The notes below the pieces were generated by a model. The model did not search any database. It was not told where the DNA came from and saw only the letters and a program-made list of their open reading frames with translations. 64,000 bases of DNA from Prasinococcaceae sp. CCMP 1430 (taxonomy: Eukaryota; Plantae; Prasinodermophyta). Below are positions 1-64,000 of this stretch, in pieces (positions within the stretch are counted from its first letter, which is position 1; each line of letters starts with the position of its first letter). Location: positions 1,638 through 65,637 of the forward strand of contig RQSC01000808.1 of assembly GCA_013416795.1 (NCBI GenBank), read 5' to 3'. The position numbers and the translations under genes are program-made.

Positions 1-2
1 CG

Positions 3-644
3 CAGCCTGCACCGCCACAGGCACCGCCTGCTCCTCCTGCGCCGTCTTATCCTCTTGCGCCGCCTGCGCCTGCGCCGTCAGGGGCGCAGCAGCGGGCGTC
101 GCCTCCTGCGCCGCAGGAGACGCCTCGGCGGGCGCTGCGGCGGGCGGCGTGTGGCCAGACTCCGGTCGGGCGGCGCTCGGCACTTGGCGCGGTGGTGGCG
201 GCGGTGGCGGCGGTGGCGGCTTTGGCGCCGATTATGGGCGCGGGCGACGCGCGGGCGGGCGTCGACCTCAGCGGCCTCCTGGACACGCAGCGCGCGAAGG
301 AGTACGAGGGCCTCGCTGACACGCTCATCGAGCGCCTGCGTGCGCCCATCGAGGCCGAGGTGGACGGCGCCAAGGAGGGCCAGGTGCGACGCAAGGCGAA
401 CGACGCGGGCGAGTCCATCAAGGAGTTTCTGACGCTGCCAGCTGAGCGCACGCGCGGCCGCGCGTCCGCGGCGGCGCTCACGTCGGCAATCTCGCTGCTC
501 GGCAACTTTTACCGCGCCAACGGGCCCCGCGCCAAGCTCACCGACGACGCGCGCGAGGCCATCCTCGGAGCCATCACCGATGCCGAAATCGCGCTGGAGG
601 ACGAGCGCCAGGCTCGCATAGCGGGGGGCAAGGCGTCGCAGTGA
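3..644 (+). CDS. PSB27: Photosystem II assembly factor Psb27-H2/LPA19-like thylakoid lumen protein; 5' end outside the window
   Basis: Frame is open from base 3 to TGA at 644. Lumen-targeting pattern RRSALG-hydrophobic-ARA, then a Psb27-like helical core (RRKANDAGESIKEFL, AISLLGNFYRANGPRAKL, AILGAITDAEIAL). Confidence 0.7.
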   Translation, partial: QPAPPQAPPAPPAPSYPLAPPAPAPSGAQQRASPPAPQETPRRALRRAACGQTPVGRRSALGAVVAAVAAVAALAPIMGAGDARAGVDLSGLLDTQRAKEYEGLADTLIERLRAPIEAEVDGAKEGQVRRKANDAGESIKEFLTLPAERTRGRASAAALTSAISLLGNFYRANGPRAKLTDDAREAILGAITDAEIALEDERQARIAGGKASQ

Positions 645-831
645 TGCAGGTAGGTCGCGGAACGGCGTGAAGCGGCTGAGTCGTTAGCAGCAAGTTATTA
701 CTCCGCGATGAGATAGCGCGCTCGGAGCTGAAGGGCCTAATCAAGGCTCAGGCAGCTCTGCGAGAGGTCACGCCGGGTCGAGCGAAACGTGTTTGTGTGC
801 GCGCGTGTCGCGCGCGTGCGCATGCTACCCA

Positions 832-1875
832 TCAGACGGCCCTGGTCCTTCCAGTGGCTGCCTCCCACGCCGTGAGTATGTGGCCAACGATGTCTGGCAC
901 GCCCTTGCCGTGTTTCACCTGCGTGGCCGTAGACCGCGCGTCAGCTCAGTGGACAGCGCATCCGTGCACGCACGAGCGGCCTGCGCAAGCGGATGCGCTT
1001 CGCGGCGGCGCGCATGGTCCTGAGTGCGGGCACGAGACGCGAGCGTGGCACCAGCGCACCTGACAGAACTCTGTGGCGCCGCCGCCGCGCGCCTTCGCGG
1101 CGTCGCGCGCCATGACGCCCAGGTCCGCGCCGATCGCTTCGGCGATGTCTGTTTTGTTTATCACCAGGAGGTCCGCCTGCGTGATGCCAGGGCCCCCCTT
1201 TCGCGGGATCTTATCGCCGCCGCTCACGTCGATGATGTACACGATGAAGTCCGCGAGCTCCCTGGAGTAGTTTGCCGCGAGGTTGTCCCCGCCGGACTCG
1301 ATGAGCAGCAGGTCGGCGTCGTGCGCCTTAGAGAGCTCCTCGAGCGCCTGTAGATTCATCGATATGTCCTCGCGGATGGCCGCGTGCGGGCAGCCGCCCG
1401 TTTCGATGGCGCGGATTCGGTCGCATGGCAGCGCCTCGTGGCGTTGCAGGAACTCGCCGTCCTCGCGCGTGAAGATGTCGTTCGTGACAGCGGCGAGCGA
1501 GTACTTGTCCCTGAGCGCGCGGCAGAGCGCGAGCATGAGCGCCGTCTTGCCCGTGCCGACGGGTCCGCCGATGCCCACGGTGAACGCGCGGCGCTCGTAC
1601 GTGCGCGCCAGCGGCCGCGCCCGCGCGTGGAAGTCGCCCGGCGAGGGGATGGGCTCGTGGTAGTGCGGCTTGAGACCGTCGTGCGAGTGCAGCACGCGGC
1701 CGTCGGGAGCGACGACGGTGGTAACCGCGTCACCCTTGCCGTGGCCGTGGCTGTGGTCGTGCGCGTGATCGCCCGCGTGGTCGTGGGCGTGGCCGTGCGC
1801 GTGGCCGCCCGCGCCGCCCTCCGCCTCCACGCGCTTCAGCAGGCCCGCCGCGAACGCGTCCGCCGCCCCCGCCAT
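832..1875 (-). CDS. ureG: Urease accessory GTPase UreG, plant/fungal type with His-rich N-terminus; exons 1875-1060 and 918-832
   Basis: [12 protein letters not shown]-loop, IETGGCPH Ni-binding motif, [33 protein letters not shown]-terminal [23 protein letters not shown]. Phase-0 intron 1059-919 (CAG|GTGCGC ... CAG|GTG) restores the C-terminus [18 protein letters not shown]. Confidence 0.95.
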
Positions 1876-2068
1876 CGCCGCGAGGACCGCCCCCCCCACC
1901 CACACCCCCGCCTCGCCTCGCCGACTCTCGCACACACGCGATGACCCGCGCCGCCCTCCCCTCCCCTCCCCTCCCCTCCTCGCGGGGGCGCTCTGCCGCG
2001 CGCACGACACCTGGCACCGCCCGTCGCAACCGCAACCGCGGCGCGTTCCTTTCGGTGTCGCGTGTTTA

Positions 2069-2348
2069 CATGTATTTTGATGGCAAATGTTTTCGAATGC
2101 CTTTTGATGGCAAGGTTTTTTTGCGTGCGCTTCGAAGGCCAACACGCTTAACGTTTTTTTTTTGTTTTCGCATGCATTTTGATGGCAATTTTTGTTTGCG
2201 TGCGCTTCGATGGCCAAACACGCCAAACGTTTTCGCATGCATTTTGATGGCAAGTTTGTTTGCATGCGCTTCGATGGCCAACGCGCCAAACGTGTTTTGT
2301 TTCGCATGCATTTTGATGGCAATTTTTGTTTGCATGCGCTTCGATGGC
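2069..2348. repeat. AT-rich degenerate minisatellite (about 4.5 units of 65-75 bp) in the ureG/urease divergent intergenic region
   Basis: TTTTGATGGCAA at 2075, 2102, 2177, 2242 and 2311, alternating with TTCGA(T/A)GGC at about 2131, 2206, 2270 and 2340. Intervening sequence is also conserved between units. Confidence 0.9.
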
Positions 2349-2507
2349 GAGCGTCGGTATGCTGCGCATTCGGGTTCATCCCGGCGCGCGCGCGCGGCGG
2401 TTACGAGGCAGGGGGGACGAGGGGGAGTGGGGGGAGTTGTGGGGGTGGGGAGGGGGTTGGGGTGGCGGTGCGGGCGGCCTCGGGCCACACTGCGCGCGCG
2501 CGTGGTG

Positions 2508-2611
2508 ATGCGCGGCGTGTTTGCGATCGGGCGGGCGACGGCGGCGGGGGCGGGCGGCGCGCTCGAGCTCGAGCTCAGCGCGCGCGAGTGGCGCGCGTCG
2601 CGCCTCGAGCG
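2508..2611 (+). CDS. Gap-truncated ORF (34 codons visible) resembling the N-terminal domain of urease Ni-chaperone UreE
   Basis: ATG 2508, MRGVFAIGRATAAGAGGALELELSAREWRASRLE, running into the N-gap at 2612. LxLSAxExxxSR resembles the UreE_N pattern LxLTAxERxxSR. Lies directly upstream of urease on the same strand. Confidence 0.3.
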
Positions 2612-2647
2612 NNNNNNNNNNNNNNNNNNNNNNNNNNNNNNNNNNNN
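2612..2647. other. Assembly gap (36 N)
   Basis: Run of N; true size unknown. Confidence 1.
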
Positions 2648-2820
2648 CAGCCGGCGCGGAGGCACGCGCGCTCCACGCGCGCTCGCCGCCGCCGCCGCGC
2701 AGCCAGCGTTGAGCGCACCCGCCAGGGCGGAGGAGAGAGTGAGCGAGGAGGCCCCGCGCGGGCGCCCCTCCGCCCTCGTTCGAGCCTTCGACGACCGCCG
2801 CGCCGCTCCCGCCCTTCGCG

Positions 2821-5352
2821 ATGCGGCTGTGTCCGCGCGAGGCCGACAAGCTCGCGCTCGCTTCGGCGGGCGCGCTGGCGCAGCGCCGCCTCGCGCGCGG
2901 CACGCGCCTGAACGCACCGGAGGCCATCGCGCTCGTCTCGGCGGTCTTGCTCGAGATGGTGCGCGACGGAGGCAAGTCCGTCGCAGAGCTCATGACGCTC
3001 GGCGCAACGCTGCTCGGCTCGCGCCAGGTGATGCCGGGCGTGGCGGACCTCGTACCGGAGGTGCAGGTCGAGGGCACCTTCAAGGACGGCACCAAGCTCG
3101 TGACCGTGCACCGCCCCATCTGTCGTGTGGACGGCGACCTCGCTCTCGCGCTCTATGGCTCGGGGCTTAGCCCGCCGGAGCTGTCTTCATTCGGGCCTGC
3201 GCCAGCTGAGGATGCGGCGCCCGGTGTCGTCACCCCGGGCGGCGATCAGCAGCGCGTTTCTCTCAATGCTGGTCGTGCGGCAGTGCGGCTGACGGTCGTC
3301 AATCGCGCCGACCGCCCGTGCCAGGTGGGCAGTCACTATCACTTCTTCGAAGCCAACAGCTGGCTCGAGTTCGACCGCGCGCAGGCGTATGGTCGCCGCC
3401 TGCACATCGCTGCGGGCACCGCCGTGCGCTTCGAGCCGGGCGAGGAGAAGACCGTGGTGCTCGTGGACGTCGGGGGCAACAGGGTGGGACGTGGCGGCAA
3501 CGGCCTGGCCGACGGCGCGCTGACGCCTGCCAACGCCGCAGCCGCTCTTGAGCGTGCGCTCGCGCGCGGTTTCCGCCACACGCCTGAGCCTAGCGCGCCT
3601 TGCGGTATCGCGGAGCCCGGCTCGGACTTTGACTTCAGCATGAGCCACGACGAGTATGCGGCGATGTACGGGCCGTCGGAGGGCGACCGCGTGCGGCTCG
3701 GCGACACCGCCCTCACGCTTCTGGTGGAGCGCGACCTGCGACGCACGTGCCCCGGCGACGAGTGCACCTTCGGCGGCGGCAAGACGCTGCGCGAGGGAAT
3801 GGGTATTGCCGTTGGGCGAACATCCGCGCAAACGCTGGACACTGTGATCACCAACGTGTTGGTGCTCGATTTCACTGGCGTATTCAAGACGGACGTGGGC
3901 ATAAAGGGTGGGCGCATCGTGGGACTGGGCAAGGCCGGCAACCCCGACGTGATGGACGGTGTGGACCCCGCGCTCGTGTGTGGCGTCAACACGGAGGCCA
4001 TAGCAGGCGAGGGAATGATCCTCACCGCCGGGGCGATGGACGCGCACGTGCACTTCATCTGTCCGCAGATCTGTGACGAGGCCATCGCCAGCGGCATTAC
4101 CAGTCTGCTCGGAGGCGGCACGGGACCCGCCAGCGGGACCTGCGCCACCACATGCACGCCCGGGCCTGAGCACATCCGCATGATGCTACAGGCGACGGAC
4201 GACCTGCCGCTCAACTTCGCCTTCACTGGCAAAGGCAACAGCTCCAAGCCCGAGGGTCTGCACGACATCATCGCTGCCGGTGCTGTGGGCCTCAAGCTGC
4301 ACGAAGACTGGGGCACGACGCCCGCGGCCATCGACTGCTGCCTCTCAGTCGCCGAGGAGCACGACGTGGCGGTGACGATCCACACCGACACGCTCAATGA
4401 GAGTAGCTGCGTGGAGCGCACCATCGAGACCTTCAAGGGGCGCGCCATTCACACGTATCACTCGGAGGGCGCAGGCGGTGGCCACGCGCCGGACATCATC
4501 AAGGTGTGCGGCGAGCCTAATGTGCTGCCGTCGAGCACCAACCCCACGCGGCCATTCACCGTCAACACAGTGGATGAGCACCTTGACATGCTTATGGTGT
4601 GCCACCACCTCTCCAAGCACATTCCGGAGGACGTGGCCTTTGCCGAGAGCCGCATTCGCGGCGAGACCATCGCCGCGGAGGACGTGTTGCACGACACTGG
4701 CGCGATCTCCATCATCGCGTCCGACTCGCAGGCCATGGGCCGCGTGGGCGAAGTGATCACACGGACTTGGCAGACCGCGCACAAGAACAAAGTGCAGCGC
4801 GGCGAACTGTCCGAAGACGCGGGGACAGGCGCAGACAACTTCCGCGCGCGGCGCTACGTGGCAAAGTACACAATCAACCCTTGCATCGCCCACGGCATGT
4901 CGCACGAGCTCGGCTCCGTCGAGGTGGGCAAGCTGGCAGACCTTGTGCTGTGGCGCCCCGCGTTCTTCGGCGCGAAGCCCGAACTGGTGCTCAAGGGCGG
5001 CGACATCGTGTGGGCTCAGATGGGTGACGCCAACGCGTCCATTCCGACGCCCGAGCCGGTACTCATGCGGCCGCAATATGGCGCGCGCGCCAAGGCGGTG
5101 GGCGCCAACTCCGTCGCCTTCGTCAGCAAGCGCGCCGTGAGCGAAAATGTCAAGGAGAAGTACGGCCTCGCCAAGCGCGTGATGGCCGTCGAGGCCTGCC
5201 GGGAGGTGGGCAAGGCTGACATGAAGCTCAACGATGCGCTGCCCAAGATCGAGGTGGACCCCGAGACGTACACCGTGACCGCTGATGGCGAGGTCGTGAC
5301 GTGTGAGCCGCTCGACGAGCTGCCACTCGCGCAAAAGTACTTCCTGTTTTAG
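2821..5352 (+). CDS. URE: Urease, single-chain (gamma-beta-alpha fused) plant-type, intronless, 843 aa
   Basis: Gamma domain ([18 protein letters not shown]), beta domain ([11 protein letters not shown]) and alpha domain with [36 protein letters not shown], flap MLMVCHHL and [11 protein letters not shown]. Confidence 0.99.
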
Positions 5353-5377
5353 ATCGAGCAGAATCGCACGATTCGAA

Positions 5378-6331
5378 ATGACTTTCAGTGCGGACATGGG
5401 ACGTGGAGGGAATGCTATGAAGGGCCGGAAAGAGACGGTACAGGGTGGCGGCGCTGGGGCGGTGTGCACTGGAGGGGCCGAAGAATCCTACGCAGGGACT
5501 GGAGCGACAGGCGGTGCCGCGCTCCCGCGATGGGCGCTGTGGCAAGTGCTCGATAGCGCCTTTCCTGCCGGCGGCTTCAACCACAGCTTGGGACTCGAGG
5601 CGGCGCTGCGCTCTGGCAGCGTGCCCACGCCTGCACACCTCGAGGGCGCCGTGCGCTCCGCTCTGGCGAACGTTGCGGCCTCACAGATGCCGCTCACGCT
5701 CGCAGCCTATGATGCCGCGGCACGTGCGGAAGCTGCCGCACGCGCGCGCATGGGGGCCGCCGCGCGCGGCGTCGCAGAGCTTTCTTCGATGTGGGAAGCT
5801 GCGGCTTGTGAGGCGATGCGTGCGTGCGGCGTTGCGGCCGCCCTGTGCGCGTGCAACAGCGTAGCGCTTGCGGCGGCAGCCGCTCAGGGGAACAGCCTGC
5901 TGCGCGCGGTGTGCGCAGCGTTCGCGGACAGCGGCGAGGGCAGTGCGCTCGGGTGCGCAGTGCGTGCGCTGCGCGTAGCATCAGAAGCGGACGGCGCGCC
6001 CGCGGCGCATCCGGCGGTGGTGATGGGCTTTGCTCTGGCCGCCGCTGGCGTCACTCGAGACGAGGCCGCACGCGCGCCACTCTTCGCAGCGCTCCGAGAC
6101 GTGCTGGCGGCTGCAACGCGCCTAAACGCGCTGGGCCCACTGGCTGCAGCTGCTGCGCATGCTCGTGCTGCGAGCTGCGCGGAGGCGCTCGCGCTCGAGT
6201 ACATCGAGGTCGACGCAAGGCGCAAAGCCGAAGGCCTGCCGCTCCACGAGCGCTGTGCGCTTGCAGCACCGCTTATGGACGTGCTGCAAGGGGGGCACGA
6301 CGAAATGTTCACAAAGCTTTTCTGCTCGTGA
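5378..6331 (+). CDS. ureF: Urease accessory protein UreF (start at ATG 5378, 5396 or 5417)
   Basis: WALWQVLDSAFPAGGFNHSLGLEAA, LRDVLAAATRLNALGP and the eukaryotic C-terminus PLMDVLQGGHDEMFTKLFCS. Confidence 0.92.
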   Translation: MTFSADMGRGGNAMKGRKETVQGGGAGAVCTGGAEESYAGTGATGGAALPRWALWQVLDSAFPAGGFNHSLGLEAALRSGSVPTPAHLEGAVRSALANVAASQMPLTLAAYDAAARAEAAARARMGAAARGVAELSSMWEAAACEAMRACGVAAALCACNSVALAAAAAQGNSLLRAVCAAFADSGEGSALGCAVRALRVASEADGAPAAHPAVVMGFALAAAGVTRDEAARAPLFAALRDVLAAATRLNALGPLAAAAAHARAASCAEALALEYIEVDARRKAEGLPLHERCALAAPLMDVLQGGHDEMFTKLFCS

Positions 6332-6457
6332 AGCGGGGGTTAGAGTATTTGAGGGACAGGAACGCAAGACGAGGTCAGTGAGACTGAATCTGCGTTGAGA
6401 GAGACAGCGCACGAACGCCGCGCACGCGAACACGGGCGTGCGATTGTGGAGGCGAGA

Positions 6458-7477
6458 ATGGCACCTCCACCGCCCGCATCGCTTGCGATGCCCCGCGGGG
6501 CTAAGGTTGGAAAGGGCGTCATCATCGTCGAGTCGCGTGGCGATGAAAAGCGGTGCGAGGTGGTGACGCAGTGCTCGAGCTATCCGTTGCGCCTCCTCGC
6601 ACCGCGCGCGCCCTCGGCGAGCTCGGCTTGGGTGTACGCCATCACGTTCGGGGGAGGCATACTCGCGGGTGACACCGTGAGCATGCGGCTGGAGGTGCGC
6701 GAGCGCGCGGCGCTCGTGCTGGCGACGCAGTCGAGCACCAAGGTCTTCAAGGCACCGCCTGGCGCACCTCCCGCGCGGCAGTCGATGGACGCATCCGTGG
6801 AGCGCGGTGGCTTGTTGGTGATCGCTCCCGATGCCGTCGCCGCGTTCGCGCACGCGCGCTACGAGCAACGCCAGAACTTCAATCTCAGCGCCGGTGGCAG
6901 CCTCGCCCTGGTAGACTGGGTGACGGCTGGCCGGCCTCACAACGGCGAGGCGTGGGCCTTCGACAGCTACGTTTCGCGCAACTCAGTCTTCGTCGAAGGC
7001 GAGCTGCGCGTCGCAGACAATGTGGAGCTATGCGCGGGCGGCCCGACGGGGGTGGCCGAGCGCATGGGCGCCTGCCGCGCGATGGCAAACGTGCTGCTGG
7101 TCGGGCCACGATGCGCGCGTGCCGCGCTCGAGGCGCTCAAGGCGACCAAGGGACTCACCCGCGCGCTGCTGGCGGCAGCGAAGCCGAGCAGCGTTCTCAG
7201 TGAGGCTCCTAGAGGGAGCGTGCCCGCAGCGTCGACAGGACACGCTGCGGACGGTGCACAAGATGAGGGGGGCGGGGCTGCGCGCAGTGCGGCTGTATCG
7301 GCGGCGCCGGCTCCGCCTTCCGTGCGCTTGTTCGCTTCGGCGTGCGAGGTCACTGGCTTCGATGGCGTGGCCGTGGCCGTGCGCGTGGCCGCCGAGCGCG
7401 CTGAGGATGTTCAGGGGTTCGTCAAGGCGCTGTTGGCGCCGCTGGAGGAGCAACTCGGCAGGGCGCCGTACACATGA
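6458..7477 (+). CDS. ureD: Urease accessory protein UreD
   Basis: SYPLRLLAP, WVYAITFGGGILAGD, LATQSSTKVFK, PDAVAAFAHARYEQRQ, LVDWVTAGR, WAFDSYVSRN. Confidence 0.92.
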   Translation: MAPPPPASLAMPRGAKVGKGVIIVESRGDEKRCEVVTQCSSYPLRLLAPRAPSASSAWVYAITFGGGILAGDTVSMRLEVRERAALVLATQSSTKVFKAPPGAPPARQSMDASVERGGLLVIAPDAVAAFAHARYEQRQNFNLSAGGSLALVDWVTAGRPHNGEAWAFDSYVSRNSVFVEGELRVADNVELCAGGPTGVAERMGACRAMANVLLVGPRCARAALEALKATKGLTRALLAAAKPSSVLSEAPRGSVPAASTGHAADGAQDEGGGAARSAAVSAAPAPPSVRLFASACEVTGFDGVAVAVRVAAERAEDVQGFVKALLAPLEEQLGRAPYT

Positions 7478-7703
7478 CTACCTTCGCGGCTGGGCATGTG
7501 CGTGGTTGGGATCGGGGGGCCGCATAGATTGGCACTTGCAAAACCCGTCCTTGCCGAAGGCGGGCTCTTTGAGCAGGACACTTGTCGACCTCCTCCCTCA
7601 CCCCCCACGCGCGCTTCTGCGTGCACCGTCGCCGGAAAAAGATAACCATACCTTTACATTGTGCAGCCTATTTTCTAAGTACCCGCACCAGCCCCGTGCG
7701 CCA

Positions 7704-9902
7704 CTACGCGCTCTTGTCCTCGGGCGTGATGACGAGGTAGCGGGGCCTGCGGACGACCAGGATGCAATACGCCAGCGCGTGGAAGCCGAAGAGCAGGCCG
7801 GCGAGCACGGCGGCGTTCTCGGCGATGGACACATCCTCAAAGGAGAGGAAGTCCAGCCAGTCGTTGCCTTGCATGCACCGCGCCATGCCCTCGCCGTCAT
7901 CCTCAACCGCCAGCCCTCCCATAGCTTCGCCGTCAGCAGGGACGTCGGCGGGAGTGTCGCACTCGAAGGACGCGTCGCGGAACTCGTTCACCGCCAGGGC
8001 GTGGAAGGTGTAGCGAATGAATGAGCCGTACTGCAGCCAAATCAGGTACACCGGAATGGAGTCCTCGTTGATGAGATACCCAGCGAACATCAAGAAGAGC
8101 ACAATGAAAGCGGGCGCGATCTGCGGCGCAAGCGCCACATCGGGGATACTAGCGCTGATGACCATCCCGAGGGCACAGCCGACCATGTAGTGCAGCATCT
8201 GCAAGCCAAGGTAGCTAATCATTTCCCGTCGGAGGCACGGCCAGTCATGTCAGCACAGCGCATGGATATTGATGCGCACGATAGGCGGAGGAACGCCAAG
8301 TCAGAGCACACGCGTGCAGAGGCGGCAGAAGCGAAACATTGAGCTGAGATAGGCGTGCTGCCAGCCGTCTATGACCGCTCATTTCACGTACATAGCGAAG
8401 TACCCCGCCCCTGGACGCAGACCAGCCATGAAGTACATGACAGAAGCACTGGCCAGGCCCGGGATGAGCTCCAGCGGCAGCGATGCGAAGAAGACGGCCA
8501 GATAGTAGGAGATGACACTGTACATGCCGCTCGCGCGCTCGCGCTGCACCACTTTCAGCTCCCTCGGGATGACCTGACTGACGCCGATCGGCGCACCGAA
8601 CGCTGCATTCATCGCTGAGAAGAAGAGCAGGCCAGTGCGGTCCTGAATGCTCTGCTGGGAGTTGGGCATCCGCAGGTAGACGAGCCCGAAGATGATCGAG
8701 AAGAATATGTTCATGCCGAGCTTGATGCCCAGCGCAAGCTTGTTGCGAGTCTGCTCGCGCCACGTGCGGCACAGCAGCAGCCAGAAGGACGTCCAGAAGG
8801 CGCCCTGCAGGACAGTTTGTTCGGGCGCCCGGTCGTCACCCTCGGCGGACACCGGGGCCTCCACTGCCTCCTTGCCCTCTGCGGCCAGGCCATCGAGCAC
8901 CTTGAAGATGCCTGCGAGCCGCGCCTCGGATTGAGCCTGCGCCCCGGGAGAGCGATAGTGCATCGAGATAGTGTCCAAGAAGAAGTCGGCGGGGTTGTAG
9001 TTCGGCGGGAGTGCGTGGCCCAAAACCCGTTCGAAGAAGTCCGCGGCATCGTTCGCCCCGCCCAAAAAGACCTGGCGGCCCTGCGAGAGCAGCAGCACCT
9101 TGTCAAGCGACGCGTAGATGCTGCTCCGTGGCTGGTGCACGCTGCAGACCACTGTGCGGTCGTGGCGGCTGAGCTCGATCAGTGTACCCATGACGTTGAG
9201 CGCCTGGAAGCTGTCGAGGCCGGACGTCGGTTCGTCGACGAAGATGAGGTTCGGTCGATGCAGCAGGTCGATGCCAATGTTGAGGCGCTTGCGCTCGCCG
9301 CCGGAGAGGCCGCGCTCGGCGCCCGGCACGTTGCCGCCCACAGGAGTGTGGCGAGCCTTGACCAGGCCCAATTCGTTGATGACCTCATCGACACGAGCGC
9401 GCAGCTCGGCCGTCGGCGTGCCCTGCGGCAGGCGCAGCGCCGCGGCGAAGAGCAGGGTCTCCTCGCAGGTAGACAGCGCGAAGAGCGCGTCTTCCTGCTC
9501 GACGTACGCGCTCACCTTGACAATGTCCTCCGCGTCGCAAGGCCTCCCACCGAGAGAGATTTCGCCCGTGAGCTCGCACTCGTACTCGTTGCTCGTGGGC
9601 ACGCGCCCGGCGAGCGCGTTCAAAAGGCTCGACTTGCCGGCGCCGCTCGGGCCAAGGATGGCCAGCAGCTCGCCGCGTTCCACCGACCCACTCAGGTTGT
9701 CTAGCAAGACACGCCGCTCGCCATCCTTCTTCTTGGAAGTCACCGCATAGGTCACGTTCCGCCAAGCGAGCCGACCGCCGCTGTCCGCGCCGTCCGCGCC
9801 ACCAACGGCCAGCACGACGTCGCCGCTCTTTGCTGCCGCGCTCGCAGCCGCCGTCGCGGCCATTTCACCGCGCCCGCGGGTACTGCCGCCGCCAGCGCCC
9901 AT
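7704..9902 (-). CDS. ABCG (White-family) half transporter; exons 9902(or 9863)-8392 and 8214-7704
   Basis: NBD-TMD order with GPSGAGKS, LSGGERKR, FVDEPTSGLDS and SVHQP. The phase-2 intron 8391-8215 (AT|GTACGT ... TAG|C) joins the TMD in frame (IPVYLIWLQYGSFIRYTFHALAVNEF). TGTAA on the minus strand at about 7654-7658. Confidence 0.95.
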
Positions 9903-10367
9903 GCCTGCCAACGCGCCACTCCGCACGTGAGCGAACGAGTGCCTCGCCTCCGCGCGCACCGCCGTGGCGCGCTGCTCTGGCGCCCATCGCCTGCCTTCAG
10001 AGACACGCACGCCCGCGCACACCAACACCTGTCCAGCCCTCTATCCACAAGAAGTGGCCGGGAGCGGCCCGCCGAGAGCGAGCCACACGCGCGCGGCGCA
10101 GTCGGGGAACCTTCCGCAATGTTTGCCGATGAAATACTGGCTCCGCCGTTTTCTGTAAGCAAAATCGTGTCACAAAAACGGACGAGATAGACATATTCTT
10201 GCCATCAAAATCAAGGGGCACGGTACGCCCCTCGGCGAGGCCGTCGTCGGCGGCGGCGGCGGCAGTTGCGGCGTCCCGCTGCGCTGGGAGGCTGGGAGGT
10301 GGCAGCGGCGCGGTCGCACCGGCTACGCAGTGCCACTCCGCCCCCCCGCGCGGCGCGCGGCGCGTCA

Positions 10368-12032
10368 ATGGCGCGCGCNNNNNNNNNNNNNNNNNNNNNN
10401 NNNNNNNNNNNNNNNNNNNNNNNNNNNNNNNNNNNNNNNNNNNNNNNNNNNNNNNNNNNNNNNNNNNNNNNNNNNNNNNNNNNNNNNNNNNNNNNNNNNN
10501 NNNNNNNNNNNNNNNNNNNNNNNNNNNNNNNNNNNNNNNNNNNNNNNNNNNNNNNNNNNNNNNNNNNNNNNNNNNNNNNNNNNNNNNNNNNNNNNNNNNN
10601 NNNNNNNNNNNNNNNNNNNNNNNNNNNNNNNNNNNNNNNNNNNNNNNNNNNNNNNNNNNNNNNNNNNNNNNNNNNNNNNNNNNNNNNNNNNNNNNNNNNN
10701 NNNNNNNNNNNNNNNNNNNNNNNNNNNNNNNNNNNNNNNNNNNNNNNNNNNNNNNNNNNNNNNNNNNNNNNNNNNNNNNNNNNNNNNNNNNNNNNNNNNN
10801 NNNNNNNNNNNNNNNNNNNNNNNNNNNNNNNNNNNNNNNNNNNNNNNNNNNNNNNNNNNNNNNNNNNNNNNNNNNNNNNNNNNNNNNNNNNNNNNNNNNN
10901 NNNNNNNNNNNNNNNNNNNNNNNNNNNNNNNNNNNNNNNNNNNNNNNNNNNNNNNNNNNNNNNNNNNNNNNNNNNNNNNNNNNNNNNNGCGCGGGCGCGC
11001 CCCGCGCTGCTGCCCTCGCTCCTGGCCTCGCTGCTGGCGCTCCTTTCCGCGGCCCGCCGAGCGCGCGCGCAGGGCTTCGCGCGCACCGACGACGCCGCCG
11101 GCGCGCCGCCCGCTCCGTTCGAGTACCAGCAGGACCCGTTCACGCGCTCGAGCGAGTACCCCTACAACGTGTGCAACCAGCTGCCGGGCAACATCGGCGA
11201 AGATGCGGCCTCGTACGCCGAGACGTACAAGCGCGCCAAGGTGCGCGCGCGCGTGCTTGACCCCCGTCCTCGGTGTCCCGCGCGACGCGGGGGAGGGGGA
11301 AGGGATCGGGGATGGGGGCGCCTTCGAAAGCGGAACGCAGAGAGAGAGAGAGAGGGAGAGAGCGCGCTCGACCCGCGCTCGCGGGGTGCTGACGCCAGCC
11401 GCCGCCGCGCGCTCTCGCCCGCAGTGCGTGCCCATAGAGGCGGGCGAGCTGGAGTTTTGCGACGCGGTCGCGTACGACTCGTGCGTGCGCATCCAGGAGT
11501 ACTGGCGCTTCGACAACCTGGTGGCAATGCAGTACGACGCCGTGCTGCAGGAGTGGAAGGACACGCTGACCGCCAACGACCAGGCGGCGCTCGTCGATCC
11601 GGGCTGCGACGCGGCCTTCAAGGCGTACTTCTGCTACGCGGCATTTCCCAAGTGCTGGGAGGTGCGCTCGCTCGCGCACGCGCCCGGCCTCGCGCGCGCG
11701 CGCGTGCTCGGCGCAGCCAGCGCTGACACGCCCGCCGCCGGCGCGAGCGGCCACAGGGTGATATCGAGGGCGAGTACTGGGAGGTAAGGGCGCCGACGCG
11801 CGCCGCGCGCACCCTCGCGAGCGCTGTGTTCGGCCGTGGCTGACTCCGGGATGCGCGCGCGGGCACGGCGCCGCCATCGCCGCGCGCTCGCCACCCGCGC
11901 AGCTCCCGCTGTGCTTCGACTACTGCGTCGCAGCCAACGCGGCGTGCATTGGCAACCCCGAGGCAGCCAAGCGCGTCTGCCGCTCGCAGGTAGGCACGGG
12001 CCGCGTGAGCCCCGAGGGGCGAACCGACATCA
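10368..12032 (+). CDS. Secreted cysteine-rich Frizzled-CRD-like protein, copy 1. Has the ATG but diverges from copy 2 after 12032. Exons: to 11240, 11425-11661, 11757-11783, from 11903
   Basis: ATG 10368 precedes the gap; signal peptide ARPALLPSLLASLLALLSAARRARA follows it. Three phase-0 GT-AG introns. Cys pattern CDAAFKAYFCYAAFPKC ... LPLCFDYCVAANAAC. Confidence 0.55.
10379..10988. other. Assembly gap (610 N) flanked by (GC)n on both sides
   Basis: Run of N inside a predicted signal-peptide coding region. Confidence 1.
10989..12032 (+). repeat. 1,044-bp direct repeat, copy 1 (partner 17029-18072, offset 6040)
   Basis: No difference found by eye, and the ORF translations match. Identity ends after GAACCGACATCA. 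Confidence 0.95.
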
Positions 12033-13697
12033 GCTGCGTGCGTGGCGGCGCGGCAGGCGGACTACGCGCGGATCGACGAGGACGCGTTCGCGGCCGAGGA
12101 GGCCGCCTTCTTCCACGCGCGCACACTGCGCCAGGAGTACGCAGCGTATCCCAAAGCCGCAGCGGACCCCTCGCGCGCGCTGCTCGCCGGTGCGGACGAC
12201 GCCGAGGTGACGCGCCGCATAGGCAAGGGCTTCATGGACCGCGGCAGCATCAGCAGCTACGTGAAGGCGGGCGGGCCAGCGTTTAACTACGCGCTGCAGA
12301 GGACGGGTTCCAACCTTTTCCAGACGGTGCGTGCCAAGCGAAGGAGTGGCCGCGCGAGCTATGAATGACGCGTAGGCTGATGTGCGCGCATCCCGGCGGA
12401 GGAGCTGGCGCGCGTGCCTGTCGTGGAGGCGATCTGACGGCGCGGGGCTGCTCTGAACACAACGCGACGCGCGTGCGTGCTTGCATTTAGCTCTTTTCGG
12501 CACACACGGGCATCGAGATGTACAACGCAGAGAAGCCCACAGCACCCATACCCTTCTATTGGCGCTCGCCGCTCGGCGAAGCGCACGTCAACCACCCAGG
12601 ATGGAAGCACTTCCGCATCACCGAGACGCCCTGGCTAGAGGCAGGTGGCAACAGGCGTGAAAGGCGCAACCTGACCAACGACGTGCTCAAGTACAGGCCA
12701 AAGGTCGTGCCCGGCGGGCCTACCAACTTAGACGACCTCGAGGCGTATGCGCAGTTTGCCTTGTGCCGCGGCAAAATGCTCGAGTACGCCCTGTGCAGCC
12801 ACGGCAAGTTCTCGCACCCAATCAAGTTCTACCTTGTGAGCGTCAAGTCGCCCGCGCGCTGGTTGTACTCGGTGATGCGCAATTGCCCTGACTGCCCGCA
12901 GTATGCCGCCGACGACGACAACGGCCTCGGCGCGGCTATGTTCCGTGGCAAGAGGGTAGGAGGGGTGCATGGCAGAAATCCGGCGCAGCAGCGCCCCGCG
13001 CGCTACGTGCAGCTGTGGAACGACTTCTACGGCCGCTGGCTGGACCTCGCTCGCTCCAACCCGGGGCGCGTGGCGATCGTGCGATATGAGGATATCATCG
13101 CCAACTGCCGCGGAGCAATTGAAACAGCTGCCCGAAAGGTGGGTGTGAAGTTCACGCCCACGGACGGCCTGCCAGCCACGCACAAGGGCCAGGGCTGTCA
13201 CGGTGATGCCGGCCCATCGGGTGCGATATTCATGTCGGGCGGAAGGGACTTCAAGAGGGAATCAGAGAAGGTGAGCACGCGTGCGTGGGCAGGCGCGCGC
13301 GCGCGCCAGAGCGAGCGAGCGAGCACGTGTCTAACGCTGGTCCATCGGCCCTTCCCCCTCCGCCCTTGGTCCCGCGCGCCACACGCGCACGTGCACACTC
13401 GCCCACTTTTGGTAGTACCTTGGCTGGAGCTGGATGAACGAGATGGACAAGCGCGGTGTGGAAGAGCTCGCCAAGCACGTCGATCGCGAGCTGATGGACG
13501 CGCTTGGCTACAACTCTACGGAGCTTGATGAGAACATTGCCCGCAAGCTTGGCAGAGCTGTGGCGGACGCAGCAGCAACGGAGGCCTCGGGAGTTCCTGT
13601 CGCGCACGATCGCATTCCGGCGACGTTTGCGCACCACAACACACAGTCTGGTCCCATTGCAAGCATGCGCCAGCGCTTCCAAGCCCAGCGCGGCTGA
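12033..13697 (+). CDS. Sulfotransferase-family protein lacking its own start codon; exons about 12033/12057-12326, 12491-13270 and 13416-13697
   Basis: PAPS-binding-like YALQRTGSNLF, GWKH, VSVKSPARWLYSV, IVRYEDII and C-terminal W..M....VDRELMDALGY. Both downstream introns are phase 0 and keep the frame. Confidence 0.65.
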
Positions 13698-14580
13698 CAT
13701 GGAGCGCGCGCACATACGTGCCCACGCGACGCAGCGCGACGCAGCGCGTGCGCGAGCGAGCGCGGCACACTCGCACATCATCGCCCGAAATGAGCACCCA
13801 TTACCGTGCATGAGCTCGCACCTCGACTCGCGCGTTCCCGTGAGCGCGCATCACCTCATGCTGTCGTGCATGCCCAAGGCCATGCCACCGCCGCCCACGC
13901 TCAAATTCATGCCATCGTCACGTCCATCAGCCGTCGGCCATGCAGCACCATTGTCGTCGCCCAGAGCTCGCCTACCACGGGTGGTCCCCTCCCCCTGGCC
14001 AGTACCCTTTCCTCCGCTGAGCGTGGACCCGTGCTGACGCGCCGCTCGGCGCACACGCAGTGCGCCGCCGTGCCGGCTGGCCGGCAGGCTGGTCGGGGAA
14101 CGCAGCAGGGCCGCATGCCCAGTTTGTCCATCTTCTACCCCATCAATGCGTCTCGAATCCCACCCGAATACTCTCCTCACGTCCAGAAATGTGAATCGTT
14201 TTCCCGCCGAACTCGTGAGCGCTTGGCTTGCGCGGTCGGGTCGCCCGATGCGGAAGGCGGCGGGTGGGCCGCAGGCTCGCCCTCTGGAGAGCCCCCTCTC
14301 GGCCGGCGCGGGTCGCGCGGGCTGGCGTGGCGGCAGCAGGCCGGCCGGCGCCAGGGCCCGTCGGGGCGACCTCCTCGCCGCGATGTGGGAGAGGGGGACG
14401 GTGGCGCGGGGGCGCACGTGTTCCTGCCGCGCGCGTTCGCGCGCGCTGACGGCGGCGGCGGCGCGCCGTCGGGTGGCGGCGCGAGCGTGCGCCTGGTACA
14501 GTATGTACAACATACTTCCTTACGATACAGTACACGCGCGCCGCGGCAGGGGAGGGACCGCTGCGGCCCACAGTCGGCGC

Positions 14581-14994
14581 TCAGCGAAGCTTGCACTGCA
14601 TGTTGGGGCCGAAGACTTCCAGCGTCTTTGTGTGGCGCCAGCCGATGGTCTGCGACGTTGTCACTGGCGCGCTGTACGCCTCTGTAGGCTTCTTCGAGTT
14701 GCTGTACGCCTTGCGCTGCGATGCCGACATGTACGTCTCCAGCTGCAGGCGAACGTTGCCCTTGGGGAGCGCGTCCTCGCGCACAGGCAGGGTGCGCTGA
14801 AGCGCATCGGCCGAGCCGTTGGCGATGGCCTCTCGCGACTGCGTCTCAAGGGACTCAGCGTCGCCAGACTCGCGGAGGAAGCCCCAGTCGCGGTTCCAGT
14901 TCTTGCTCGCGAGGAGCTCGCTGCGCACGCGCCCGCGCCAGTTGGCGTCCTCAATTATGGCCGTCGTCTCCTTCGCGGTGTTCGCGTTCGCCAT
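14581..14994 (-). CDS. C20orf85/CIMIP1 (LLC1)-like ciliary microtubule inner protein, 137 aa
   Basis: DANWRGRVRSELLASKNWNRDWGFL and PVTTSQTIGWR match the two conserved blocks recalled for this family. Confidence 0.6.
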   Translation of the reverse strand: MANANTAKETTAIIEDANWRGRVRSELLASKNWNRDWGFLRESGDAESLETQSREAIANGSADALQRTLPVREDALPKGNVRLQLETYMSASQRKAYSNSKKPTEAYSAPVTTSQTIGWRHTKTLEVFGPNMQCKLR

Positions 14995-15399
14995 GGCCTT
15001 GAGGAAGGATGGAGAGGGGCGGGGAGCGCTGGGGGGTGAGGCGCGCGGCGCGCGCGCGCTCTGCCGTGCCGTCGTCCGTGCCACCGCTCCAACCGCGCGG
15101 ACAGTAGGGCAGACCTCTCAGAAAAACGCCGTTTTTGGAACAGCGTCGGTTCAATGGCGTTCCCGGGCGCGCGCTGGGTGGATGGGGGTGGGGGTGGGGT
15201 AGGGGCAGCGGGCGCGCCAGAGGGCGGCAAGCGCGCGCGTCGCGCGTGGCGCCGCGTTCAAGGGCGGGGTCCACCACCACCGCCGCCACCGCCACCACCC
15301 CACGCGCGCCGCCCTGCTTCGACTGCACCCCTCCGGTTGCTCCTGAGCCCGGGGCGGCCGGGCGGCGGCGCGCGGGTGCGCGGCTAGGCGCGAGCTGCG

Positions 15400-16947
15400 A
15401 TGTTCAAGCTGCGGAGCGTGCCGCGTGTGCCAATCGTGCCTGTCGAGGGCGTGCATGAGCGGCTACAGGGGTCGACTGCATTGAGAAAGACGGGGGCCAA
15501 GGGTGGCGCGCGGGATGGCGATGGCAGCTCGCTCGCGCCGGGCATCGCTGCGCGCGGATGGCAGGTGCAAGCGGAGGAATATCTGAAGGACGCGGCTGGC
15601 GGACGGTATCGCTCGACGGCCGTGCGCGCCGAGGTGCGCCTGATGGAGGCTCTGCAGCGGCAGCCGCCTAACACTGCCGAGGGGAGCGGTGGCGATGAGG
15701 GCGGGGAGAGGCCAGATGCCTACCGCACAGCCGTGTGCGCGCAGATGCTCACTGAATTGTGCTCCATCGCGGGGCCGTTCACAGGCGTGCTCGGCACCAT
15801 ACGCGACGAGCTCGTCAAGGCCATTTACTCAGAGTACTACCTGTCCACCAGCGGCGCGCTACACTTCGATCAGGTGCGGGGTGCGGGCTGTGTAGGGTCA
15901 GGTTGAAGCTTGCGCGCGCGCGAGCGCACCTGACTTGGGTGCACACACTTGCACGGTGTCCCTCTGGACGCGCGCGCCTCCATACCTACCCACCCACCCA
16001 CCCACCCGCCCACCACCACCACGCTACACGCATACCGATAGGTCCCGCACTTTGTCGTGGTGGGCAAGCTTGAGAATGATCTAGCAGAGATGGAGGCGAC
16101 GCGGGACGCGTGGCGTCGGGAGCTCTTGGAGCACCAAAACGGCGTGGCGGCCATCGAGGGGCGACTGAGGGCGTTGGACGCGCGCGCAGCTGAACAGGAC
16201 AGCACCATTGCCGAGCTGCGCACGGCCCTCGCCGAGGCTACCGAGCGATACGCTGCCTCCAAGGCGGAGGCCAAGACTTCGCGCGATGAGGCGAAGCGTG
16301 CGAGACGTGAGCTGCTCTCTGCAAAGGAGGCCATCGCGCGCGAGAGTCGCGGCACTAATCGCGACGGCTTTGTGGACGTCGCGGAGCACGAGGCAATGCG
16401 CGAAGCGCTGCACGAAGCGCAGCGCGAGCTCGCAAAGGCGCTCGCAATGGCCAGCAGCCGCAGGGCCTTTGATGAGAACGCGCTCCAGTCGACCGAAGCC
16501 GCGCAGGAGCTCGAGTCGCTGCGCGAGGAGCGCGACAGCCTCAGGGAGGTGGTAGAAAGGATGGCTGCGTCTGGTCGCGACAGCATGGATGTACCGACGC
16601 GCGAAGAGCTGAAGCACCAGACCGCCGCGCTCGAAGCCACCAAGGCGGAGCTCGAAACTGTGCGCGCGGAGATTGAGGCGCTGCGCTCGGGGCGAACCAC
16701 CGCCGAGGGTGCGCTCGACGAGGCGAAGGAGCTGCTGGCGCCCGAGCCCGACTGCGTCGCCAGGGCTTCAGCGGCAGCGGCGGCCAGCGGCGACGCAGGC
16801 AATGACGGCGGCGGCAGCGGTGCCAGAAATCCTGGCCTAGAGCTGACGGGCAAGGTGGGTGCGTCCGAGGCCTCGGGAACGGCTCTCGGGACGCCCGGGG
16901 ATGCCGCGGGAGCGCTCGCGCCGGGCAACTTGCCGGCGGTCGCGTGA
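15400..16947 (+). CDS. Coiled-coil protein, possibly TSNAXIP1-related; exons 15400-15873 and 16042-16854, then either read-through to the stop at 16947 or splicing to 16969
   Basis: Phase-0 intron 15874-16041 joins HFDQ|VPHFVVVGKL to a long heptad-rich region. There is a further strong donor AAG|GTGGGT (16855) and a branch/acceptor CTAAATTACGCAG (16968). Confidence 0.6.
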
Positions 16948-17028
16948 GCGCATTGCTAAATTACGCAGGTTTGGTATCGCGACGAGCGCACGCGCGCGTT
17001 CGAAACGCGCGCGCTCGGGCGCGCGCGC

Positions 17029-18072
17029 GCGCGGGCGCGCCCCGCGCTGCTGCCCTCGCTCCTGGCCTCGCTGCTGGCGCTCCTTTCCGCGGCCCGCCGA
17101 GCGCGCGCGCAGGGCTTCGCGCGCACCGACGACGCCGCCGGCGCGCCGCCCGCTCCGTTCGAGTACCAGCAGGACCCGTTCACGCGCTCGAGCGAGTACC
17201 CCTACAACGTGTGCAACCAGCTGCCGGGCAACATCGGCGAAGATGCGGCCTCGTACGCCGAGACGTACAAGCGCGCCAAGGTGCGCGCGCGCGTGCTTGA
17301 CCCCCGTCCTCGGTGTCCCGCGCGACGCGGGGGAGGGGGAAGGGATCGGGGATGGGGGCGCCTTCGAAAGCGGAACGCAGAGAGAGAGAGAGAGGGAGAG
17401 AGCGCGCTCGACCCGCGCTCGCGGGGTGCTGACGCCAGCCGCCGCCGCGCGCTCTCGCCCGCAGTGCGTGCCCATAGAGGCGGGCGAGCTGGAGTTTTGC
17501 GACGCGGTCGCGTACGACTCGTGCGTGCGCATCCAGGAGTACTGGCGCTTCGACAACCTGGTGGCAATGCAGTACGACGCCGTGCTGCAGGAGTGGAAGG
17601 ACACGCTGACCGCCAACGACCAGGCGGCGCTCGTCGATCCGGGCTGCGACGCGGCCTTCAAGGCGTACTTCTGCTACGCGGCATTTCCCAAGTGCTGGGA
17701 GGTGCGCTCGCTCGCGCACGCGCCCGGCCTCGCGCGCGCGCGCGTGCTCGGCGCAGCCAGCGCTGACACGCCCGCCGCCGGCGCGAGCGGCCACAGGGTG
17801 ATATCGAGGGCGAGTACTGGGAGGTAAGGGCGCCGACGCGCGCCGCGCGCACCCTCGCGAGCGCTGTGTTCGGCCGTGGCTGACTCCGGGATGCGCGCGC
17901 GGGCACGGCGCCGCCATCGCCGCGCGCTCGCCACCCGCGCAGCTCCCGCTGTGCTTCGACTACTGCGTCGCAGCCAACGCGGCGTGCATTGGCAACCCCG
18001 AGGCAGCCAAGCGCGTCTGCCGCTCGCAGGTAGGCACGGGCCGCGTGAGCCCCGAGGGGCGAACCGACATCA
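17029..18072 (+). repeat. 1,044-bp direct repeat, copy 2
   Basis: Matches 10989-12032. Confidence 0.95.
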
Positions 18073-18173
18073 TCTGCATGAGCTGTGCGTCCGGGCTGGT
18101 GGCCAAGCTGCGCGCGCATGCGCTGCTCGCCGCGCTCTTCGCGGCGGCCGCCTCGGCGATGCTGCCGCCTTGA
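17029..18173 (+). CDS. Frizzled-CRD-like, probably GPI-anchored protein, copy 2. Has the natural 3' end but no in-frame ATG. Exons: to 17280, 17465-17701, 17797-17823, 17943-18173
   Basis: Ends ...IICMSCASG-LVAKLRAHALLAALFAAAASAMLPP-TGA, resembling a GPI signal. TGTAA about 48 nt downstream. An in-frame TAA at 16957 precedes it with no ATG in between. Confidence 0.6.
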
Positions 18174-18407
18174 GAGTGCGCCGGGGTTGGCGGGGATGGG
18201 CCGTGTATTCTACCTGTGAATGTAAATCCCACTGCAATTGTTGTACTGTACACACAGACACGACCCGACGAGCACTGAAGGTGGCCGAGGGACGCTCCCC
18301 CTCGTGCGCCACGCGCGCGCGCGTGTTTGTGCGTGCAAAGAATGGGGGGAGAGCGGCGCGCGCGCCGTCGCCACCAGCCGCTGTGTGCGCGCCCGCGCGC
18401 ACGTTGC

Positions 18408-20300
18408 CTACAGAATGGGATCTGTCCCATTCCAGTCCACAGTGAGCGCCTGCCCCCAGCGCGTGGCGATCACGCGCTCGAGCGGCGGCGAGTCGTCGGT
18501 CGTGTCGGCTGCGCCGTGGCACGCGCGCACGCCAAGGAGACACGCACGCACGAGGGGGGAGAAGCGTGTCAGCACCGGCGGCGCACGCGCGCGCACTCGC
18601 GAGACGCAGTGAGTGGCGCACGCACCTCCCCCGTGCCTGACGCTGAGGCGTATGGGCTCGTCTTGACGAGCGAGCCCGTCGTAGTATAGCAGCTCTGCCG
18701 GCGCAGAGCAGTCGTCGGCGCGCGTGGACGCGTCGGCCGCCCAGAGCACAGTGAAGTGCGACTCGGAGCACACCACCCAGATCGGGCTGAGCGCGCGCTT
18801 CAGGTGGGCACCAACCTCGACGTATTTGAACCACTCGAAGAGCGTGAGGAAACCGACCGCCGACCGTCGGTCCACGCCGCGCATCACCATTGGCCCGCTC
18901 TCCCCCCCCAGATCCACCCGGCGCTCGCCGTCGTGCACGCCCGCGCGCGCGCGCCCGACGACGAGTAGGTTTACGAGCTCCTGCGTGCAGTAGCCGTGCG
19001 CGCCCACAAGGCTCCCCTCAGGCTCATCCATGTCGTTGCGCGCATCCTCCACGCCGCGGCTGAGCAGCACGCTCAGCACCAGCAGCAGGAGGCCGTGGCC
19101 GCGCGCCTCGCCCCAGCCGCCGTGCGACAGCTGCTCCAACGCGCGCGCACGCGCGGCCGCGCGCGTGCTGCACGTGTGCGCGCGCGCGCACGCAAGAACT
19201 GAGTCGAAGTCCGCCTCGCCGTCGAAGGCGCGAGGAGAGGATACGAGCACGCACGCACCACCCTTGGTTGAGGCCGCCTGCTCGAGAATGTGCGCGACCG
19301 CGCCCGCCAGCGCCTCCAGCTGCGCGCTCGCGCCGAGCTCGCCTGTCGCCGCCGCCGATTGGGTCGCTCCCGCTCCAAGCTCGCGCAACACGTACGCCTG
19401 CAGCGCTGCCAGCACGCCACACGGGCCACCCTGCGCCTGCACGAGGCCGTACTTTAGCCCCGTCTTCTCGCAGAAGTACAGCCCCTGTCGCCACGACGGC
19501 CCGCCCCAGCCTCGGTTGGTCGCCGCCGCCGACGAGCCGCGCGCTCCGAAGAGGAGCGCCTTGGCGGCGCGCGCGGAGGTCACCGAGAGCGCTTCGACAT
19601 CGGCGTCAGCGCCACCTGGGGCACCGGGGGCCGCGCCGAAGGCGGGCGCGGGCTTGCTCGAGCCGAGGCCGAGGCCTGCAGCCGTCGGTGCGCGCACATC
19701 GAACGCGCCAGCAGCAGGCGCGGGCGCCTCGTCGAAGTCGTCGTCAGCGTCCTCGATGACCAGCGCCTCGTCGACACGGGCCTGTAGCGTCCTCTTGTAC
19801 CCCGGGGCGGGAGCGGGGCCGCGCGTCCCCGGCGCGTGTGCCAGCGCGCTGCTCGGGCGCAGCAGCGAGGCGGCGCGTCCAGCGGAGGCGTCGCCCGCCG
19901 TCGGGACGCCCGAGACGCTCCACGAGGCAGTGCGCACGGGCACCGGCGGCCGCACGGGCGCGGGCCCATCAGACGCAAGCTGCTCGGAAGCCTGAGCCTT
20001 GTCCTTGTCGCTCGTGGCGGCCTCCTTGGTCGTGTCCATACCGGCCACTTTGGACGCCAGGTGCTCGCAGATGACGTCTAGCAGCGTGGGCAGCGTATCG
20101 GCCGGCGCGCGCTGCTTGTTGCGCCTGAGCTGTGCAGATAGGCCGATACGCTTGGCGACATCCGAGCTCCGGCTGAGCGCACCGGTTGCACGCGGCCGCG
20201 CCGCCTCGAAGGCCTCGGCCACCTCCGCGAGCGAGGGCGAGCGCGCCAGGTACTCGCGCACGAGCGCCTCGGAGAGCTCGCCCGTTGCTCGCCCGGCCAT
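18408..20300 (-). CDS. MINDY4: MINDY-family deubiquitinase, MINDY4/FAM188B-like; exons 20300-18626 and 18508-18408
   Basis: N-terminal EALVREYL...LDVICEHL block, catalytic GLVQAQGGPCGVLAALQA, HGYCTQELVNLL, PIWVVCSESHFTVLW, YYDGL and VDWNGTDPIL. 117-nt phase-1 intron. Confidence 0.85.
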   Translation of the reverse strand: MAGRATGELSEALVREYLARSPSLAEVAEAFEAARPRATGALSRSSDVAKRIGLSAQLRRNKQRAPADTLPTLLDVICEHLASKVAGMDTTKEAATSDKDKAQASEQLASDGPAPVRPPVPVRTASWSVSGVPTAGDASAGRAASLLRPSSALAHAPGTRGPAPAPGYKRTLQARVDEALVIEDADDDFDEAPAPAAGAFDVRAPTAAGLGLGSSKPAPAFGAAPGAPGGADADVEALSVTSARAAKALLFGARGSSAAATNRGWGGPSWRQGLYFCEKTGLKYGLVQAQGGPCGVLAALQAYVLRELGAGATQSAAATGELGASAQLEALAGAVAHILEQAASTKGGACVLVSSPRAFDGEADFDSVLACARAHTCSTRAAARARALEQLSHGGWGEARGHGLLLLVLSVLLSRGVEDARNDMDEPEGSLVGAHGYCTQELVNLLVVGRARAGVHDGERRVDLGGESGPMVMRGVDRRSAVGFLTLFEWFKYVEVGAHLKRALSPIWVVCSESHFTVLWAADASTRADDCSAPAELLYYDGLARQDEPIRLSVRHGGGACATHCVSRVRARAPPVLTRFSPLVRACLLGVRACHGAADTTDDSPPLERVIATRWGQALTVDWNGTDPIL

Positions 20301-20419
20301 CGCCGGAGCGACGAGCGGGCGAGCAGGCGCGAGGGGGCGAGCGAAGACGAAAGCGCGCGCAGGTGTGTGTGTGTGTGTGTGTGTGTGTGTTGGGGTGGTG
20401 GGGGGTGAAAGGAAGCTGC

Positions 20420-20454
<35 letters not shown>

Positions 20455-20857
20455 GGGCAGCGAGAGGCGTGCGATGTGACAACCCTCGCCCGCCAACCCC
20501 CCCAAGCCCACCAGCCCGCAGCAACCCCCGCGCGCTGTGTGGCTGCGCGCATGTGGGCATCGACCGGGTCCGCATTCGGCGGGCTCGCGGGCTCATGGTA
20601 TCGCACAAACCCACCGCGAATTGATGCCAGATTTCCCTTGGCGGATTTTCTTTTTCATTTCTTTTTTTTGCGGCGTTTCTGCGCGCGTGCGAACGTGCGC
20701 GCTGCGCCAACAAAACGATTGCACTCGCGACAAAACATGCGGCGGTGGGCGCATTCATTTCAATGAGGAGTGATCCGCGCTGCGACCAAAAAAAAAAAAA
20801 AAAGAGGATCGGCCAGGCGGATCGCGGCGGCGTGCCACACCGCGCGCGCGGGCGCGT

Positions 20858-22882
20858 TTGCTGCCGCGGCGTGCGGCGCCAGGGCGGCGGCGGCGGCGAG
20901 AGAGAGAGTGCGCGGCGGCGGCGGTGGCGGTCGAGGTGGAGGTGGGGGGCGGCGAGGCGGTCGCGGCGCCGGTGGAGAGCGACCGCGAGTCGCTCGACGC
21001 GAATTCTGGCTTCTGCCGCGTCGCGGATCGCTATGACCCTGGCGCGGTTGCGGCCGCAGGTGCGAGCGCCCGCGCACGTGCTCGCTCGCCCGCTCCGCTC
21101 GCCGCCACGACGCCGCCCGCGGCACCGCGCGACGCTGACCCTCGGCGTCGTCCCACAGCGCGCGCCATGCCCCTCGCCGCCGCAAAGCGCGCGGCGGTGC
21201 TAGCATCCGCTGTCGCTCGCCTCGTTCGCCTCTTCAGTGCCTCCGCGGGTGGGCTCGGTGAGCTGCGCTCCGACGCTGTGCGCAGCAAGGCGATCGTCGT
21301 GCGCGAGACGCTCGCGGAGCTCGGCCCGACGGCGGTGAAGCTCGGTCAGAACCTCGGCAACCGACCCGACCTTGTGCGCGAGGACTACATGGAGGAGCTC
21401 AGCACACTGCAGGATCGCGTGCCGCCGTTTCCGAACGAGGAGGCCTTCGCTATCATGCGCTCCCAGCTGGGCATCGCCGACCTGGACGAGGTCTTCTCCG
21501 AGCTGAGCCCGGAGCCGGTCGCGGCCGCCTCCATCGGGCAGGTGTACCGCGGCAGGCTGCGCTCCAACGGCGCAGAGGTAGCCATCAAAGTGCAGCGGCC
21601 AGGCGTCGACCAGGTGTGCACGCTCGACCTGTACTGGCTGAGGGTGCTCGCCGAGAGGGGCCTAAATGCGCTCGCGAAGGAGCGCCTGGGCGTCGAGGCA
21701 ACGCTGCTCGTGGACGAGTTCGCCGAGAAGCTGCTAGAAGAGCTGGACTTCGAGCAGGAGGCGCGCAACCTGGTCGAGTTCCGTGCGAACTTTGCCGCAG
21801 ACGAGCGCGTGACGGTGCCCGAGCCATACATGCCGCTCTGCCGCAAGCGCGTGCTGGTCATGGAGTGGGTCGACGGCCAGCGCTGCACGGCGCCAGGCGC
21901 GCTCGCTGGCAGGGAGGCCACGCGCAAATTCATCAATCTGGGCGTCGAGAGCGGCCTCAAGCAGCTGCTGGAGTTCGGGCTCTTCCACGGCGACCCTCAC
22001 GCAGGGAACGTGCTGGCATCCACCGACGGCGACCTCGCGTACGTCGACCTCGGCAACGTGGCGCAAATCTCGCGCGCCAACCAGGAGAGCCTCATCGATG
22101 CTACCGTGCACGCCATGAACGGCGACTACGAGGGACTCGCGGCGGACCTGGTGGCGCTGGGCTTCGTCGCGCCCGACGTTGACATTGCGCCGATCGCCGA
22201 GTCGCTCGAGAAGGTGTGGGGGGACTCGCTCAGCAAGGCGGGGCTCGCGGACTTCTCCTTTCGCCGCCTCACGTACGCCTTCAACGCGCTGCTCCTCATG
22301 CATCCCATCCGCGTGCCTGAGCGATTTTCGCTGGTCATCCGTGCGCTGCTCACGCAGGAGGGCATCTGCATGCAGCTGGACAGCTCCTTTCGGTTCCTGG
22401 AGGTGGCCTTTCCCTACGTTGCACGTCGACTGCTCACGGACCCCGACCCCGCGCTGCGTCTGCGCATGCTGCAGGTCGTGATTGTCGAGGGCGAGTTCAG
22501 GTGGGACAGGCTGCGCACGCTGCTGTCCATGGCGACCATGAACAACCCGGACGCCATGAGCGGCGGCAAGGGCGGGCTGCTCGCCAGCCTGAACCTGCGC
22601 ATGCTCGCGTGGGAGTCCGCGCGTATGCTCTCGCGGGACGCGGAGCTGCGTACCGCGCTGCTGAGCGGCTTCGAGAAGCGCTCGACGCTTTCGCACGCGC
22701 GTGAGTTCCTAGGAATCGTCGCGCTCGTTCTCGGCGCGCTCGGCGGCGCGTGGGCTGAAAGGGCGGTGCTCACGGCGAGGCGGGGGTGGCGTGCGCTCGC
22801 GTTCACACGCTGGTGGCGGCTGCGGCGACGGCGGCGCGACTCCAAGGACGGCACGCCCCCACCCCAGGTGGCGCTCGTCTGA
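20858..22882 (+). CDS. ABC1K1: Plastoglobule atypical kinase ABC1K1 (PGR6)-like; start unresolved; probable intron 21060-21158
   Basis: LGPTAVKLGQNLGNRPDLVREDYMEEL, AAASIGQVY, VAIKVQRP, LVDEFAEKLLEELD, QLLEFGLFHGDPHAGN, PIRVPERFSLVIRALLTQEGIC, AFPYVARRLLTDPDPALR. No in-frame ATG upstream of 21167; the ORF track starts at a TTG. Confidence 0.88.
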   Translation: MLPRRAAPGRRRRRERECAAAAVAVEVEVGGGEAVAAPVESDRESLDANSGFCRVADRYDPGAVAAAGASARARARSPAPLAATTPPAAPRDADPRRRPTARAMPLAAAKRAAVLASAVARLVRLFSASAGGLGELRSDAVRSKAIVVRETLAELGPTAVKLGQNLGNRPDLVREDYMEELSTLQDRVPPFPNEEAFAIMRSQLGIADLDEVFSELSPEPVAAASIGQVYRGRLRSNGAEVAIKVQRPGVDQVCTLDLYWLRVLAERGLNALAKERLGVEATLLVDEFAEKLLEELDFEQEARNLVEFRANFAADERVTVPEPYMPLCRKRVLVMEWVDGQRCTAPGALAGREATRKFINLGVESGLKQLLEFGLFHGDPHAGNVLASTDGDLAYVDLGNVAQISRANQESLIDATVHAMNGDYEGLAADLVALGFVAPDVDIAPIAESLEKVWGDSLSKAGLADFSFRRLTYAFNALLLMHPIRVPERFSLVIRALLTQEGICMQLDSSFRFLEVAFPYVARRLLTDPDPALRLRMLQVVIVEGEFRWDRLRTLLSMATMNNPDAMSGGKGGLLASLNLRMLAWESARMLSRDAELRTALLSGFEKRSTLSHAREFLGIVALVLGALGGAWAERAVLTARRGWRALAFTRWWRLRRRRRDSKDGTPPPQVALV

Positions 22883-22962
22883 CGGCGATGTGCGGGAATC
22901 GCACCTTTTTTGTCACACTATTAAACATTAACTACATGTACCACGAGCTCGTGGCTGCGCGT

Positions 22963-24210
22963 TCACTCCACGCCACGGCGAGACGCCGTGGGCATGAGCG
23001 TCCTGTCCTTGGCGGCCACCTTCCTGCGGCGCTTGGCCATGAACTTTTCGAGCTGGCCCGACTTCTTGAGAGACTCGTACTTGTCGACGAGCTCCCTCTT
23101 CTTGCGGTCCGATTTCTTCTCGAAGTACGGCCCTCTGCCCCCCCGCGCGCGCTCACGCTGGCGCCGCCGGCTCTCGTCCTCGAGAGCGGCATCGCGCCTG
23201 CGCTTCTGGTGGTCGGCGACCTTGGCCTCTAGCGACGCCACCAGCCGCTTGAGCTGCTCCTTGCGCGCCGCACCGTGGGTGCGCTTCACCTGCTGCTTGA
23301 GCGCGTCGCGCTCCTCGGCCATCTTCTCGTCGAAGACGAAACCGTATTGCTTGCGGAAGACGCGGTCGTTGAAGGCGCCCATGGACGCGTCGAAGCGGGG
23401 GTCCTTGGACTTTGGCTTCGCCGGCGCGAGGCCCTCGATCTCGCGCAGCATGGGCACGCGCGCCTTGGACGACACCTCCTGCGGCCGGTTCTTGTTGGCA
23501 CGCGCGCCGATTTTTTCACGCGCCTCGCGCTCCCTCTTGGCCGCCAGCCACGCAGGCACCTTGCGCGCACTCGTGCGGCCGTCTCGTTTCGACGCAAGCC
23601 GCTCGCCGAGCGGCACGTCCGCCTCGGCAGCCGCGTGCGCGCCCGTCCCCTCGCCGTCTGAGTCAGACTCATCGTAGTCCTCTTCGTCTTCGGAGCCACT
23701 CTCGGATGCGTCGTCGTGGCCGCGCAGGCGCGCGCCCGCGCGCGTCCCATCGCCTTCTTCGTCCTCGTAGTCACCCTCCTCCTCCTCCTCCTCGCCGTCG
23801 CTGTCGTCGTAGTCGTCCTCGTCGCTCTCGTCATCCTCCTCGGCGGCGGCCATCGCGGCCTCCATGCGCCGCGCCATGCGTGCGACGTCGTCGCCCGCGG
23901 CTCCACGCGCCCGTCCCTCGCGGTATTCCTCGTCCTCGTCGTCGTCGTCCTCCTCCTCCTCCTCCTCGCTCTCGCCACTGTCCTCCGCGGCCGCCATCGC
24001 CGCCTCCATGCGCCGCGCCATGCGCGCCACGTCACCACCCGCCTGCACCTCCTCCCCTTGATCCCTTCCGTCGGGCGTCCTTGGCCGAGCACGTGCTGAC
24101 CTCGCCTGCGGGCGCCGTGAGCGAGCTGCAACATTTAGGCGCCGCGCCCGCCACTGGCCGCGGATCCGCGCTCGCGGCGCGCCGCAGCAGCCGCTCGCGC
24201 ACCAAATCAT
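22963..24210 (-). CDS. RRP36: rRNA biogenesis protein RRP36 with acidic N-terminus (start uncertain: ATG 24210 or 24021)
   Basis: RANKNRPQEVSSKARVP, KSKDPRFD, FRKQYGFVF, PYFEKKSDRKK, KYESLKKSGQLEKFMAKRRRKVAAKDR. Confidence 0.9.
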   Translation of the reverse strand: MIWCASGCCGAPRARIRGQWRARRLNVAARSRRPQARSARARPRTPDGRDQGEEVQAGGDVARMARRMEAAMAAAEDSGESEEEEEEDDDDEDEEYREGRARGAAGDDVARMARRMEAAMAAAEEDDESDEDDYDDSDGEEEEEEGDYEDEEGDGTRAGARLRGHDDASESGSEDEEDYDESDSDGEGTGAHAAAEADVPLGERLASKRDGRTSARKVPAWLAAKREREAREKIGARANKNRPQEVSSKARVPMLREIEGLAPAKPKSKDPRFDASMGAFNDRVFRKQYGFVFDEKMAEERDALKQQVKRTHGAARKEQLKRLVASLEAKVADHQKRRRDAALEDESRRRQRERARGGRGPYFEKKSDRKKRELVDKYESLKKSGQLEKFMAKRRRKVAAKDRTLMPTASRRGVE

Positions 24211-24410
24211 CAAAAGCAATCTGCGGTTCTGGGAGTTTTGCGCCCATCGTAACGCGAAATGGAAGGTGCATTTGGATACTTCAAAACGCGCTTTTGGAGG
24301 CGATTTTATTTTGATTTTGTTTGCGCGCGCATAAGGCGTCGCCGGCGGGCGCGTCGTAGCGGGCGCTACTGCGCGCGCGCGGGGCGTGCGCCGCCCCCCC
24401 CCCCCTCTGC

Positions 24411-26418
24411 ATGGAGGGGGGCGCCGCTGGGATGCAGGCGGCGCAGGCGCAGCAGGCGGGAGGCTCGCACATGATGGGCTACCGACGGGGCGGGGGAGGA
24501 GGCGGCGGAGGCGGAGGCGGAGGCGGAGGCGGCGGAGGCGCTCGCGGCGACAACGTACGTGCGCGCGCAAGAGCATGCCGCCGCGTGAGTGAGGCAGGAG
24601 TGGGGGGAGACGGGGGTGGGGTTCGGCTCCGCTCGCCTGCCTCCCCAGCTCCTAGGCACGCGCTTGGGCGCGTTGCGGGGCCGATCGCGTCGTGCGGCGA
24701 CGAGTGCATGCACACACCGCCCGCGCCTCGGCGGAGCCCGCGCGCGCACCAGCGCGATGAGCGGGCGGGGGACGGTTTGGGGAGCGCTAGGTGGCAAAAA
24801 AAAAAAAAAGAAGCGGGAGTGTGCGCCGCCGCGCCATGAGGCGGGGAGAGAGGGGTGGCAGGAAGGGGGGGGCGAGCGGGGAGGGTGGAATGAGTGAGGA
24901 TGGCCCGCGCTTGTTGCCGCGCTCGGCACCGATGATGTGCCTCCCTCCCCCTCCCCCCCCCCAGGCGCACCTCCTCCCATCGCCTGCGCTCCCCGGGCGC
25001 GGCGCTTGGCGGGATACCCTTGCGCAGACCCGCGCGCGAAACGCAGCCGAAGTGATGTGCGCTGGAGAGGAAACCCTAGCTCTGCTCGCAACGGGAGACC
25101 CGCGCCACGCGCCTTCCGGCTTGCGCGCCGCGTGGCGTGGCGCGTCACTATCAGGGGCGCCGGCCCTCCCCGCTCCCCCTCCGCCGCCTGCTCCTCCTGC
25201 GATCCGCCGCGCGCTTGCTCCATCGCCGGCGGCGTGGTCGATCGCCCCAAAGCGTCGCCATCTAACCCCCCCCCCTCACCCCCTCGCCGCCTGACACCGC
25301 CGTTCCCCTCACCAACCCACACACGCGCGCGCGCGCACCCTTCGTCCCCCCACACACCCTCCACCCGAAAGAAGCCGACCAAAAAGGCGCCACCCCAATC
25401 GGATCAGCCCAGCTTCGTGTGCATGATGGGCGACATGACGCAGACGTACGGCGCGACGTCGCACTGCGAGGTGACCACGTGCGCCGCGGCCAGGCGCGAG
25501 CAGCGCTTCCGCCCGATGCGCCAGGCCCGCGAGCTCGACGCCTTCCGCTCGTGCTGCATCAAGTCGGTGAACCTCGACGACCACGGCTCGGGCGTGGCGT
25601 ACGAGTCCGGCGTCCCGACCATCCCGCAGCCGGGCACGATCGCGGAGGACAAGCTCCGGGCCATCCGCAAGGCGCTCGCCACGTTCGAGCCGCCCGAGGT
25701 GGGGTGCTCGTTCGCGCGCGGCGGCAACGTGTCGGTCGTGTGCTGCTCGAAGATCGACACCGACCGCAACGCGCCGTGGGAGGGGCTCCACCCCACGCAG
25801 GCGCCCTTCCTCAAGCCCAAGACCATGGAGGACAAGGGCGGCCGCCGCAAGTCCACGTCGGACGACGGCGGCAACCTGAACAGCGACGCGCGCCTCGTGC
25901 TCAACTTCTACGTGCGCGCCCGCGCGCTCGCGCGCTGGGCGAGCGCGCGGCGAAAGCTCCGCGCGTGGCGCGCGCTGATGGGCGGCTTCGGCGGGCTCGG
26001 CAGCGGCAGCAGCGGCGGCGGCAGGCCCTCGGCGCGGGCGCCGCGCACCGCGCCGCGCGTGTCGTCCACGGCGATCGCGGAGTCGGCCAGGAGCAACGCC
26101 GAGGCGGGCGCGGTGCTCGCGTGGCCGCCGCACAAGTTCATCGAGAAGGAGATCGTCAAGTTCTTCAAGAAGCTCACGGGCGTGTACGGCATCGTCCTCG
26201 TGGACGTCGAGCGGCGGCACATGTTCGCCGCGCGCGACCCCGAGGGCACCGTGCCGCTCCACATGGCGCTCACGGCCGACAACTGCGTGCTGGTCGCCAC
26301 GGAGGAGGGCCTGCTGCCCGCGAAGGCCACGAAGACGCGCGCCATCGCCGCGGGCAAGTACGTGTACGGCCCGGGCGAGTACATCATGGAGGAGGCCCAC
26401 GAGCTCGACCTCGAGTAG
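24411..26418 (+). CDS. DUF3700/Wali7/TSJT1-like Ntn-amidotransferase-fold protein; main exon 25408(ATG 25423)-26418, possible Gly-rich first exon 24411-24554
   Basis: KLTGVYGIVLVDVERRHMFAARDPEGTVPLHMALTADNCVLVA resembles the asparagine-synthetase-like L.G.F.FVL.D...F.A.D..G..PL motif. A phase-0 donor at 24555 (AAC|GTACGT) and acceptor at 25407 are frame-compatible. Confidence 0.6.
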
Positions 26419-26485
26419 CGCAGCCCTCTCGCGACAGCGGGCCGCCGGGCGGCCGCGGCCCGCAGGTCCGCGCGCCGGGGCGCGC

Positions 26486-26489
<4 letters not shown>

Positions 26490-26541
<52 letters not shown>
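26490..26541. repeat. 52-nt poly-G homopolymer
   Basis: Seen directly; may be a sequencing artefact. Confidence 0.9.
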
Positions 26542-26718
26542 CGTAGGGTGGCGCGCGACACTCACACTGCACAAAAGCGCAGGTTTTTTTTTTTTTTGGC
26601 GGCGCCGTGCCATGCGTGCGCTGAGGCGAGGTGGGGGTGCGACAGGGCGCTGACCGCGCTGCGCCGGCGCGCTCAACAGGAACGCATTGGCGGCGGTGGC
26701 GGCGGTGGAGGTCCACCC

Positions 26719-28326
26719 ATGGGTGGTCGCGGCCGCGGCCGCGGCGGCGACGAGCTCAAGCGCCTGCACCACAAGACGCAGCTCTGCCTCTTCGAGCGGC
26801 GCGGCGGGCCCGGCTCGTGCCCGAAGGGTGCGTCGTGCTCGTTCGCGCACTCCCTGGATGAGCTGCCAGCGGCGGCGCGCGCGACGTACAAGACCAAGAT
26901 GTGCTTCAGGATGACGGGCATGGGCAGGTGCCAGTACGGCGCGGCGTGCCACTTCGCGCACTCGCAGGAGGAGCTGCGCATACCAGGCGCGGGCGCGCCC
27001 GCTGCGGGCCCGCACCACGCCGAGGGCGCTCGCGGAAGCAGTGGCGCCCCCGCCGCTGCAAATCCGGACCTGGCCGACGGGCTCGGCAAGGATGGTGCGA
27101 CGACAGGATCGTACGCCAGCCATGCTGCGCAGGGTGCGCAGGGGACCAACGGCCCCCAAGGTGGCTACGCTGCTGCGGCGGCCTCGCACCGCGGCGGTGC
27201 CAATACACAGCCCAACGGGACCACCGCGGCGGCCACCGCTGGGGGCAATGGGCGCTTCCCGCCCGCCACTCAGGGGCCGGGCGCGCAGCCGCAGAATGTG
27301 TTTGCGCAGCCTGGGCAGCCGATCGTACAGTACATGCCCGTGGTGGTATACCCCGCGCCTGCTGGGTCGAGCGGCGAATTCGCTGGCCAGCGTGGCACTG
27401 TCGCGTACGCGTACCCCTCTGGCCAAGTGCCACAAGGTGGCGTGGTGCAGGGGCAAGCTATTAGCGCCGAGGGTCAGCGCGTGCTCATCGCCGGCGCAGA
27501 GCAGGTGGCAGACTTCGTGCCTGCTGGCAACTTGCAGCGCCCGGGTGGCTTCGTGCCTGCTGGCAATGCCCAGCGCCCGGGTGGCACCACCGAGTACGCC
27601 CAAGGCGATTGGGCGAGCGCCGCGGCGGTGGCTGCGGCGCAGCGCGCCGACGGCCAAGCCACTCATCCCAAGGGCGCCATTGGCTCGCTGCTGCCGAACT
27701 CCCTCGAGGGAGGTGCCATGCGCATGGCTGGCGCAGCTGGGGCGGCGCCGTTCAAGCCAGTGGCTGAATCGAAGGTCGAGGCCATTGCCGAGTCCGTGCT
27801 TCCCGGAGACAACTTCGAGGGTGCGTACGGCACTGAGACGATGCCCTCACACCTCCTGCCTGACGGCCTTACCGAGCTCAACGAGCCCCCACAAAGCGCC
27901 TGGAACAACGGCAGGGGCATGCAGGGCGCCCCTGAGAATGGTGGCAACTGGAACGGCGCGTCCGGCGAGGACAGCGCCGCCGCCGCTGCCGCAGCCACTG
28001 CCGAGGCGGCCGCGGCCGCTGCGATTTCAGGATTCGACATGCCAGCCGAGGGGAACAACGCTGGAAAGTCGCAAGCTGGCGGTGAAAACTTCAATGCTGG
28101 GCCCTCGTCTTTTTTCAATATCGTCGGCAGCCATGGCGCCCCCGCGCCACAGCCGGTGCCGCCCCAGGCCGCTGCTGTCGCGGGGAAGCCCGCCGCGTTC
28201 AACATGCAGGCACTCCTCCAAGAGCTGCAGAATGCCAATGAACCGGGTGCCGATGGGGTCCCCGCAGCACAGGGAGCCGCCGCGGCCGCAGTCGCTGCTG
28301 CTCAGGCTGCCGTGAAGGAGGCATGA
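26719..28326 (+). CDS. Tandem CCCH zinc-finger (TIS11/TTP-like) RNA-binding protein with long low-complexity tail
   Basis: HKTQLC-x9-SCPKGASCSFAH and YKTKMC-x8-CQYGAACHFAHSQEELR. Confidence 0.85.
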   Translation: MGGRGRGRGGDELKRLHHKTQLCLFERRGGPGSCPKGASCSFAHSLDELPAAARATYKTKMCFRMTGMGRCQYGAACHFAHSQEELRIPGAGAPAAGPHHAEGARGSSGAPAAANPDLADGLGKDGATTGSYASHAAQGAQGTNGPQGGYAAAAASHRGGANTQPNGTTAAATAGGNGRFPPATQGPGAQPQNVFAQPGQPIVQYMPVVVYPAPAGSSGEFAGQRGTVAYAYPSGQVPQGGVVQGQAISAEGQRVLIAGAEQVADFVPAGNLQRPGGFVPAGNAQRPGGTTEYAQGDWASAAAVAAAQRADGQATHPKGAIGSLLPNSLEGGAMRMAGAAGAAPFKPVAESKVEAIAESVLPGDNFEGAYGTETMPSHLLPDGLTELNEPPQSAWNNGRGMQGAPENGGNWNGASGEDSAAAAAAATAEAAAAAAISGFDMPAEGNNAGKSQAGGENFNAGPSSFFNIVGSHGAPAPQPVPPQAAAVAGKPAAFNMQALLQELQNANEPGADGVPAAQGAAAAAVAAAQAAVKEA

Positions 28327-29323
28327 GCGCGGACGGGACGAAGGTGTACAGAGCTCTCGTTTGGGCATGCTGATGGGCGGACGCGAGAGCGGCAGGGGCG
28401 GAAGTGCTGGACATGGCGACGACTACGGCGACAAAGACTAAGTGAAGTAATGACGTGGGCCGACATCCTGCGAATTGCGCGACGCTCACGGGGCACGCGG
28501 TGGTTTATTCCACCGTACGCCTGCGTGCGCGCTGCTGCGACGTACGGACCACGAAAGTAATGAGGGGCACGCATCGAAGGCCTCTAATGAAGAGCCCTCG
28601 GCGAGGACGGACGAACGGACGTCTCTCGCGGGGCCGAGATAATTCTAATGCTCCCAGGCGGCATCGGGAGGCGGCACGACTGCTGCACAGGGCCGCGTGC
28701 CGACCGCTCCGTCAGTGGACGGGCGGCGCGCGCGTTCTTGAGCTGCTGCGCGTGACGATTCCTGCCGGCTGATGGAGCCCGTGACTAATTGGAGAGAAAG
28801 AGCTGCACCGCCAAGTGCGTACCAGGGGCTGCTGCAGCGATGGAGAAGCGGGCGCGGGGCACGCGCTGCATCTGCAGCCAGGCCTTGTGACCGTCTCGCT
28901 CTTTTGCTGCGGTGGCTCCGGTGCGCATGTCACTAATTGGGGCATGCAATTCTCCCGGTGATAATGGATAATAGCGGGGCCAGGCACCCGCTCATAATCC
29001 CAGTAGTAATGCTCCGCTGCTGGGCACTCACGTGCTCAGTGCGAGCGAAAGGGAGCTGAGAGATCAATTAACTACATACCTACGACGACGATGGACCGTC
29101 CAGAGAGAGACGCCACACTACTTCGGGGCTGGCCGATGGCTGGCGGGAGCGCGCTCACCCGTGTGCGCCTGCTGGCGTGATGCCGGCCGTAATTAATTAA
29201 AAGTTCGGATGGCAGGGCGGGACGAGCGGCGTGCGCGGCGCAGTGCGCGTGTGCAGGGTGATGTGGACGGGCCACGTACGAACTTTAGAAAGAATTGCGT
29301 CGAGCAAGCCGGCGCGGGTGCGC

Positions 29324-32300
29324 TTAAAGGCCTGCGTCGACCTCGCCGAAGCCTCCGCCCGAAGGCGTGTGCAGCACGAAGGTGTCGCCTGGATGCACGT
29401 CCACCGTGTCGCATGCGCCCATGTCGACGCGCGTGCCATCCTTGCGCTCGACCCAGTTCTTGCCGCATTCCCCGGGCTGCCCTCCTGCCATGCCGTATGG
29501 AGGCACTTTGCGCCTGTTGCTCAGCATGCACACTGTCATGTCCTCGTTGAAGCGGATGCGTCGCTCGACACCGTCGCCACCCTTGTGTTTGCCCTTGCCG
29601 CCCGAGCCTCTGCGGATGGAGAAGCTCTCGAGCCGCACTGGGAATCGAAACTCAAGAACTTCGGGGTCGGTCAGGCGCGAATTGGTCATGTGTGTGTGTA
29701 CCGCGTCCGTGCCATCAAAAGTTGGGCCGGCGCCGCTACCGCCGCAGACGGTCTCGTAGTACTGGTAGGTGTCGTTGCCGAAGGTGAGGTTGTTCATCGT
29801 GCCCTGCGCGGCGCCCATGACGCCCAGCGCGCCGTAGATGGCATCGGTCACCACCTGGCTCGTTTCGACGTTGCCCGCCACCACCGCCGCGGGGTATGAT
29901 GGGCTCAGCATGCTGTCGTCGGGGATGGCGAGCTCGATGGGCCGAAGGCAGCCTTCGTTCATCGGGATATTGCTGTCCACGAGCGTGCGGAAGACGTACA
30001 TGACCGCGGCGCGGCATACCGCGGAGGGCGCGTTGAAGTTTGAGCCCAGCTGGGCGCTGGTGCCCGTGAAGTCGACCTTGGCTGAGCGCTTATCAAGGTC
30101 GATCGAGGCCTTCACCTTCACCACCGCGCCGTTGTCCATTTCGTAGGCGAAGTCGCCGCTACGCAGGGCGCTGATGGCGCGCCGAACGCTCTCCTCGGCG
30201 TTGTCCTGCACGTGGCGCATGTACGCAGTCACCGTCGGCAGGCTGAAGTGAGCCACCATTTTCTTGAGCTCGGCCGCCCCCTTGGCGTTTGCCGCGAGCT
30301 GGGCGCGCAGGTCGGCCACGTTTTGGTCCGGATTCCGGCACGGGTAGGGGTCCCTGCCAAGCACCTCGCGCAACTCTGCCTCGCGCATGATACCCTCTGC
30401 GCCGTCGACCAACTTGAAGTTGTCGATGAGCACGCCCTCCTGATCTATCGAGGTCGAGTCGCTGGGCATGGACGCGGGCGTCACGCCGCCAATGTCTGCC
30501 TGGTGGCCGCGGCTTCCCACATAAAATAGGATCTCCTTGCCATCGTCGTCAAAAACCGGGGTGACGACTGTGACATCAGGCAAATGCGTCCCGCCGTTGT
30601 AGGGGTTGTTGAGCACGTAGGCGTCGCCCGGAACCATCTTGCCCTCGTTGTCATCGATGACACACCGGATGGACTCGCCCATGGAGCCTAAGTGCACAGG
30701 CATGTGTGGCGCGTTTGCAATGAGGTGACCTTCCGCGTCGAAGATGGCGCAAGAAAAGTCCAGCCTCTCCTTGATGTTGACAGAGTACGCAGTGTTCTGC
30801 AGCGTGAACCCCATTTGCTCCGCTATAGACATGAACAAATTGTTGAAGATCTCCAGGTACACCGGATCCACCTCGGTGCCGATGGCGACGGTGGCCTCGC
30901 GCGGCACAACGCGACGCAGAACGAGCCCTGCAGGTACGACTTCGGCACGCCAACCCATTTCGACGAAAGTCGTACCGTTGGCCTCGACGAGGATGGAGGG
31001 TCCATCAACGGTGAAACCAATGGGCAAGTCTTCGCGAGACCACACTGACGTGTCCGTCATCGCACCGTTGCAATAGACCTGTGTGGAGCCGAGCGGGGCG
31101 GGCGCCGCGGCGGCCCCAGACGCGGAAGCTTTTGTGACTGACGCGGCGAAGGCATCGGCGCTGTCGGAGAGCACGGCCTCAACCGTGGCAGCCTCGACCA
31201 CCAGTGCCTTCTCGCTCATGATGAAGCCAAATCGGGCCATATAGCGCCGCTCGAAGTCCTCACGCGCCTCCTTGGGCGCGCAGTGTGGCACGGCGAGCGC
31301 CGTGTCCGTCCCGTCGTAGCGTAGCAGGAGCTGCGCGGTGATTTCAACGCGTTCTGCATCGGCGCCCTGTGCCACGAGCTCTGCTACGGCCGCCGCGGAG
31401 AGCTCCTCCACTGCTGCGTCGGCGCCGTCGCACCTGGCGGTGCTCGTGTCCAGCTTGACCTCAACCGATTTCTGCCTGAGCGCCGACACGTCCGCGAGGC
31501 CCATGCCAAACGCGCTGAGCACGCCTGCGAGCGGGTGCGCGTACACGGTGCTCATGCCAAGCGCGTCCGCCACGAGGCACGCGTGCTGCCCGCCCGCGCC
31601 GCCGAAGGTCTCGAGGCAATACTCGGTCACGTCGTACCCACGCTGCACTGAGATCTTCTTGATGGCGTTGGCCATGTTCTCCACGGCGATGGTCAAGAAA
31701 CCCTCGGCGACATCGCGCGCGCTCTGGCCGCCACATCGCTTTGCCATCTCCTCGAATTTGCGCTGTACGGCGTCCCGGTCGAGCGGCGCGTCGTTGTTGG
31801 GGCCGAAGACCGCCGGGAAGTACTCCGGCACAAGCTTGCCGAGCATGACGTTGCAGTCAGTGACGGTGAGCGGGCCGCCGCGGCGGTACGCGGCTGGCCC
31901 TGGGTTGGCTCCTGCACTCTCCGGACCGACCGTGAAGCGCGAGCCGTCGAACGAGCAGATGGAGCCGCCGCCGGCAGCCACGGTATGGATCTGCATCATC
32001 GGCGCGCGCATGCGCACCCCGGCCACCAGCGTCTCGAAGGCGCGCTCGTACTCGCCGTCGTAGTGCGCGACATCTGTGGACGTGCCTCCCATATCGAAGG
32101 TGATTAGCTGCTTGAAGCCCGCGGCTTCGGCCGCACGCACTGAGCCCACGATGCCGCCCGCCGGCCCGCTCAGGATGGCGTCCTTGCCCTGAAAGAGCGC
32201 AGCATCCGTCAGGCCGCCACTGCTCATCATGAATTGCAGCTTGACGCCCGACAGCTCGCTCGCGACGGTGTCGACGTACCGCCGCAGGATGGGTGACAGG

Positions 32301-33031
32301 TAGGCGTCGACGACGGTCGTGTCGCCGCGCGAGACGAGCTTCATCAGGGGGCTGACCTCGTGGCTGGCACTCACCTGCGCGAAGCCCGCGGCGCGGCACG
32401 CCTGCGCCACGCGCTGCTCGTGCTCGGGGTACTTGTACGAGTGCATGAAAGCAATCGCGACGCTATCGATGCCCGCAGCGCGCGCGTCCGCGAGCACGGC
32501 GGCGATCTGCACGTCGTCGAGACCCTCCATCTCGGTGCCGTCGACGGCGAGGCGCCCCTTCAGCTCGGCCACGTGCTCGTACAGCATTTCGGGCAGCACG
32601 ATGTGGCGCGCGAAGATGTCGGGGCGGCTCTGGCCGGCGATGCGCAGCGCGTCGCGGAAGCCTGTGTTGACGAGCAGCAGCACGCGATCCCCCTTGCGCT
32701 CGAGCAGCGCGTTAGTCGCTACCGTCGTGCCCATCTTGACGCAGCGCACGCGCCCCGCCGGGATGGGCTCCCCGGCGCCGACGCCAAGCAGCGAGCGAAT
32801 GCCCGCCACTGCGGCATCCCTGTACGCCTCGGGGTTCTCCGACAGCATCTTCGCGGTGCGCAGCTCGCCACCGGGCGCGCGGCCGACGATGTCGGTGAAC
32901 GTGCCACCGCGATCGATCCAGAACTGCCACTGGTCCACGCCCGCACCGCTGCCAGCCGCGCCGGACGCCGGAAGAAGACGTATGGGGCGCTCGCTCGCTC
33001 GCAGCGGCCGGGCGGCGGGGCGGCGGGGCAC
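29324..33031 (-). CDS. OXP1: ATP-dependent 5-oxoprolinase (fused hydantoinase A + B), intronless over the conserved region; ATG unresolved
   Basis: [103 protein letters not shown]. The ORF track start at 33031 is GTG. Confidence 0.95.
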
Positions 33032-33042
33032 GGAAAGGGTAC

Positions 33043-33522
33043 GTGTGGATTGCGGCCGGCGGCCTCAGACGGGCGTCCGGGCCGGCTTGCGGCGCATGCG
33101 GGGCGGNCGCGGCCGGCGGCGGCGGAGGCGCGTGGGTGGTCACGTGCGTCGGCAGCCTGCGCTCAGCGCGGCTGCGCCTGGCAGGCGCGTCGGCGGGCGG
33201 CGGCGGCGACGACGAGGAGGAACATCGCTTCCTCGACGTCGTGGGTCCTGTGGAGGTGTGCGGGCTCGTTGGCACCTTCGCGGCGGACGGCCGGTGCCAC
33301 CTGCACGCGACGCTCGCCGATGAGCGCGGCCGCGTGGTGGGAGGCCACCTGGTCGGCGACGACCTCGTGCACACCACGTGTGAGGTCGTCCTCGGCATCG
33401 CTCGCGGCGACGCTGCGTTCAGCAGGGAGCACGACGAGCTCACCGGCTACGACGAGCTCGTCGTGTCGCCTGCGGACGGCGCCCCGAGCGGGCCGCAGCG
33501 GTGGTGGTGGCCCTTCTCCTAG
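33043..33522 (+). CDS. PPC/DUF296 domain protein; 5' end unresolved (single N at 33107)
   Basis: [75 protein letters not shown] at about 33627. Confidence 0.8.
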
Positions 33523-34016
33523 GCGAGCGCCGGCCGCGCGCTGCTGCAGCCCGCGGCCTCCTCCACCCCTGAGCAGCAGCAGGTGATGCAGCAGCAGGGT
33601 CATACATATATACATAGTTAGCGTGCTGTAATTGTTTCTGAGTGTACCATACGCCGATTGTATTCAAATTGATATGTGTCATTATTGTTTTGAGTGTATC
33701 ATGCACCGAATATCCTCCGAATTTTGCGGCACGCAGTCACCGCGCCGCCACACCGCGGGCCACCGGCGCAGTGCGCTCGGGTGGGAGGGGGCAGGAGGGG
33801 TGTCCGTGGCGGTGACCCGCAGTTGAGGCACCGCGCCGGTGGCCCGGCACGGCCGCGACGGCCGTAGAACGCGGACGGGCTCGAGGACGCTACTAGGAGA
33901 GTGCCGTCGTGACGGTCGTGTCTTTGTGTAGAAATTGCAGCCGTGGCCCTGGGGTTTTGTTCGCTTCGGGACGTACGCTTCGTGTGGGAGGGGCGTGACG
34001 CCGCGGCGTTGTGGCG

Positions 34017-35240
34017 ATGGGGAGCGGCAACGACGCCCGCCATGGCTTCGAGCCCTCGCGACGTGATGCTGATGGAGGTGGCGGCGCCGGTGCAGACGAC
34101 GACGGGAGGGATGGCCTCGCCGCCACCGTGACGGCTGTCAGCGCCGCCATCAGCCATGACCACACCAGCAGCGAAGACGGCGAGTCGGTGCAAATGAGCG
34201 ACAATGCGGTCGCACCAGCCGCAGCGCAGCGCCAAAGCGGCGAGGACGATGAGGCTTCGCGCTATCGCCTGGGTTTCAAGGAGTGGGTGAACGCGCGCAC
34301 GCGCTTCCTCGAGTCGCCCGAGGCCGGCGAGTGGCTCGGCGAGTGCTGGGGCACCTTCCTGATTGTCATTTTTGGCGTGGGCGTCGTCAATGCCGGGCTG
34401 TCAGGCGCGCAGTCGGGCATCTGGCAGGTGGCTGTAGTGTGGGCGCTGGGCGTCGCGCTTGCGATCTACACCACCGCGCATGTGAGCGGCGCACATCTCA
34501 ACCCGGCGATCACGCTCGCATTTGCTGCATTCAGGGATTTTCCGCCAAGGAAGGTACCCAGGTATATCGCCGCGCAATTGGCCGGTGGCATCCTCGGCGG
34601 CTGCATCAACCTGGGCGTCTTTCAGGGCGTGCGCGACGTGTTTGAGCGTGCCAACGGCATCACTCGCGGCGCGCCACAGTCAGTGCTCACCGCCGCGGCC
34701 TTTGGAGAATATTTTCCGAACCCATTCCTCTTCGGGCCTTACAGCGACGTCAACACCATGCCTCAGAGCGACGCCAACGAGGTGATCTACCCTGGGACCG
34801 CATTTCTCGTGGAGGCGTGGGGGACCTTCCTACTCGCATTTGTCGTGTTCGCGGTCACCGACCCTAAGAACAAGGCCGTGGGGGAGTCCAAGGCGCTGGC
34901 GCCCTTGCTCATCGGTTTCGTGGTGGGCGTGAATCTCTCACTGTACGCACCCATTACGCAGGCAGGCTGGAACCCTGCGCGCGACCTTGGCCCGCGTATC
35001 GTTGCCGCCTTTGCAGGGTGGCAAAGCGTCGCTCTGCCGGGTCCTCGCAATGGATTCTGGGTGTACATCATCGGGCCAATCCTCGGTGCCCTGTGCGGTG
35101 CTGGTTTCTACGACTGCGTCTTGAGCCGCTCACTCTACCCGAACGACTCCGACGTCGGTGACCACACCAAGGACGACGCCACTACCCATGCGGCGCTCGA
35201 CGACGAGAAAAGCAAGGTGGCCAAAGGGGTGGAGGAATGA
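34017..35240 (+). CDS. Major intrinsic protein, GlpF-like aquaglyceroporin, intronless (start 34017 or 34195)
   Basis: ECWGTF helix 1, SGAHLNPAIT (NPA1), FGEYFPNP loop C, GWNPARDLGPR (NPA2 followed by the aquaglyceroporin Asp), WVYIIGPILGA. Confidence 0.92.
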   Translation: MGSGNDARHGFEPSRRDADGGGGAGADDDGRDGLAATVTAVSAAISHDHTSSEDGESVQMSDNAVAPAAAQRQSGEDDEASRYRLGFKEWVNARTRFLESPEAGEWLGECWGTFLIVIFGVGVVNAGLSGAQSGIWQVAVVWALGVALAIYTTAHVSGAHLNPAITLAFAAFRDFPPRKVPRYIAAQLAGGILGGCINLGVFQGVRDVFERANGITRGAPQSVLTAAAFGEYFPNPFLFGPYSDVNTMPQSDANEVIYPGTAFLVEAWGTFLLAFVVFAVTDPKNKAVGESKALAPLLIGFVVGVNLSLYAPITQAGWNPARDLGPRIVAAFAGWQSVALPGPRNGFWVYIIGPILGALCGAGFYDCVLSRSLYPNDSDVGDHTKDDATTHAALDDEKSKVAKGVEE

Positions 35241-35645
35241 CGTGGCGCTACTTTCCTCGAGCTTTCGCACCACCAAGCGGCGCAGGGGCCAACGGGCAGC
35301 AAGCACTAGAAAGGCGCGGTACAACAACATCGTTGCCAGCTTCATGCAGCGCGACAGAGAGCTAGCTCGGTTACCGCAGGCGCGGGAGCAGCGGCATGAC
35401 CTTGTTCCAGCGTGCATAAGATCATGTGTTTGCCATCGCGCGAATCGCTGCCGGCTGGGACGCGCCGCGCGCACGCTGTGCTGCCACCAGCCCGCCGGCC
35501 CGCTCGCGCCCCGGCCTGCTGGCCTGCCGGCCGCCTGCGGCCTGCTGATAGGACACCGAACACCATGATACCATTTTCTCGGAAACAATGCTCGAAGGTC
35601 AAAATGCATGCACTTTCGGCGCGTGCATGCGAAACGAGATCAACA

Positions 35646-35658
35646 TTTTGCCGCCAAA
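35646..35658. promoter_or_regulatory. Candidate E2F site upstream of the SMARCAD1-like gene
   Basis: TTTTGCCGCCAAA fits TTTSSCGC on + and TTTGGCGG on -, about 145 nt upstream of ATG 35802. Confidence 0.35.
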
Positions 35659-35801
35659 CGCTGCCAGGCACGAAAATACAAACGCGAAAATCGCGCCGCC
35701 GCGGGGCCGCGCGGCACAGCGGACACGCACGGCAGGAGGGTGTGTGTGTGTGTGGGGGGGGGGGGTCCCGCGCGACCGCGCGACCGCGCGCGGAGCGCGG
35801 C

Positions 35802-38651
35802 ATGGCGGAAGCTGCGCCCGACATGGGGGCGGCCGAGGTGCTCGCGCTGCGCGCGCGGCTGCGCGAGGCGGAGGCGCGCGGCGAGGAGGCCGACGAGGCG
35901 GACATGGACGCCTACGAGGCGCTCGCGTACCGCTGGAGGGACGCGGCCATGGCGGGGCCCACCGTGCGCGCCTCGCGAGTGCGCGCGTGGGTGGCCGACC
36001 GCTCGCGGTGCTCCGACGCGGCGCTCGAGCGCTACGACGCGAAGGTGAAGGCCTCGGGGCAGGACGCGCCCGTCGGCCTGCTCGCCGCGCTCAACAACGC
36101 CAAGGCCGCGCGCAAGGCACGCGTCTCGGCGGCAATCAAGGAGCAGCTCGCCGCGAGCGCCCCGTCGCCCTCGGCCAAGCGACGCAAGACGCGCCGCGAG
36201 GGTGGCGCGGGGCGCGCGCTGGGCCTCGACGACCTTGACGCCCTCGAGGCCGCGGCGCGCAGCCGCAGGCGCGCGAGCGCGGGCTTGGCGACCAAGGCGG
36301 AGGGCTCGGACGACGACGAGGAGGAGGTGTTCGACGAGACCGACGAAGGCGAGGAGGACGACGATGACGCGGAGGTCCGCCAGGCGCGCGAGGCCGCCAA
36401 CACAGTGATGAGCAAGGTGGGGCGAATCAGCCGCAACTTGCGCAAGTTGGTCGGCGCCGCCGCAGCGGGCGAGGCAGGGCAGAGCGGCGATGCTGCCGGT
36501 GCCGACGCAAGCGTTGGCGATGCCACTGCCGGCCTTTCCTCGCGTGAGTTTGATGGACGCCGCCTCAAGGATTACCAGGTCGTGGGGATCAACTGGCTGA
36601 TGCTGGTGCGCGAGCAGGGACTCTCCGCGGTGCTCGCCGATGAGATGGGCCTCGGGAAGACCGCGCAGAGCTGCGTTTTTTTGCAGCTGCTGCACGAGCA
36701 GGCACAGGCGCGCGCGGAGGGGGCCGGCGAGGAACCCGTCAGTCTGAAGCACCTCGTGGTGGCACCTGGCAGTGTTCTGGACAACTGGGCGCGCGAGTTG
36801 GCGGTGTGGGCTCCTTCTCTGCGTGTGGCGCTGTACCACGGCACGGAGCGCGAGGCGCTTCGCGAGGAGCTCGCGAGTGGCGAGCGGGACTTCGACGTGC
36901 TGCTTACGAGCTATTCGTACTTTGAGCGCGACTCCGAGGCGCAGCGCCGCGACCAGTCGCTGCTGCGCAGCTTCAAATTCGAGTACCTGCTGCTCGACGA
37001 GGCGCACGCGCTCAAGGACGCCACCTCGAGCCGGTTCACCAAGCTCATGCGCATCCGCGCGGCGCGCCGTCTGCTGCTCACCGGCACTCCCCTGCAAAAC
37101 AAGCTGCAAGAGCTGCTTTGCCTGCTGCAGTTTCTCATGCCCGACATGTTCGACAGCCGCTCTGCAGAGCTCGCAAATCTATTTGCCGTGGAGACCGAGG
37201 GCGATGCTGGCGTCATCAAGAAGGTGAAGGCTCTTCTCACGCCCTTCTTGCTCCGCCGCACCAAGGATGCCGTGCTCACATCGATGGTGCCCAAAACGGA
37301 GCTGTTGAAGCGCGTGACGCTCATCGACGAACAGCAGCAAGCCTACGATGGCATAATCGAGGTTGCGAGGGCGGCCCGCGAGGCCGGCGGCGAGCGGCGT
37401 GACAACTCCCTCTTCACGGCGCTGCGGCGTGCCGCCAACCACCCGCTGCTCATGCGCCGGCACTTCGCGGACGCGCAGCTGCCCGAGCTGGCGGCGCAGC
37501 TGCACGCGCGCGAAGCGTTCGGCCCCGAGGCCTCGGAGGCGCGCATCTTAGCCGAACTGCGCGAGATGAGCGACTTCGCGCTCAGCAGCGTGTGTGCGCA
37601 GCACGCCGCGCTCAGGAGCAAGTGCGTCCCCACGGAGGCGCTCTTCGACAGCGCAAAGGCGCGAGCGCTGCGCGACCTGCTGCCGCGCCTCAAGGCAGAG
37701 GGCCACCGCGTGCTGCTCTTCTCGCAGTGGACGCAAATGCTCGACGTGCTGGGCGCTATCACCGACGAGCTCGGCCTCAAGGTGCTTCGACTCGATGGCA
37801 ATACGCCCGTCGACGAGCGCCAAGCCCTAGTAGACTCCTTCAACAAGGACGAGTCCATCTTCGGGTTCCTGCTGTCCACGCGCGCCGGCGGCCTCGGCCT
37901 CAACCTCGCGGGCGCCGACACGGTCGTTCTGCACGACCTCGACTTTAACCCGAGCGTGGACAGGCAGGCGGTCGACCGCGCGCACCGCATGACGCAAACT
38001 AAGCCCGTCACCGTGTATAAGTTCGTGGCGGAGGGCACCGTCGACGAGGCCATCTTCGATATAGCGACGCGCAAGGCCAAGCTTGACGCTGCGGTGCTGG
38101 ACAGGGACGATGCACAGGCGGGCGCAGCCAAGGACGCCGATGAGCGCGGCAGCATCAAGGCGATCCTCGCTGGAATTCTGGGGCAGGGTGATCAATCTGA
38201 CGGGGAGTCTGAGGAAGAGTCAGGGGAGGAGGAGCAAGCCGACGGAGAGCAGGCCGACGACGGCCAGGACTCCGATGCCAACGAAGAGGTGGGGGTTGAG
38301 GACGGCTCGGACGGTGACGCGGACGCCGCGGACACCGATAACGACGACGTCGCCATGGCGGCGGGCGATAACGAGAGCGAACCGGAGAGTGAGGACTCCA
38401 GTGACGACGAGGAAGACGGCCCTGTCACAGAGCAGAAAGTGGTCGACGCCGTCCGCGCGAGCCTGTCTGCGATGAGCGACGACAAGCTCGAGACGACCGG
38501 TATGAAGTCATTGAAGGTCGAGGTCGCGGGGCTCCTGAAGTGCGATGTGGCGGAGCTCAAAAGCTTCAAGGACGCCATCAGGGCCGCCTTCGAGGACTTC
38601 TTCAACATCCACCTGACGCAGACGCAGCAACAGACTGCCTCGCAGGAGTAG
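35802..38651 (+). CDS. SMARCAD1: SNF2-family chromatin remodeller, Fun30/SMARCAD1/ETL1 subfamily, with acidic linker and C-terminal DEK-C-like helical domain
   Basis: LADEMGLGKT, LLTSYSYF, LDEAH, LTGTPLQNKL, LRRAANHPLLMRRHF (Fun30-type), VLLFSQWTQMLD, LLSTRAGGLGLNL, DFNP. Confidence 0.88.
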   Translation: MAEAAPDMGAAEVLALRARLREAEARGEEADEADMDAYEALAYRWRDAAMAGPTVRASRVRAWVADRSRCSDAALERYDAKVKASGQDAPVGLLAALNNAKAARKARVSAAIKEQLAASAPSPSAKRRKTRREGGAGRALGLDDLDALEAAARSRRRASAGLATKAEGSDDDEEEVFDETDEGEEDDDDAEVRQAREAANTVMSKVGRISRNLRKLVGAAAAGEAGQSGDAAGADASVGDATAGLSSREFDGRRLKDYQVVGINWLMLVREQGLSAVLADEMGLGKTAQSCVFLQLLHEQAQARAEGAGEEPVSLKHLVVAPGSVLDNWARELAVWAPSLRVALYHGTEREALREELASGERDFDVLLTSYSYFERDSEAQRRDQSLLRSFKFEYLLLDEAHALKDATSSRFTKLMRIRAARRLLLTGTPLQNKLQELLCLLQFLMPDMFDSRSAELANLFAVETEGDAGVIKKVKALLTPFLLRRTKDAVLTSMVPKTELLKRVTLIDEQQQAYDGIIEVARAAREAGGERRDNSLFTALRRAANHPLLMRRHFADAQLPELAAQLHAREAFGPEASEARILAELREMSDFALSSVCAQHAALRSKCVPTEALFDSAKARALRDLLPRLKAEGHRVLLFSQWTQMLDVLGAITDELGLKVLRLDGNTPVDERQALVDSFNKDESIFGFLLSTRAGGLGLNLAGADTVVLHDLDFNPSVDRQAVDRAHRMTQTKPVTVYKFVAEGTVDEAIFDIATRKAKLDAAVLDRDDAQAGAAKDADERGSIKAILAGILGQGDQSDGESEEESGEEEQADGEQADDGQDSDANEEVGVEDGSDGDADAADTDNDDVAMAAGDNESEPESEDSSDDEEDGPVTEQKVVDAVRASLSAMSDDKLETTGMKSLKVEVAGLLKCDVAELKSFKDAIRAAFEDFFNIHLTQTQQQTASQE

Positions 38652-39124
38652 GAGCTGCGCAGCGGCCCCTGGTTAATTGAGGGGGGGAGGGGAGTCCGCA
38701 GCCGCTCACGACTCGTCGCCGCCTGCGACGCGCGCGCGCGCCTCCTATAATGAGCACCGAGCACCTCGCGCGTCACGGCACCTCAGCTTCAGGCAGCGCC
38801 CCGGCGCTCCGCTCGCACGTCGCGAGTGAACCCACGGTCCCGCTCCATTGAGCGGAGGCCAGGCGTTGTCTCGCCAGTGAGCCAGCCACTCGCCCGTTTA
38901 TTGAGTGTGTACTGTGAAAGACATCGTGATACCAATTTTGAGGCGGTTGGGGAAGGCAGCGAGCGCGGGGAACTGCGGCGCGGCGCCACAGCTGAACGGC
39001 GCGGCGCGACGAGGAGGGAGGAGGAGAAGGGAGGGCGGGGGGAGCGGCAAGCGCCCCCCCACCCCACTCCAGCCCGCCCCATCCCGCTCTGCGCGCGTGG
39101 CGGTGTCACGCAGCGGAAAGAGGA

Positions 39125-40702
39125 ATGTCGGCGTGCGAGTCAGCGGGGGCCGCCACCGGCGCGCCCGCGCTGGGGGGCGCGCTGGCACAGGGCGCGAGCT
39201 CGTTCGTGGCCTCCGGAGCTCCCGAAGCGTCACACGGAGCAGCGCCAGCTCAAGCTGTGGGACCTGGCGCAGCGGCAGTGGCGGCAGTCGAGAGGGAGCG
39301 GCAGGTGCTGGGGGCTCTCCTAGCGTGGTGCGCTTCGCGAGGCGTGCGCAACGTGTCCGTGCGCCCCGCGGAGTTCCCCGAATCTGGCGGCCGCGGGCTC
39401 GCCGCCGTGCGCGCGCTGGCCCCCGGCGACGTGCTCGTCGCCGTGCCCGAGGACGCGCTGATGAGCGGCGCGAGCGCGGCGCGCGATGCCGGCTGTGCGG
39501 CGGCGATGCGCGCGGCTGCGGACGCCGCCGGTGGTCGCGCGCTGCAGCCCGAAGAGCGCCTGGCGCTGCACGTGCTGTGCGAGTTGGCCAAGGGGACCAC
39601 GAGCGCGTGGGCGCCGTACTTGCGGTCGCTGCCTGCGCGCTACGACACGCTCGCGCACTTCTCGGCAGACTGCGCCGCCGAGTTGCAGGCCAGCTGGGCA
39701 GTGAGCCTCGCGCGAGCAGAGTTACGGCGTGTGGGACTGTCGGCGACCCGCGCGCGGCCGGCGCGCGAGCACGCCCGTGCGGCGCTGCCTGAGCGCCTGC
39801 AGAGCCTATCGGCATGGAGATGGGCGCTGGCGACAGTGGGTTCGCGCGCGGTGTATGTGCCCTTCGACGCGGCAGGCGCACTGTGCCCGCTGGGCGACTT
39901 GCACAACTACGCACCGCCGCTGCGAGCGGGCGAGGTCGAGCTACAGCAGGGCGGGACGCAGCACTTTGGCGAGGGGAGTGGCGACGCCGTCTTCGAGGAA
40001 GGACATCTCGTGTGGAGAGCGAGGCGCTACTACCGCGAGGGTGAGGAAGCGCTCGTGTGCTACGGGAGGTACACCAATCTGCAGTTGCTCGAGCTCTACG
40101 GATTTGTGCTGCGTGACAATCCGCACGACACGTATCAGCTCGGTGACCTCTCGCTGCGGGCGCTCAGGCTTCGGCTGCCGGAGGCCCACACACCGCTTGG
40201 TCGAGTCGTCGCCGAGCTAAGGACGGAGGACGCCTGTTTGAGCGTAGACACAGACGGCCGGCCCAGCTGGGAGCTCATGGCGCTTCTACGGGCCGCGTTC
40301 TACGACGTCAAAGACGACGCCTCGGCAGATGTTCGCGCCGCTCGCTCTGCCACTGCGCGGCGAGGGTCAGCCGAGCAACGCTGGAGTGAGGGGCGCGTGG
40401 AAAAGTCGCGTCACGCCGCCGCCGAGCGTCTACGCGCTGGGGAGCCGCTCTCGGACGCGAGTGAGGCGAGGAGCTCGCGATGGCTTGCAATGGCTGTGAG
40501 GAGCGAGCTCCGCGCGGTTCCGACGTCTGCGTCGGAGGACGAGGCGCTCCTCGTCGGCGAGGCGGGCCGCGGCAGCGATGGTTGCCTGGGCGACAGGGCC
40601 TCGGCGGACCGCGTGCGCCTCGCCATCCAGTGGCGCCTGGGATGGAAGAGGGCGCTCGAGGCGACAGAGCGTCGCGCGTTCGCGGTGGCCGCCAGCGTGT
40701 GA
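39125..40702 (+). CDS. SET-domain protein lysine methyltransferase, SETD4/SDG40-like (Rubisco LSMT superfamily)
   Basis: GGRGLAA, VLVAVPEDALM, WAPYLRSLP, LCPLGDLHNYAPP, GEEALVCYGRYTNLQLLELYGFVLRDNPHD. Confidence 0.85.
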   Translation: MSACESAGAATGAPALGGALAQGASSFVASGAPEASHGAAPAQAVGPGAAAVAAVERERQVLGALLAWCASRGVRNVSVRPAEFPESGGRGLAAVRALAPGDVLVAVPEDALMSGASAARDAGCAAAMRAAADAAGGRALQPEERLALHVLCELAKGTTSAWAPYLRSLPARYDTLAHFSADCAAELQASWAVSLARAELRRVGLSATRARPAREHARAALPERLQSLSAWRWALATVGSRAVYVPFDAAGALCPLGDLHNYAPPLRAGEVELQQGGTQHFGEGSGDAVFEEGHLVWRARRYYREGEEALVCYGRYTNLQLLELYGFVLRDNPHDTYQLGDLSLRALRLRLPEAHTPLGRVVAELRTEDACLSVDTDGRPSWELMALLRAAFYDVKDDASADVRAARSATARRGSAEQRWSEGRVEKSRHAAAERLRAGEPLSDASEARSSRWLAMAVRSELRAVPTSASEDEALLVGEAGRGSDGCLGDRASADRVRLAIQWRLGWKRALEATERRAFAVAASV

Positions 40703-40884
40703 GCACGGACGAAGCGACGCGCGTCCTCCTCTGCCGGCGCATCGCCGCCAGACCGTACAATTCAGACTGCGTGGAGAAGCGGCGTTGCGCGACGCAAATC
40801 TCTCTTGCGTAATACTGTCATGCACTTCAATGTGTACGCGCTCCTGCGAAGGCGAAGACATGCGCGCACGCGGAAACTAACAGG

Positions 40885-42534
40885 ATGGGACGGAATGATG
40901 GTGAGGAAGGTGCACACGTGTGGACTGAGGGGGGGAAGAGAGAGAAGGGGGGGGGGGCGGAGGGCCAGAGCACCGCGCGGGGGCGCCTCTCTCGAAGCCT
41001 CCGCCGCCACCTTGCCTCTTCTGGCGCGCGCGCGCGCGCGCACGGCGGATGGCGCCGCCGCACCGTAGTGGCGAGAGGGACCGACGAGCGCGCGCTCGCG
41101 CGCTCGGCATCGCTGCAGCGTGCGAGTGCCGGCCAGGGCGCGACCCCCGAGGAACTCCGGGAACGCCGCGCGGGCGAGGTGCGGCCCGTTGAGGGGGGCG
41201 ACACGCCGGCGCCACGAACGAGCGACGCTCGTGTGCTTCTTGTCGCCGGCACGCGTGCGCCGGAGGTAGCCAGGCCGCGCCCTGAAGAGCGACGGGAGCG
41301 TGGCACGAGTGACGTGCGGCTCGCCTGGGGAAGGAGCGGCGCTCCATCGCCCAGTCTGAGCGCCGTGCACGCCCTCGTCCTCGTGACGATACCGTTCACG
41401 TGGGCGACCTGGTCAGTCTTCAATGCATACCTGCTTGCCGCGGTCGAGGGCGCGGGCGCCCCGCCACCGCCGCCACTTGCGCTCAACCTGGGATCTCATA
41501 CGGTGTCGTTTGCGGCGCTCAGTGCTGCTCTCGCCTTGCGGTGCGCCATACGCGCACGAAGACGAGGAGGGGAGGTGCGGCCGGCCAACATCGAACTCGC
41601 CCCTGCAAGCCAACGCCCTGAAGAGCGCCTCCGCGCGAGCGCAGATGACTCGGGCGAGGAGGGCGCGCGCCTGCTCCAGCCGGGCGATGGCCTGAGGAGC
41701 TTGAGCGAATCGAGCGTGCATGTGACCTTTGAACTGGCGGAGGATGTGCACACCGGTGGCGGCGCTCACACTGGCGCGTATCACATCCCTGCGTGCCCCG
41801 AGGCCCGCATCGTGGCGATCCGCGGCGGATGCGAGCTCGGCGCGTGCGTGTGGGTCGGCGCTGCCCTGCAGCTGTACGCGATCGCGCTGACGTCCGCGAG
41901 CCGCTCGACCTTCCTGGTGCAGGCGACTGCGATGATTGTGCCGCTGCTACAGGCGGCGCTGCTGCGAGAGAGAGTCGGGCGGAGGACGTGGTGGTCTTGT
42001 GCGGTGGCGACCGTGGGCATTGCCATCCTCACGCTCGGCGGTGGGGAAGGTGACAGCAGCACATCCGCACATACCGGTCTGGGTGACACGCTCGCGCTGC
42101 TAGCCGCCCTGATCTACTCGGTCCAAGTGGTGCGCACGCAGCGATTTGCAACCCAGTGCGATTTACTGGAACTCAGCTGGGCATTTGCCATGACTGAGGC
42201 GGCGCTTAGCGCATTCGCCGTCGGCGCTGGTATTGCGGGTGGCCTGTTCGAGCTCACGCCGACGCTGAGGGGGGTCGCGGAAGCGGGTCCGGACGTGGCC
42301 GCCGTCGTCTGCGCGTGTTTGGTGTGGAACGGTCTCTTCCCGACGGCATACTCAGCGTGGGCCCAGGGCTTCGTGCAAGCAGCGGTCCCGCCTGCGCGTG
42401 CAAATTTAGTATTCTCCTCCTCGCCACTCCTCGCGGCGGTTCTCGCAGCAGCCTTGCTCGGCGAGCGGCTGGGAGCGCCCGCTGCTTTTGGAGGTTTGCT
42501 CATCGTGGCTGCGTGCGCCGTCGGTGGAAGCTAG
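40885..42534 (+). CDS. EamA/DMT drug-metabolite transporter family protein (start uncertain)
   Basis: About 10 hydrophobic segments in two repeats (TSASRSTFLVQATAMIVPLL...RERVG, GDTLALLAALIYS, ARANLVFSSSPLLAAVLAAALLGERL). TGTAA about 18 nt after the stop. Confidence 0.8.
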   Translation: MGRNDGEEGAHVWTEGGKREKGGGAEGQSTARGRLSRSLRRHLASSGARARAHGGWRRRTVVARGTDERALARSASLQRASAGQGATPEELRERRAGEVRPVEGGDTPAPRTSDARVLLVAGTRAPEVARPRPEERRERGTSDVRLAWGRSGAPSPSLSAVHALVLVTIPFTWATWSVFNAYLLAAVEGAGAPPPPPLALNLGSHTVSFAALSAALALRCAIRARRRGGEVRPANIELAPASQRPEERLRASADDSGEEGARLLQPGDGLRSLSESSVHVTFELAEDVHTGGGAHTGAYHIPACPEARIVAIRGGCELGACVWVGAALQLYAIALTSASRSTFLVQATAMIVPLLQAALLRERVGRRTWWSCAVATVGIAILTLGGGEGDSSTSAHTGLGDTLALLAALIYSVQVVRTQRFATQCDLLELSWAFAMTEAALSAFAVGAGIAGGLFELTPTLRGVAEAGPDVAAVVCACLVWNGLFPTAYSAWAQGFVQAAVPPARANLVFSSSPLLAAVLAAALLGERLGAPAAFGGLLIVAACAVGGS

Positions 42535-42594
42535 GTATGTATGCTTCTTGTTGTAATTTAGCTATTAATGCTGCGCTGGCTCACGGCGTCGGGT

Positions 42595-43582
42595 TCATCC
42601 CATCTGCGCCTCCCTGCGCATGACGTCCTCGTCAAACTTGACGAGGAAGACTGTCCGCGGCTTCGCCTGACCCTCCACGGGCACGGAGTGCGCGGTCACA
42701 CGCGCACCTTTGAGGACACGCGCATGCGGAGGCGCGGGCGCACACGCGCGTGGCCCTGCGTCAGCTTCTGGAAGAGGAGGCGCGCGCCGGACGCGGCGTT
42801 GCGGAGCACGGAGGATCACTGTGGCCCGTGGCGGTACCGTGGGTGCTCCAGCACGCGAGGGCGGGCGCCACTGCGAACGCGCGAGCGTGGGCGCGAGGAC
42901 TCACCAAACCCTGCGCACGCAAGCGCCCCGCGCACGATTCCGGCCGAGAAAGCTGCGCAGGAGAGTTGGCCCATGTCGCGCGGCACCGAGATGAGCCTGT
43001 CCATTGCGTGGTCCTCGTCCACGAGCATGTACTCATCCGCGGCGTTGTCGCCCTTCTCGAGCGCGTCGGCCGCGCGCCCGAAGAGCGTGCGCCACACCCC
43101 GCCCTGCACAAAGGCTACGCGCGGAGGGCCAGGTGCGGAAGTCAGAGCGCGCCCAGTGTGGCGCGATGCGGCAGGCGCGAGCGAGCGCTGGACACCGCGG
43201 GCACACACGAGCGCAGATGGGACAACGACTGCCGCAGGTGACCCTCGCACGCAGGTTTGCGCGCTGAGCGCGCGAGCGAGCGCGCTTACCCAGCGCCCCT
43301 AGCAGCCTAATTTCCCTCCTCCCCGGCCGCTGCCTCGCTGCGACGAGCTCCATCGCGCGTGTGCCGACATCCGCGCCCGCATCCGCAAGGCGCGCCTCGA
43401 GCTCATCGCCTGTGGCTGCAGCGTCGCGTGCGCGCTGCACGACCTCCGAGAAGAGCAGCGCCAGCGCCGATGAGGTGGCTCGCTGCGGCAGCGGGAGATT
43501 GAGCGCTGGCCCTGCCGCCGCCGCCGCCGCGCGTGTTCCGCCGGCCCCCACCGCCGAGGGCGTCCCGCCCGCCGCCGCCCCG
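42595..43582 (-). CDS. TRAPPC5: TRAPP complex subunit 5 (Trs31, Bet3 family); exons from the gap to 43290, 43114-42905 and 42707-42595; N-terminus in the gap
   Basis: SALALLFSEVVQ, LEARLADAGADVGTR, VWRTLFGRAADALEK, DEYML, RLISVPRDMGQLSCAAFSAGIVRGAL, ARVTAH, TVFLVKFDEDVMRRE. Two phase-1 GT-AG introns keep the frame. Confidence 0.9.
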
Positions 43583-43670
43583 NNNNNNNNNNNNNNNNNN
43601 NNNNNNNNNNNNNNNNNNNNNNNNNNNNNNNNNNNNNNNNNNNNNNNNNNNNNNNNNNNNNNNNNNNNNN
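43583..43670. other. Assembly gap (88 N)
   Basis: Run of N. Confidence 1.
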
Positions 43671-43689
43671 AGCGGCTCCCTGCCGCTGA

Positions 43690-44696
<1,007 letters not shown>

Positions 44697-45501
44697 NNNN
44701 NNNNNNNNNNNNNNNNNNNNNNNNNNNNNNNNNNNNNNNNNNNNNNNNNNNNNNNNNNNNNNNNNNNNNNNNNNNNNNNNNNNNNNNNNNNNNNNNNNNN
44801 NNNNNNNNNNNNNNNNNNNNNNNNNNNNNNNNNNNNNNNNNNNNNNNNNNNNNNNNNNNNNNNNNNNNNNNNNNNNNNNNNNNNNNNNNNNNNNNNNNNN
44901 NNNNNNNNNNNNNNNNNNNNNNNNNNNNNNNNNNNNNNNNNNNNNNNNNNNNNNNNNNNNNNNNNNNNNNNNNNNNNNNNNNNNNNNNNNNNNNNNNNNN
45001 NNNNNNNNNNNNNNNNNNNNNNNNNNNNNNNNNNNNNNNNNNNNNNNNNNNNNNNNNNNNNNNNNNNNNNNNNNNNNNNNNNNNNNNNNNNNNNNNNNNN
45101 NNNNNNNNNNNNNNNNNNNNNNNNNNNNNNNNNNNNNNNNNNNNNNNNNNNNNNNNNNNNNNNNNNNNNNNNNNNNNNNNNNNNNNNNNNNNNNNNNNNN
45201 NNNNNNNNNNNNNNNNNNNNNNNNNNNNNNNNNNNNNNNNNNNNNNNNNNNNNNNNNNNNNNNNNNNNNNNNNNNNNNNNNNNNNNNNNNNNNNNNNNNN
45301 NNNNNNNNNNNNNNNNNNNNNNNNNNNNNNNNNNNNNNNNNNNNNNNNNNNNNNNNNNNNNNNNNNNNNNNNNNNNNNNNNNNNNNNNNNNNNNNNNNNN
45401 NNNNNNNNNNNNNNNNNNNNNNNNNNNNNNNNNNNNNNNNNNNNNNNNNNNNNNNNNNNNNNNNNNNNNNNNNNNNNNNNNNNNNNNNNNNNNNNNNNNN
45501 N
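44697..45501. other. Assembly gap (805 N)
   Basis: Run of N. Confidence 1.
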
Positions 45502-47347
45502 GGCGACGCCGACCGCCTCGAGGCGGCCGCGGGGGAGCTCAGGCGGCTCAGCGTCGCGCGCGGCACGGCAGACCACGGCCCCAACCACGCCGCCCCTGAA
45601 TCCACGAAGGAGCGAGTTCTTGCGTCTGCACTGCTTCCCGATGTGCTGTGGCAGCGCGTGCTGGGGGAGGCTGGCGCTCGAGCGTGCTGTGCGGCAGCGC
45701 GCTCGTGCACCGACCTGCGGCGCGCGGCATGCGCGCGTGGCGTATGGGACGCGCTTGCGCGCGGCGTCTTCGGCGACGCTCGCGACACATTTGCAAATGG
45801 AGGTGCACACAGCGCCGCCGCTGCGCGGCGGCACGCGCAAGCGAGGCGGCGCTCCGAAGAGGATGTGACCACCCCGGAGCTGCGTCGCGCCGTGCGCCGC
45901 TCCGAATTGCGTGCGGCGGCGTGGGAGGGCCTCACGAGCGGCCGGCATACCGACGAGGCGCGCTGGAGCGACGTGGGTGGCCTGAGTGCCTCTACGCTCT
46001 GGCAGGACGGAACCGTTGGGCTCGCGGCCGAGGGCAGGCAGCTTCGGCTCTTCGAGGTGTGTGCGCGCGCGGACTCGCGCGCGCACATGGATGCACTCAG
46101 GCGTGTGGGCGCGCATGCTTCGCGTGCGCGTTGGAAGACCAGGCGCGTCCTGACCGCGCGGCGCAACCCTCTCTCGTGACGAAGGTGTCCTCAGGGCGCC
46201 GACTCTCCACTTGGCAGCAGCGCTCGGGCGCGCCGCTGAGTTGTGTAAGCGTCACCGGAGGCGTTTGCGCTGTCGGCGACGCATCGGGCGGCGCTCTCGT
46301 GCTCGACCTCGAAATTTCGCCGCTGGAGCCCATAGCTGGCGCGCAGCAGGCGGGCTGCCTCGCGGCAAAGACTACGTGCGTGTGCGACATCGAGTGCCTC
46401 GGCGCTGGGCGAGGCGTGCTGGCTGCCTTGCGTGGAGGGGATCTCGTCCATTGGCGGCCGCATGACTTTGTGCACGAGGCTTTCGGTGATGGCGCGCACT
46501 CGGACTCGCGTGCGTGCAGCCCCGCCGCGGTGTGCTGCGTGGGCTCGACACGCGCGGAACTCGCAAATGAGGCAATGCACTGGACATGCGCTGGCGTCGG
46601 GTTATGGGACGTGCGCACCGGCATGCAGGTGTGGCAGAGCACGGTACGTGCGCGCGCGCGCATGCACGCGCGCACGCGCGCAAACGGTCACGCATGCCGC
46701 GTAACACTCGCTTGTAGCATTGCGCGGGTGGGCGCTGACGCCCGCACACATCGCCGTGTTGCCTCGCACAGGGCACCATCGGCTCGGCACACTCGGCTCT
46801 GGCGGACATGTTCGAGTCGCGCGATCGCGCCGCGTCCGAGCTGGCGGCTGCCGCGCACGGTGGCAATCAGCACACCGCCGCTGTCGACGCAGCATCCTGC
46901 ACGCACCTGCTCGCTCAACTGAACGAGAATACTTGCGCCGCGGCATGTGCGGGCGGCTTTAGCCTGTGGGATGCGCGCGTGGGCTGCGTAGCTCACGCTG
47001 CGCCATTGGCTGGCACGCTCGCTCACGCTGCTCGTGTCCGCGCACCACGCTGGGTGGAGACGAATGCGCATCACTTGGTGTTGGTGCAGGCGGAGGGCGG
47101 TGCGGCGGTGGGCGTGGATGTGCGGGCGCTGCCCTCGGGCCGCGCGGCAACAGCAGCGCTCACTCTGCGCCCGCGCGCCACCGAGGGCGATGGCAGCTGC
47201 GCAGTGGGCGCTCGCGGTGGGCGCGTGCCGCTCGACGCGGCCTCGCTGACCTGCGTGCGTGTCAGCAGAGACTCGTGCACGGGCGGGGAGGTGGTGCTTG
47301 CGGGCATGGGTCCGCGGCATCCTCTGTTGCGATTACACCTCCCGTGA
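45502..47347 (+). CDS. F-box-like plus degenerate WD40-like protein; exons from the gap to 46056, 46185-46643 and 46772-47347
   Basis: LLPDVLWQRVL...AARSCTDLRRAAC..GVW F-box-like segment, GVGLWDVRTG and FSLWDARVG WD-like ends. Two phase-0 introns link three separate ORF-track frames. Confidence 0.55.
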
Positions 47348-47478
47348 GCGCGTGGTAGCCTGTGTACATCTACAAATTCGTTTGGTACGCTTACATGACA
47401 GGGTGTCGTCCACAGACTTGCGCTTGCATCGAGTGCGCCGCTTGGATGACCCCGCGCCCCGCGGCCACGCCCCGATGC

Positions 47479-50097
47479 TCAGTACGGCAACGACGCCAAG
47501 TACATCGGCGATTGGGGGCGCTCGTCGGCGCTCACATCACCTGCAAGGGCATCGCCTGCGAGCGCGGGGTCCATCTCGTAGTCGTCGGGTCCCTGCTGGG
47601 ACAGTTGCCTCGGCGCCGCGGCGAGGTCTTGCGACTCGTCCGGCTGCGGGTGGCTGAGCTGTCTGGTGTGTGTGTGCTCGTCGAACTGGGCCCCGAGGCG
47701 CGCTCGGGCCCGCGCGACGCGATGCTTGACGAGCCACTGCCCCAGCCGGCTTCTCTTCGATGCGCGTTTGCTCCATAGCCGCGGGGTGCCCTGGACGGCC
47801 TTGTTGTTGAGCGCCCCCCACATCTGAAACAGCGTGAAGCGCACGTGCGTCCGCAGGAAGTGCCGCAAGCGCCGGCGAGCATCGCCCCCGCTCGCAGACG
47901 GCCGCACGATCTCGGACGTGATTTCGTCCACGCCAGCTCCGGCTGCGGCGAAGTCGGGATTTGTTTCCGCATCGCTTTGCTCGCACTCATCCCCCTCAGT
48001 TGCATCCCAGTGACGATTGAGGACGGTGGTTGTGGCATCGCCTTCGACCTTGCGCGGAGATGTGCTGAGGTCGGCGGTGGCCTGCTCATTGATATGCTGC
48101 TGAGCCTCGAAGAACATGTGAGGCACATCACCGAAGTCGGCCGAGAGGTCGCTCAAGACAGCGCCCACGATTTCTCCCTGCGACGAAGGCTCAAACAAGC
48201 AGTCAAACATTCCGACATCCTGGGAGCTCAGCACGGGCATGGCGCCAGGGGAGGTCGGGGCACCACACGTGTCCTCCGTGCCGAATCCAGGCAGCGGCTC
48301 GTCAGCGCTGAGCTCGTGTATCTGCGAAAGGCCCTCGAGGGGAGCACCGCTGGCGCCAATGTTGTCCTGCGATGCAGGGAACTCGTACGCCGGGTCCAGA
48401 ACGGGCACCTCTTCGACGCCTACGCTGAGACCGCTTCGGAGCAGATCGATGCGCTTGCAGAGCCGCAGCATGCCCGCCGTTGTCTTCGCCGCGCTTCCCC
48501 TCCCGTCGAAGGGGTCGACGTCGAGTAGGCTCCAGCCCGGATGAAGTGGCTTCAGCCAGGCTTTGTACGCCTCCTCCGTGAGCCTGTTGAACTCGTCGCC
48601 CTCCGCCGTGCCATCGGCAATCTTCCAAATCTCGGTGATGATCGGGGACTTCCAGGGCGACTTGTCCGCCCTCTTTTTGCCCTTGGTCTCCCCGGGCTTG
48701 ACCATCGCGAAGGGGAACTGTCGGTCGTCAAACATGAGCACGGCCAGCGGCATGGCCTTGGTATCATTGGCCGGGTCGACACCCTCCGGCCAGCGGGCGT
48801 AGCATCGCGGTTTGCTCCGCTCCATGACGTACGCGGTGCACTGCGCTAAGATCTTCTCGAAGGAGCACGAGTCGACGCCCGACGCCAAGCACACGCCACT
48901 CGCACCCTCGGGGTGTACCTTGACGGCGCGAAGAAACTCTGCGACGGTCGCAACCTCACCCTCATCCGTGCCTCCGCCCACGTTCGCAGCACTCTCGCCG
49001 CCTTCTGCGGCGGCCAGCGTTTCGCGCACCGCCGTAGTAAGCATGCGCGCGCGCGCTTTCTCCACATTGTTCGCCTGCAGCAGGGAGTCGGTGAGCAACA
49101 ACTTCTTCGGCTTCTGGAATTCTTCCGAGCGTCTCATCTTGACGTCGAAGTCCGTGCTCGAGCGCGCCCCCATGATGCCGTGGTTCGGCTTGCCCCGGCG
49201 AGGCCCGTCGCCGTGCAGCACGCGCACGCCGAGGCGGAACCTGCTCGTTTCTCCCCGCGAGTGCGAAGTGATGTGCATGGTCAACGGAAGCGTGGCGATA
49301 GACTCGCCCTTTTTGAGCACCGTGATGTTGTCCTTGATCACGTCGTTCTTGTACACGTGTGCGTCGAACGTCTCCCCGTCATAGACGTCGCTGACGAAGT
49401 CTGGCTCCAGCACGCACGCCTCGAGCACCAAGTCGTGCGGCGCGGGGCACTGGCGCCCCTGCGAGTCGCATAGGATCACCTGCAGCGGCGAGTTGCACGG
49501 CGCGTGCAGCAGCGCGCCTGTGAAGGGCTCCTCTTTGTCGCCGAACGTGTGCTTCGCGATGAAGTAAGCGCTCCGGAAGTGGCGGCACGCGCGGTCGGTC
49601 ACCTGCGCACAGAAACCGCAGTCCGGGCGCTCGCAGAACGGGTAGCGCTTGATACACGTGTGCGAGAACTGAAGGCGCAGGTCGCCGTACGTGTGCGCTG
49701 CCTCCATGTCCGAGTTCACTGCGAGCTCTCTGTGGTCCAGCTGCGCCGCGGCGCGCGCCCTGAGCGCCTTGTCGACCTTGAGCGACGCCAGGAAGCCGCG
49801 GCAGCGCCAGATCGTATACAGCTCCAGGTACGAGGCCGACATGTTTTGCATCAAATCAGTGACCTCCTTCGACTTCCACGCCTGAGGCGCCCAGCCGTCC
49901 TTCATGGGCTCCGAGCCAGGCACTACCAACGCGGACGGCACGGCGGGGGTAGCCGGCCCACGCTTCTTCGCCCTCCTGCCCGCCGCGGGCGCCGCCGCGG
50001 GCCGCTTCGGCGGGCGCCCGCTCGTTCCTTCGCCGCCGGAGCAGCGCAGGGCGGCTTCCGCAGCGGTCTCCGCGCGCGTGGCAGGGCGGCCTCCCAT
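47479..50097 (-). CDS. CBP60/SARD1-like transcription factor (calmodulin-binding protein 60 family N-terminal domain) with long acidic C-terminal tail
   Basis: Collinear matches to recalled CBP60 blocks: LRLQF, PFTG, LQVILCD, VLEPDF, ETFDAHVYK, VLKKG, SRFRLGVRV, ARSSTDFDVK, RSEEFQK, TVAEFLR. ATG 50097 is the first plausible start. Confidence 0.72.
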   Translation of the reverse strand: MGGRPATRAETAAEAALRCSGGEGTSGRPPKRPAAAPAAGRRAKKRGPATPAVPSALVVPGSEPMKDGWAPQAWKSKEVTDLMQNMSASYLELYTIWRCRGFLASLKVDKALRARAAAQLDHRELAVNSDMEAAHTYGDLRLQFSHTCIKRYPFCERPDCGFCAQVTDRACRHFRSAYFIAKHTFGDKEEPFTGALLHAPCNSPLQVILCDSQGRQCPAPHDLVLEACVLEPDFVSDVYDGETFDAHVYKNDVIKDNITVLKKGESIATLPLTMHITSHSRGETSRFRLGVRVLHGDGPRRGKPNHGIMGARSSTDFDVKMRRSEEFQKPKKLLLTDSLLQANNVEKARARMLTTAVRETLAAAEGGESAANVGGGTDEGEVATVAEFLRAVKVHPEGASGVCLASGVDSCSFEKILAQCTAYVMERSKPRCYARWPEGVDPANDTKAMPLAVLMFDDRQFPFAMVKPGETKGKKRADKSPWKSPIITEIWKIADGTAEGDEFNRLTEEAYKAWLKPLHPGWSLLDVDPFDGRGSAAKTTAGMLRLCKRIDLLRSGLSVGVEEVPVLDPAYEFPASQDNIGASGAPLEGLSQIHELSADEPLPGFGTEDTCGAPTSPGAMPVLSSQDVGMFDCLFEPSSQGEIVGAVLSDLSADFGDVPHMFFEAQQHINEQATADLSTSPRKVEGDATTTVLNRHWDATEGDECEQSDAETNPDFAAAGAGVDEITSEIVRPSASGGDARRRLRHFLRTHVRFTLFQMWGALNNKAVQGTPRLWSKRASKRSRLGQWLVKHRVARARARLGAQFDEHTHTRQLSHPQPDESQDLAAAPRQLSQQGPDDYEMDPALAGDALAGDVSADERPQSPMYLASLPY

Positions 50098-50932
50098 CGT
50101 ACAAGGCCGCTCGCGCGCTTCGAGAGCCCGTGGCGACCCTGCCCGCACGCCCCCCCCCCTGGCCGCCGCCGGCCTGCGCCGCCCTGTAGGCGCGGCCCGA
50201 CGACTGTCGCCGGCGCCTTTCCCAGCGCACACACACGCACACACGCGCGCACACACACGCGCACGAGCGTGCGTTCTGATGGCGCCCCGCCGGCGCCGCG
50301 CCGCGCGTGCGTTCTGATGGGCGCTCAAACGCCTCCGCGCGATCGCGCGCCCCCGCGCCCCGCGCGCCAAAACCCCCGAAAAACACCCGAAAAAGCGCGA
50401 CGGGCCTCGCAATCGGAGGGGCGCCTCCCCGCACGGGAGACACGTGAAACGACCCGAGAAATGCGCGACGCCACCAACCGACGGCCGGCCGGCTTGTCCG
50501 TCCGGAGTTAGGGGTTTTATTGAGGTGTAGACAATAGGGTTCGATACCCCTTCAAACACCTCATCAATTCTCATCATGGCGTGTCCGTTCGCGAGCGACA
50601 ACGCAGCGTTACGAGGGACGTCAACATTACCCACGGGCGCTACCATCGGCGTCGGCCGTGATGTGATGGTGATCGAAAGCCTGCCGCCGGCGGTAGGGTT
50701 TGGCAGGCAGCCGGCCTGCACCTGAAGCCCTCGCCTGCGTGCGCGCGCGCGCGGCGCGGCGCGCGTGGATTCCGCCTCATTTTAGTGTACTATGAATATG
50801 AGGTTCCTAAATTCTTGAGAATTTTGAAGTATCCAGAAGGAATCCATTGCCGTTGCGGGACGGGCGAAAAGCGCGCGGGCGCGGGCGGGCTGGCGCGGGC
50901 GCCACAGGGCTCGGGTGCGCGGCGGGGCGGCC

Positions 50933-50978
50933 NNNNNNNNNNNNNNNNNNNNNNNNNNNNNNNNNNNNNNNNNNNNNN
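50933..50978. other. Assembly gap (46 N)
   Basis: Run of N. Confidence 1.
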
Positions 50979-52201
50979 CCGGGCCGCGAGCAGCGCCGCG
51001 GCGTGCGCGGCCGGTGGCGGCGGTGGCGGCGGTGGGAGGCGAGGCAGAGCCGTGGAGCGTCGCAGGTAGGTGGTGCGTTGTGACGGGGGCAAACACGGGC
51101 ATCGGCAAAGAGGTGGCGCGTGGGTTGGTTCGTGAGGGCGCCAAAGTGGTCCTCGCGTGCCGCGATGCCGACAAGGCCGCAGCGGCTGCAGCGGAGCTCG
51201 CGGCGATGCCCGGTGCCGACGAAGTCGAGACCGCCGTGCTCGACGTCGCGTCCCCAGCAAGCGTGCGCGCCTTCGCGAAGAGCTTTCGATCCTCGGGTCG
51301 TGAGCTGCTCTTGCTCGTCAACAACGCGGGCATCATGGGGCAGCTGCCGGAGCTGAGCATGCCTTTCGCGAAGAACACGTTCCCCTACCATTTTGATGCC
51401 GAGGCGTACGAGCGCATGCGCGAGTACGACCCGGCGCTGTGCACCAACTATCTCGGGCCGTTTCTGCTCACGTACGAGCTGTTGCTGTCGCCGGGGGCGG
51501 CGGAGTATTGTCACCCCCGGGCGCGCGTGGTCAACGTCGCGAGCGACGCGCACTACCGCGGCGAGGTGCGCTTTGAGGGCGGAAGGCTCGTCACGACGCA
51601 GCAGTGGTCGGGGCAGCTGGGCAAGTTCAAGGACGACTGGTACGCGGCGTACGCGCGCTCGAAACTGTGTCAGATGCTCTCGACCGTCGTCTTCAACCAA
51701 AAGATGGTCGAGGCCGGGCGGAGCTGCTGCGCGCTCGCCGTGTCGCCCGGTCGCACCAGGACAGAGCTTATGCGCCACGTCGACGACCATCGCTCCGGCA
51801 TTCTCGGCGCGCTCGCGCCGTTTGCCAAGAGCTTCCAGCCGGTGGAGAAGGGCGCCGAGACGGTCGTCTGGGCGTGCGTTGGAGCCGAGCTCTGCGCGGA
51901 TGGCCCGGAGATGACCCACTACCTCGAAAACATGGACGAGGGCTGGGCGGCTGAGGAGGCTGGCGACCTCGAGGTCGGCCAGAAGCTGTGGGACTGGTCG
52001 TGCAAGCTGATGGGCATCAATTTCGAATTCGCGGCGACCGAAAGCGGCGATGCCGGGCTGCGCGACCCGCGCACGGGCCTCTTTTTCGACCCCAGCGCAC
52101 CGCGCGGCGAGGCGGCCGCCGCGGAGTACGTACCCATCGACTGGGCGGCGATGAATGACGACTCCCAAGAAGACGGCGTCATCGACGCGAGCGTGCGGTA
52201 G
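50979..52201 (+). CDS. Short-chain dehydrogenase/reductase, retinol dehydrogenase/WWOX-like; start in the gap
   Basis: VTGANTGIG, LACRD, LDVAS, LVNNAGIM, TNYLGPFLLT, VVNVASDAH and catalytic YARSK. Confidence 0.9.
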
Positions 52202-52372
52202 CAGCGCATCGGCGCCCTCCTCTGCCCGCCCCCGGTAATTATTTTCTGCGGCTGCGTTACAGCGTGCGTTGCTCACCGCCGTGCGGGGCGCGTTCAGTCG
52301 TCGCACGCGCCACGATTCTCCGGTGAGTGACTCACGGTACGACTGCGCTCCAACTCACGCACGACGTGCTGC

Positions 52373-53408
52373 TCACGCCAGCATCTTGCCGTAAGAATCG
52401 CGCAGCTTGCCATTGGTGGCCAGCACCCTCCGCGCCATGAGGTCGAAGTCTCCGCCGTCAATGTCCGACACGGCGCCGCCGGCCTCCTCGACGACCACCG
52501 CGGCGGCCGCGCAGTCCCACGGGCCGCCGAAGCCGTCCTCGTAAAAGGCATCGAGGCGGCCGCACGCGACACCCACCATGTTCATCGCGCACGAGCCAGA
52601 GCAGCGCAGGGAGCGCGAGCTCTCGCACACGGCGCGCACGCGGCGCATGATGTTGTCCATCGTCGCGACGTCGCGACTCGTCCCGATCTCGGTGGCCACC
52701 AGGGCTTTCTTTGGCGTGTCGGTCGACGACACAGAGATGCGCTCGCCGTTCAGAAAGGCGCCCTGGCCGCGCTGCGCGTGGAACGTCTCCTGTAGCAATC
52801 GACGCCGCGCGCGCGCGTAGAGGCACGGGTTAGCGCTCTTGCGCGCCCGCGCGCTTCGCGGTGGGATGTGTCCCTGAGGGATCGTCGCTCGCGATGCGCG
52901 GCTCCCTCACCTTCAGGATGGGGTTGTGCACCACGCCGACCACCGCCTTCTTGTCCACCGCGAGCCCAACGCACACGCACGAGAACGGGAAGCGGTGGAC
53001 GAAGTTGGTGGTGCCATCGAGCGGATCGACCATCCACGTGGGCGCGTCGGTCAGCTCGGGGGTGCCGCCCGTAGCGGACTCCTCCTCTCCGATGAAGCAG
53101 TGCGAGGGGAACTCGGCGCGCAGGCGCCCCAGGATGAGCTCCTCGCAAGCTTTGTCCGTTTCCGTGACGAGGTCCACATCGCCCTTGTGCTCAACATTGC
53201 GCTCGCCTTCCCAGCCCTTGGCGATGAGCTCGCCGGCGGCCGTGGCCACCTCGAGGGCAACTGAGAGGCATTTCGCGAGCTCGTCGTCACTGAGCGTCGC
53301 CGTGCCGCCCGCCATCGCCTCTGCCGCGACACAGTGCCGCCGTCCTCCGTGGCCGCTGCCGCTGCGAAAGGCCGAGCTTGCCGCTGCCGCCGCCGCGCGG
53401 CACGCCAT
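52373..53408 (-). CDS. VTC4: Inositol monophosphatase / L-galactose-1-phosphate phosphatase (VTC4-like); exons 53408-52911 and 52789-52373
   Basis: DLVTETDKACE, FIGEE, WMVDPLDGTTNFVHRFP, RSLRCSGSCAMNM, YEDGFGGPWDCAAA, VEEAGG. Phase-0 intron 52910-52790. Confidence 0.88.
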
Positions 53409-54666
53409 CCTTGTTCGGTGAGGCGGTGCGCGCGCCGGGCTGCGCCGAGTGGCGCGAGTGGTCGTTCGTGATCGACCGATACGGCGATCACGGAGCGCTC
53501 TGTCTGGGGCAGACCACTCCCCCCGGGCACGTCCCCTCCGCTCTCGTGCCCGCAGTCACCGCGCTGGCCCCAAACCGTAATTCGTGAGGCCGCCAGCGCG
53601 CGGCGCGCTGTGGCGCACCCACGAATTAGGGTAAATTCACGTCCTTAGAGGGTCCACAAGAAGGCCGCAAACACATGCGCTCTGATGGGGCGCCCGCCGC
53701 GCTCCGCGCGCGGCTCCGCGCCGCGCGGGTTGAGGTTCCGCGGCCGTCGCGATTTCACCGGGCAGATATTTGCGCTCTTTTCAGCACCTGCAGAGGTCAG
53801 CTCGGGTGCTCGTGCAACGATACCAATATCGATGGTTCAGCCGCAGCCGCGACGGGCGCGCATTACACAGTAAGCCATCGCCGGCCCGTGCCGAGGGGGG
53901 CCACAGCGCACGCGCGCGGGACTGCGCGCCCGGGCGCCCGCCGCGCCGCTGCTCTGCGCCTGCGCGACCAGCTTGTAGTCGGCCGCCGGCTGCAGGGCCG
54001 GCGAGACGTCGCTGGCCACCAGCTTGGCCTGCTGCGACCACGACGTCCCGTCGCGCAAGAACCGGAGGCGCGGGCGGGCGCGCACCTTCACTCACCCACG
54101 ACCCGACGCGCCGGCACGCACGCCCGGCGCTGTGGCGGGGGCACATGCGCGCGCGCGTGCACCCCCACGCACGGCGGCCCCAACAGCCTCGTGCACGCTC
54201 GTGCGGATCGCGTTAGGGCTACCGCGTACAGTATGGGTTCGGTTTCGGGCCAGGGTCCGGATTTAGGGGTACTGTGTCTAGCTAGAGGCGCTCTGCCGCC
54301 AAGACGAGTGCCGCAGCAGCGAGCGCGTCGCACCACTTGGGCACCGCGCATGGCAACCTCGCGAAGAAGACCTACGCGGCTGCGCGGCAGCATTGAGCTG
54401 AGCTCGCTCCTGGCACTCCCGTTGGCCGGCCGCGCAAGCCATGCTCTCCTACGATCGCATGCATATCTTCATGGACTCGCACGCGCGCTCCACACATGAG
54501 AAAGGCAATCGCTGTGGGATTTACACCTCGCGTCAAAGAGGGCCCTCATCCGCACGTCTGCGACCGGGCGGCCCCGCTGGCACGTGCCCACCGGCGACGG
54601 CGCGAGGACGACGTTTGTCGCGCCCGATCGCTCAATGTAAGGGCCAAGCAGACCCATGCGGGCGAA

Positions 54667-56362
54667 TCATTGCAACACCTTCCTCGCCGCGCGGCGTGTG
54701 TGCTTCCCAACGCCCTCGCCGTGTGCGAGCTCATGCGTTCGCTCGGGATCGTGCCCATGCTCGGCCTCCCTCATCCCCCCCGACTGCTGCTGCTGCTGGT
54801 GCTCCTGCTCGTGCGTTCGCGTCACCTGCGCGTGCGCCGCGTCGAGCTCGGCGAGCCCCTCCTCAAAGGCAATGAGATCGGCGATGGACGCACGATCAGC
54901 TGCCTTGCGCGCCGCGCGGAGGCGCCGCTGCGCCCGCAGCTGCGCGAGCGCGCCTCCCCCATCCTCCCGCCTCGAATTGCGCGCGCCTGCCCCCTCCGCG
55001 TCAGCGGCGGCCTGCTGCACTAGGCTGCGCCTGTTGCCGCCCTCCCCCCCCGCCGTTTGGTCCCCCCAGAAGAGCATCTCGTAGTCGTAGCCGTCGTCGT
55101 TGAGCTGAAAATACAGGTCGTTGTCGAAGCGAGCCAGATCGTTGAAGTTGGACTGCTCCTTGCCCATCTGCCAGTCGCGCGACCAATCGTGGAATTCGTC
55201 CAGTTCATCGGGGTCGTTGAAGTCCGGCCAGAACTGGTTGTCTTCGAGGACCATCTCGAAGTCGTCGTCGTCGAACGCCCACTCGTTGTAGGGCGCACTC
55301 CCCTGCCTGAGCGCGTACGGGACCACGCCAGGCGCTAGACCCGACTCGGCCTCGAAGTAGGACAGATAGTCCCAGTCGTCGTATGGCATGATGTAGTCGA
55401 ACTCGAAGTCATGGATCTTGAGATCGGAAGCCTCCTTCCAAAAGTAGTCCTGGTCCTCTCCGAAGTACGTCTCCGCGTAGTCCTTCCAGAAGTCCTCGTC
55501 CCAGCTCCACTCGTCGGCGAAGTCTTCCTCTAGCTCATCGTCCCACCACTGTCCATACGAGTAGTATTCATCGTAGTAGTAGCTGTCGTCGTAGCTGTTG
55601 TACTGGTACCCGTAGTAGTCGTAGTAGTACGACGTGCCGAACCACGCCTGCCCCATCGCCTGAAAGCCGCTGGCAAACGTCGAAGCCGCGGGCGCCACTG
55701 TCTGGCCGACCTTGTACGCTGCGTCATTGAGCGTCTTCACAGCGCCGTTCGACTGCACCGTCTCGCCCACGCTGTACGCGACGCTGTTCATGGCGGTGGC
55801 CTAAGAGTGGGAGGCGGGTTGGGTTTGGGGGGTGGGTTTGGGGATGGGGGTCGAAAGGGTGGTCAGCTGCGCGCGCGCGCGCGGGGACTTCGACGAGCGA
55901 TCGATTTCCGCCTCCTTGGCGCCGCTCCGATGCCGGCGCGCGCGCCCTGGCGCGGGGGCCACCGCCACCAGAGGCCACGGCGCATCGGCACGCCGGAGTC
56001 GCCGGCCGTGCAAGGTACCCTAACTCGCGCGCACCGTGCTGAGCGCCGCGTGGCACCCGCGCCGCCGTCGCGGGCACTGTCACGCCCTCCCTAACCCGGG
56101 GCGCCCATGCGCCCGGATGCTCCGCACGAGCAGCGTGCCAGTGGCAGCGGCGACGCCGGCGCGCGCGCCACGCCGCCCGCACCTTATCGGAGATGTACGC
56201 GTGCGCCTTGCGCACGTGCTCGATCTCCCAAAGCATCTCCGAGTAGTACGCCCCCAGCGCTATGACCACGACGAGGATGAGCCCGACGAGCGCGGTCTTC
56301 TGCGTCTGCGACAGGCGCGCGCGGCGCTTCGCCTTCAGGCGCGGATCCGAGTCCGACGCCAT
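54667..56362 (-). CDS. Unknown type-II membrane protein with a very Tyr/Asp/Trp/Phe-rich domain; exons 56362-56183 and 55800-54667
   Basis: Exon 1 is MASDSDPRLKAKRRARLSQTQK-TALVGLILVVVIALGAYY (basic tail plus TM helix), ending AAG|GTGCGG. The acceptor CTCTTAG|GCC at 55800 is in frame. TGTAA downstream on the minus strand at about 54522-54526. Confidence 0.7.
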
Positions 56363-57599
56363 CGCGCGCGCTCGGTCCCGCCCCGCCCCTCCCCCGCTCC
56401 GTGCGCCTCTGCCCCCGCCCCGCGCCGCCCGCCGCGGTTCGCCGCGCCCGGCACACCGCGCGCTCGCCCGCGGCGCGGCGGGGTCGCACCGCCCGGGCGC
56501 GCCAATTCCCCCGTCGCGCAATTTCCCGCGTTTCGCTCCGTCGCGAACCATCTCGCCGCACCCGTCCGGCCCCGATTACGCCCCGGCGCGTTCCGTCAAA
56601 CCGCACAGCGGAGAGGGAGAGAGAGAGGAAGCTCCGACCTTCGCTCCCTCCGCCCCCTCCTCGCCCCGCGCGGCGCGCGCGCGCGCTCGGGGAACCGGCC
56701 CATCCCATCCCATCCATACGAAATGATCTGGCGCAGGTCAAAACGAATGCGAAGGGCACGCACCGGCGACGAACGGGCACAGTCAACGGACCTTCAAATG
56801 AAAAAATAGTGAATGCAAAAACATCTACATTACGGATCAAATGATCGCGTGCCGCAAAACTACCGCAAAACCCGCAAAACAGAAGGGAGATCAAAACGCA
56901 CGCCCTTCGGGCGGAGCGGCTGGGGGGGGGGGGGCCCGGCCGGGCCGCAGAACGCGTGCGCGCACTTCGACCTGCACTTCGAACGGGCCTCAAAAACCAT
57001 TCGGGTTGTAATTAGGGTCAGGGTTACTACAGTACATACCTCGTTTTTCTTTTCTTTTGAGGGAGACATTCGAACCATCCTTCTTTTCAATCGGCCACGG
57101 CACTTTTTTTTTTTTTTTAAATTTTTGGCACCCCCTTCCTTCCCGAGGCACGTGCGCGCAGGCACGTCGAAACGCAGGCGTTGGCGTTTGCCCCTGGTCG
57201 CGCGCGCGGGGCGCCCCTGGTCGCGCGCGCGGGGTGTGGGGGCGCAGCGAGCGAGAGCGCCGCCGCCGGCGCTGCGGCGGCGGCGGCGCGCAGCGCAAGG
57301 GGGCGACGAGAGTGTGCTGCGGATGGCGTTACCCGGTGGGTGGGGAGCTAGAGAGGACCAGCCGCAGCCCGGGGCGGGCGGGGGGAAGGGATGAAGTGTC
57401 GGGGGCGGAGGAGGGGGGAGCAGGCAGACGCCAGCGCCGGCGTCCCATGCCCACTGCCTCGCTCCGCCTCGCGCGCCAGGCGACGCCCGCGCCAGGCGAC
57501 GCCCGCGCCAGGTGTACCACCTGTGGGGATGCCCCCCCATCCCCCCTCCCGCCCCTCGCGCCCCCGTGCGCGCTGCAGGTCAGCAGAGAGGGGGGGCGC

Positions 57600-58246
57600 C
57601 TACTTCTTGCCCTTCTTCTTCTTGCCGGCGCCGCTGTTCTTGGGGTTCTCCGGCGCGTCGTTCCACAGCGTGGCGACCTTGGCGAACACGTCGTTCTGGT
57701 TCATGCCGGGGTTCTGCATGCGGATCTGCTTGGTGTGCGCCTTCACGAACAGGTTGTACGCGGTCGGCTGCGCAGGTGTGCGTGTACGAGGGGGCGGGGT
57801 TGTCGCGCGAGCGGGGGCGTCAGGAATCGTCGCGAAAGCCTTGAGGGGCGCGCGCGCGTGGCCGTGGGCGCCCGCGGTCGGCGAGCGCCGGCGAGGCCCA
57901 GCGGGCTGAAATTCAAACGGGGAGAGGGGAGGGCGCCTGACCGTGCGGGGCCAAGCACGCAGTGCTCAGCCGGCCGGTCGGCCGGCCGCCCGTTCGCGCT
58001 GGCAGCGGCGACATCGATCGTGGTGCCTTCCCCCCCGCTGCCTATCTCCCTGCCCTCCCTCCCCCCCAACGCGCGCCCGCGCGCCCGCACCTCGCGCTTC
58101 TTGCGCGGCACGACGACGACGTCCTTGTCGCCGCGCTTGCGCTTGTCGCCCGCCGCGCCGCCCTCGGCCTCGAGCTGGTCGGCAATCCTCGTGAAGGCCG
58201 CGGCGAGCTCCGTGCTGATGATCTTCCACGTCTCGGCGTCCGACAT
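57600..58246 (-). CDS. Small (107 aa) YABBY/HMG-box-like DNA-binding protein; exons 58246-58091 and 57767-57600 (spliced form not in the ORF track)
   Basis: Phase-0 intron 58090-57768 gives KKRE|PTAYNLFVKAHTKQIRMQNPGMNQNDVFAKVATLWNDAPENPKN-KKKKGKK. This matches the YABBY-type helix-loop-helix PSAYNxF...I...NP......F..A..W. Confidence 0.72.
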
Positions 58247-58883
58247 GGCGGCGGAGTGCGAGCGGAAAGGGGGGGAGGCGAGGGGGGGCGGGGGCGCTCG
58301 GTCTGTGCGCCTGCGCAGGGTGTGGCGCCCGCGCTCGCCCTCCCCCCACCGCCTCCCCCCGAAAGCGAAAGCGACGCCCACGCAGCAAAAAAAAAAAAAC
58401 GGCGTGCGAAACAGAATCACTCCGCACTTTGTGATGTCCATATGAAAATGCATTTCGTCGTAATCCGCGGAAACGATTCGACGGCACTCCGACCGCACCG
58501 GCGCCGCGGTTGAAACGCAGACGCGCTCCTGATCACACCAAGGGGAAAAAAAAAAACCGACGGGCGTTCCGCCGAGTCACTGCTGACATCGATTGCTGAC
58601 TGACAGTGGGACGGCAAGCGCTGACCCCAGGCAGCTCGCGGTCCTGACCAGGTCACGACACGCCCGGGCTGGCGCCGGCCGCCAGCGAGGCTCTCGTTGC
58701 GGCGGGGGCTCGTCGGCAGTGCGACGGGCGATTCGAGGGTCACAGAGGGACGCGCGCACGGCTTACCGCGAGCGGGCGAGGGCGTGGCGCGCGCAGCTGG
58801 GCGTGTGGCAGCTCCGCGAACGCGTGCGCGCCGCGCTGGCCCGGTCGGCCGTCCACCCCCATCCCCGGCCCCCAAAGCAAGGC

Positions 58884-61529
58884 TCACTTGATGAGCTTGG
58901 CGAGCCACGGCAGCTCCTTGTCGGCTCGCGCCGCGAGCCCCAGGTCGGCGATGGACACGTTGAGCCCCACCTTGGCCCGCGCATGCCGCCTGTCGCCGTT
59001 CTCCAGCAGCAGCAGCCGTGAGGCGCCCATGCGCTGGACGGCGGCGTGCAGCGCGCCCGAACCGGCCGGAGGCAGCGGCAGCGCGTGCGCCTTGCACAGC
59101 TCGGCATGCGAGCGCAGCACGGTGCCGACCTCCGTCTCTTGCACGCCCGCTCGTTGCGTCTCTCTCGCGACAGCCGCCATGAGCACTCGCTCGTGCAGGG
59201 AGAGCGACATCACGGACTTCACGGCCGCGCCCTCGAACATCTCCTTCACGGCGGCATTCACGTCCTTGATGGTGGCCATCTCGCCGCCGCGCTCCTCGGT
59301 GCACTCGGCCGCGCGACGGCACATCTCCAGCGCGCGTCGCACGTCGCCGCTCACGGCTGCCACCTTGCGGCTAGCGAAGTCCACCGCCTCGGGCGCGAAC
59401 GCGCCCTCGCACGCGCCGAGGCGCGCGCGCACGATCTGCTCGATCTGCTCGCGCACGTAGGGCTGGAAGGGCGTGCGGCGCAGCCCCGCGCGGCTGAGGA
59501 TGCGCGGGAGCAGGCGCTCGGGAAGGTCCATGGTGTTCGCGATGCCGATCACCGCGAGGCGAGGCACGCCCTTGCGCGGCGCCGCCAGGGACCACTCGAA
59601 GAGGTTGTACAGCACCTCCTGGCGGCGCGTCACCAGCGAGTCGAGCTCGTCGACGACGAGGAGCGTCGCGGGCGCGGCCGTCGCGTCGGCTCCCCGGCCC
59701 GTGCCGCCGGCCTTGCCGCGCTTGGCCGAGCCCGCCGCCCAAGCGCCGCCCGCCGCCGGCGTGAAGCGCTCCTGCAGCAGGTCGAGCGCCTGCGAGGGCC
59801 CCACGTAGTGGCCGTGCAGTGCCTCGTAGATCGAGCTGTACGCGTGTTGGGGCGATGGCAGCCGCAGGCCGTTGATCATCACCAGCTGGAAGGGCGCCTG
59901 GTTGGCCTCCTTTGCCTCCTTCCTGGCGGCGCGCATGACCTCCATGACCGTGGCGGTCTTGCCGGTGCCGGGCACGCCCGAAATGTACAGGCAGCGCCCC
60001 GCACCCGCGCCCGCGCCCGCTCCCACTATGCCCTTGACGAACGAATGCACCGCCTCGCGCTCCTTCTCGCGACACGGCAGGCTCGCGGGCAGGGCGGCGA
60101 GCTGCAGCATCTCCCTCGCGCGCTGCAGGGGCGTGCGCTTGCGGTCCCGCACCCACTGCGGGATGGCCTGCGCGCCCATGCCGTACACGCACGACGCGGC
60201 ACCCGCCGCCTCGGCGTCCTCGAAGCCCATCGCGCGTCGCGCGGAGGCGCCCGCGCGACCGTTGGCGGCGCGCGCGCTCGCCTTGCTGCGCGAGCCGCCC
60301 GCGCCACCCTTGGCGCTCGCGCCCTTCCCACTGCCCTTGCGGCCGACGCGCTTGCCCGTGCCGCCAGCCAGGGCGCGCTCGCGGCGCCTCTCCATGCGCG
60401 GATCGAACGCGCGCGCGTCCTCATCGCCCTCGTCGTCGTCGTCGCTCCCCGCCCAGTCGTCGTCGGAGGCGTCCTCGGCGTCGCTCCACTCCTCGCGCTC
60501 GCCCTCCGCCCTGCGTCTGAAGCGCTGCCAGCCGGCGTCATAGTCGTACTCGCACATGTACACATCGTCCTTGTTGACGCGCGCGTACATCTCGAGCTCC
60601 GCGGTGGCGTCCCCGATCGCGTGGTTGTTGGCCATCGCCTGGAAGGCGGCCCGCCCGAGCACGCACGCGACGCCCGTCGCGCTGGCGACCTCCTGTGCGT
60701 CGACGTGGTTGGAAAGGAAGACCTCGCGCCGGCCGTGGTGCGGCTGGCGGCCGGGGCCCGTGTGCTCGGGCTTGTAGAACCAGCGCCCGCTGAACATCTC
60801 GGTACCATCGGCCTCGCGCCAGATGGCCTCGATGCGCGCAAGCTCGTACTGGTGCGCGAGGAACTTCTCGCGCGGCGTGCGCGCGCAGCCGCGTCCGCCG
60901 CCGGCGGCCTTTGCGTCGGCGCAGGCGGAGGCGCCCGCACGGGCGGCGGCCTCGCCGTCCCCGACTTTGACGCTCCCCACGCACTTGGGGCAGAACCAGT
61001 CGCCCTCGGGCACGCGCGTGAGCTTCGGGCGCAGGCAGTCCAGGTGGTAGCCACCCAGGCAGCCGTCGCACTCGAGCATGACGTCCTTGCCGGGCGCGTC
61101 GCATGCGAGGCCGCACACCTCGCAGAGGTCCTCCGCCTCGTCCTCGGCGACGTCGCCGTCCATGCTCACGTACACAACGTCGCCGATGCGCACTTTGGTC
61201 TCCCAGCCGTCGCTCAGCGCCACCTGGCGGAGCGCGACACGCTTGGGGCCGCGAGGCGCCGGCGCCTTTCCCCTTGCCTTGCCCTTGCCGTTGGCGATCG
61301 CCTTGCGAGCCTGCTTGGCCTTGGGTGTGGGAGGGGCCTTGGGCGAGGGAGAGGCGCTCGGCTCGTCATCATCCTCGTCCGAACTTCCTGCATCCCCAGC
61401 GTCGAGCTCCTCAACGGCATCCTCGAACTGGTCGTCGCTCTCGGAGTCGCCGCGCGCGGTGGCGGCGGCGGCGGCCTTGGCGGCGCGCGCCCTACCCCGT
61501 GCGGCGGCCGNCACGTCCGCAGCCGCCAC
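58884..61529 (-). CDS. ORC1: Origin recognition complex subunit 1, plant type (PHD finger within BAH domain, AAA+, winged helix); exact start unresolved (GTG at 61529, N at 61511)
   Basis: PHD CEVC...LECDGCLGGYHLDCLRPKL..VPEGDWFCPKC; BAH ARIEAIW..GRWFYKPEHT..REVFLS; LPCREKE, YISGVPGTGKT, INGLRL, VVDELD, IGIANTMDLPE, FQPY, SGDVRRALEMCRRA. Confidence 0.96.
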   Translation of the reverse strand: MAAADVXAAARGRARAAKAAAAATARGDSESDDQFEDAVEELDAGDAGSSDEDDDEPSASPSPKAPPTPKAKQARKAIANGKGKARGKAPAPRGPKRVALRQVALSDGWETKVRIGDVVYVSMDGDVAEDEAEDLCEVCGLACDAPGKDVMLECDGCLGGYHLDCLRPKLTRVPEGDWFCPKCVGSVKVGDGEAAARAGASACADAKAAGGGRGCARTPREKFLAHQYELARIEAIWREADGTEMFSGRWFYKPEHTGPGRQPHHGRREVFLSNHVDAQEVASATGVACVLGRAAFQAMANNHAIGDATAELEMYARVNKDDVYMCEYDYDAGWQRFRRRAEGEREEWSDAEDASDDDWAGSDDDDEGDEDARAFDPRMERRRERALAGGTGKRVGRKGSGKGASAKGGAGGSRSKASARAANGRAGASARRAMGFEDAEAAGAASCVYGMGAQAIPQWVRDRKRTPLQRAREMLQLAALPASLPCREKEREAVHSFVKGIVGAGAGAGAGRCLYISGVPGTGKTATVMEVMRAARKEAKEANQAPFQLVMINGLRLPSPQHAYSSIYEALHGHYVGPSQALDLLQERFTPAAGGAWAAGSAKRGKAGGTGRGADATAAPATLLVVDELDSLVTRRQEVLYNLFEWSLAAPRKGVPRLAVIGIANTMDLPERLLPRILSRAGLRRTPFQPYVREQIEQIVRARLGACEGAFAPEAVDFASRKVAAVSGDVRRALEMCRRAAECTEERGGEMATIKDVNAAVKEMFEGAAVKSVMSLSLHERVLMAAVARETQRAGVQETEVGTVLRSHAELCKAHALPLPPAGSGALHAAVQRMGASRLLLLENGDRRHARAKVGLNVSIADLGLAARADKELPWLAKLIK

Positions 61530-61585
61530 GAGGCTAAGGTTTTCGCCCGCCCCGCGCGCGCGCGCCCGCGCGCGCCCCCCCGCCG

Positions 61586-61598
61586 TTTCCCGCCAAAA
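61586..61598. promoter_or_regulatory. Canonical double-sided E2F site in the ORC1 promoter
   Basis: TTTCCCGCCAAAA (TTTCCCGC on +, TTTTGGCGG on -) about 60 nt upstream of the ORC1 ORF. ORC1 is an established E2F target in plants and animals. Confidence 0.7.
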
Positions 61599-61617
61599 TC
61601 CGGTTCGAGATCAATAC

Positions 61618-61626
61618 AAACCCTAA
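61618..61626. promoter_or_regulatory. Telo-box (AAACCCTAA) in the ORC1 promoter
   Basis: Exact plant telo-box about 20 nt from the E2F site. Confidence 0.5.
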
Positions 61627-62361
61627 CTCACCAAAGCTCTAACCGTAAATCAAACCTGAACATGACGACCAACAACCTTTCAAGCTTTCAATACTATGGT
61701 GCGGCAACCGCATTGCAGGAGACCATATGCATGCCAAGCTGACACCCAACCACCAACACACCAACCAACCAACCACCCCGACCACCCGAGCCCCCGACCA
61801 ACTGGCTTGGCAGGCTGGCCGGCTTTTTATCCGCGCTCTATCTGCTGAGCGCAGATCGTTATCCGGCCGGGCGCCTGCGTGCAGCCCTGGCGGCCGCCGC
61901 CTCCGAGCCTCGGATGAAACGCTCGGTCGGTCGGGCACGCTGCGCCGCCGGCCGGACGAGCACACGCCCGCCACCATCACGTCATGCGGGGGCAAAAAAA
62001 CGCTTCCGTGAGGCCGGGACAAAAAACGCTTCTGCGCGGCGTATCGGTTGTCTTCTGGGAAATTCTGCTGCCGGTCGCGTTGAATTTGATACGGGACCCC
62101 ACCCGCAGCGCAGAATAACGGGTTCCCCGAAGCAATAGTGTGGACGCGGCAGTTTACCACGTGGGGCGTGGGGCCCGACCGCTCGCGGGGAGGAGGGACG
62201 CGGCGGTCGTTGCGTTCGCCGACGCGGTCGTTACGCCCAGCAGCAGCAACGGCCGCGCTGCGCGCGGGCTGCTGCGCGCGGCGCGGCGCCCGTCCGGCAT
62301 CCACCGACCGACCGACGCGCACCTCGGCCGCCGCCCGTCGCGCCGAGAAGCCGAAAGCCGA

Positions 62362-62775
62362 NNNNNNNNNNNNNNNNNNNNNNNNNNNNNNNNNNNNNNN
62401 NNNNNNNNNNNNNNNNNNNNNNNNNNNNNNNNNNNNNNNNNNNNNNNNNNNNNNNNNNNNNNNNNNNNNNNNNNNNNNNNNNNNNNNNNNNNNNNNNNNN
62501 NNNNNNNNNNNNNNNNNNNNNNNNNNNNNNNNNNNNNNNNNNNNNNNNNNNNNNNNNNNNNNNNNNNNNNNNNNNNNNNNNNNNNNNNNNNNNNNNNNNN
62601 NNNNNNNNNNNNNNNNNNNNNNNNNNNNNNNNNNNNNNNNNNNNNNNNNNNNNNNNNNNNNNNNNNNNNNNNNNNNNNNNNNNNNNNNNNNNNNNNNNNN
62701 NNNNNNNNNNNNNNNNNNNNNNNNNNNNNNNNNNNNNNNNNNNNNNNNNNNNNNNNNNNNNNNNNNNNNNNNNNN
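62362..62775. other. Assembly gap (414 N)
   Basis: Run of N. Confidence 1.
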
Positions 62776-63107
62776 CGGGGGGGGACGGTGTGTGCGCGAG
62801 GGCGAGCGGCGGCGCGGGCTGGCGGCGGCGCGCGGGCGCGCGGCGGTGCGCTGGTTTGGATGGAGCCGAGCGCGCCAGGCCCAGGCGGGCGTTACAAGCG
62901 TGCTGACACGCATCTCCCCCCTCCCCTCCTCCTCTTCCCCGCCCGCATGGCCTCCATTTCCTCCCCCTCTTTCCCCTCCGCCCCCATCCATCCTCCCCCC
63001 ACCCCCACCCCCTTCCCCTCCTCGGCGTCCCCGTGCGCCCCACCCCACCCGCGCCACGGCCCACCGCACCCGCCCCACCACCCCGCGCAGACGCGACACT
63101 CGGTGCA

Positions 63108-64000
63108 ATGAGCGAGGAGCAGATGGACGCGGTCCTTCGAAAGCGCGCGCCGCATCTGCGCGTGGCCGTCGCCGGGAGCTTCTCGTCGCTGACCGGGAGC
63201 TTCTCATCGCAGACCGGGAGCTTCTCGTCGCCGAGCTCGCTCTCGCCGAAGACGCCGCGCACGCTGGAGTCATCGCCGCGCTCGCCCTCGCCATCAGCCG
63301 GCTCGTTCTCAGACTCGCCCAAGCGGGTTTTGGACGCCACGGGTCGCAAGCCCACCGATCATGAGCAGGTGCGGCGAACCAATAGCACGGGCGCGCCATC
63401 CGCGCTCGTGCGCGCCCGCGCCCACGCGCCGGGCCTCGCCGCGCCCACTGCCCCCCTCCGTCCCTCGAGTGCAGTGAGTGTCTCAGCCTCTGACTGCGGC
63501 GGCCCCGTCCTTCCTCCGCCCCGCTGATACACCAACCCAACCGCGCAGACGATGCTCCGCGAGATGGCCACGAAGGCGCCCCTGCTGTCGTGCCTGAACG
63601 CAACCGAGCGCTCCATCGTGGTGGCGCGCTTGGTGCGTCACGAATACACCGACGGCGACATCATCGTCGCCCAGGGCGAGCGCGGAGACCACTTCTACCT
63701 GCTCACCGAGGGAGACGTCGAGGTGACGTCGAGCGGCGAGGCGAGCGCGGGCGCAGGCGTGGGCCGCAATGGCAGGGGTGATCTTGCCAGGGCCAGGATG
63801 GAGAGCATGGGGGGTTCGGCCGACGAGAAAGGGGAGGAGGTGCACAGGATGCTCGTGCCGGGCGACACCTTCGGCGAGCTCGCGTTGCTGTACTCGGGCG
63901 TGCGCACCGCGACATGCACGGCGCGGGGCGGGCGCGTGGTGTGCTTTGCCCTTGCTCGCCAGACCTTCCGCGCGGTCGTGCAGAAGACCGCGATGGAGCG
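63108..64000 (+). CDS. Cyclic-nucleotide-binding domain protein (PKG/PKA-regulatory type); exons 63108-63368 and 63549 to beyond the window end
   Basis: Phase-0 intron 63369-63548. Exon 2 (absent from the ORF track because it has no stop in the window) reads GDIIVAQGERGDHFYLLTEGDVEV ... GDTFGELALLYSGVRTATC ... FALARQTF. Confidence 0.85.

Follow-up and report, generated by a model that had tools for sequence, protein, structure and literature searches.

Results

The urease locus

The window analysed, a 64 kb stretch of DNA from the high-GC marine green alga Prasinococcaceae sp. CCMP 1430, carries urease, ureF and ureD head to tail on the plus strand, with ureG divergent and upstream of urease. 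All coordinates given for the three array genes in an earlier sequence-only reading were reproduced. The features of the locus are as follows.

832–1875, minus strand: ureG (urease GTPase), divergent from urease, Pfam cobW/UreG 1.6e-35, intron near the 3′ end.
2068–2348, unstranded: array of nine copies of a ~17–30-nt motif (GCATGC-N-YTTYGATGGC), repeat families D1 and D2.
2612–2647, unstranded: gap of 36 N in the assembly, before urease; in its place a DNA contig from run X8 carries 396 letters (between 2611 and 2648).
2821–5352, plus strand: urease, single-chain gamma-beta-alpha, eukaryotic type, 843 residues, intronless (Pfam, GC3 0.84, RNA contigs along its length).
5353–5416, plus strand: urease-ureF spacer, 25 nt to ATG 5378, 43 to ATG 5396 and 64 to ATG 5417, 52% GC.
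5378–6331, plus strand: ureF, 317 residues from ATG 5378 or 304 from ATG 5417, Pfam UreF 4e-10.
6332–6457, plus strand: ureF-ureD spacer, 126 nt, 60% GC.
6458–7477, plus strand: ureD, 339 residues, intronless here, Pfam UreD 4e-50, first ATG of the frame at 6458.
7478–7664, plus strand: RNA-covered region downstream of ureD (X2 contig 7412–7630; JGI contig L003 ends at 7664).

The 843-residue urease unites the Pfam domains Urease_gamma, Urease_beta, Urease_alpha and Amidohydro_1 in one protein, and its gene ends in TAG (5350–5352). The ureF frame, +1 relative to urease, is open from 5303 and closes with TGA at 6329–6331, and its product is 57–61% identical to that of a relative (P0002). Its only in-frame ATGs before the conserved WALWQVLDSAFPAGGFNHS block are 5378, 5396 and 5417, and as 5396 reads ACG in five of six environmental contigs of the same species, the predicted start is 5378 or 5417. 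The ureD ATG lies in a strong context (A at -3, G at +4), and its product is 59–61% identical to that of a relative's two-exon ureD. Translation of ureG probably begins at position 1875, with an ATG whose product opens MAGAAD... and continues into a His-rich stretch, as a relative's UreG, 73–82% identical, aligns from the first residue of this start; the part of the listed 477-residue ORF upstream of 1875 was rejected as spurious, and a UreG-like C-terminal peptide is encoded beyond the ORF stop. The true DNA length at the assembly gap is 396 nt. A single-chain urease beside genes of the UreF, UreD and UreG families, the ureG intron and a GC3 like that of the neighbouring genes together identify a nuclear eukaryotic cluster.

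Spacers and flanking signals

Recomputed from the ORF coordinates, the two spacers measure 25–64 nt and 126 nt, as had been read before, and sequence checks agree that TGTAA is absent from both. They are the shortest tandem spacers in the window, where the others measure 182 and 473 nt, and such an arrangement of three functionally linked genes, adjacent and on one strand, is clearly not due to chance. A 25–64-nt spacer is too short to hold a 3′ UTR with its poly(A) site, a promoter and a 5′ UTR, and therefore the transcripts must at least overlap. Folding gave nothing notable in either spacer (z -0.36 for urease-ureF, -1.0 for ureF-ureD), Rfam returned no match at E<=0.1 and no IRES-like structure was found. 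The lowest 60-nt GC of the second spacer, 0.48, equals that of another tandem spacer (40703–40884). Among six strains the urease-ureF spacer has one polymorphic site and no indel; over both spacers 3 of 190 sites vary, compared with 2.1–2.6% of third codon positions and 10 of 226 sites in the spacer between ureD and the neighbouring ABC-transporter gene, too few sites for inference.

The sequence-only reading had also argued for a polycistron from what the spacers lack, namely TGTAA and an AT-rich promoter patch. Neither argument proved informative. TGTAA occurs within 200 nt after the stop in only 4 of the 18 confident genes of the window and is missing after ureG and also, in agreement with that reading's own caveat, after ureD, so we dropped it as a diagnostic poly(A) signal. 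The AT-rich patch was dropped as a promoter mark because GC stands at about 80–81% in the 173 nt before the urease ATG and at 65–83% upstream of a relative's ureF; AT-richness is not required of a promoter here.

The nine-copy motif array sits in the low-GC intergenic region between the divergent ureG and urease. A pattern search of the 64 kb gave 10 matches, against 0.28 expected, nine of them at 2068–2348 and none in or near the internal spacers, making this region a candidate shared control region of ureG and urease. Composition and codon usage show no disturbance where the urease and ureF coding sequences end; GC3 holds at 0.84–0.90 up to the end of urease, with nothing to suggest that a control region is embedded in it.

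RNA across the array

Contigs from two libraries, X1 and X2, bridge the spacers colinearly and unspliced. An X1 contig (5188–5604) crosses the urease-ureF spacer, and the ureF-ureD spacer is crossed by contigs from both libraries (X1 6270–6532, X2 6142–6549), all with 0 mismatches and no joints. Both spacers are crossed by a single 2,599-nt contig, L003 (JGI 3300016765), which corresponds to window positions 5066–7664 and so runs from the 3′ part of urease through ureF and ureD to a point 187 nt past the end of ureD. It has one mismatch over this length, compared with differences of 0.4–1% in the Tara contigs, and so derives from the same strain as the genome. The JGI sample is probably a transcriptome, and runs X1 and X2, labelled 'RNA?', are probably RNA too. 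The junction-spanning RNA that had been proposed as a check of the polycistron is thus present, in the form of assembled contigs, which cannot separate one tricistronic molecule from overlapping mRNAs.

Contig depth is flat over urease, ureF and ureD (7.6–13.9 in X1, 4.3–6.3 in X2), a crude measure from one condition per library. In X1 depth falls to 0 in the flanks at 2400–2596 and 7916–8300, which argues that the coverage is not DNA carry-over. In X2, at a depth of about 5, a contig begins at 5355 and 4961–5354 has no coverage, a boundary that would fit a ureF-specific start. The ureD 3′ UTR extends for at least 153–187 nt and converges on the ABC-transporter gene (stop at 7704, minus-strand TGTAA at 7658). 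No A-tails in the spacers were seen among the loose ends listed, in contigs that drop tails, and the listed joints and loose ends of X1 and X2 include none near 5353–5417 or 6332–6457 that would signal a spliced leader. A fusion by splicing or editing was ruled out, as the RNA contigs are colinear, without joints or altered letters in the spacers, and so was one by readthrough or frameshifting, as urease and ureF are read in different frames and, past the ureF stop, a TAG in the ureF frame (6341–6343) blocks readthrough. For another tandem pair of the window (39125–40699 and 40885–42531), taken up as a control for joining in the same RNA assembly, two look-ups gave no recorded protein.

Gene order in other eukaryotes

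The order urease-ureF-ureD on one strand recurs in two distant eukaryotes. One (L015-L017) has spacers of 313 and 248 nt; in the other (L014) the ureD ATG follows the ureF stop by 5 nt, and ureD has a GT-AG intron. The layout of the window itself is present on six independent Tara and Logan contigs, where it continues into eukaryotic neighbours. The order is not universal, as the genes are dispersed elsewhere (L001, L009, L018). A closer relative (L001) has ureF divergent from ureG, behind its own promoter and outside any urease array, and in a close relative, which may be the same one, ureD stands by itself after Sec15 (L009-L012), from which it follows that ureF and ureD can use promoters of their own. 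The gene to the left of ureG shows no synteny with L001, and JGI metagenome contigs, scanned twice for relatives of ureF, yielded none.

The most conserved part of the array is the ureF-ureD linkage, with 5 nt between the genes in L014, 126 nt here and 248 nt in L015. Natural UreD-UreF fusion proteins also exist (P0066, P0101, P0144), and UreF and UreD (UreH) form a complex (PMC3792862), so coupled production of the two would be favoured. The recurrent order, the 5-nt junction and the fusions suggest selection for coupled UreF-UreD production.

Translation of the downstream ORFs

Known green-algal polycistrons have a short ORF1 (medians 291–600 nt) and few upstream ATGs (PMC7896298, PMC11291117), and leaky scanning is their supported mechanism, with reinitiation and IRESs disfavoured (PMC11291117). 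Leaky scanning does not fit urease-ureF-ureD. Its features (a short ORF1, a weak ORF1 start context and few ATGs before ORF2) are not found here: urease as ORF1 is 2,532 nt long and ATGs are not depleted, 33 preceding ureF against 24 expected from composition, so that leaky scanning cannot feed ORF2 or ORF3. The ATGs before ureD number 48, the further 15 comparing with 10 expected.

Discussion

The urease-ureF-ureD array is real and operon-like, and its genes are transcribed together or as overlapping messages. We give an even chance to a single operon-like transcription block that yields multi-ORF RNAs with urease, ureF and ureD. Such a block would take its transcription from the control region between the divergent ureG and urease, where alone in the window the motif array occurs; Pol II would run through both small spacers to give polycistronic-type RNAs, and enzyme and UreF-UreD maturation pair would stay co-expressed. 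Short inter-ORF distance and equal abundance are among the published criteria for algal polycistrons (PMC7896298); here the spacers, at 25–64 and 126 nt, fall below the 182 and 473 nt that separate the remaining tandem pairs of the window, and depth is about equal on the three ORFs in both libraries. We infer single molecules with at least two complete ORFs, starting upstream of urease. To make UreF and UreD, the cell would then have to rely on termination-reinitiation, on internal entry or on extra shorter transcripts. Of the tricistronic mRNA proposed from sequence, what stands is unspliced RNA over both spacers at equal depth; the contigs are not single molecules and the locus lacks the translational hallmarks of known green-algal polycistrons. 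We rate as rather unlikely the fuller version, a tricistronic nuclear mRNA of an early-branching green alga from which the enzyme and two maturases are translated on one molecule by a route other than leaky scanning, for example termination-reinitiation, with the ureF-ureD stop-start coupling an old, conserved eukaryotic 'mini-operon' that L014, another alga with introns, would share through its 5-nt junction.

A substantial possibility, to which we give about a third of our belief, is that three separate monocistronic mRNAs overlap, those of ureF and ureD starting within or just after the upstream coding sequence and those of urease and ureF being polyadenylated inside the next gene, so that the contigs would be assemblies of overlapping ends, as in the compacted genomes of microsporidia and nucleomorphs. 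This would be the default under cap-dependent scanning, given 33 and 48 upstream ATGs, and the strong context of the ureD ATG, the X2 contig start at 5355 and the independent transcription of ureF and ureD in relatives all accord with it. Overlapping transcript ends are evidently tolerated in the window, where convergent genes lie 80 nt apart (22882/22963), and a promoter that need not be AT-rich could lie concealed within a gene's coding part. Composition and codon usage, however, run undisturbed to the ends of urease and ureF, the upstream motif array has no copy near the spacers, and a separate promoter is hard to fit into the 5-nt junction of L014; coincidence would have to explain why urease, ureF and ureD are covered equally deeply in both libraries. 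An intermediate arrangement would pair a monocistronic urease mRNA that ends in the 5′ part of ureF with a bicistronic ureF-ureD mRNA whose start lies close to the stop codon of urease; UreD would come from reinitiation or from a shorter RNA of low abundance. This reading draws on the same X2 start, on the X1, X2 and L003 contigs that all cross the ureF-ureD spacer, and on the conservation of the ureF-ureD linkage and the UreD-UreF fusions. We think it improbable, as X1 5188–5604 and L003 cross the urease-ureF junction too, at equal depth, and ureF as ORF1 would still hold 15 ATGs against 10 expected.

The 'RNA?' labels of X1 and X2 leave room for the coverage to be genomic DNA carry-over, and the cluster might also be a bacterial contaminant or operon; we consider either very improbable. 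X1 covers the three genes but has zero depth on the flanks, the urease domains are fused in a single chain, an intron interrupts the adjacent ureG, GC3 is like that of the neighbours, and the layout is repeated on six Tara/Logan contigs with eukaryotic neighbours. Features of a bacterial urease operon, that is separate ureA, ureB and ureC genes, sigma-70-like promoters and intrinsic terminators, were not found at the locus.

Should single molecules carry all three ORFs, the operon-like block would be a functional operon that joins an enzyme to its maturases in a green-lineage nuclear genome, and with an ORF1 outside the rules of algal polycistrons it would be a naturally occurring locus at which to test reinitiation or internal initiation downstream of a long ORF. 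If the mRNAs are separate and overlapping, the locus still illustrates clearly how promoters and poly(A) sites can lie within the coding sequence of adjacent genes, and calls for caution when genomes of this kind are annotated.

Comparison with known systems

The array resembles bacterial urease operons (ureABC with ureEFGD, or ureDABC...; the bacterial-type locus L013, ureD-ureAB-ureC, serves for comparison) in its adjacent, co-oriented structural and accessory genes and in the logic of coupling the enzyme to Ni insertion. It differs in the fused urease, in the order urease-F-D with divergent G, which is not the usual bacterial one, in having no Shine-Dalgarno or sigma-70 features, and in the introns of neighbouring and orthologous genes.

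Other parallels lie among the algae. In the green-algal polycistronic loci (Gallaher et al. 2021, PMC7896298; PMC11291117), as here, colinear ORFs on one strand lie in different frames with intervening stops and apparently equal RNA abundance; the present distances fall within the published inter-ORF range (medians 40–260 nt), and an enzyme with its assembly factors resembles published assembly-factor pairs. Unlike those loci, the array has a long ORF1 (2,532 nt against medians of 291–600 nt) with undepleted ATGs. The word 'Urease' is absent from the main text of PMC7896298. A cluster of algal urease-assembly genes has been reported before, as cited in PMC7826186 after Qiu et al. 2013. The present locus likewise groups urease with ureD, ureF and ureG in a eukaryotic nuclear genome, and differs in its compressed spacers of 25–64 and 126 nt and their continuous RNA cover. 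The closer relatives differ again, with ureF beside ureG only (L001) and ureD alone (L009).

In the compacted genomes of microsporidia and nucleomorphs (PMC2803860, PMC2387174) spacers are likewise too short for termination and initiation signals, and RNAs enter neighbouring genes. This genome, however, is not globally so compact, its other spacers measuring 180–600 nt, and the functional linkage and conserved gene order of urease, ureF and ureD point to selection rather than mere compaction.

Gene array and spacers

The urease, ureF and ureD genes form a real, operon-like array, lying head-to-tail in a window of ~68% GC in which ORFs are long and intron-poor and several N gaps occur. The array is flanked by a divergent and a convergent gene:

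Genes of the urease locus (window coordinates)
start probably ATG 1875, - strand: ureG, divergent from urease, intron near the 3' end
2821-5352, + strand: urease, 843 aa; Urease_gamma, Urease_beta, Urease_alpha and Amidohydro_1 in a single chain (Pfam)
frame open from 5303, stop at 6331, + strand: ureF (Pfam UreF, 4e-10), in the +1 frame relative to urease
first ATG 6458, stop 7477, + strand: ureD (Pfam UreD, 4e-50)
stop 7704, - strand: ABC transporter, downstream and converging on ureD

The predicted 843-aa urease is of the eukaryotic fused type. The ureG start is placed at 1875 because, counted from that ATG, similarity to a relative's UreG sets in at residue 1; the first 168 codons of the 477-aa 'ureG' ORF (946-2379, minus strand) are spurious and translate a repeat array, a His-rich stretch comes after the probable start, and the C-terminus resumes past an intron beyond the ORF stop. 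The ABC-G-type transporter is split, probably by an intron, into two minus-strand ORFs (7704-8222 and 8379-10028) separated by ~156 nt.

Only three in-frame ATGs (5378, 5396 and 5417) lie ahead of the conserved N-terminal block of UreF, leaving a urease-ureF spacer of 25, 43 or 64 nt, and the ureF-ureD spacer is 126 nt. The sequence-only reading, which had proposed a polycistronic urease-ureF-ureD mRNA, gave these ATGs and lengths exactly, as it did the ureD ATG, the context of which is strong (A at -3, G at +4). In five of six environmental contigs of the same species T is replaced by C at 5397, converting the middle ATG to ACG, so the ureF start is 5378 or 5417. The main argument is one of size, as 25-64 nt cannot house a 3' UTR, a processing signal, a promoter and a 5' UTR.

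Composition and signal motifs say little, despite the weight previously given to them. TGTAA is indeed absent from both spacers, but it lies within 200 nt of the stop in only 4 of 18 confident window genes, and ureG and ureD also lack it. Nor is a missing AT-rich patch informative, since the 173 nt preceding the urease ATG are 81% GC (the Tara contig L004 is of like composition farther upstream) and the region upstream of a relative's ureF is 65-83% GC throughout. The spacers themselves are 52% (urease-ureF) and 60% GC (ureF-ureD), and a comparison tandem spacer at 40703-40884 is also 60% and, like the ureF-ureD spacer, falls to a minimum of 0.48 GC over 60 nt. Elsewhere in the window, a minus-strand TGTAA lies 46 nt past the transporter stop, and the convergent genes 21167-22882 (+) and 22963-24576 (-) have stops only 80 nt apart (gap 22883-22962), so the 3' ends of both must overlap.

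RNA across the spacers

Contigs from two same-organism libraries labelled 'RNA?' (X1, 2015; X2, 2017), one of several DNA runs (X8) and a metatranscriptome (X3) were placed on window positions 2400-8300, the whole of which is spanned by one 8.5-kb DNA contig of X8. In X1, contig 5188-5604 spans the urease stop and every candidate ureF start, contig 6270-6532 spans the entire ureF-ureD spacer, and a further contig covers 6523-7314. The X2 contigs are 5355-5506, 6142-6549, which again spans the ureF-ureD spacer, and 7412-7630. All these X1 and X2 contigs have no mismatches and no joints, indicating that both spacers are present in RNA, unspliced and unedited. A JGI contig (L003, 3300016765) found by exact-protein look-up matches window 5066-7664 over its 2,599 nt with one mismatch, linking the urease 3' end, ureF, ureD and 187 nt downstream; as Tara and Logan environmental contigs diverge by 0.4-1%, L003 must derive from the strain whose genome this is. 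Ga0186 records such as this are probably MMETSP culture transcriptomes loaded into IMG. The lack of junction-spanning RNA that the sequence-only reading had named as grounds for rejecting a polycistron was therefore not observed, both spacers being bridged in X1 and L003 and the ureF-ureD spacer in X2 as well. That the signal is an artefact is very improbable: X1 depth is zero at 2400-2596 and 7916-8300, which argues against DNA carry-over, the 'RNA?' labels of both libraries notwithstanding.

We put at about even the chance that multi-ORF transcripts are a major product. Contig depth is flat over the three genes (7.6-13.9 in X1, 4.3-6.3 in X2), but assembled contigs cannot distinguish one long molecule from overlapping shorter RNAs, and a less probable though substantial alternative is a set of separate mRNAs that overlap, their starts and ends lying within adjacent coding sequence. 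Coverage in X2 is absent from 4961 to 5354 and a contig begins at 5355, which hints weakly that ureF has a start of its own; the depth there is only ~5. The same contig start would also fit a monocistronic urease mRNA accompanied by a bicistronic ureF-ureD mRNA, a combination we regard as decidedly improbable, the X1 contig and L003 both crossing the urease-ureF junction.

A candidate ureG/urease control region

The low-GC part of the divergent ureG/urease intergenic region (2068-2348) carries nine tandemly spaced copies of GCATGC-N-YTTYGATGGC, a pattern that is matched 10 times in 64 kb where 0.28 matches would be expected. Our search of the 64 kb found no copy close to either internal spacer or within the 3' portion of urease or ureF, and urease GC3 stays at 0.84-0.90 up to the gene end. 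This circumstantial evidence is consistent with a single control region shared by ureG and, on its opposite side, urease-ureF-ureD. The nine-copy array is a candidate for a control element that responds to nitrogen or urea. The motif core resembles the RY/CATGCA element. Upstream of urease, the X8 DNA contig has 396 nt in place of the 36-N gap at 2612-2647; the last 139 nt of this stretch, covered by L004, are GC-rich and without an obvious ORF, and no UreE-like sequence was seen in the ORFs around the gap.

Comparison with relatives

Within the species, six contigs from Tara and Logan share an identical layout, and their spacers are free of indels. In a closer relative (L001; UreF 57%, UreG 73-82% identical) ureG and ureF are divergent with no urease gene in between, and ureF is followed by a 444-nt spacer of low GC. 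In Tara scaffolds L009-L012, from a close relative possibly the same as that of L001 (UreD ~60% identical), ureD occurs by itself, following a Sec15 gene. Each accessory gene can therefore run on its own promoter. The L009 ureD has exons at 9541-9717 and 9992-10705 around an intron of ~275 nt, and gene callers placed a spurious antisense ORF over the first exon; the window ureD has no intron.

Distant UreF relatives (35-41% identity) were obtained by exhaustive search. Contigs L015-L017 (SRR8128903/6/7) encode a fused 838-aa urease followed, after 313 nt, by ureF and, after a further 248 nt, by ureD, the spacers being T-rich and of low GC. In L014 (SRR9302961) an intron-bearing urease is followed after ~155-165 nt by ureF, and the ureD ATG lies 5 nt past the ureF stop (2024-2034), with a GT-AG intron in ureD (2258-2327), making this ureF-ureD pair a candidate second, tighter bicistron. 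The large-genome eukaryote of L018 has ureF alone, and L013 is a bacterial-type locus, ureD-ureAB-ureC. A 50%-identity representative library contains natural single-chain fusions (P0066, P0101, P0144) with UreD N-terminal and UreF C-terminal, and a UreF-UreD(H) complex is known (PMC3792862). Together, the layouts, fusions and complex indicate that coupled production has repeatedly been selected for, most strongly in the case of ureF and ureD. Algal clustering of urease-assembly genes has been reported (PMC7826186); we found no report in the literature of polycistronic expression from such a cluster.

Translation of the downstream ORFs

We consider it unlikely that a tricistronic mRNA is in fact translated into UreF and UreD. 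Neither spacer has an unusual RNA structure (fold z -0.36 and -1.0) or matches an Rfam family. A perfect 7-bp hairpin (GTGGAGG ... CCTCCAC, 6445-6469) holds the ureD ATG in its loop, in an overall fold no better than shuffles (z -1.0). Were the tricistronic RNA the template for both proteins, the mechanism would be new for the lineage; otherwise shorter RNAs would serve. Published green-algal polycistrons have a short ORF1 (median length 600, 444 and 291 nt in the three species) with a weak start context, ORF2 is preceded by few alternative ATGs, and experiments on them favour leaky scanning and speak against reinitiation or an IRES (PMC7896298, PMC11291117). The urease locus differs from these in its long ORF1 of 2,532 nt and in upstream ATGs above the expectation from base composition, with 33 against 24 from the urease start to 5377 and a further 15 against 10 up to the ureD start.

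Follow-up and report, generated by a model that had tools for sequence, protein, structure and literature searches.

A highly divergent gene of probable CBP60/SARD1 lineage in the marine picoalga Prasinoderma coloniale

Gene, transcript and host

The DNA analysed here (64,000 nucleotides, hereafter the window) carries on its minus strand an uninterrupted open reading frame (ORF) for an 872-residue protein, part of which resembles the DNA-binding region of CBP60/SARD1 regulators (Table 1). CBP60g and SARD1 are master regulators of salicylate immunity, and plant CBP60s are promoter-binding factors that bind GAAATTT-type sites. A preliminary description of this DNA had listed ten collinear CBP60 blocks, all of which are present, in order, in one frame of the ORF. 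The span it had given, 48799–49686 (residues 138–433), takes in most of the conserved domain but stops short of its end.

Table 1. Features of the CBP60-like gene and its predicted protein, in window coordinates
Feature	Position	Strand	Residues	Remarks
Minimum transcribed span	47393–50144	−		RNA-type contigs; about 86 nt of 3′ UTR, at least 47 nt of 5′ UTR
CBP60-like coding sequence	47479–50097	−		single exon, 872 codons plus stop; ATG at 50095–50097
N-terminal basic patch, candidate nuclear localization signal	49957–50016	−	28–47	RPPKRP...GRRAKKRG; sequence and motif scan
CBP60-conserved domain, whole	48523–49683	−	139–525	LRLQF to W..HPGW; four-way alignments, hhalign, Atlas features
N-terminal beta-sandwich (predicted)	49132–49695	−	135–322	contains the PF07887 match and FRLGxR, the best-conserved motif of the family
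Cys/His-rich insert	49579–49662	−	146–173	between first strand and remainder of sandwich
Central helical domain	48820–49107	−	331–426	invariant TVxDF
C-terminal alpha/beta subdomain	48523–48819	−	427–525	invariant PR, FD and W....HP.W; alignments and hhalign columns
Acidic, poorly conserved tail	47890–48510	−	530–736	36 D+E versus 10 K+R
Basic amphipathic helix	47809–47883	−	739–763	F747, F754 and W760 spaced 1-8-14
Short C-terminal motif SQQxPxDYEMxPxL	47560–47601	−	833–846	conserved between this protein and P0002
Motif LRLQF	49666–49680	−	140–144	
Motif PFTG		−	191–194	
Motif LQVILCD		−	205–211	
Motif VLEPDF		−	229–234	
Motif TFDAHVYK		−	243–250	
Motif LKKG		−	261–264	
Motif RFRLGVRV		−	286–293	
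Motif FDVK		−	317–320	
Motif RSEEFQK		−	323–329	
Motif TVAEFLR	48928–48948	−	384–390	

The ORF is unspliced, as RNA-type contigs from sequencing run X16 are collinear with positions 47393–49959 and 49985–50144 and show zero joints, and those of run X17 are likewise collinear and free of joints; the RNA label on the X16 and X17 contigs is itself a guess. The minimum transcribed span was drawn from two records of X16, three of X17 and pieces from two metatranscriptome studies of seawater (X18 and X19), with a likeness of 95–100%. Further in-frame ATG codons upstream of the chosen start fall outside the contig-covered stretch. A wild variant present in a Tara metagenome differs at 14 codons, 9 synonymously and 5 not, which corresponds to a pN/pS ratio of about 0.18. 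Furthermore, 15 runs from more than ten studies contain the stretch at 0.98 of sampled words, and 13 of these runs are flagged as possible DNA sources.

The host was identified as Prasinoderma coloniale through a neighbouring ABC1 kinase ORF, which is identical at 625 of 625 residues to EukProt Prasinoderma_coloniale PRCOL_00004134, save one annotated intron. Other best named relatives of the kinase are 45–59% identical and scattered across chlorophytes and streptophytes, and Micromonas was accordingly rejected as the host. The CBP60-like gene is flanked by ordinary P. coloniale nuclear genes and has the GC content of its host, and the GC content and marine habitat of the window agree with the species as described (PMC7455551). 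Low-GC islands in the window proved to be an artefact of runs of N. When the window was compared with the contig of the closest relative (P0002, below), the CBP60-like gene itself was the sole match. The preliminary description was correct in placing the host outside the streptophytes, but its term 'prasinophyte-grade' is too shallow for the phylum Prasinodermophyta, which diverged before the Chlorophyta–Streptophyta split (PMC7455551).

Similarity to CBP60/SARD1 proteins

The only Pfam match of the protein is to PF07887 (Calmodulin_bind, the N-terminal conserved domain of the family). The scores are 18.5 bits for the full ORF (E = 2e-3) and 20.3 bits when the domain is taken by itself (E = 6e-4), both below the gathering cut-off of 25.5 bits, and thus the protein lies outside the Pfam definition of CBP60/SARD1. 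This match covers profile positions 13–127 of 147 (residues 191–295) and starts only after the Cys/His-rich insert. Neither PF20451 (Calmod_bind_M, cut-off 24.5 bits) nor PF20452 (Calmod_bind_C) matches the protein directly.

An exhaustive phmmer search of 1.84 billion protein representatives recovered only three relatives: P0002 (E = 1e-40), P0003 (E = 1.7e-6) and P0004 (E = 8e-4). P0002 comes from a marine metagenome organism with 68% GC, P0003 clusters with proteins of Prasinococcus capsulatus (P0003/P0008, EukProt EP00958), and P0004 comes from Tara Oceans run ERR1740126, on a contig of 53% GC that bears one gene and has no lineage marker at either end. P0003, P0008 and P0004 have lengths similar to that of the Prasinoderma protein and share with it the Cys insert, FRLG, TVxDF and W..GHPxW. 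The identity of P0003 and P0004 to the Prasinoderma protein is only 20–30%, and their C-terminal tails are unrelated to its tail and carry neither the basic helix nor the DYEM motif. Unlike the Prasinoderma protein, P0003 and P0004 both pass the PF07887 cut-off (43.3 and 57.2 bits), and P0004 also passes that of PF20451 (27.7 bits), for which P0003 falls below (22.4 bits). PF20452 matches none of the four proteins (the Prasinoderma protein, P0002, P0003 and P0004) at E up to 1.

The Prasinoderma sequence aligns to the stretch of P0004 that matches PF20451, including the invariant TVxDF. An hhalign comparison of the Prasinoderma protein plus P0002 against P0004 plus P0003 gave a probability of 99.6% and an E value of 2.6e-24 over 290 columns, and the four-way alignments of the conserved domain contain 35 invariant columns. 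The conserved domain therefore shares ancestry with proteins that satisfy the family models, which places it within CBP60/SARD1 by homology.

Language-model features from the ESM Atlas point in the same direction. The 15 best neighbours are all clusters of CBP60 proteins (a score of 0.93, 208 of 256 features in common), and all 10 of the best named feature matches belong to the CBP60 family set. In the Atlas shape search, the two best matches are plant CBP60 clusters with TM scores of 0.42 and 0.32.

The single-sequence phmmer search returned no plant CBP60 at E = 1e-3. A word-index search with the four-way profile found nothing at E = 1, plant CBP60s included, and one with the domain region found only its own cluster. 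Because no plant CBP60 reached significance in the phmmer or word searches, the link between the Prasinoderma protein and plant CBP60s is transitive rather than direct. PDB sequence searches with the ORF, the four-way alignment and P0004 gave no chain deposited as CBP60/SARD1, only chance-level matches and the Pol IV helix-hairpin-helix. JGI metagenome and viral contigs scanned with the four-way alignment yielded pattern matches, none of which was confirmed, and an Atlas search limited to unnamed clusters gave zero usable matches.

The outcome that would have counted against the preliminary description, no significant HMM or structural match, did not arise. The direct PF07887 score is sub-threshold, but no other family matches and two relatives pass; the closest shapes in the Atlas are those of plant CBP60s, but with TM below 0.5. 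Taken over all sequence comparisons, the resemblance to CBP60 exceeds chance.

Predicted folds and flanking regions

Structure models built from the four-sequence alignments are of moderate confidence, with mean pLDDT values of 65.8 and 69.7. In the AF2 model, pLDDT is 80–90 in the sandwich core and falls below 50 in the Cys insert. VIA-align comparison of the sandwich ranks NF-kB p52 (Z 8.7), TonEBP (8.1), p65 (8.0), the velvet protein VosA (8.0), STAT (7.2), Runt (6.5) and CEP-1 (6.2); sandwiches of the Rel-homology, velvet, STAT, Runt and p53 types account for the majority of the 14 best ranks (Z 6.2–8.7). The leading values, 8.0 to 8.7, lie at the level of the best Z of 7 to 8 that is typical even where a model has no clear counterpart. 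A Foldseek search of the PDB returned nothing at E = 1e-3.

For the middle domain, VIA-align values are modest: the Rev1 thumb (Z 6.1), AF1548 (5.9), RAD51-family N-domains (5.3–5.7) and the RNA polymerase alpha-CTD (5.0–5.6), with further structural matches to Y-family polymerase thumbs, UvrC and FANCM-FAAP24. The corresponding stretch of P0004 contains PGIG, gives sub-threshold IMS_HHH Pfam matches and finds a Pol IV thumb by phmmer against the PDB; the Prasinoderma sequence is without a clear GIG hairpin. These models suggest that residues 135–322 form a Rel/velvet-like beta-sandwich with a helix-hairpin-helix module next to it, and the central helical domain is probably that module. The best structural matches of the C-terminal subdomain are polo-box-like, with Z of about 4.

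The insert contains C155, C160, C163 and C171 in the pattern CX4CX2CX7-11C. The first three cysteines occupy invariant columns, and a fourth lies 7–11 residues downstream of the third in every sequence read. This pattern makes the insert a candidate zinc knuckle, which may bind zinc.

Outside the conserved domain, the basic patch near the N terminus is a candidate nuclear localization signal. The acidic tail shows weak conservation with P0002 and is probably disordered; we regard it as a candidate activation region. Near the C terminus, the basic amphipathic helix has the highest helical hydrophobic moment of the protein (0.64) and a net charge of +5, and the P0002 orthologue retains every residue of it amid an otherwise divergent tail. 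Its 1-8-14 motif alone is weak evidence, because a motif of this spacing and charge also turns up in 15% of shuffled sequences. The helix is a candidate calmodulin-binding site. Ca2+-dependent calmodulin binding occurs in CBP60a–g and not in SARD1, hence it is not universal in the family.

These features could be combined into a working model. The protein would enter the nucleus by means of its N-terminal basic patch and would bind DNA through the Rel/velvet-like sandwich bearing the four-cysteine, probably zinc-containing insert. The helix-hairpin-helix module would assist by gripping the DNA backbone, transcription would be regulated through the long acidic tail, and the conserved basic helix near the C terminus may receive Ca2+/calmodulin.

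Alternative readings, family age and comparison with known systems

The protein could be a CBP60 descendant with another role on DNA, such as a chromatin or DNA-repair factor whose sandwich and helix-hairpin-helix module bind without sequence preference. This reading draws on the repair and replication proteins that best match the middle domain (Rev1, Y-family polymerases, RAD51 paralogues, UvrC and FANCM-FAAP24), the absent PF20452 match, the statistical weakness of the calmodulin motif and an architecture unlike that of plant CBP60s, with its Cys4 insert and 872 residues. However, every one of the top matches of the sandwich is a sequence-specific transcription factor, the plant relatives bind promoters, and both the acidic tail and the basic patch at the N terminus are in keeping with a transcription factor; we therefore regard the alternative role as unlikely. 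Less probable still is a resemblance that arose by chance or at the level of the fold only, in which case the algal protein would belong to another family that has the common beta-sandwich of CBP60 but no CBP60 ancestry. The sub-threshold Pfam score, the low TM to CBP60 clusters and the failure of phmmer and word searches to recover a plant CBP60 would all be expected of such a fold-level likeness, yet the similarity is collinear across three subdomains and extends beyond the sandwich, P0003 and P0004 reach significance against the Prasinoderma protein as well as against two different CBP60 models of Pfam, and neither the hhalign result nor the uniformly CBP60 set of best named Atlas features fits it.

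A foreign gene, acquired by contamination or by horizontal transfer from a streptophyte or other eukaryote, would be uninformative as to how old the family is among green plants. The distribution is patchy, as CBP60 is reported absent from Chlamydomonas and Volvox (PMC11049924), and the P0004 contig has 53% GC. Against this origin, which we consider very improbable, the gene sits among ordinary P. coloniale nuclear genes at host GC, the stretch recurs in the 15 runs noted above, and a wild Tara variant exists. In addition, its closest relatives come from a marine metagenome organism of high GC and from Prasinococcus, which we take to belong to the same algal order as Prasinoderma, and a recent transfer would not account for so deep a divergence from plant CBP60s. 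We conclude that the locus likely represents an intact, expressed, single-exon nuclear gene of P. coloniale for a highly divergent DNA-binding regulator of the CBP60/SARD1 lineage.

Family papers call CBP60 plant-specific and without members in algae; one that so states checked only Chlamydomonas and Volvox (PMC11049924), and the main evolutionary study of CBP60 covers land plants only (bioRxiv 10.1101/2020.07.16.207134). Because Prasinodermophyta branched off before the chlorophyte–streptophyte split, the present gene supports a family older than that split. This inference, already drawn in the preliminary description, stands under vertical descent and is strengthened by the Pfam-positive Prasinococcus protein. 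With members in both Prasinoderma and Prasinococcus, the domain would have originated no later than the earliest division of the green plants and therefore been lost in some chlorophytes. The CBP60 DNA-binding core was probably present already in the ancestor shared by all green plants.

A fuller scenario, which we offer tentatively and hold to be possible rather than probable, is that the SARD1/CBP60g core was present in the last common ancestor of green plants as a zinc-bearing Rel/velvet-like sandwich with a helix-hairpin-helix module under Ca2+/calmodulin control. An ancestral-like form would survive in Prasinodermophyta, those chlorophytes that have been examined would have lost the core, and its recruitment to immunity would have come later, in land plants. 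The prasinodermophyte members offer an outgroup against which the ancestry of features such as the DNA motif, calmodulin control and partner domains can be judged.

If the fold reading is also true for plant members, the DNA-binding fold of the central regulators of salicylate immunity would be one that NF-kB and the velvet proteins of fungi also possess; the literature searched contained no statement of this kind. Among known systems, the predicted Prasinoderma sandwich best resembles those of the Rel/velvet/p53-like factors (NF-kB, NFAT5/TonEBP, VosA/VeA, STAT, Runt and p53), over 100–127 residues with an rmsd of 3.2–4.1. At 6–12% identity there is no sequence similarity, and the parallel concerns how the protein may work rather than membership. 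In place of the Rel-type dimerization domain, which is absent after the sandwich, the Prasinoderma protein has the predicted helix-hairpin-helix module.

Arabidopsis CBP60a–g and SARD1, which combine PF07887, PF20451 and PF20452, share with the algal protein the order of their conserved blocks: an LxLxF first strand, the FRLGxR sandwich, xFxVKxxR, the central TVxDF helix pair and an aromatic C-terminal end. The candidate calmodulin helix near the C terminus also resembles plant CBP60a–f, whose calmodulin sites are C-terminal. In contrast, the algal proteins carry the Cys/His insert (roughly 40 residues, outside the coverage of the Pfam CBP60 models) and have their own conserved end, W....HP.W, and no PF20452 match. 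They are about twice the plant length, at 872–1172 residues with a long acidic tail, compared with 254–679 residues for plant CBP60 cluster representatives in the Atlas, and the host of the present gene is a marine picoalga outside Streptophyta. On sequence grounds, the Prasinoderma protein is a very divergent, distinct variant of the CBP60/SARD1 regulators.

Homology of the protein to the CBP60 family

The preliminary description named ten sequence blocks of the CBP60 DNA-binding region, and all ten lie in collinear order, from LRLQF to TVAEFLR, in a single long open reading frame (ORF) on the minus strand. The first ATG within the transcribed part of this ORF yields a protein of 872 residues. 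The span originally assigned to the domain covers residues 138–433, but proved too short because the conserved region extends to residue 525. The coordinates are collected in the table below.

Features of the CBP60-like gene and its surroundings
Feature	Position	Strand	Detail
Long ORF of the CBP60-like gene	47479-50721	minus	
CBP60-like coding sequence	47479-50097	minus	start codon at 50097
LRLQF block	49666-49680	minus	residues 140-144
TVAEFLR block	48928-48948	minus	residues 384-390
Span first assigned to the domain	48799-49686		
X16 contig, 2,567 nt	47393-49959		
Second X16 contig	49985-50144		
Imperfect GT/GC-rich simple repeat	50223-50274		promoter or 5' leader of the CBP60-like gene
ABC1 kinase ORF	20858-22882	plus	
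ORC1-type protein	58884-61529	minus	PHD finger, BAH, AAA+ and Cdc6 winged-helix domains
Rfam 5_ureB_sRNA match	3790-4078	minus	56 bits
N runs (46-805 bases)	10379-10988, 44697-45501, 62362-62775; shorter 2612-2647, 43583-43670, 50933-50978		

PF07887, the N-terminal CBP60 domain, is the sole Pfam family matched by the protein, but its scores of 18.5 bits (ORF) and 20.3 bits (domain alone) fall below the cut-off of 25.5 bits. Direct Pfam evidence for a CBP60 domain, judged from this match, is weak. Indirect evidence comes from several directions and is strong. An exhaustive phmmer search with residues 100–560 against 1.84 billion cluster representatives returned only three proteins, called P0002 (E 9.6e-41, 34% identity), P0003 (E 1.7e-6) and P0004 (E 8e-4). 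P0003 and P0004 match PF07887 at 43.3 and 57.2 bits, respectively, both over the curated cut-off, and match the central domain PF20451 (cut-off 24.5 bits) at 22.4 and 27.7 bits, the latter above threshold. Furthermore, a profile of the query and P0002 aligns with a profile of P0004 and P0003 over 290 columns and all three conserved parts (probability 99.6%, E 2.6e-24).

Searches of the ESM Atlas point in the same direction. Ranked by language-model features, the best 15 neighbours are all clusters with PF07887, PF20451 and PF20452 (score 0.93, 208 of 256 features shared). When the AlphaFold model is compared by shape, plant CBP60 clusters take the first two places, with a TM of 0.42 (model residues 1–390) for one and 0.32 (146 residues, rmsd 3.7) for the other. 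We conclude that the protein is homologous to the CBP60 family.

The gene is expressed. Two contigs from run X16 and three more pieces from run X17 lie on it, with no joints reported; both runs carry the label 'RNA?', which is a guess. Because these contigs are collinear with the genome and lack joints, the gene is unspliced and its message covers the entire coding sequence. Two seawater metatranscriptome studies (X18 and X19), whose libraries are recorded as RNA, hold pieces at 95–100% likeness. In the Tara Oceans metagenomes, contig L007 carries a variant with 14 altered codons, of which 9 are synonymous and 5 nonsynonymous, and these small counts (pN/pS roughly 0.18) point toward constraint on the gene. 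The simple repeat near the 5' end was skipped in read mapping, and a 46-base N run (50933-50978) lies roughly 840 bases upstream of the start codon.

Host, neighbouring genes and marine relatives

The proposal that the host is not a streptophyte also holds. The ABC1 kinase ORF clusters with the EukProt entry EP00793_Prasinoderma_coloniale_P005660 (gene PRCOL_00004134), with which it agrees at every one of the 625 aligned residues, apart from one 33-residue gap that corresponds to an annotated intron. The next named relatives are 45–59% identical and come from chlorophytes and streptophytes alike. The PRCOL_00004134 model excises a 99-base in-frame intron, which is an annotated intron only, and the genomic ORF reads straight across it. 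The other neighbours are likewise ordinary eukaryotic nuclear genes, encoding a MINDY deubiquitinase, RRP36, an SNF2 helicase, a short-chain dehydrogenase and ORC1 with PHD and BAH domains. We take the ORC1 domain architecture to be plant-type, here present in a deep green lineage. Prasinoderma coloniale, of marine origin and with a genome of 69.8% GC, belongs to Prasinodermophyta, a third green-plant phylum that diverged before the split between Chlorophyta and Streptophyta (PMC7455551).

With N runs set aside, window GC content is roughly 64–72%. The N runs, which are gaps or masked stretches rather than foreign DNA, account for the apparent low-GC 'islands' along the composition profile and for the X strings in several ORFs. 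The Rfam match to 5_ureB_sRNA, a Helicobacter antisense RNA, falls inside a urease ORF and is most likely explained by conservation of the urease coding sequence, not by a small RNA of the alga.

P0003 shares a cluster with Prasinococcus capsulatus proteins, and this alga is another representative of the deep lineage to which Prasinoderma belongs; P0004 comes from one Tara run. P0002, which aligns with the window protein over nearly its full length, comes from four Tara marine metagenome contigs that belong to an uncultured organism and, at 68% GC, have the same base composition as P. coloniale. Such marine samples are also the only known source of P0026, an ABC1 kinase at 79% identity. The P0002 contigs and P0026 suggest that the open ocean holds a close relative of Prasinoderma that has yet to be sequenced.

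Predicted fold and mode of action

Mean pLDDT is 65.8 for the first structural model, with a core at 80–90, and 69.7 for the second. In an exhaustive structural scan with model residues 1–188 (protein residues 135–322), the top ranks are mostly DNA-binding sandwiches of transcription factors, including NF-kB p52 (Z 8.7), TonEBP (8.1), p65 (8.0), VosA velvet (8.0), STAT (7.2), Runt (6.5) and CEP-1/p53 (6.2). Residues 331–426 of both models match helix-hairpin-helix structures at Z 5–6, namely thumbs of Rev1 and Y-family polymerases, RAD51-family N-domains, the RNA polymerase alpha-CTD, UvrC and FANCM-FAAP24. These matches are consistent with sub-threshold IMS_HHH Pfam matches and a Pol IV phmmer match in P0004. 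All Z values are within the range common for the method, and thus the fold assignment is only probable. On these models, the central domain (Calmod_bind_M; P0004 residues 388–417, window protein residues 331–426) looks like a helix-hairpin-helix module that binds the DNA backbone, and plant CBP60s may carry the same module. An Atlas cluster named DG1062 N-terminal domain (PF28397), which has haptophyte members, also matches the sandwich (TM 0.52 by the cluster's own length), a modelled likeness that hints at possible relatives of the CBP60-type sandwich beyond green plants.

The tail is acidic in the Prasinoderma protein and P0002 (residues 530–736, 36 D+E versus 10 K+R) and holds two conserved islands, a basic amphipathic helix at residues 739–763 and a DYEM motif at 833–846. 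The helix has the highest hydrophobic moment of the whole protein and aromatics spaced 1-8-14, and is a reasonable candidate calmodulin site, although a comparable motif occurs in 15% of shuffles of the protein. We infer that the protein would act as a nuclear DNA-binding regulator, in which the sandwich would read bases, the helix-hairpin-helix would grip the backbone, the acidic tail would activate and the basic helix may be the point where calmodulin binds.

Comparison with the known CBP60 family

A cotton study that found no CBP60 in Chlamydomonas or Volvox concluded that algae have none (PMC11049924). The main evolutionary study covered 247 species, all land plants (bioRxiv 10.1101/2020.07.16.207134), a brown-alga study found no CBP60 (PMC12089773), and the family goes unmentioned in the genome paper on P. 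coloniale (PMC7455551). No report of a non-streptophyte CBP60 was found in the literature searched, and public domain databases may list some.

In the exhaustive single-sequence search of 1.84 billion representatives, no plant CBP60 matched at significance, which indicates that the Prasinoderma lineage is extremely diverged. Pfam detects no C-terminal domain (PF20452) in any of the four algal proteins. All four carry a cysteine-rich insert that follows the first strand and precedes the start of the Pfam match, with an invariant CX4CX2CX7-11C pattern (C155, C160, C163 and C171 in the window protein) preceded by an H-x-C in three. Since this pattern is kept in proteins of only 20–34% identity, it is best read as a candidate zinc site; model pLDDT in the insert is below 50, and the model is unreliable there. 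The algal proteins also differ from the plant family in their long tails, at 872–1172 residues in all. The observation made from the sequence is confirmed and its interpretation supported: the gene is a structurally distinct form of the CBP60 family, well beyond its accepted range.
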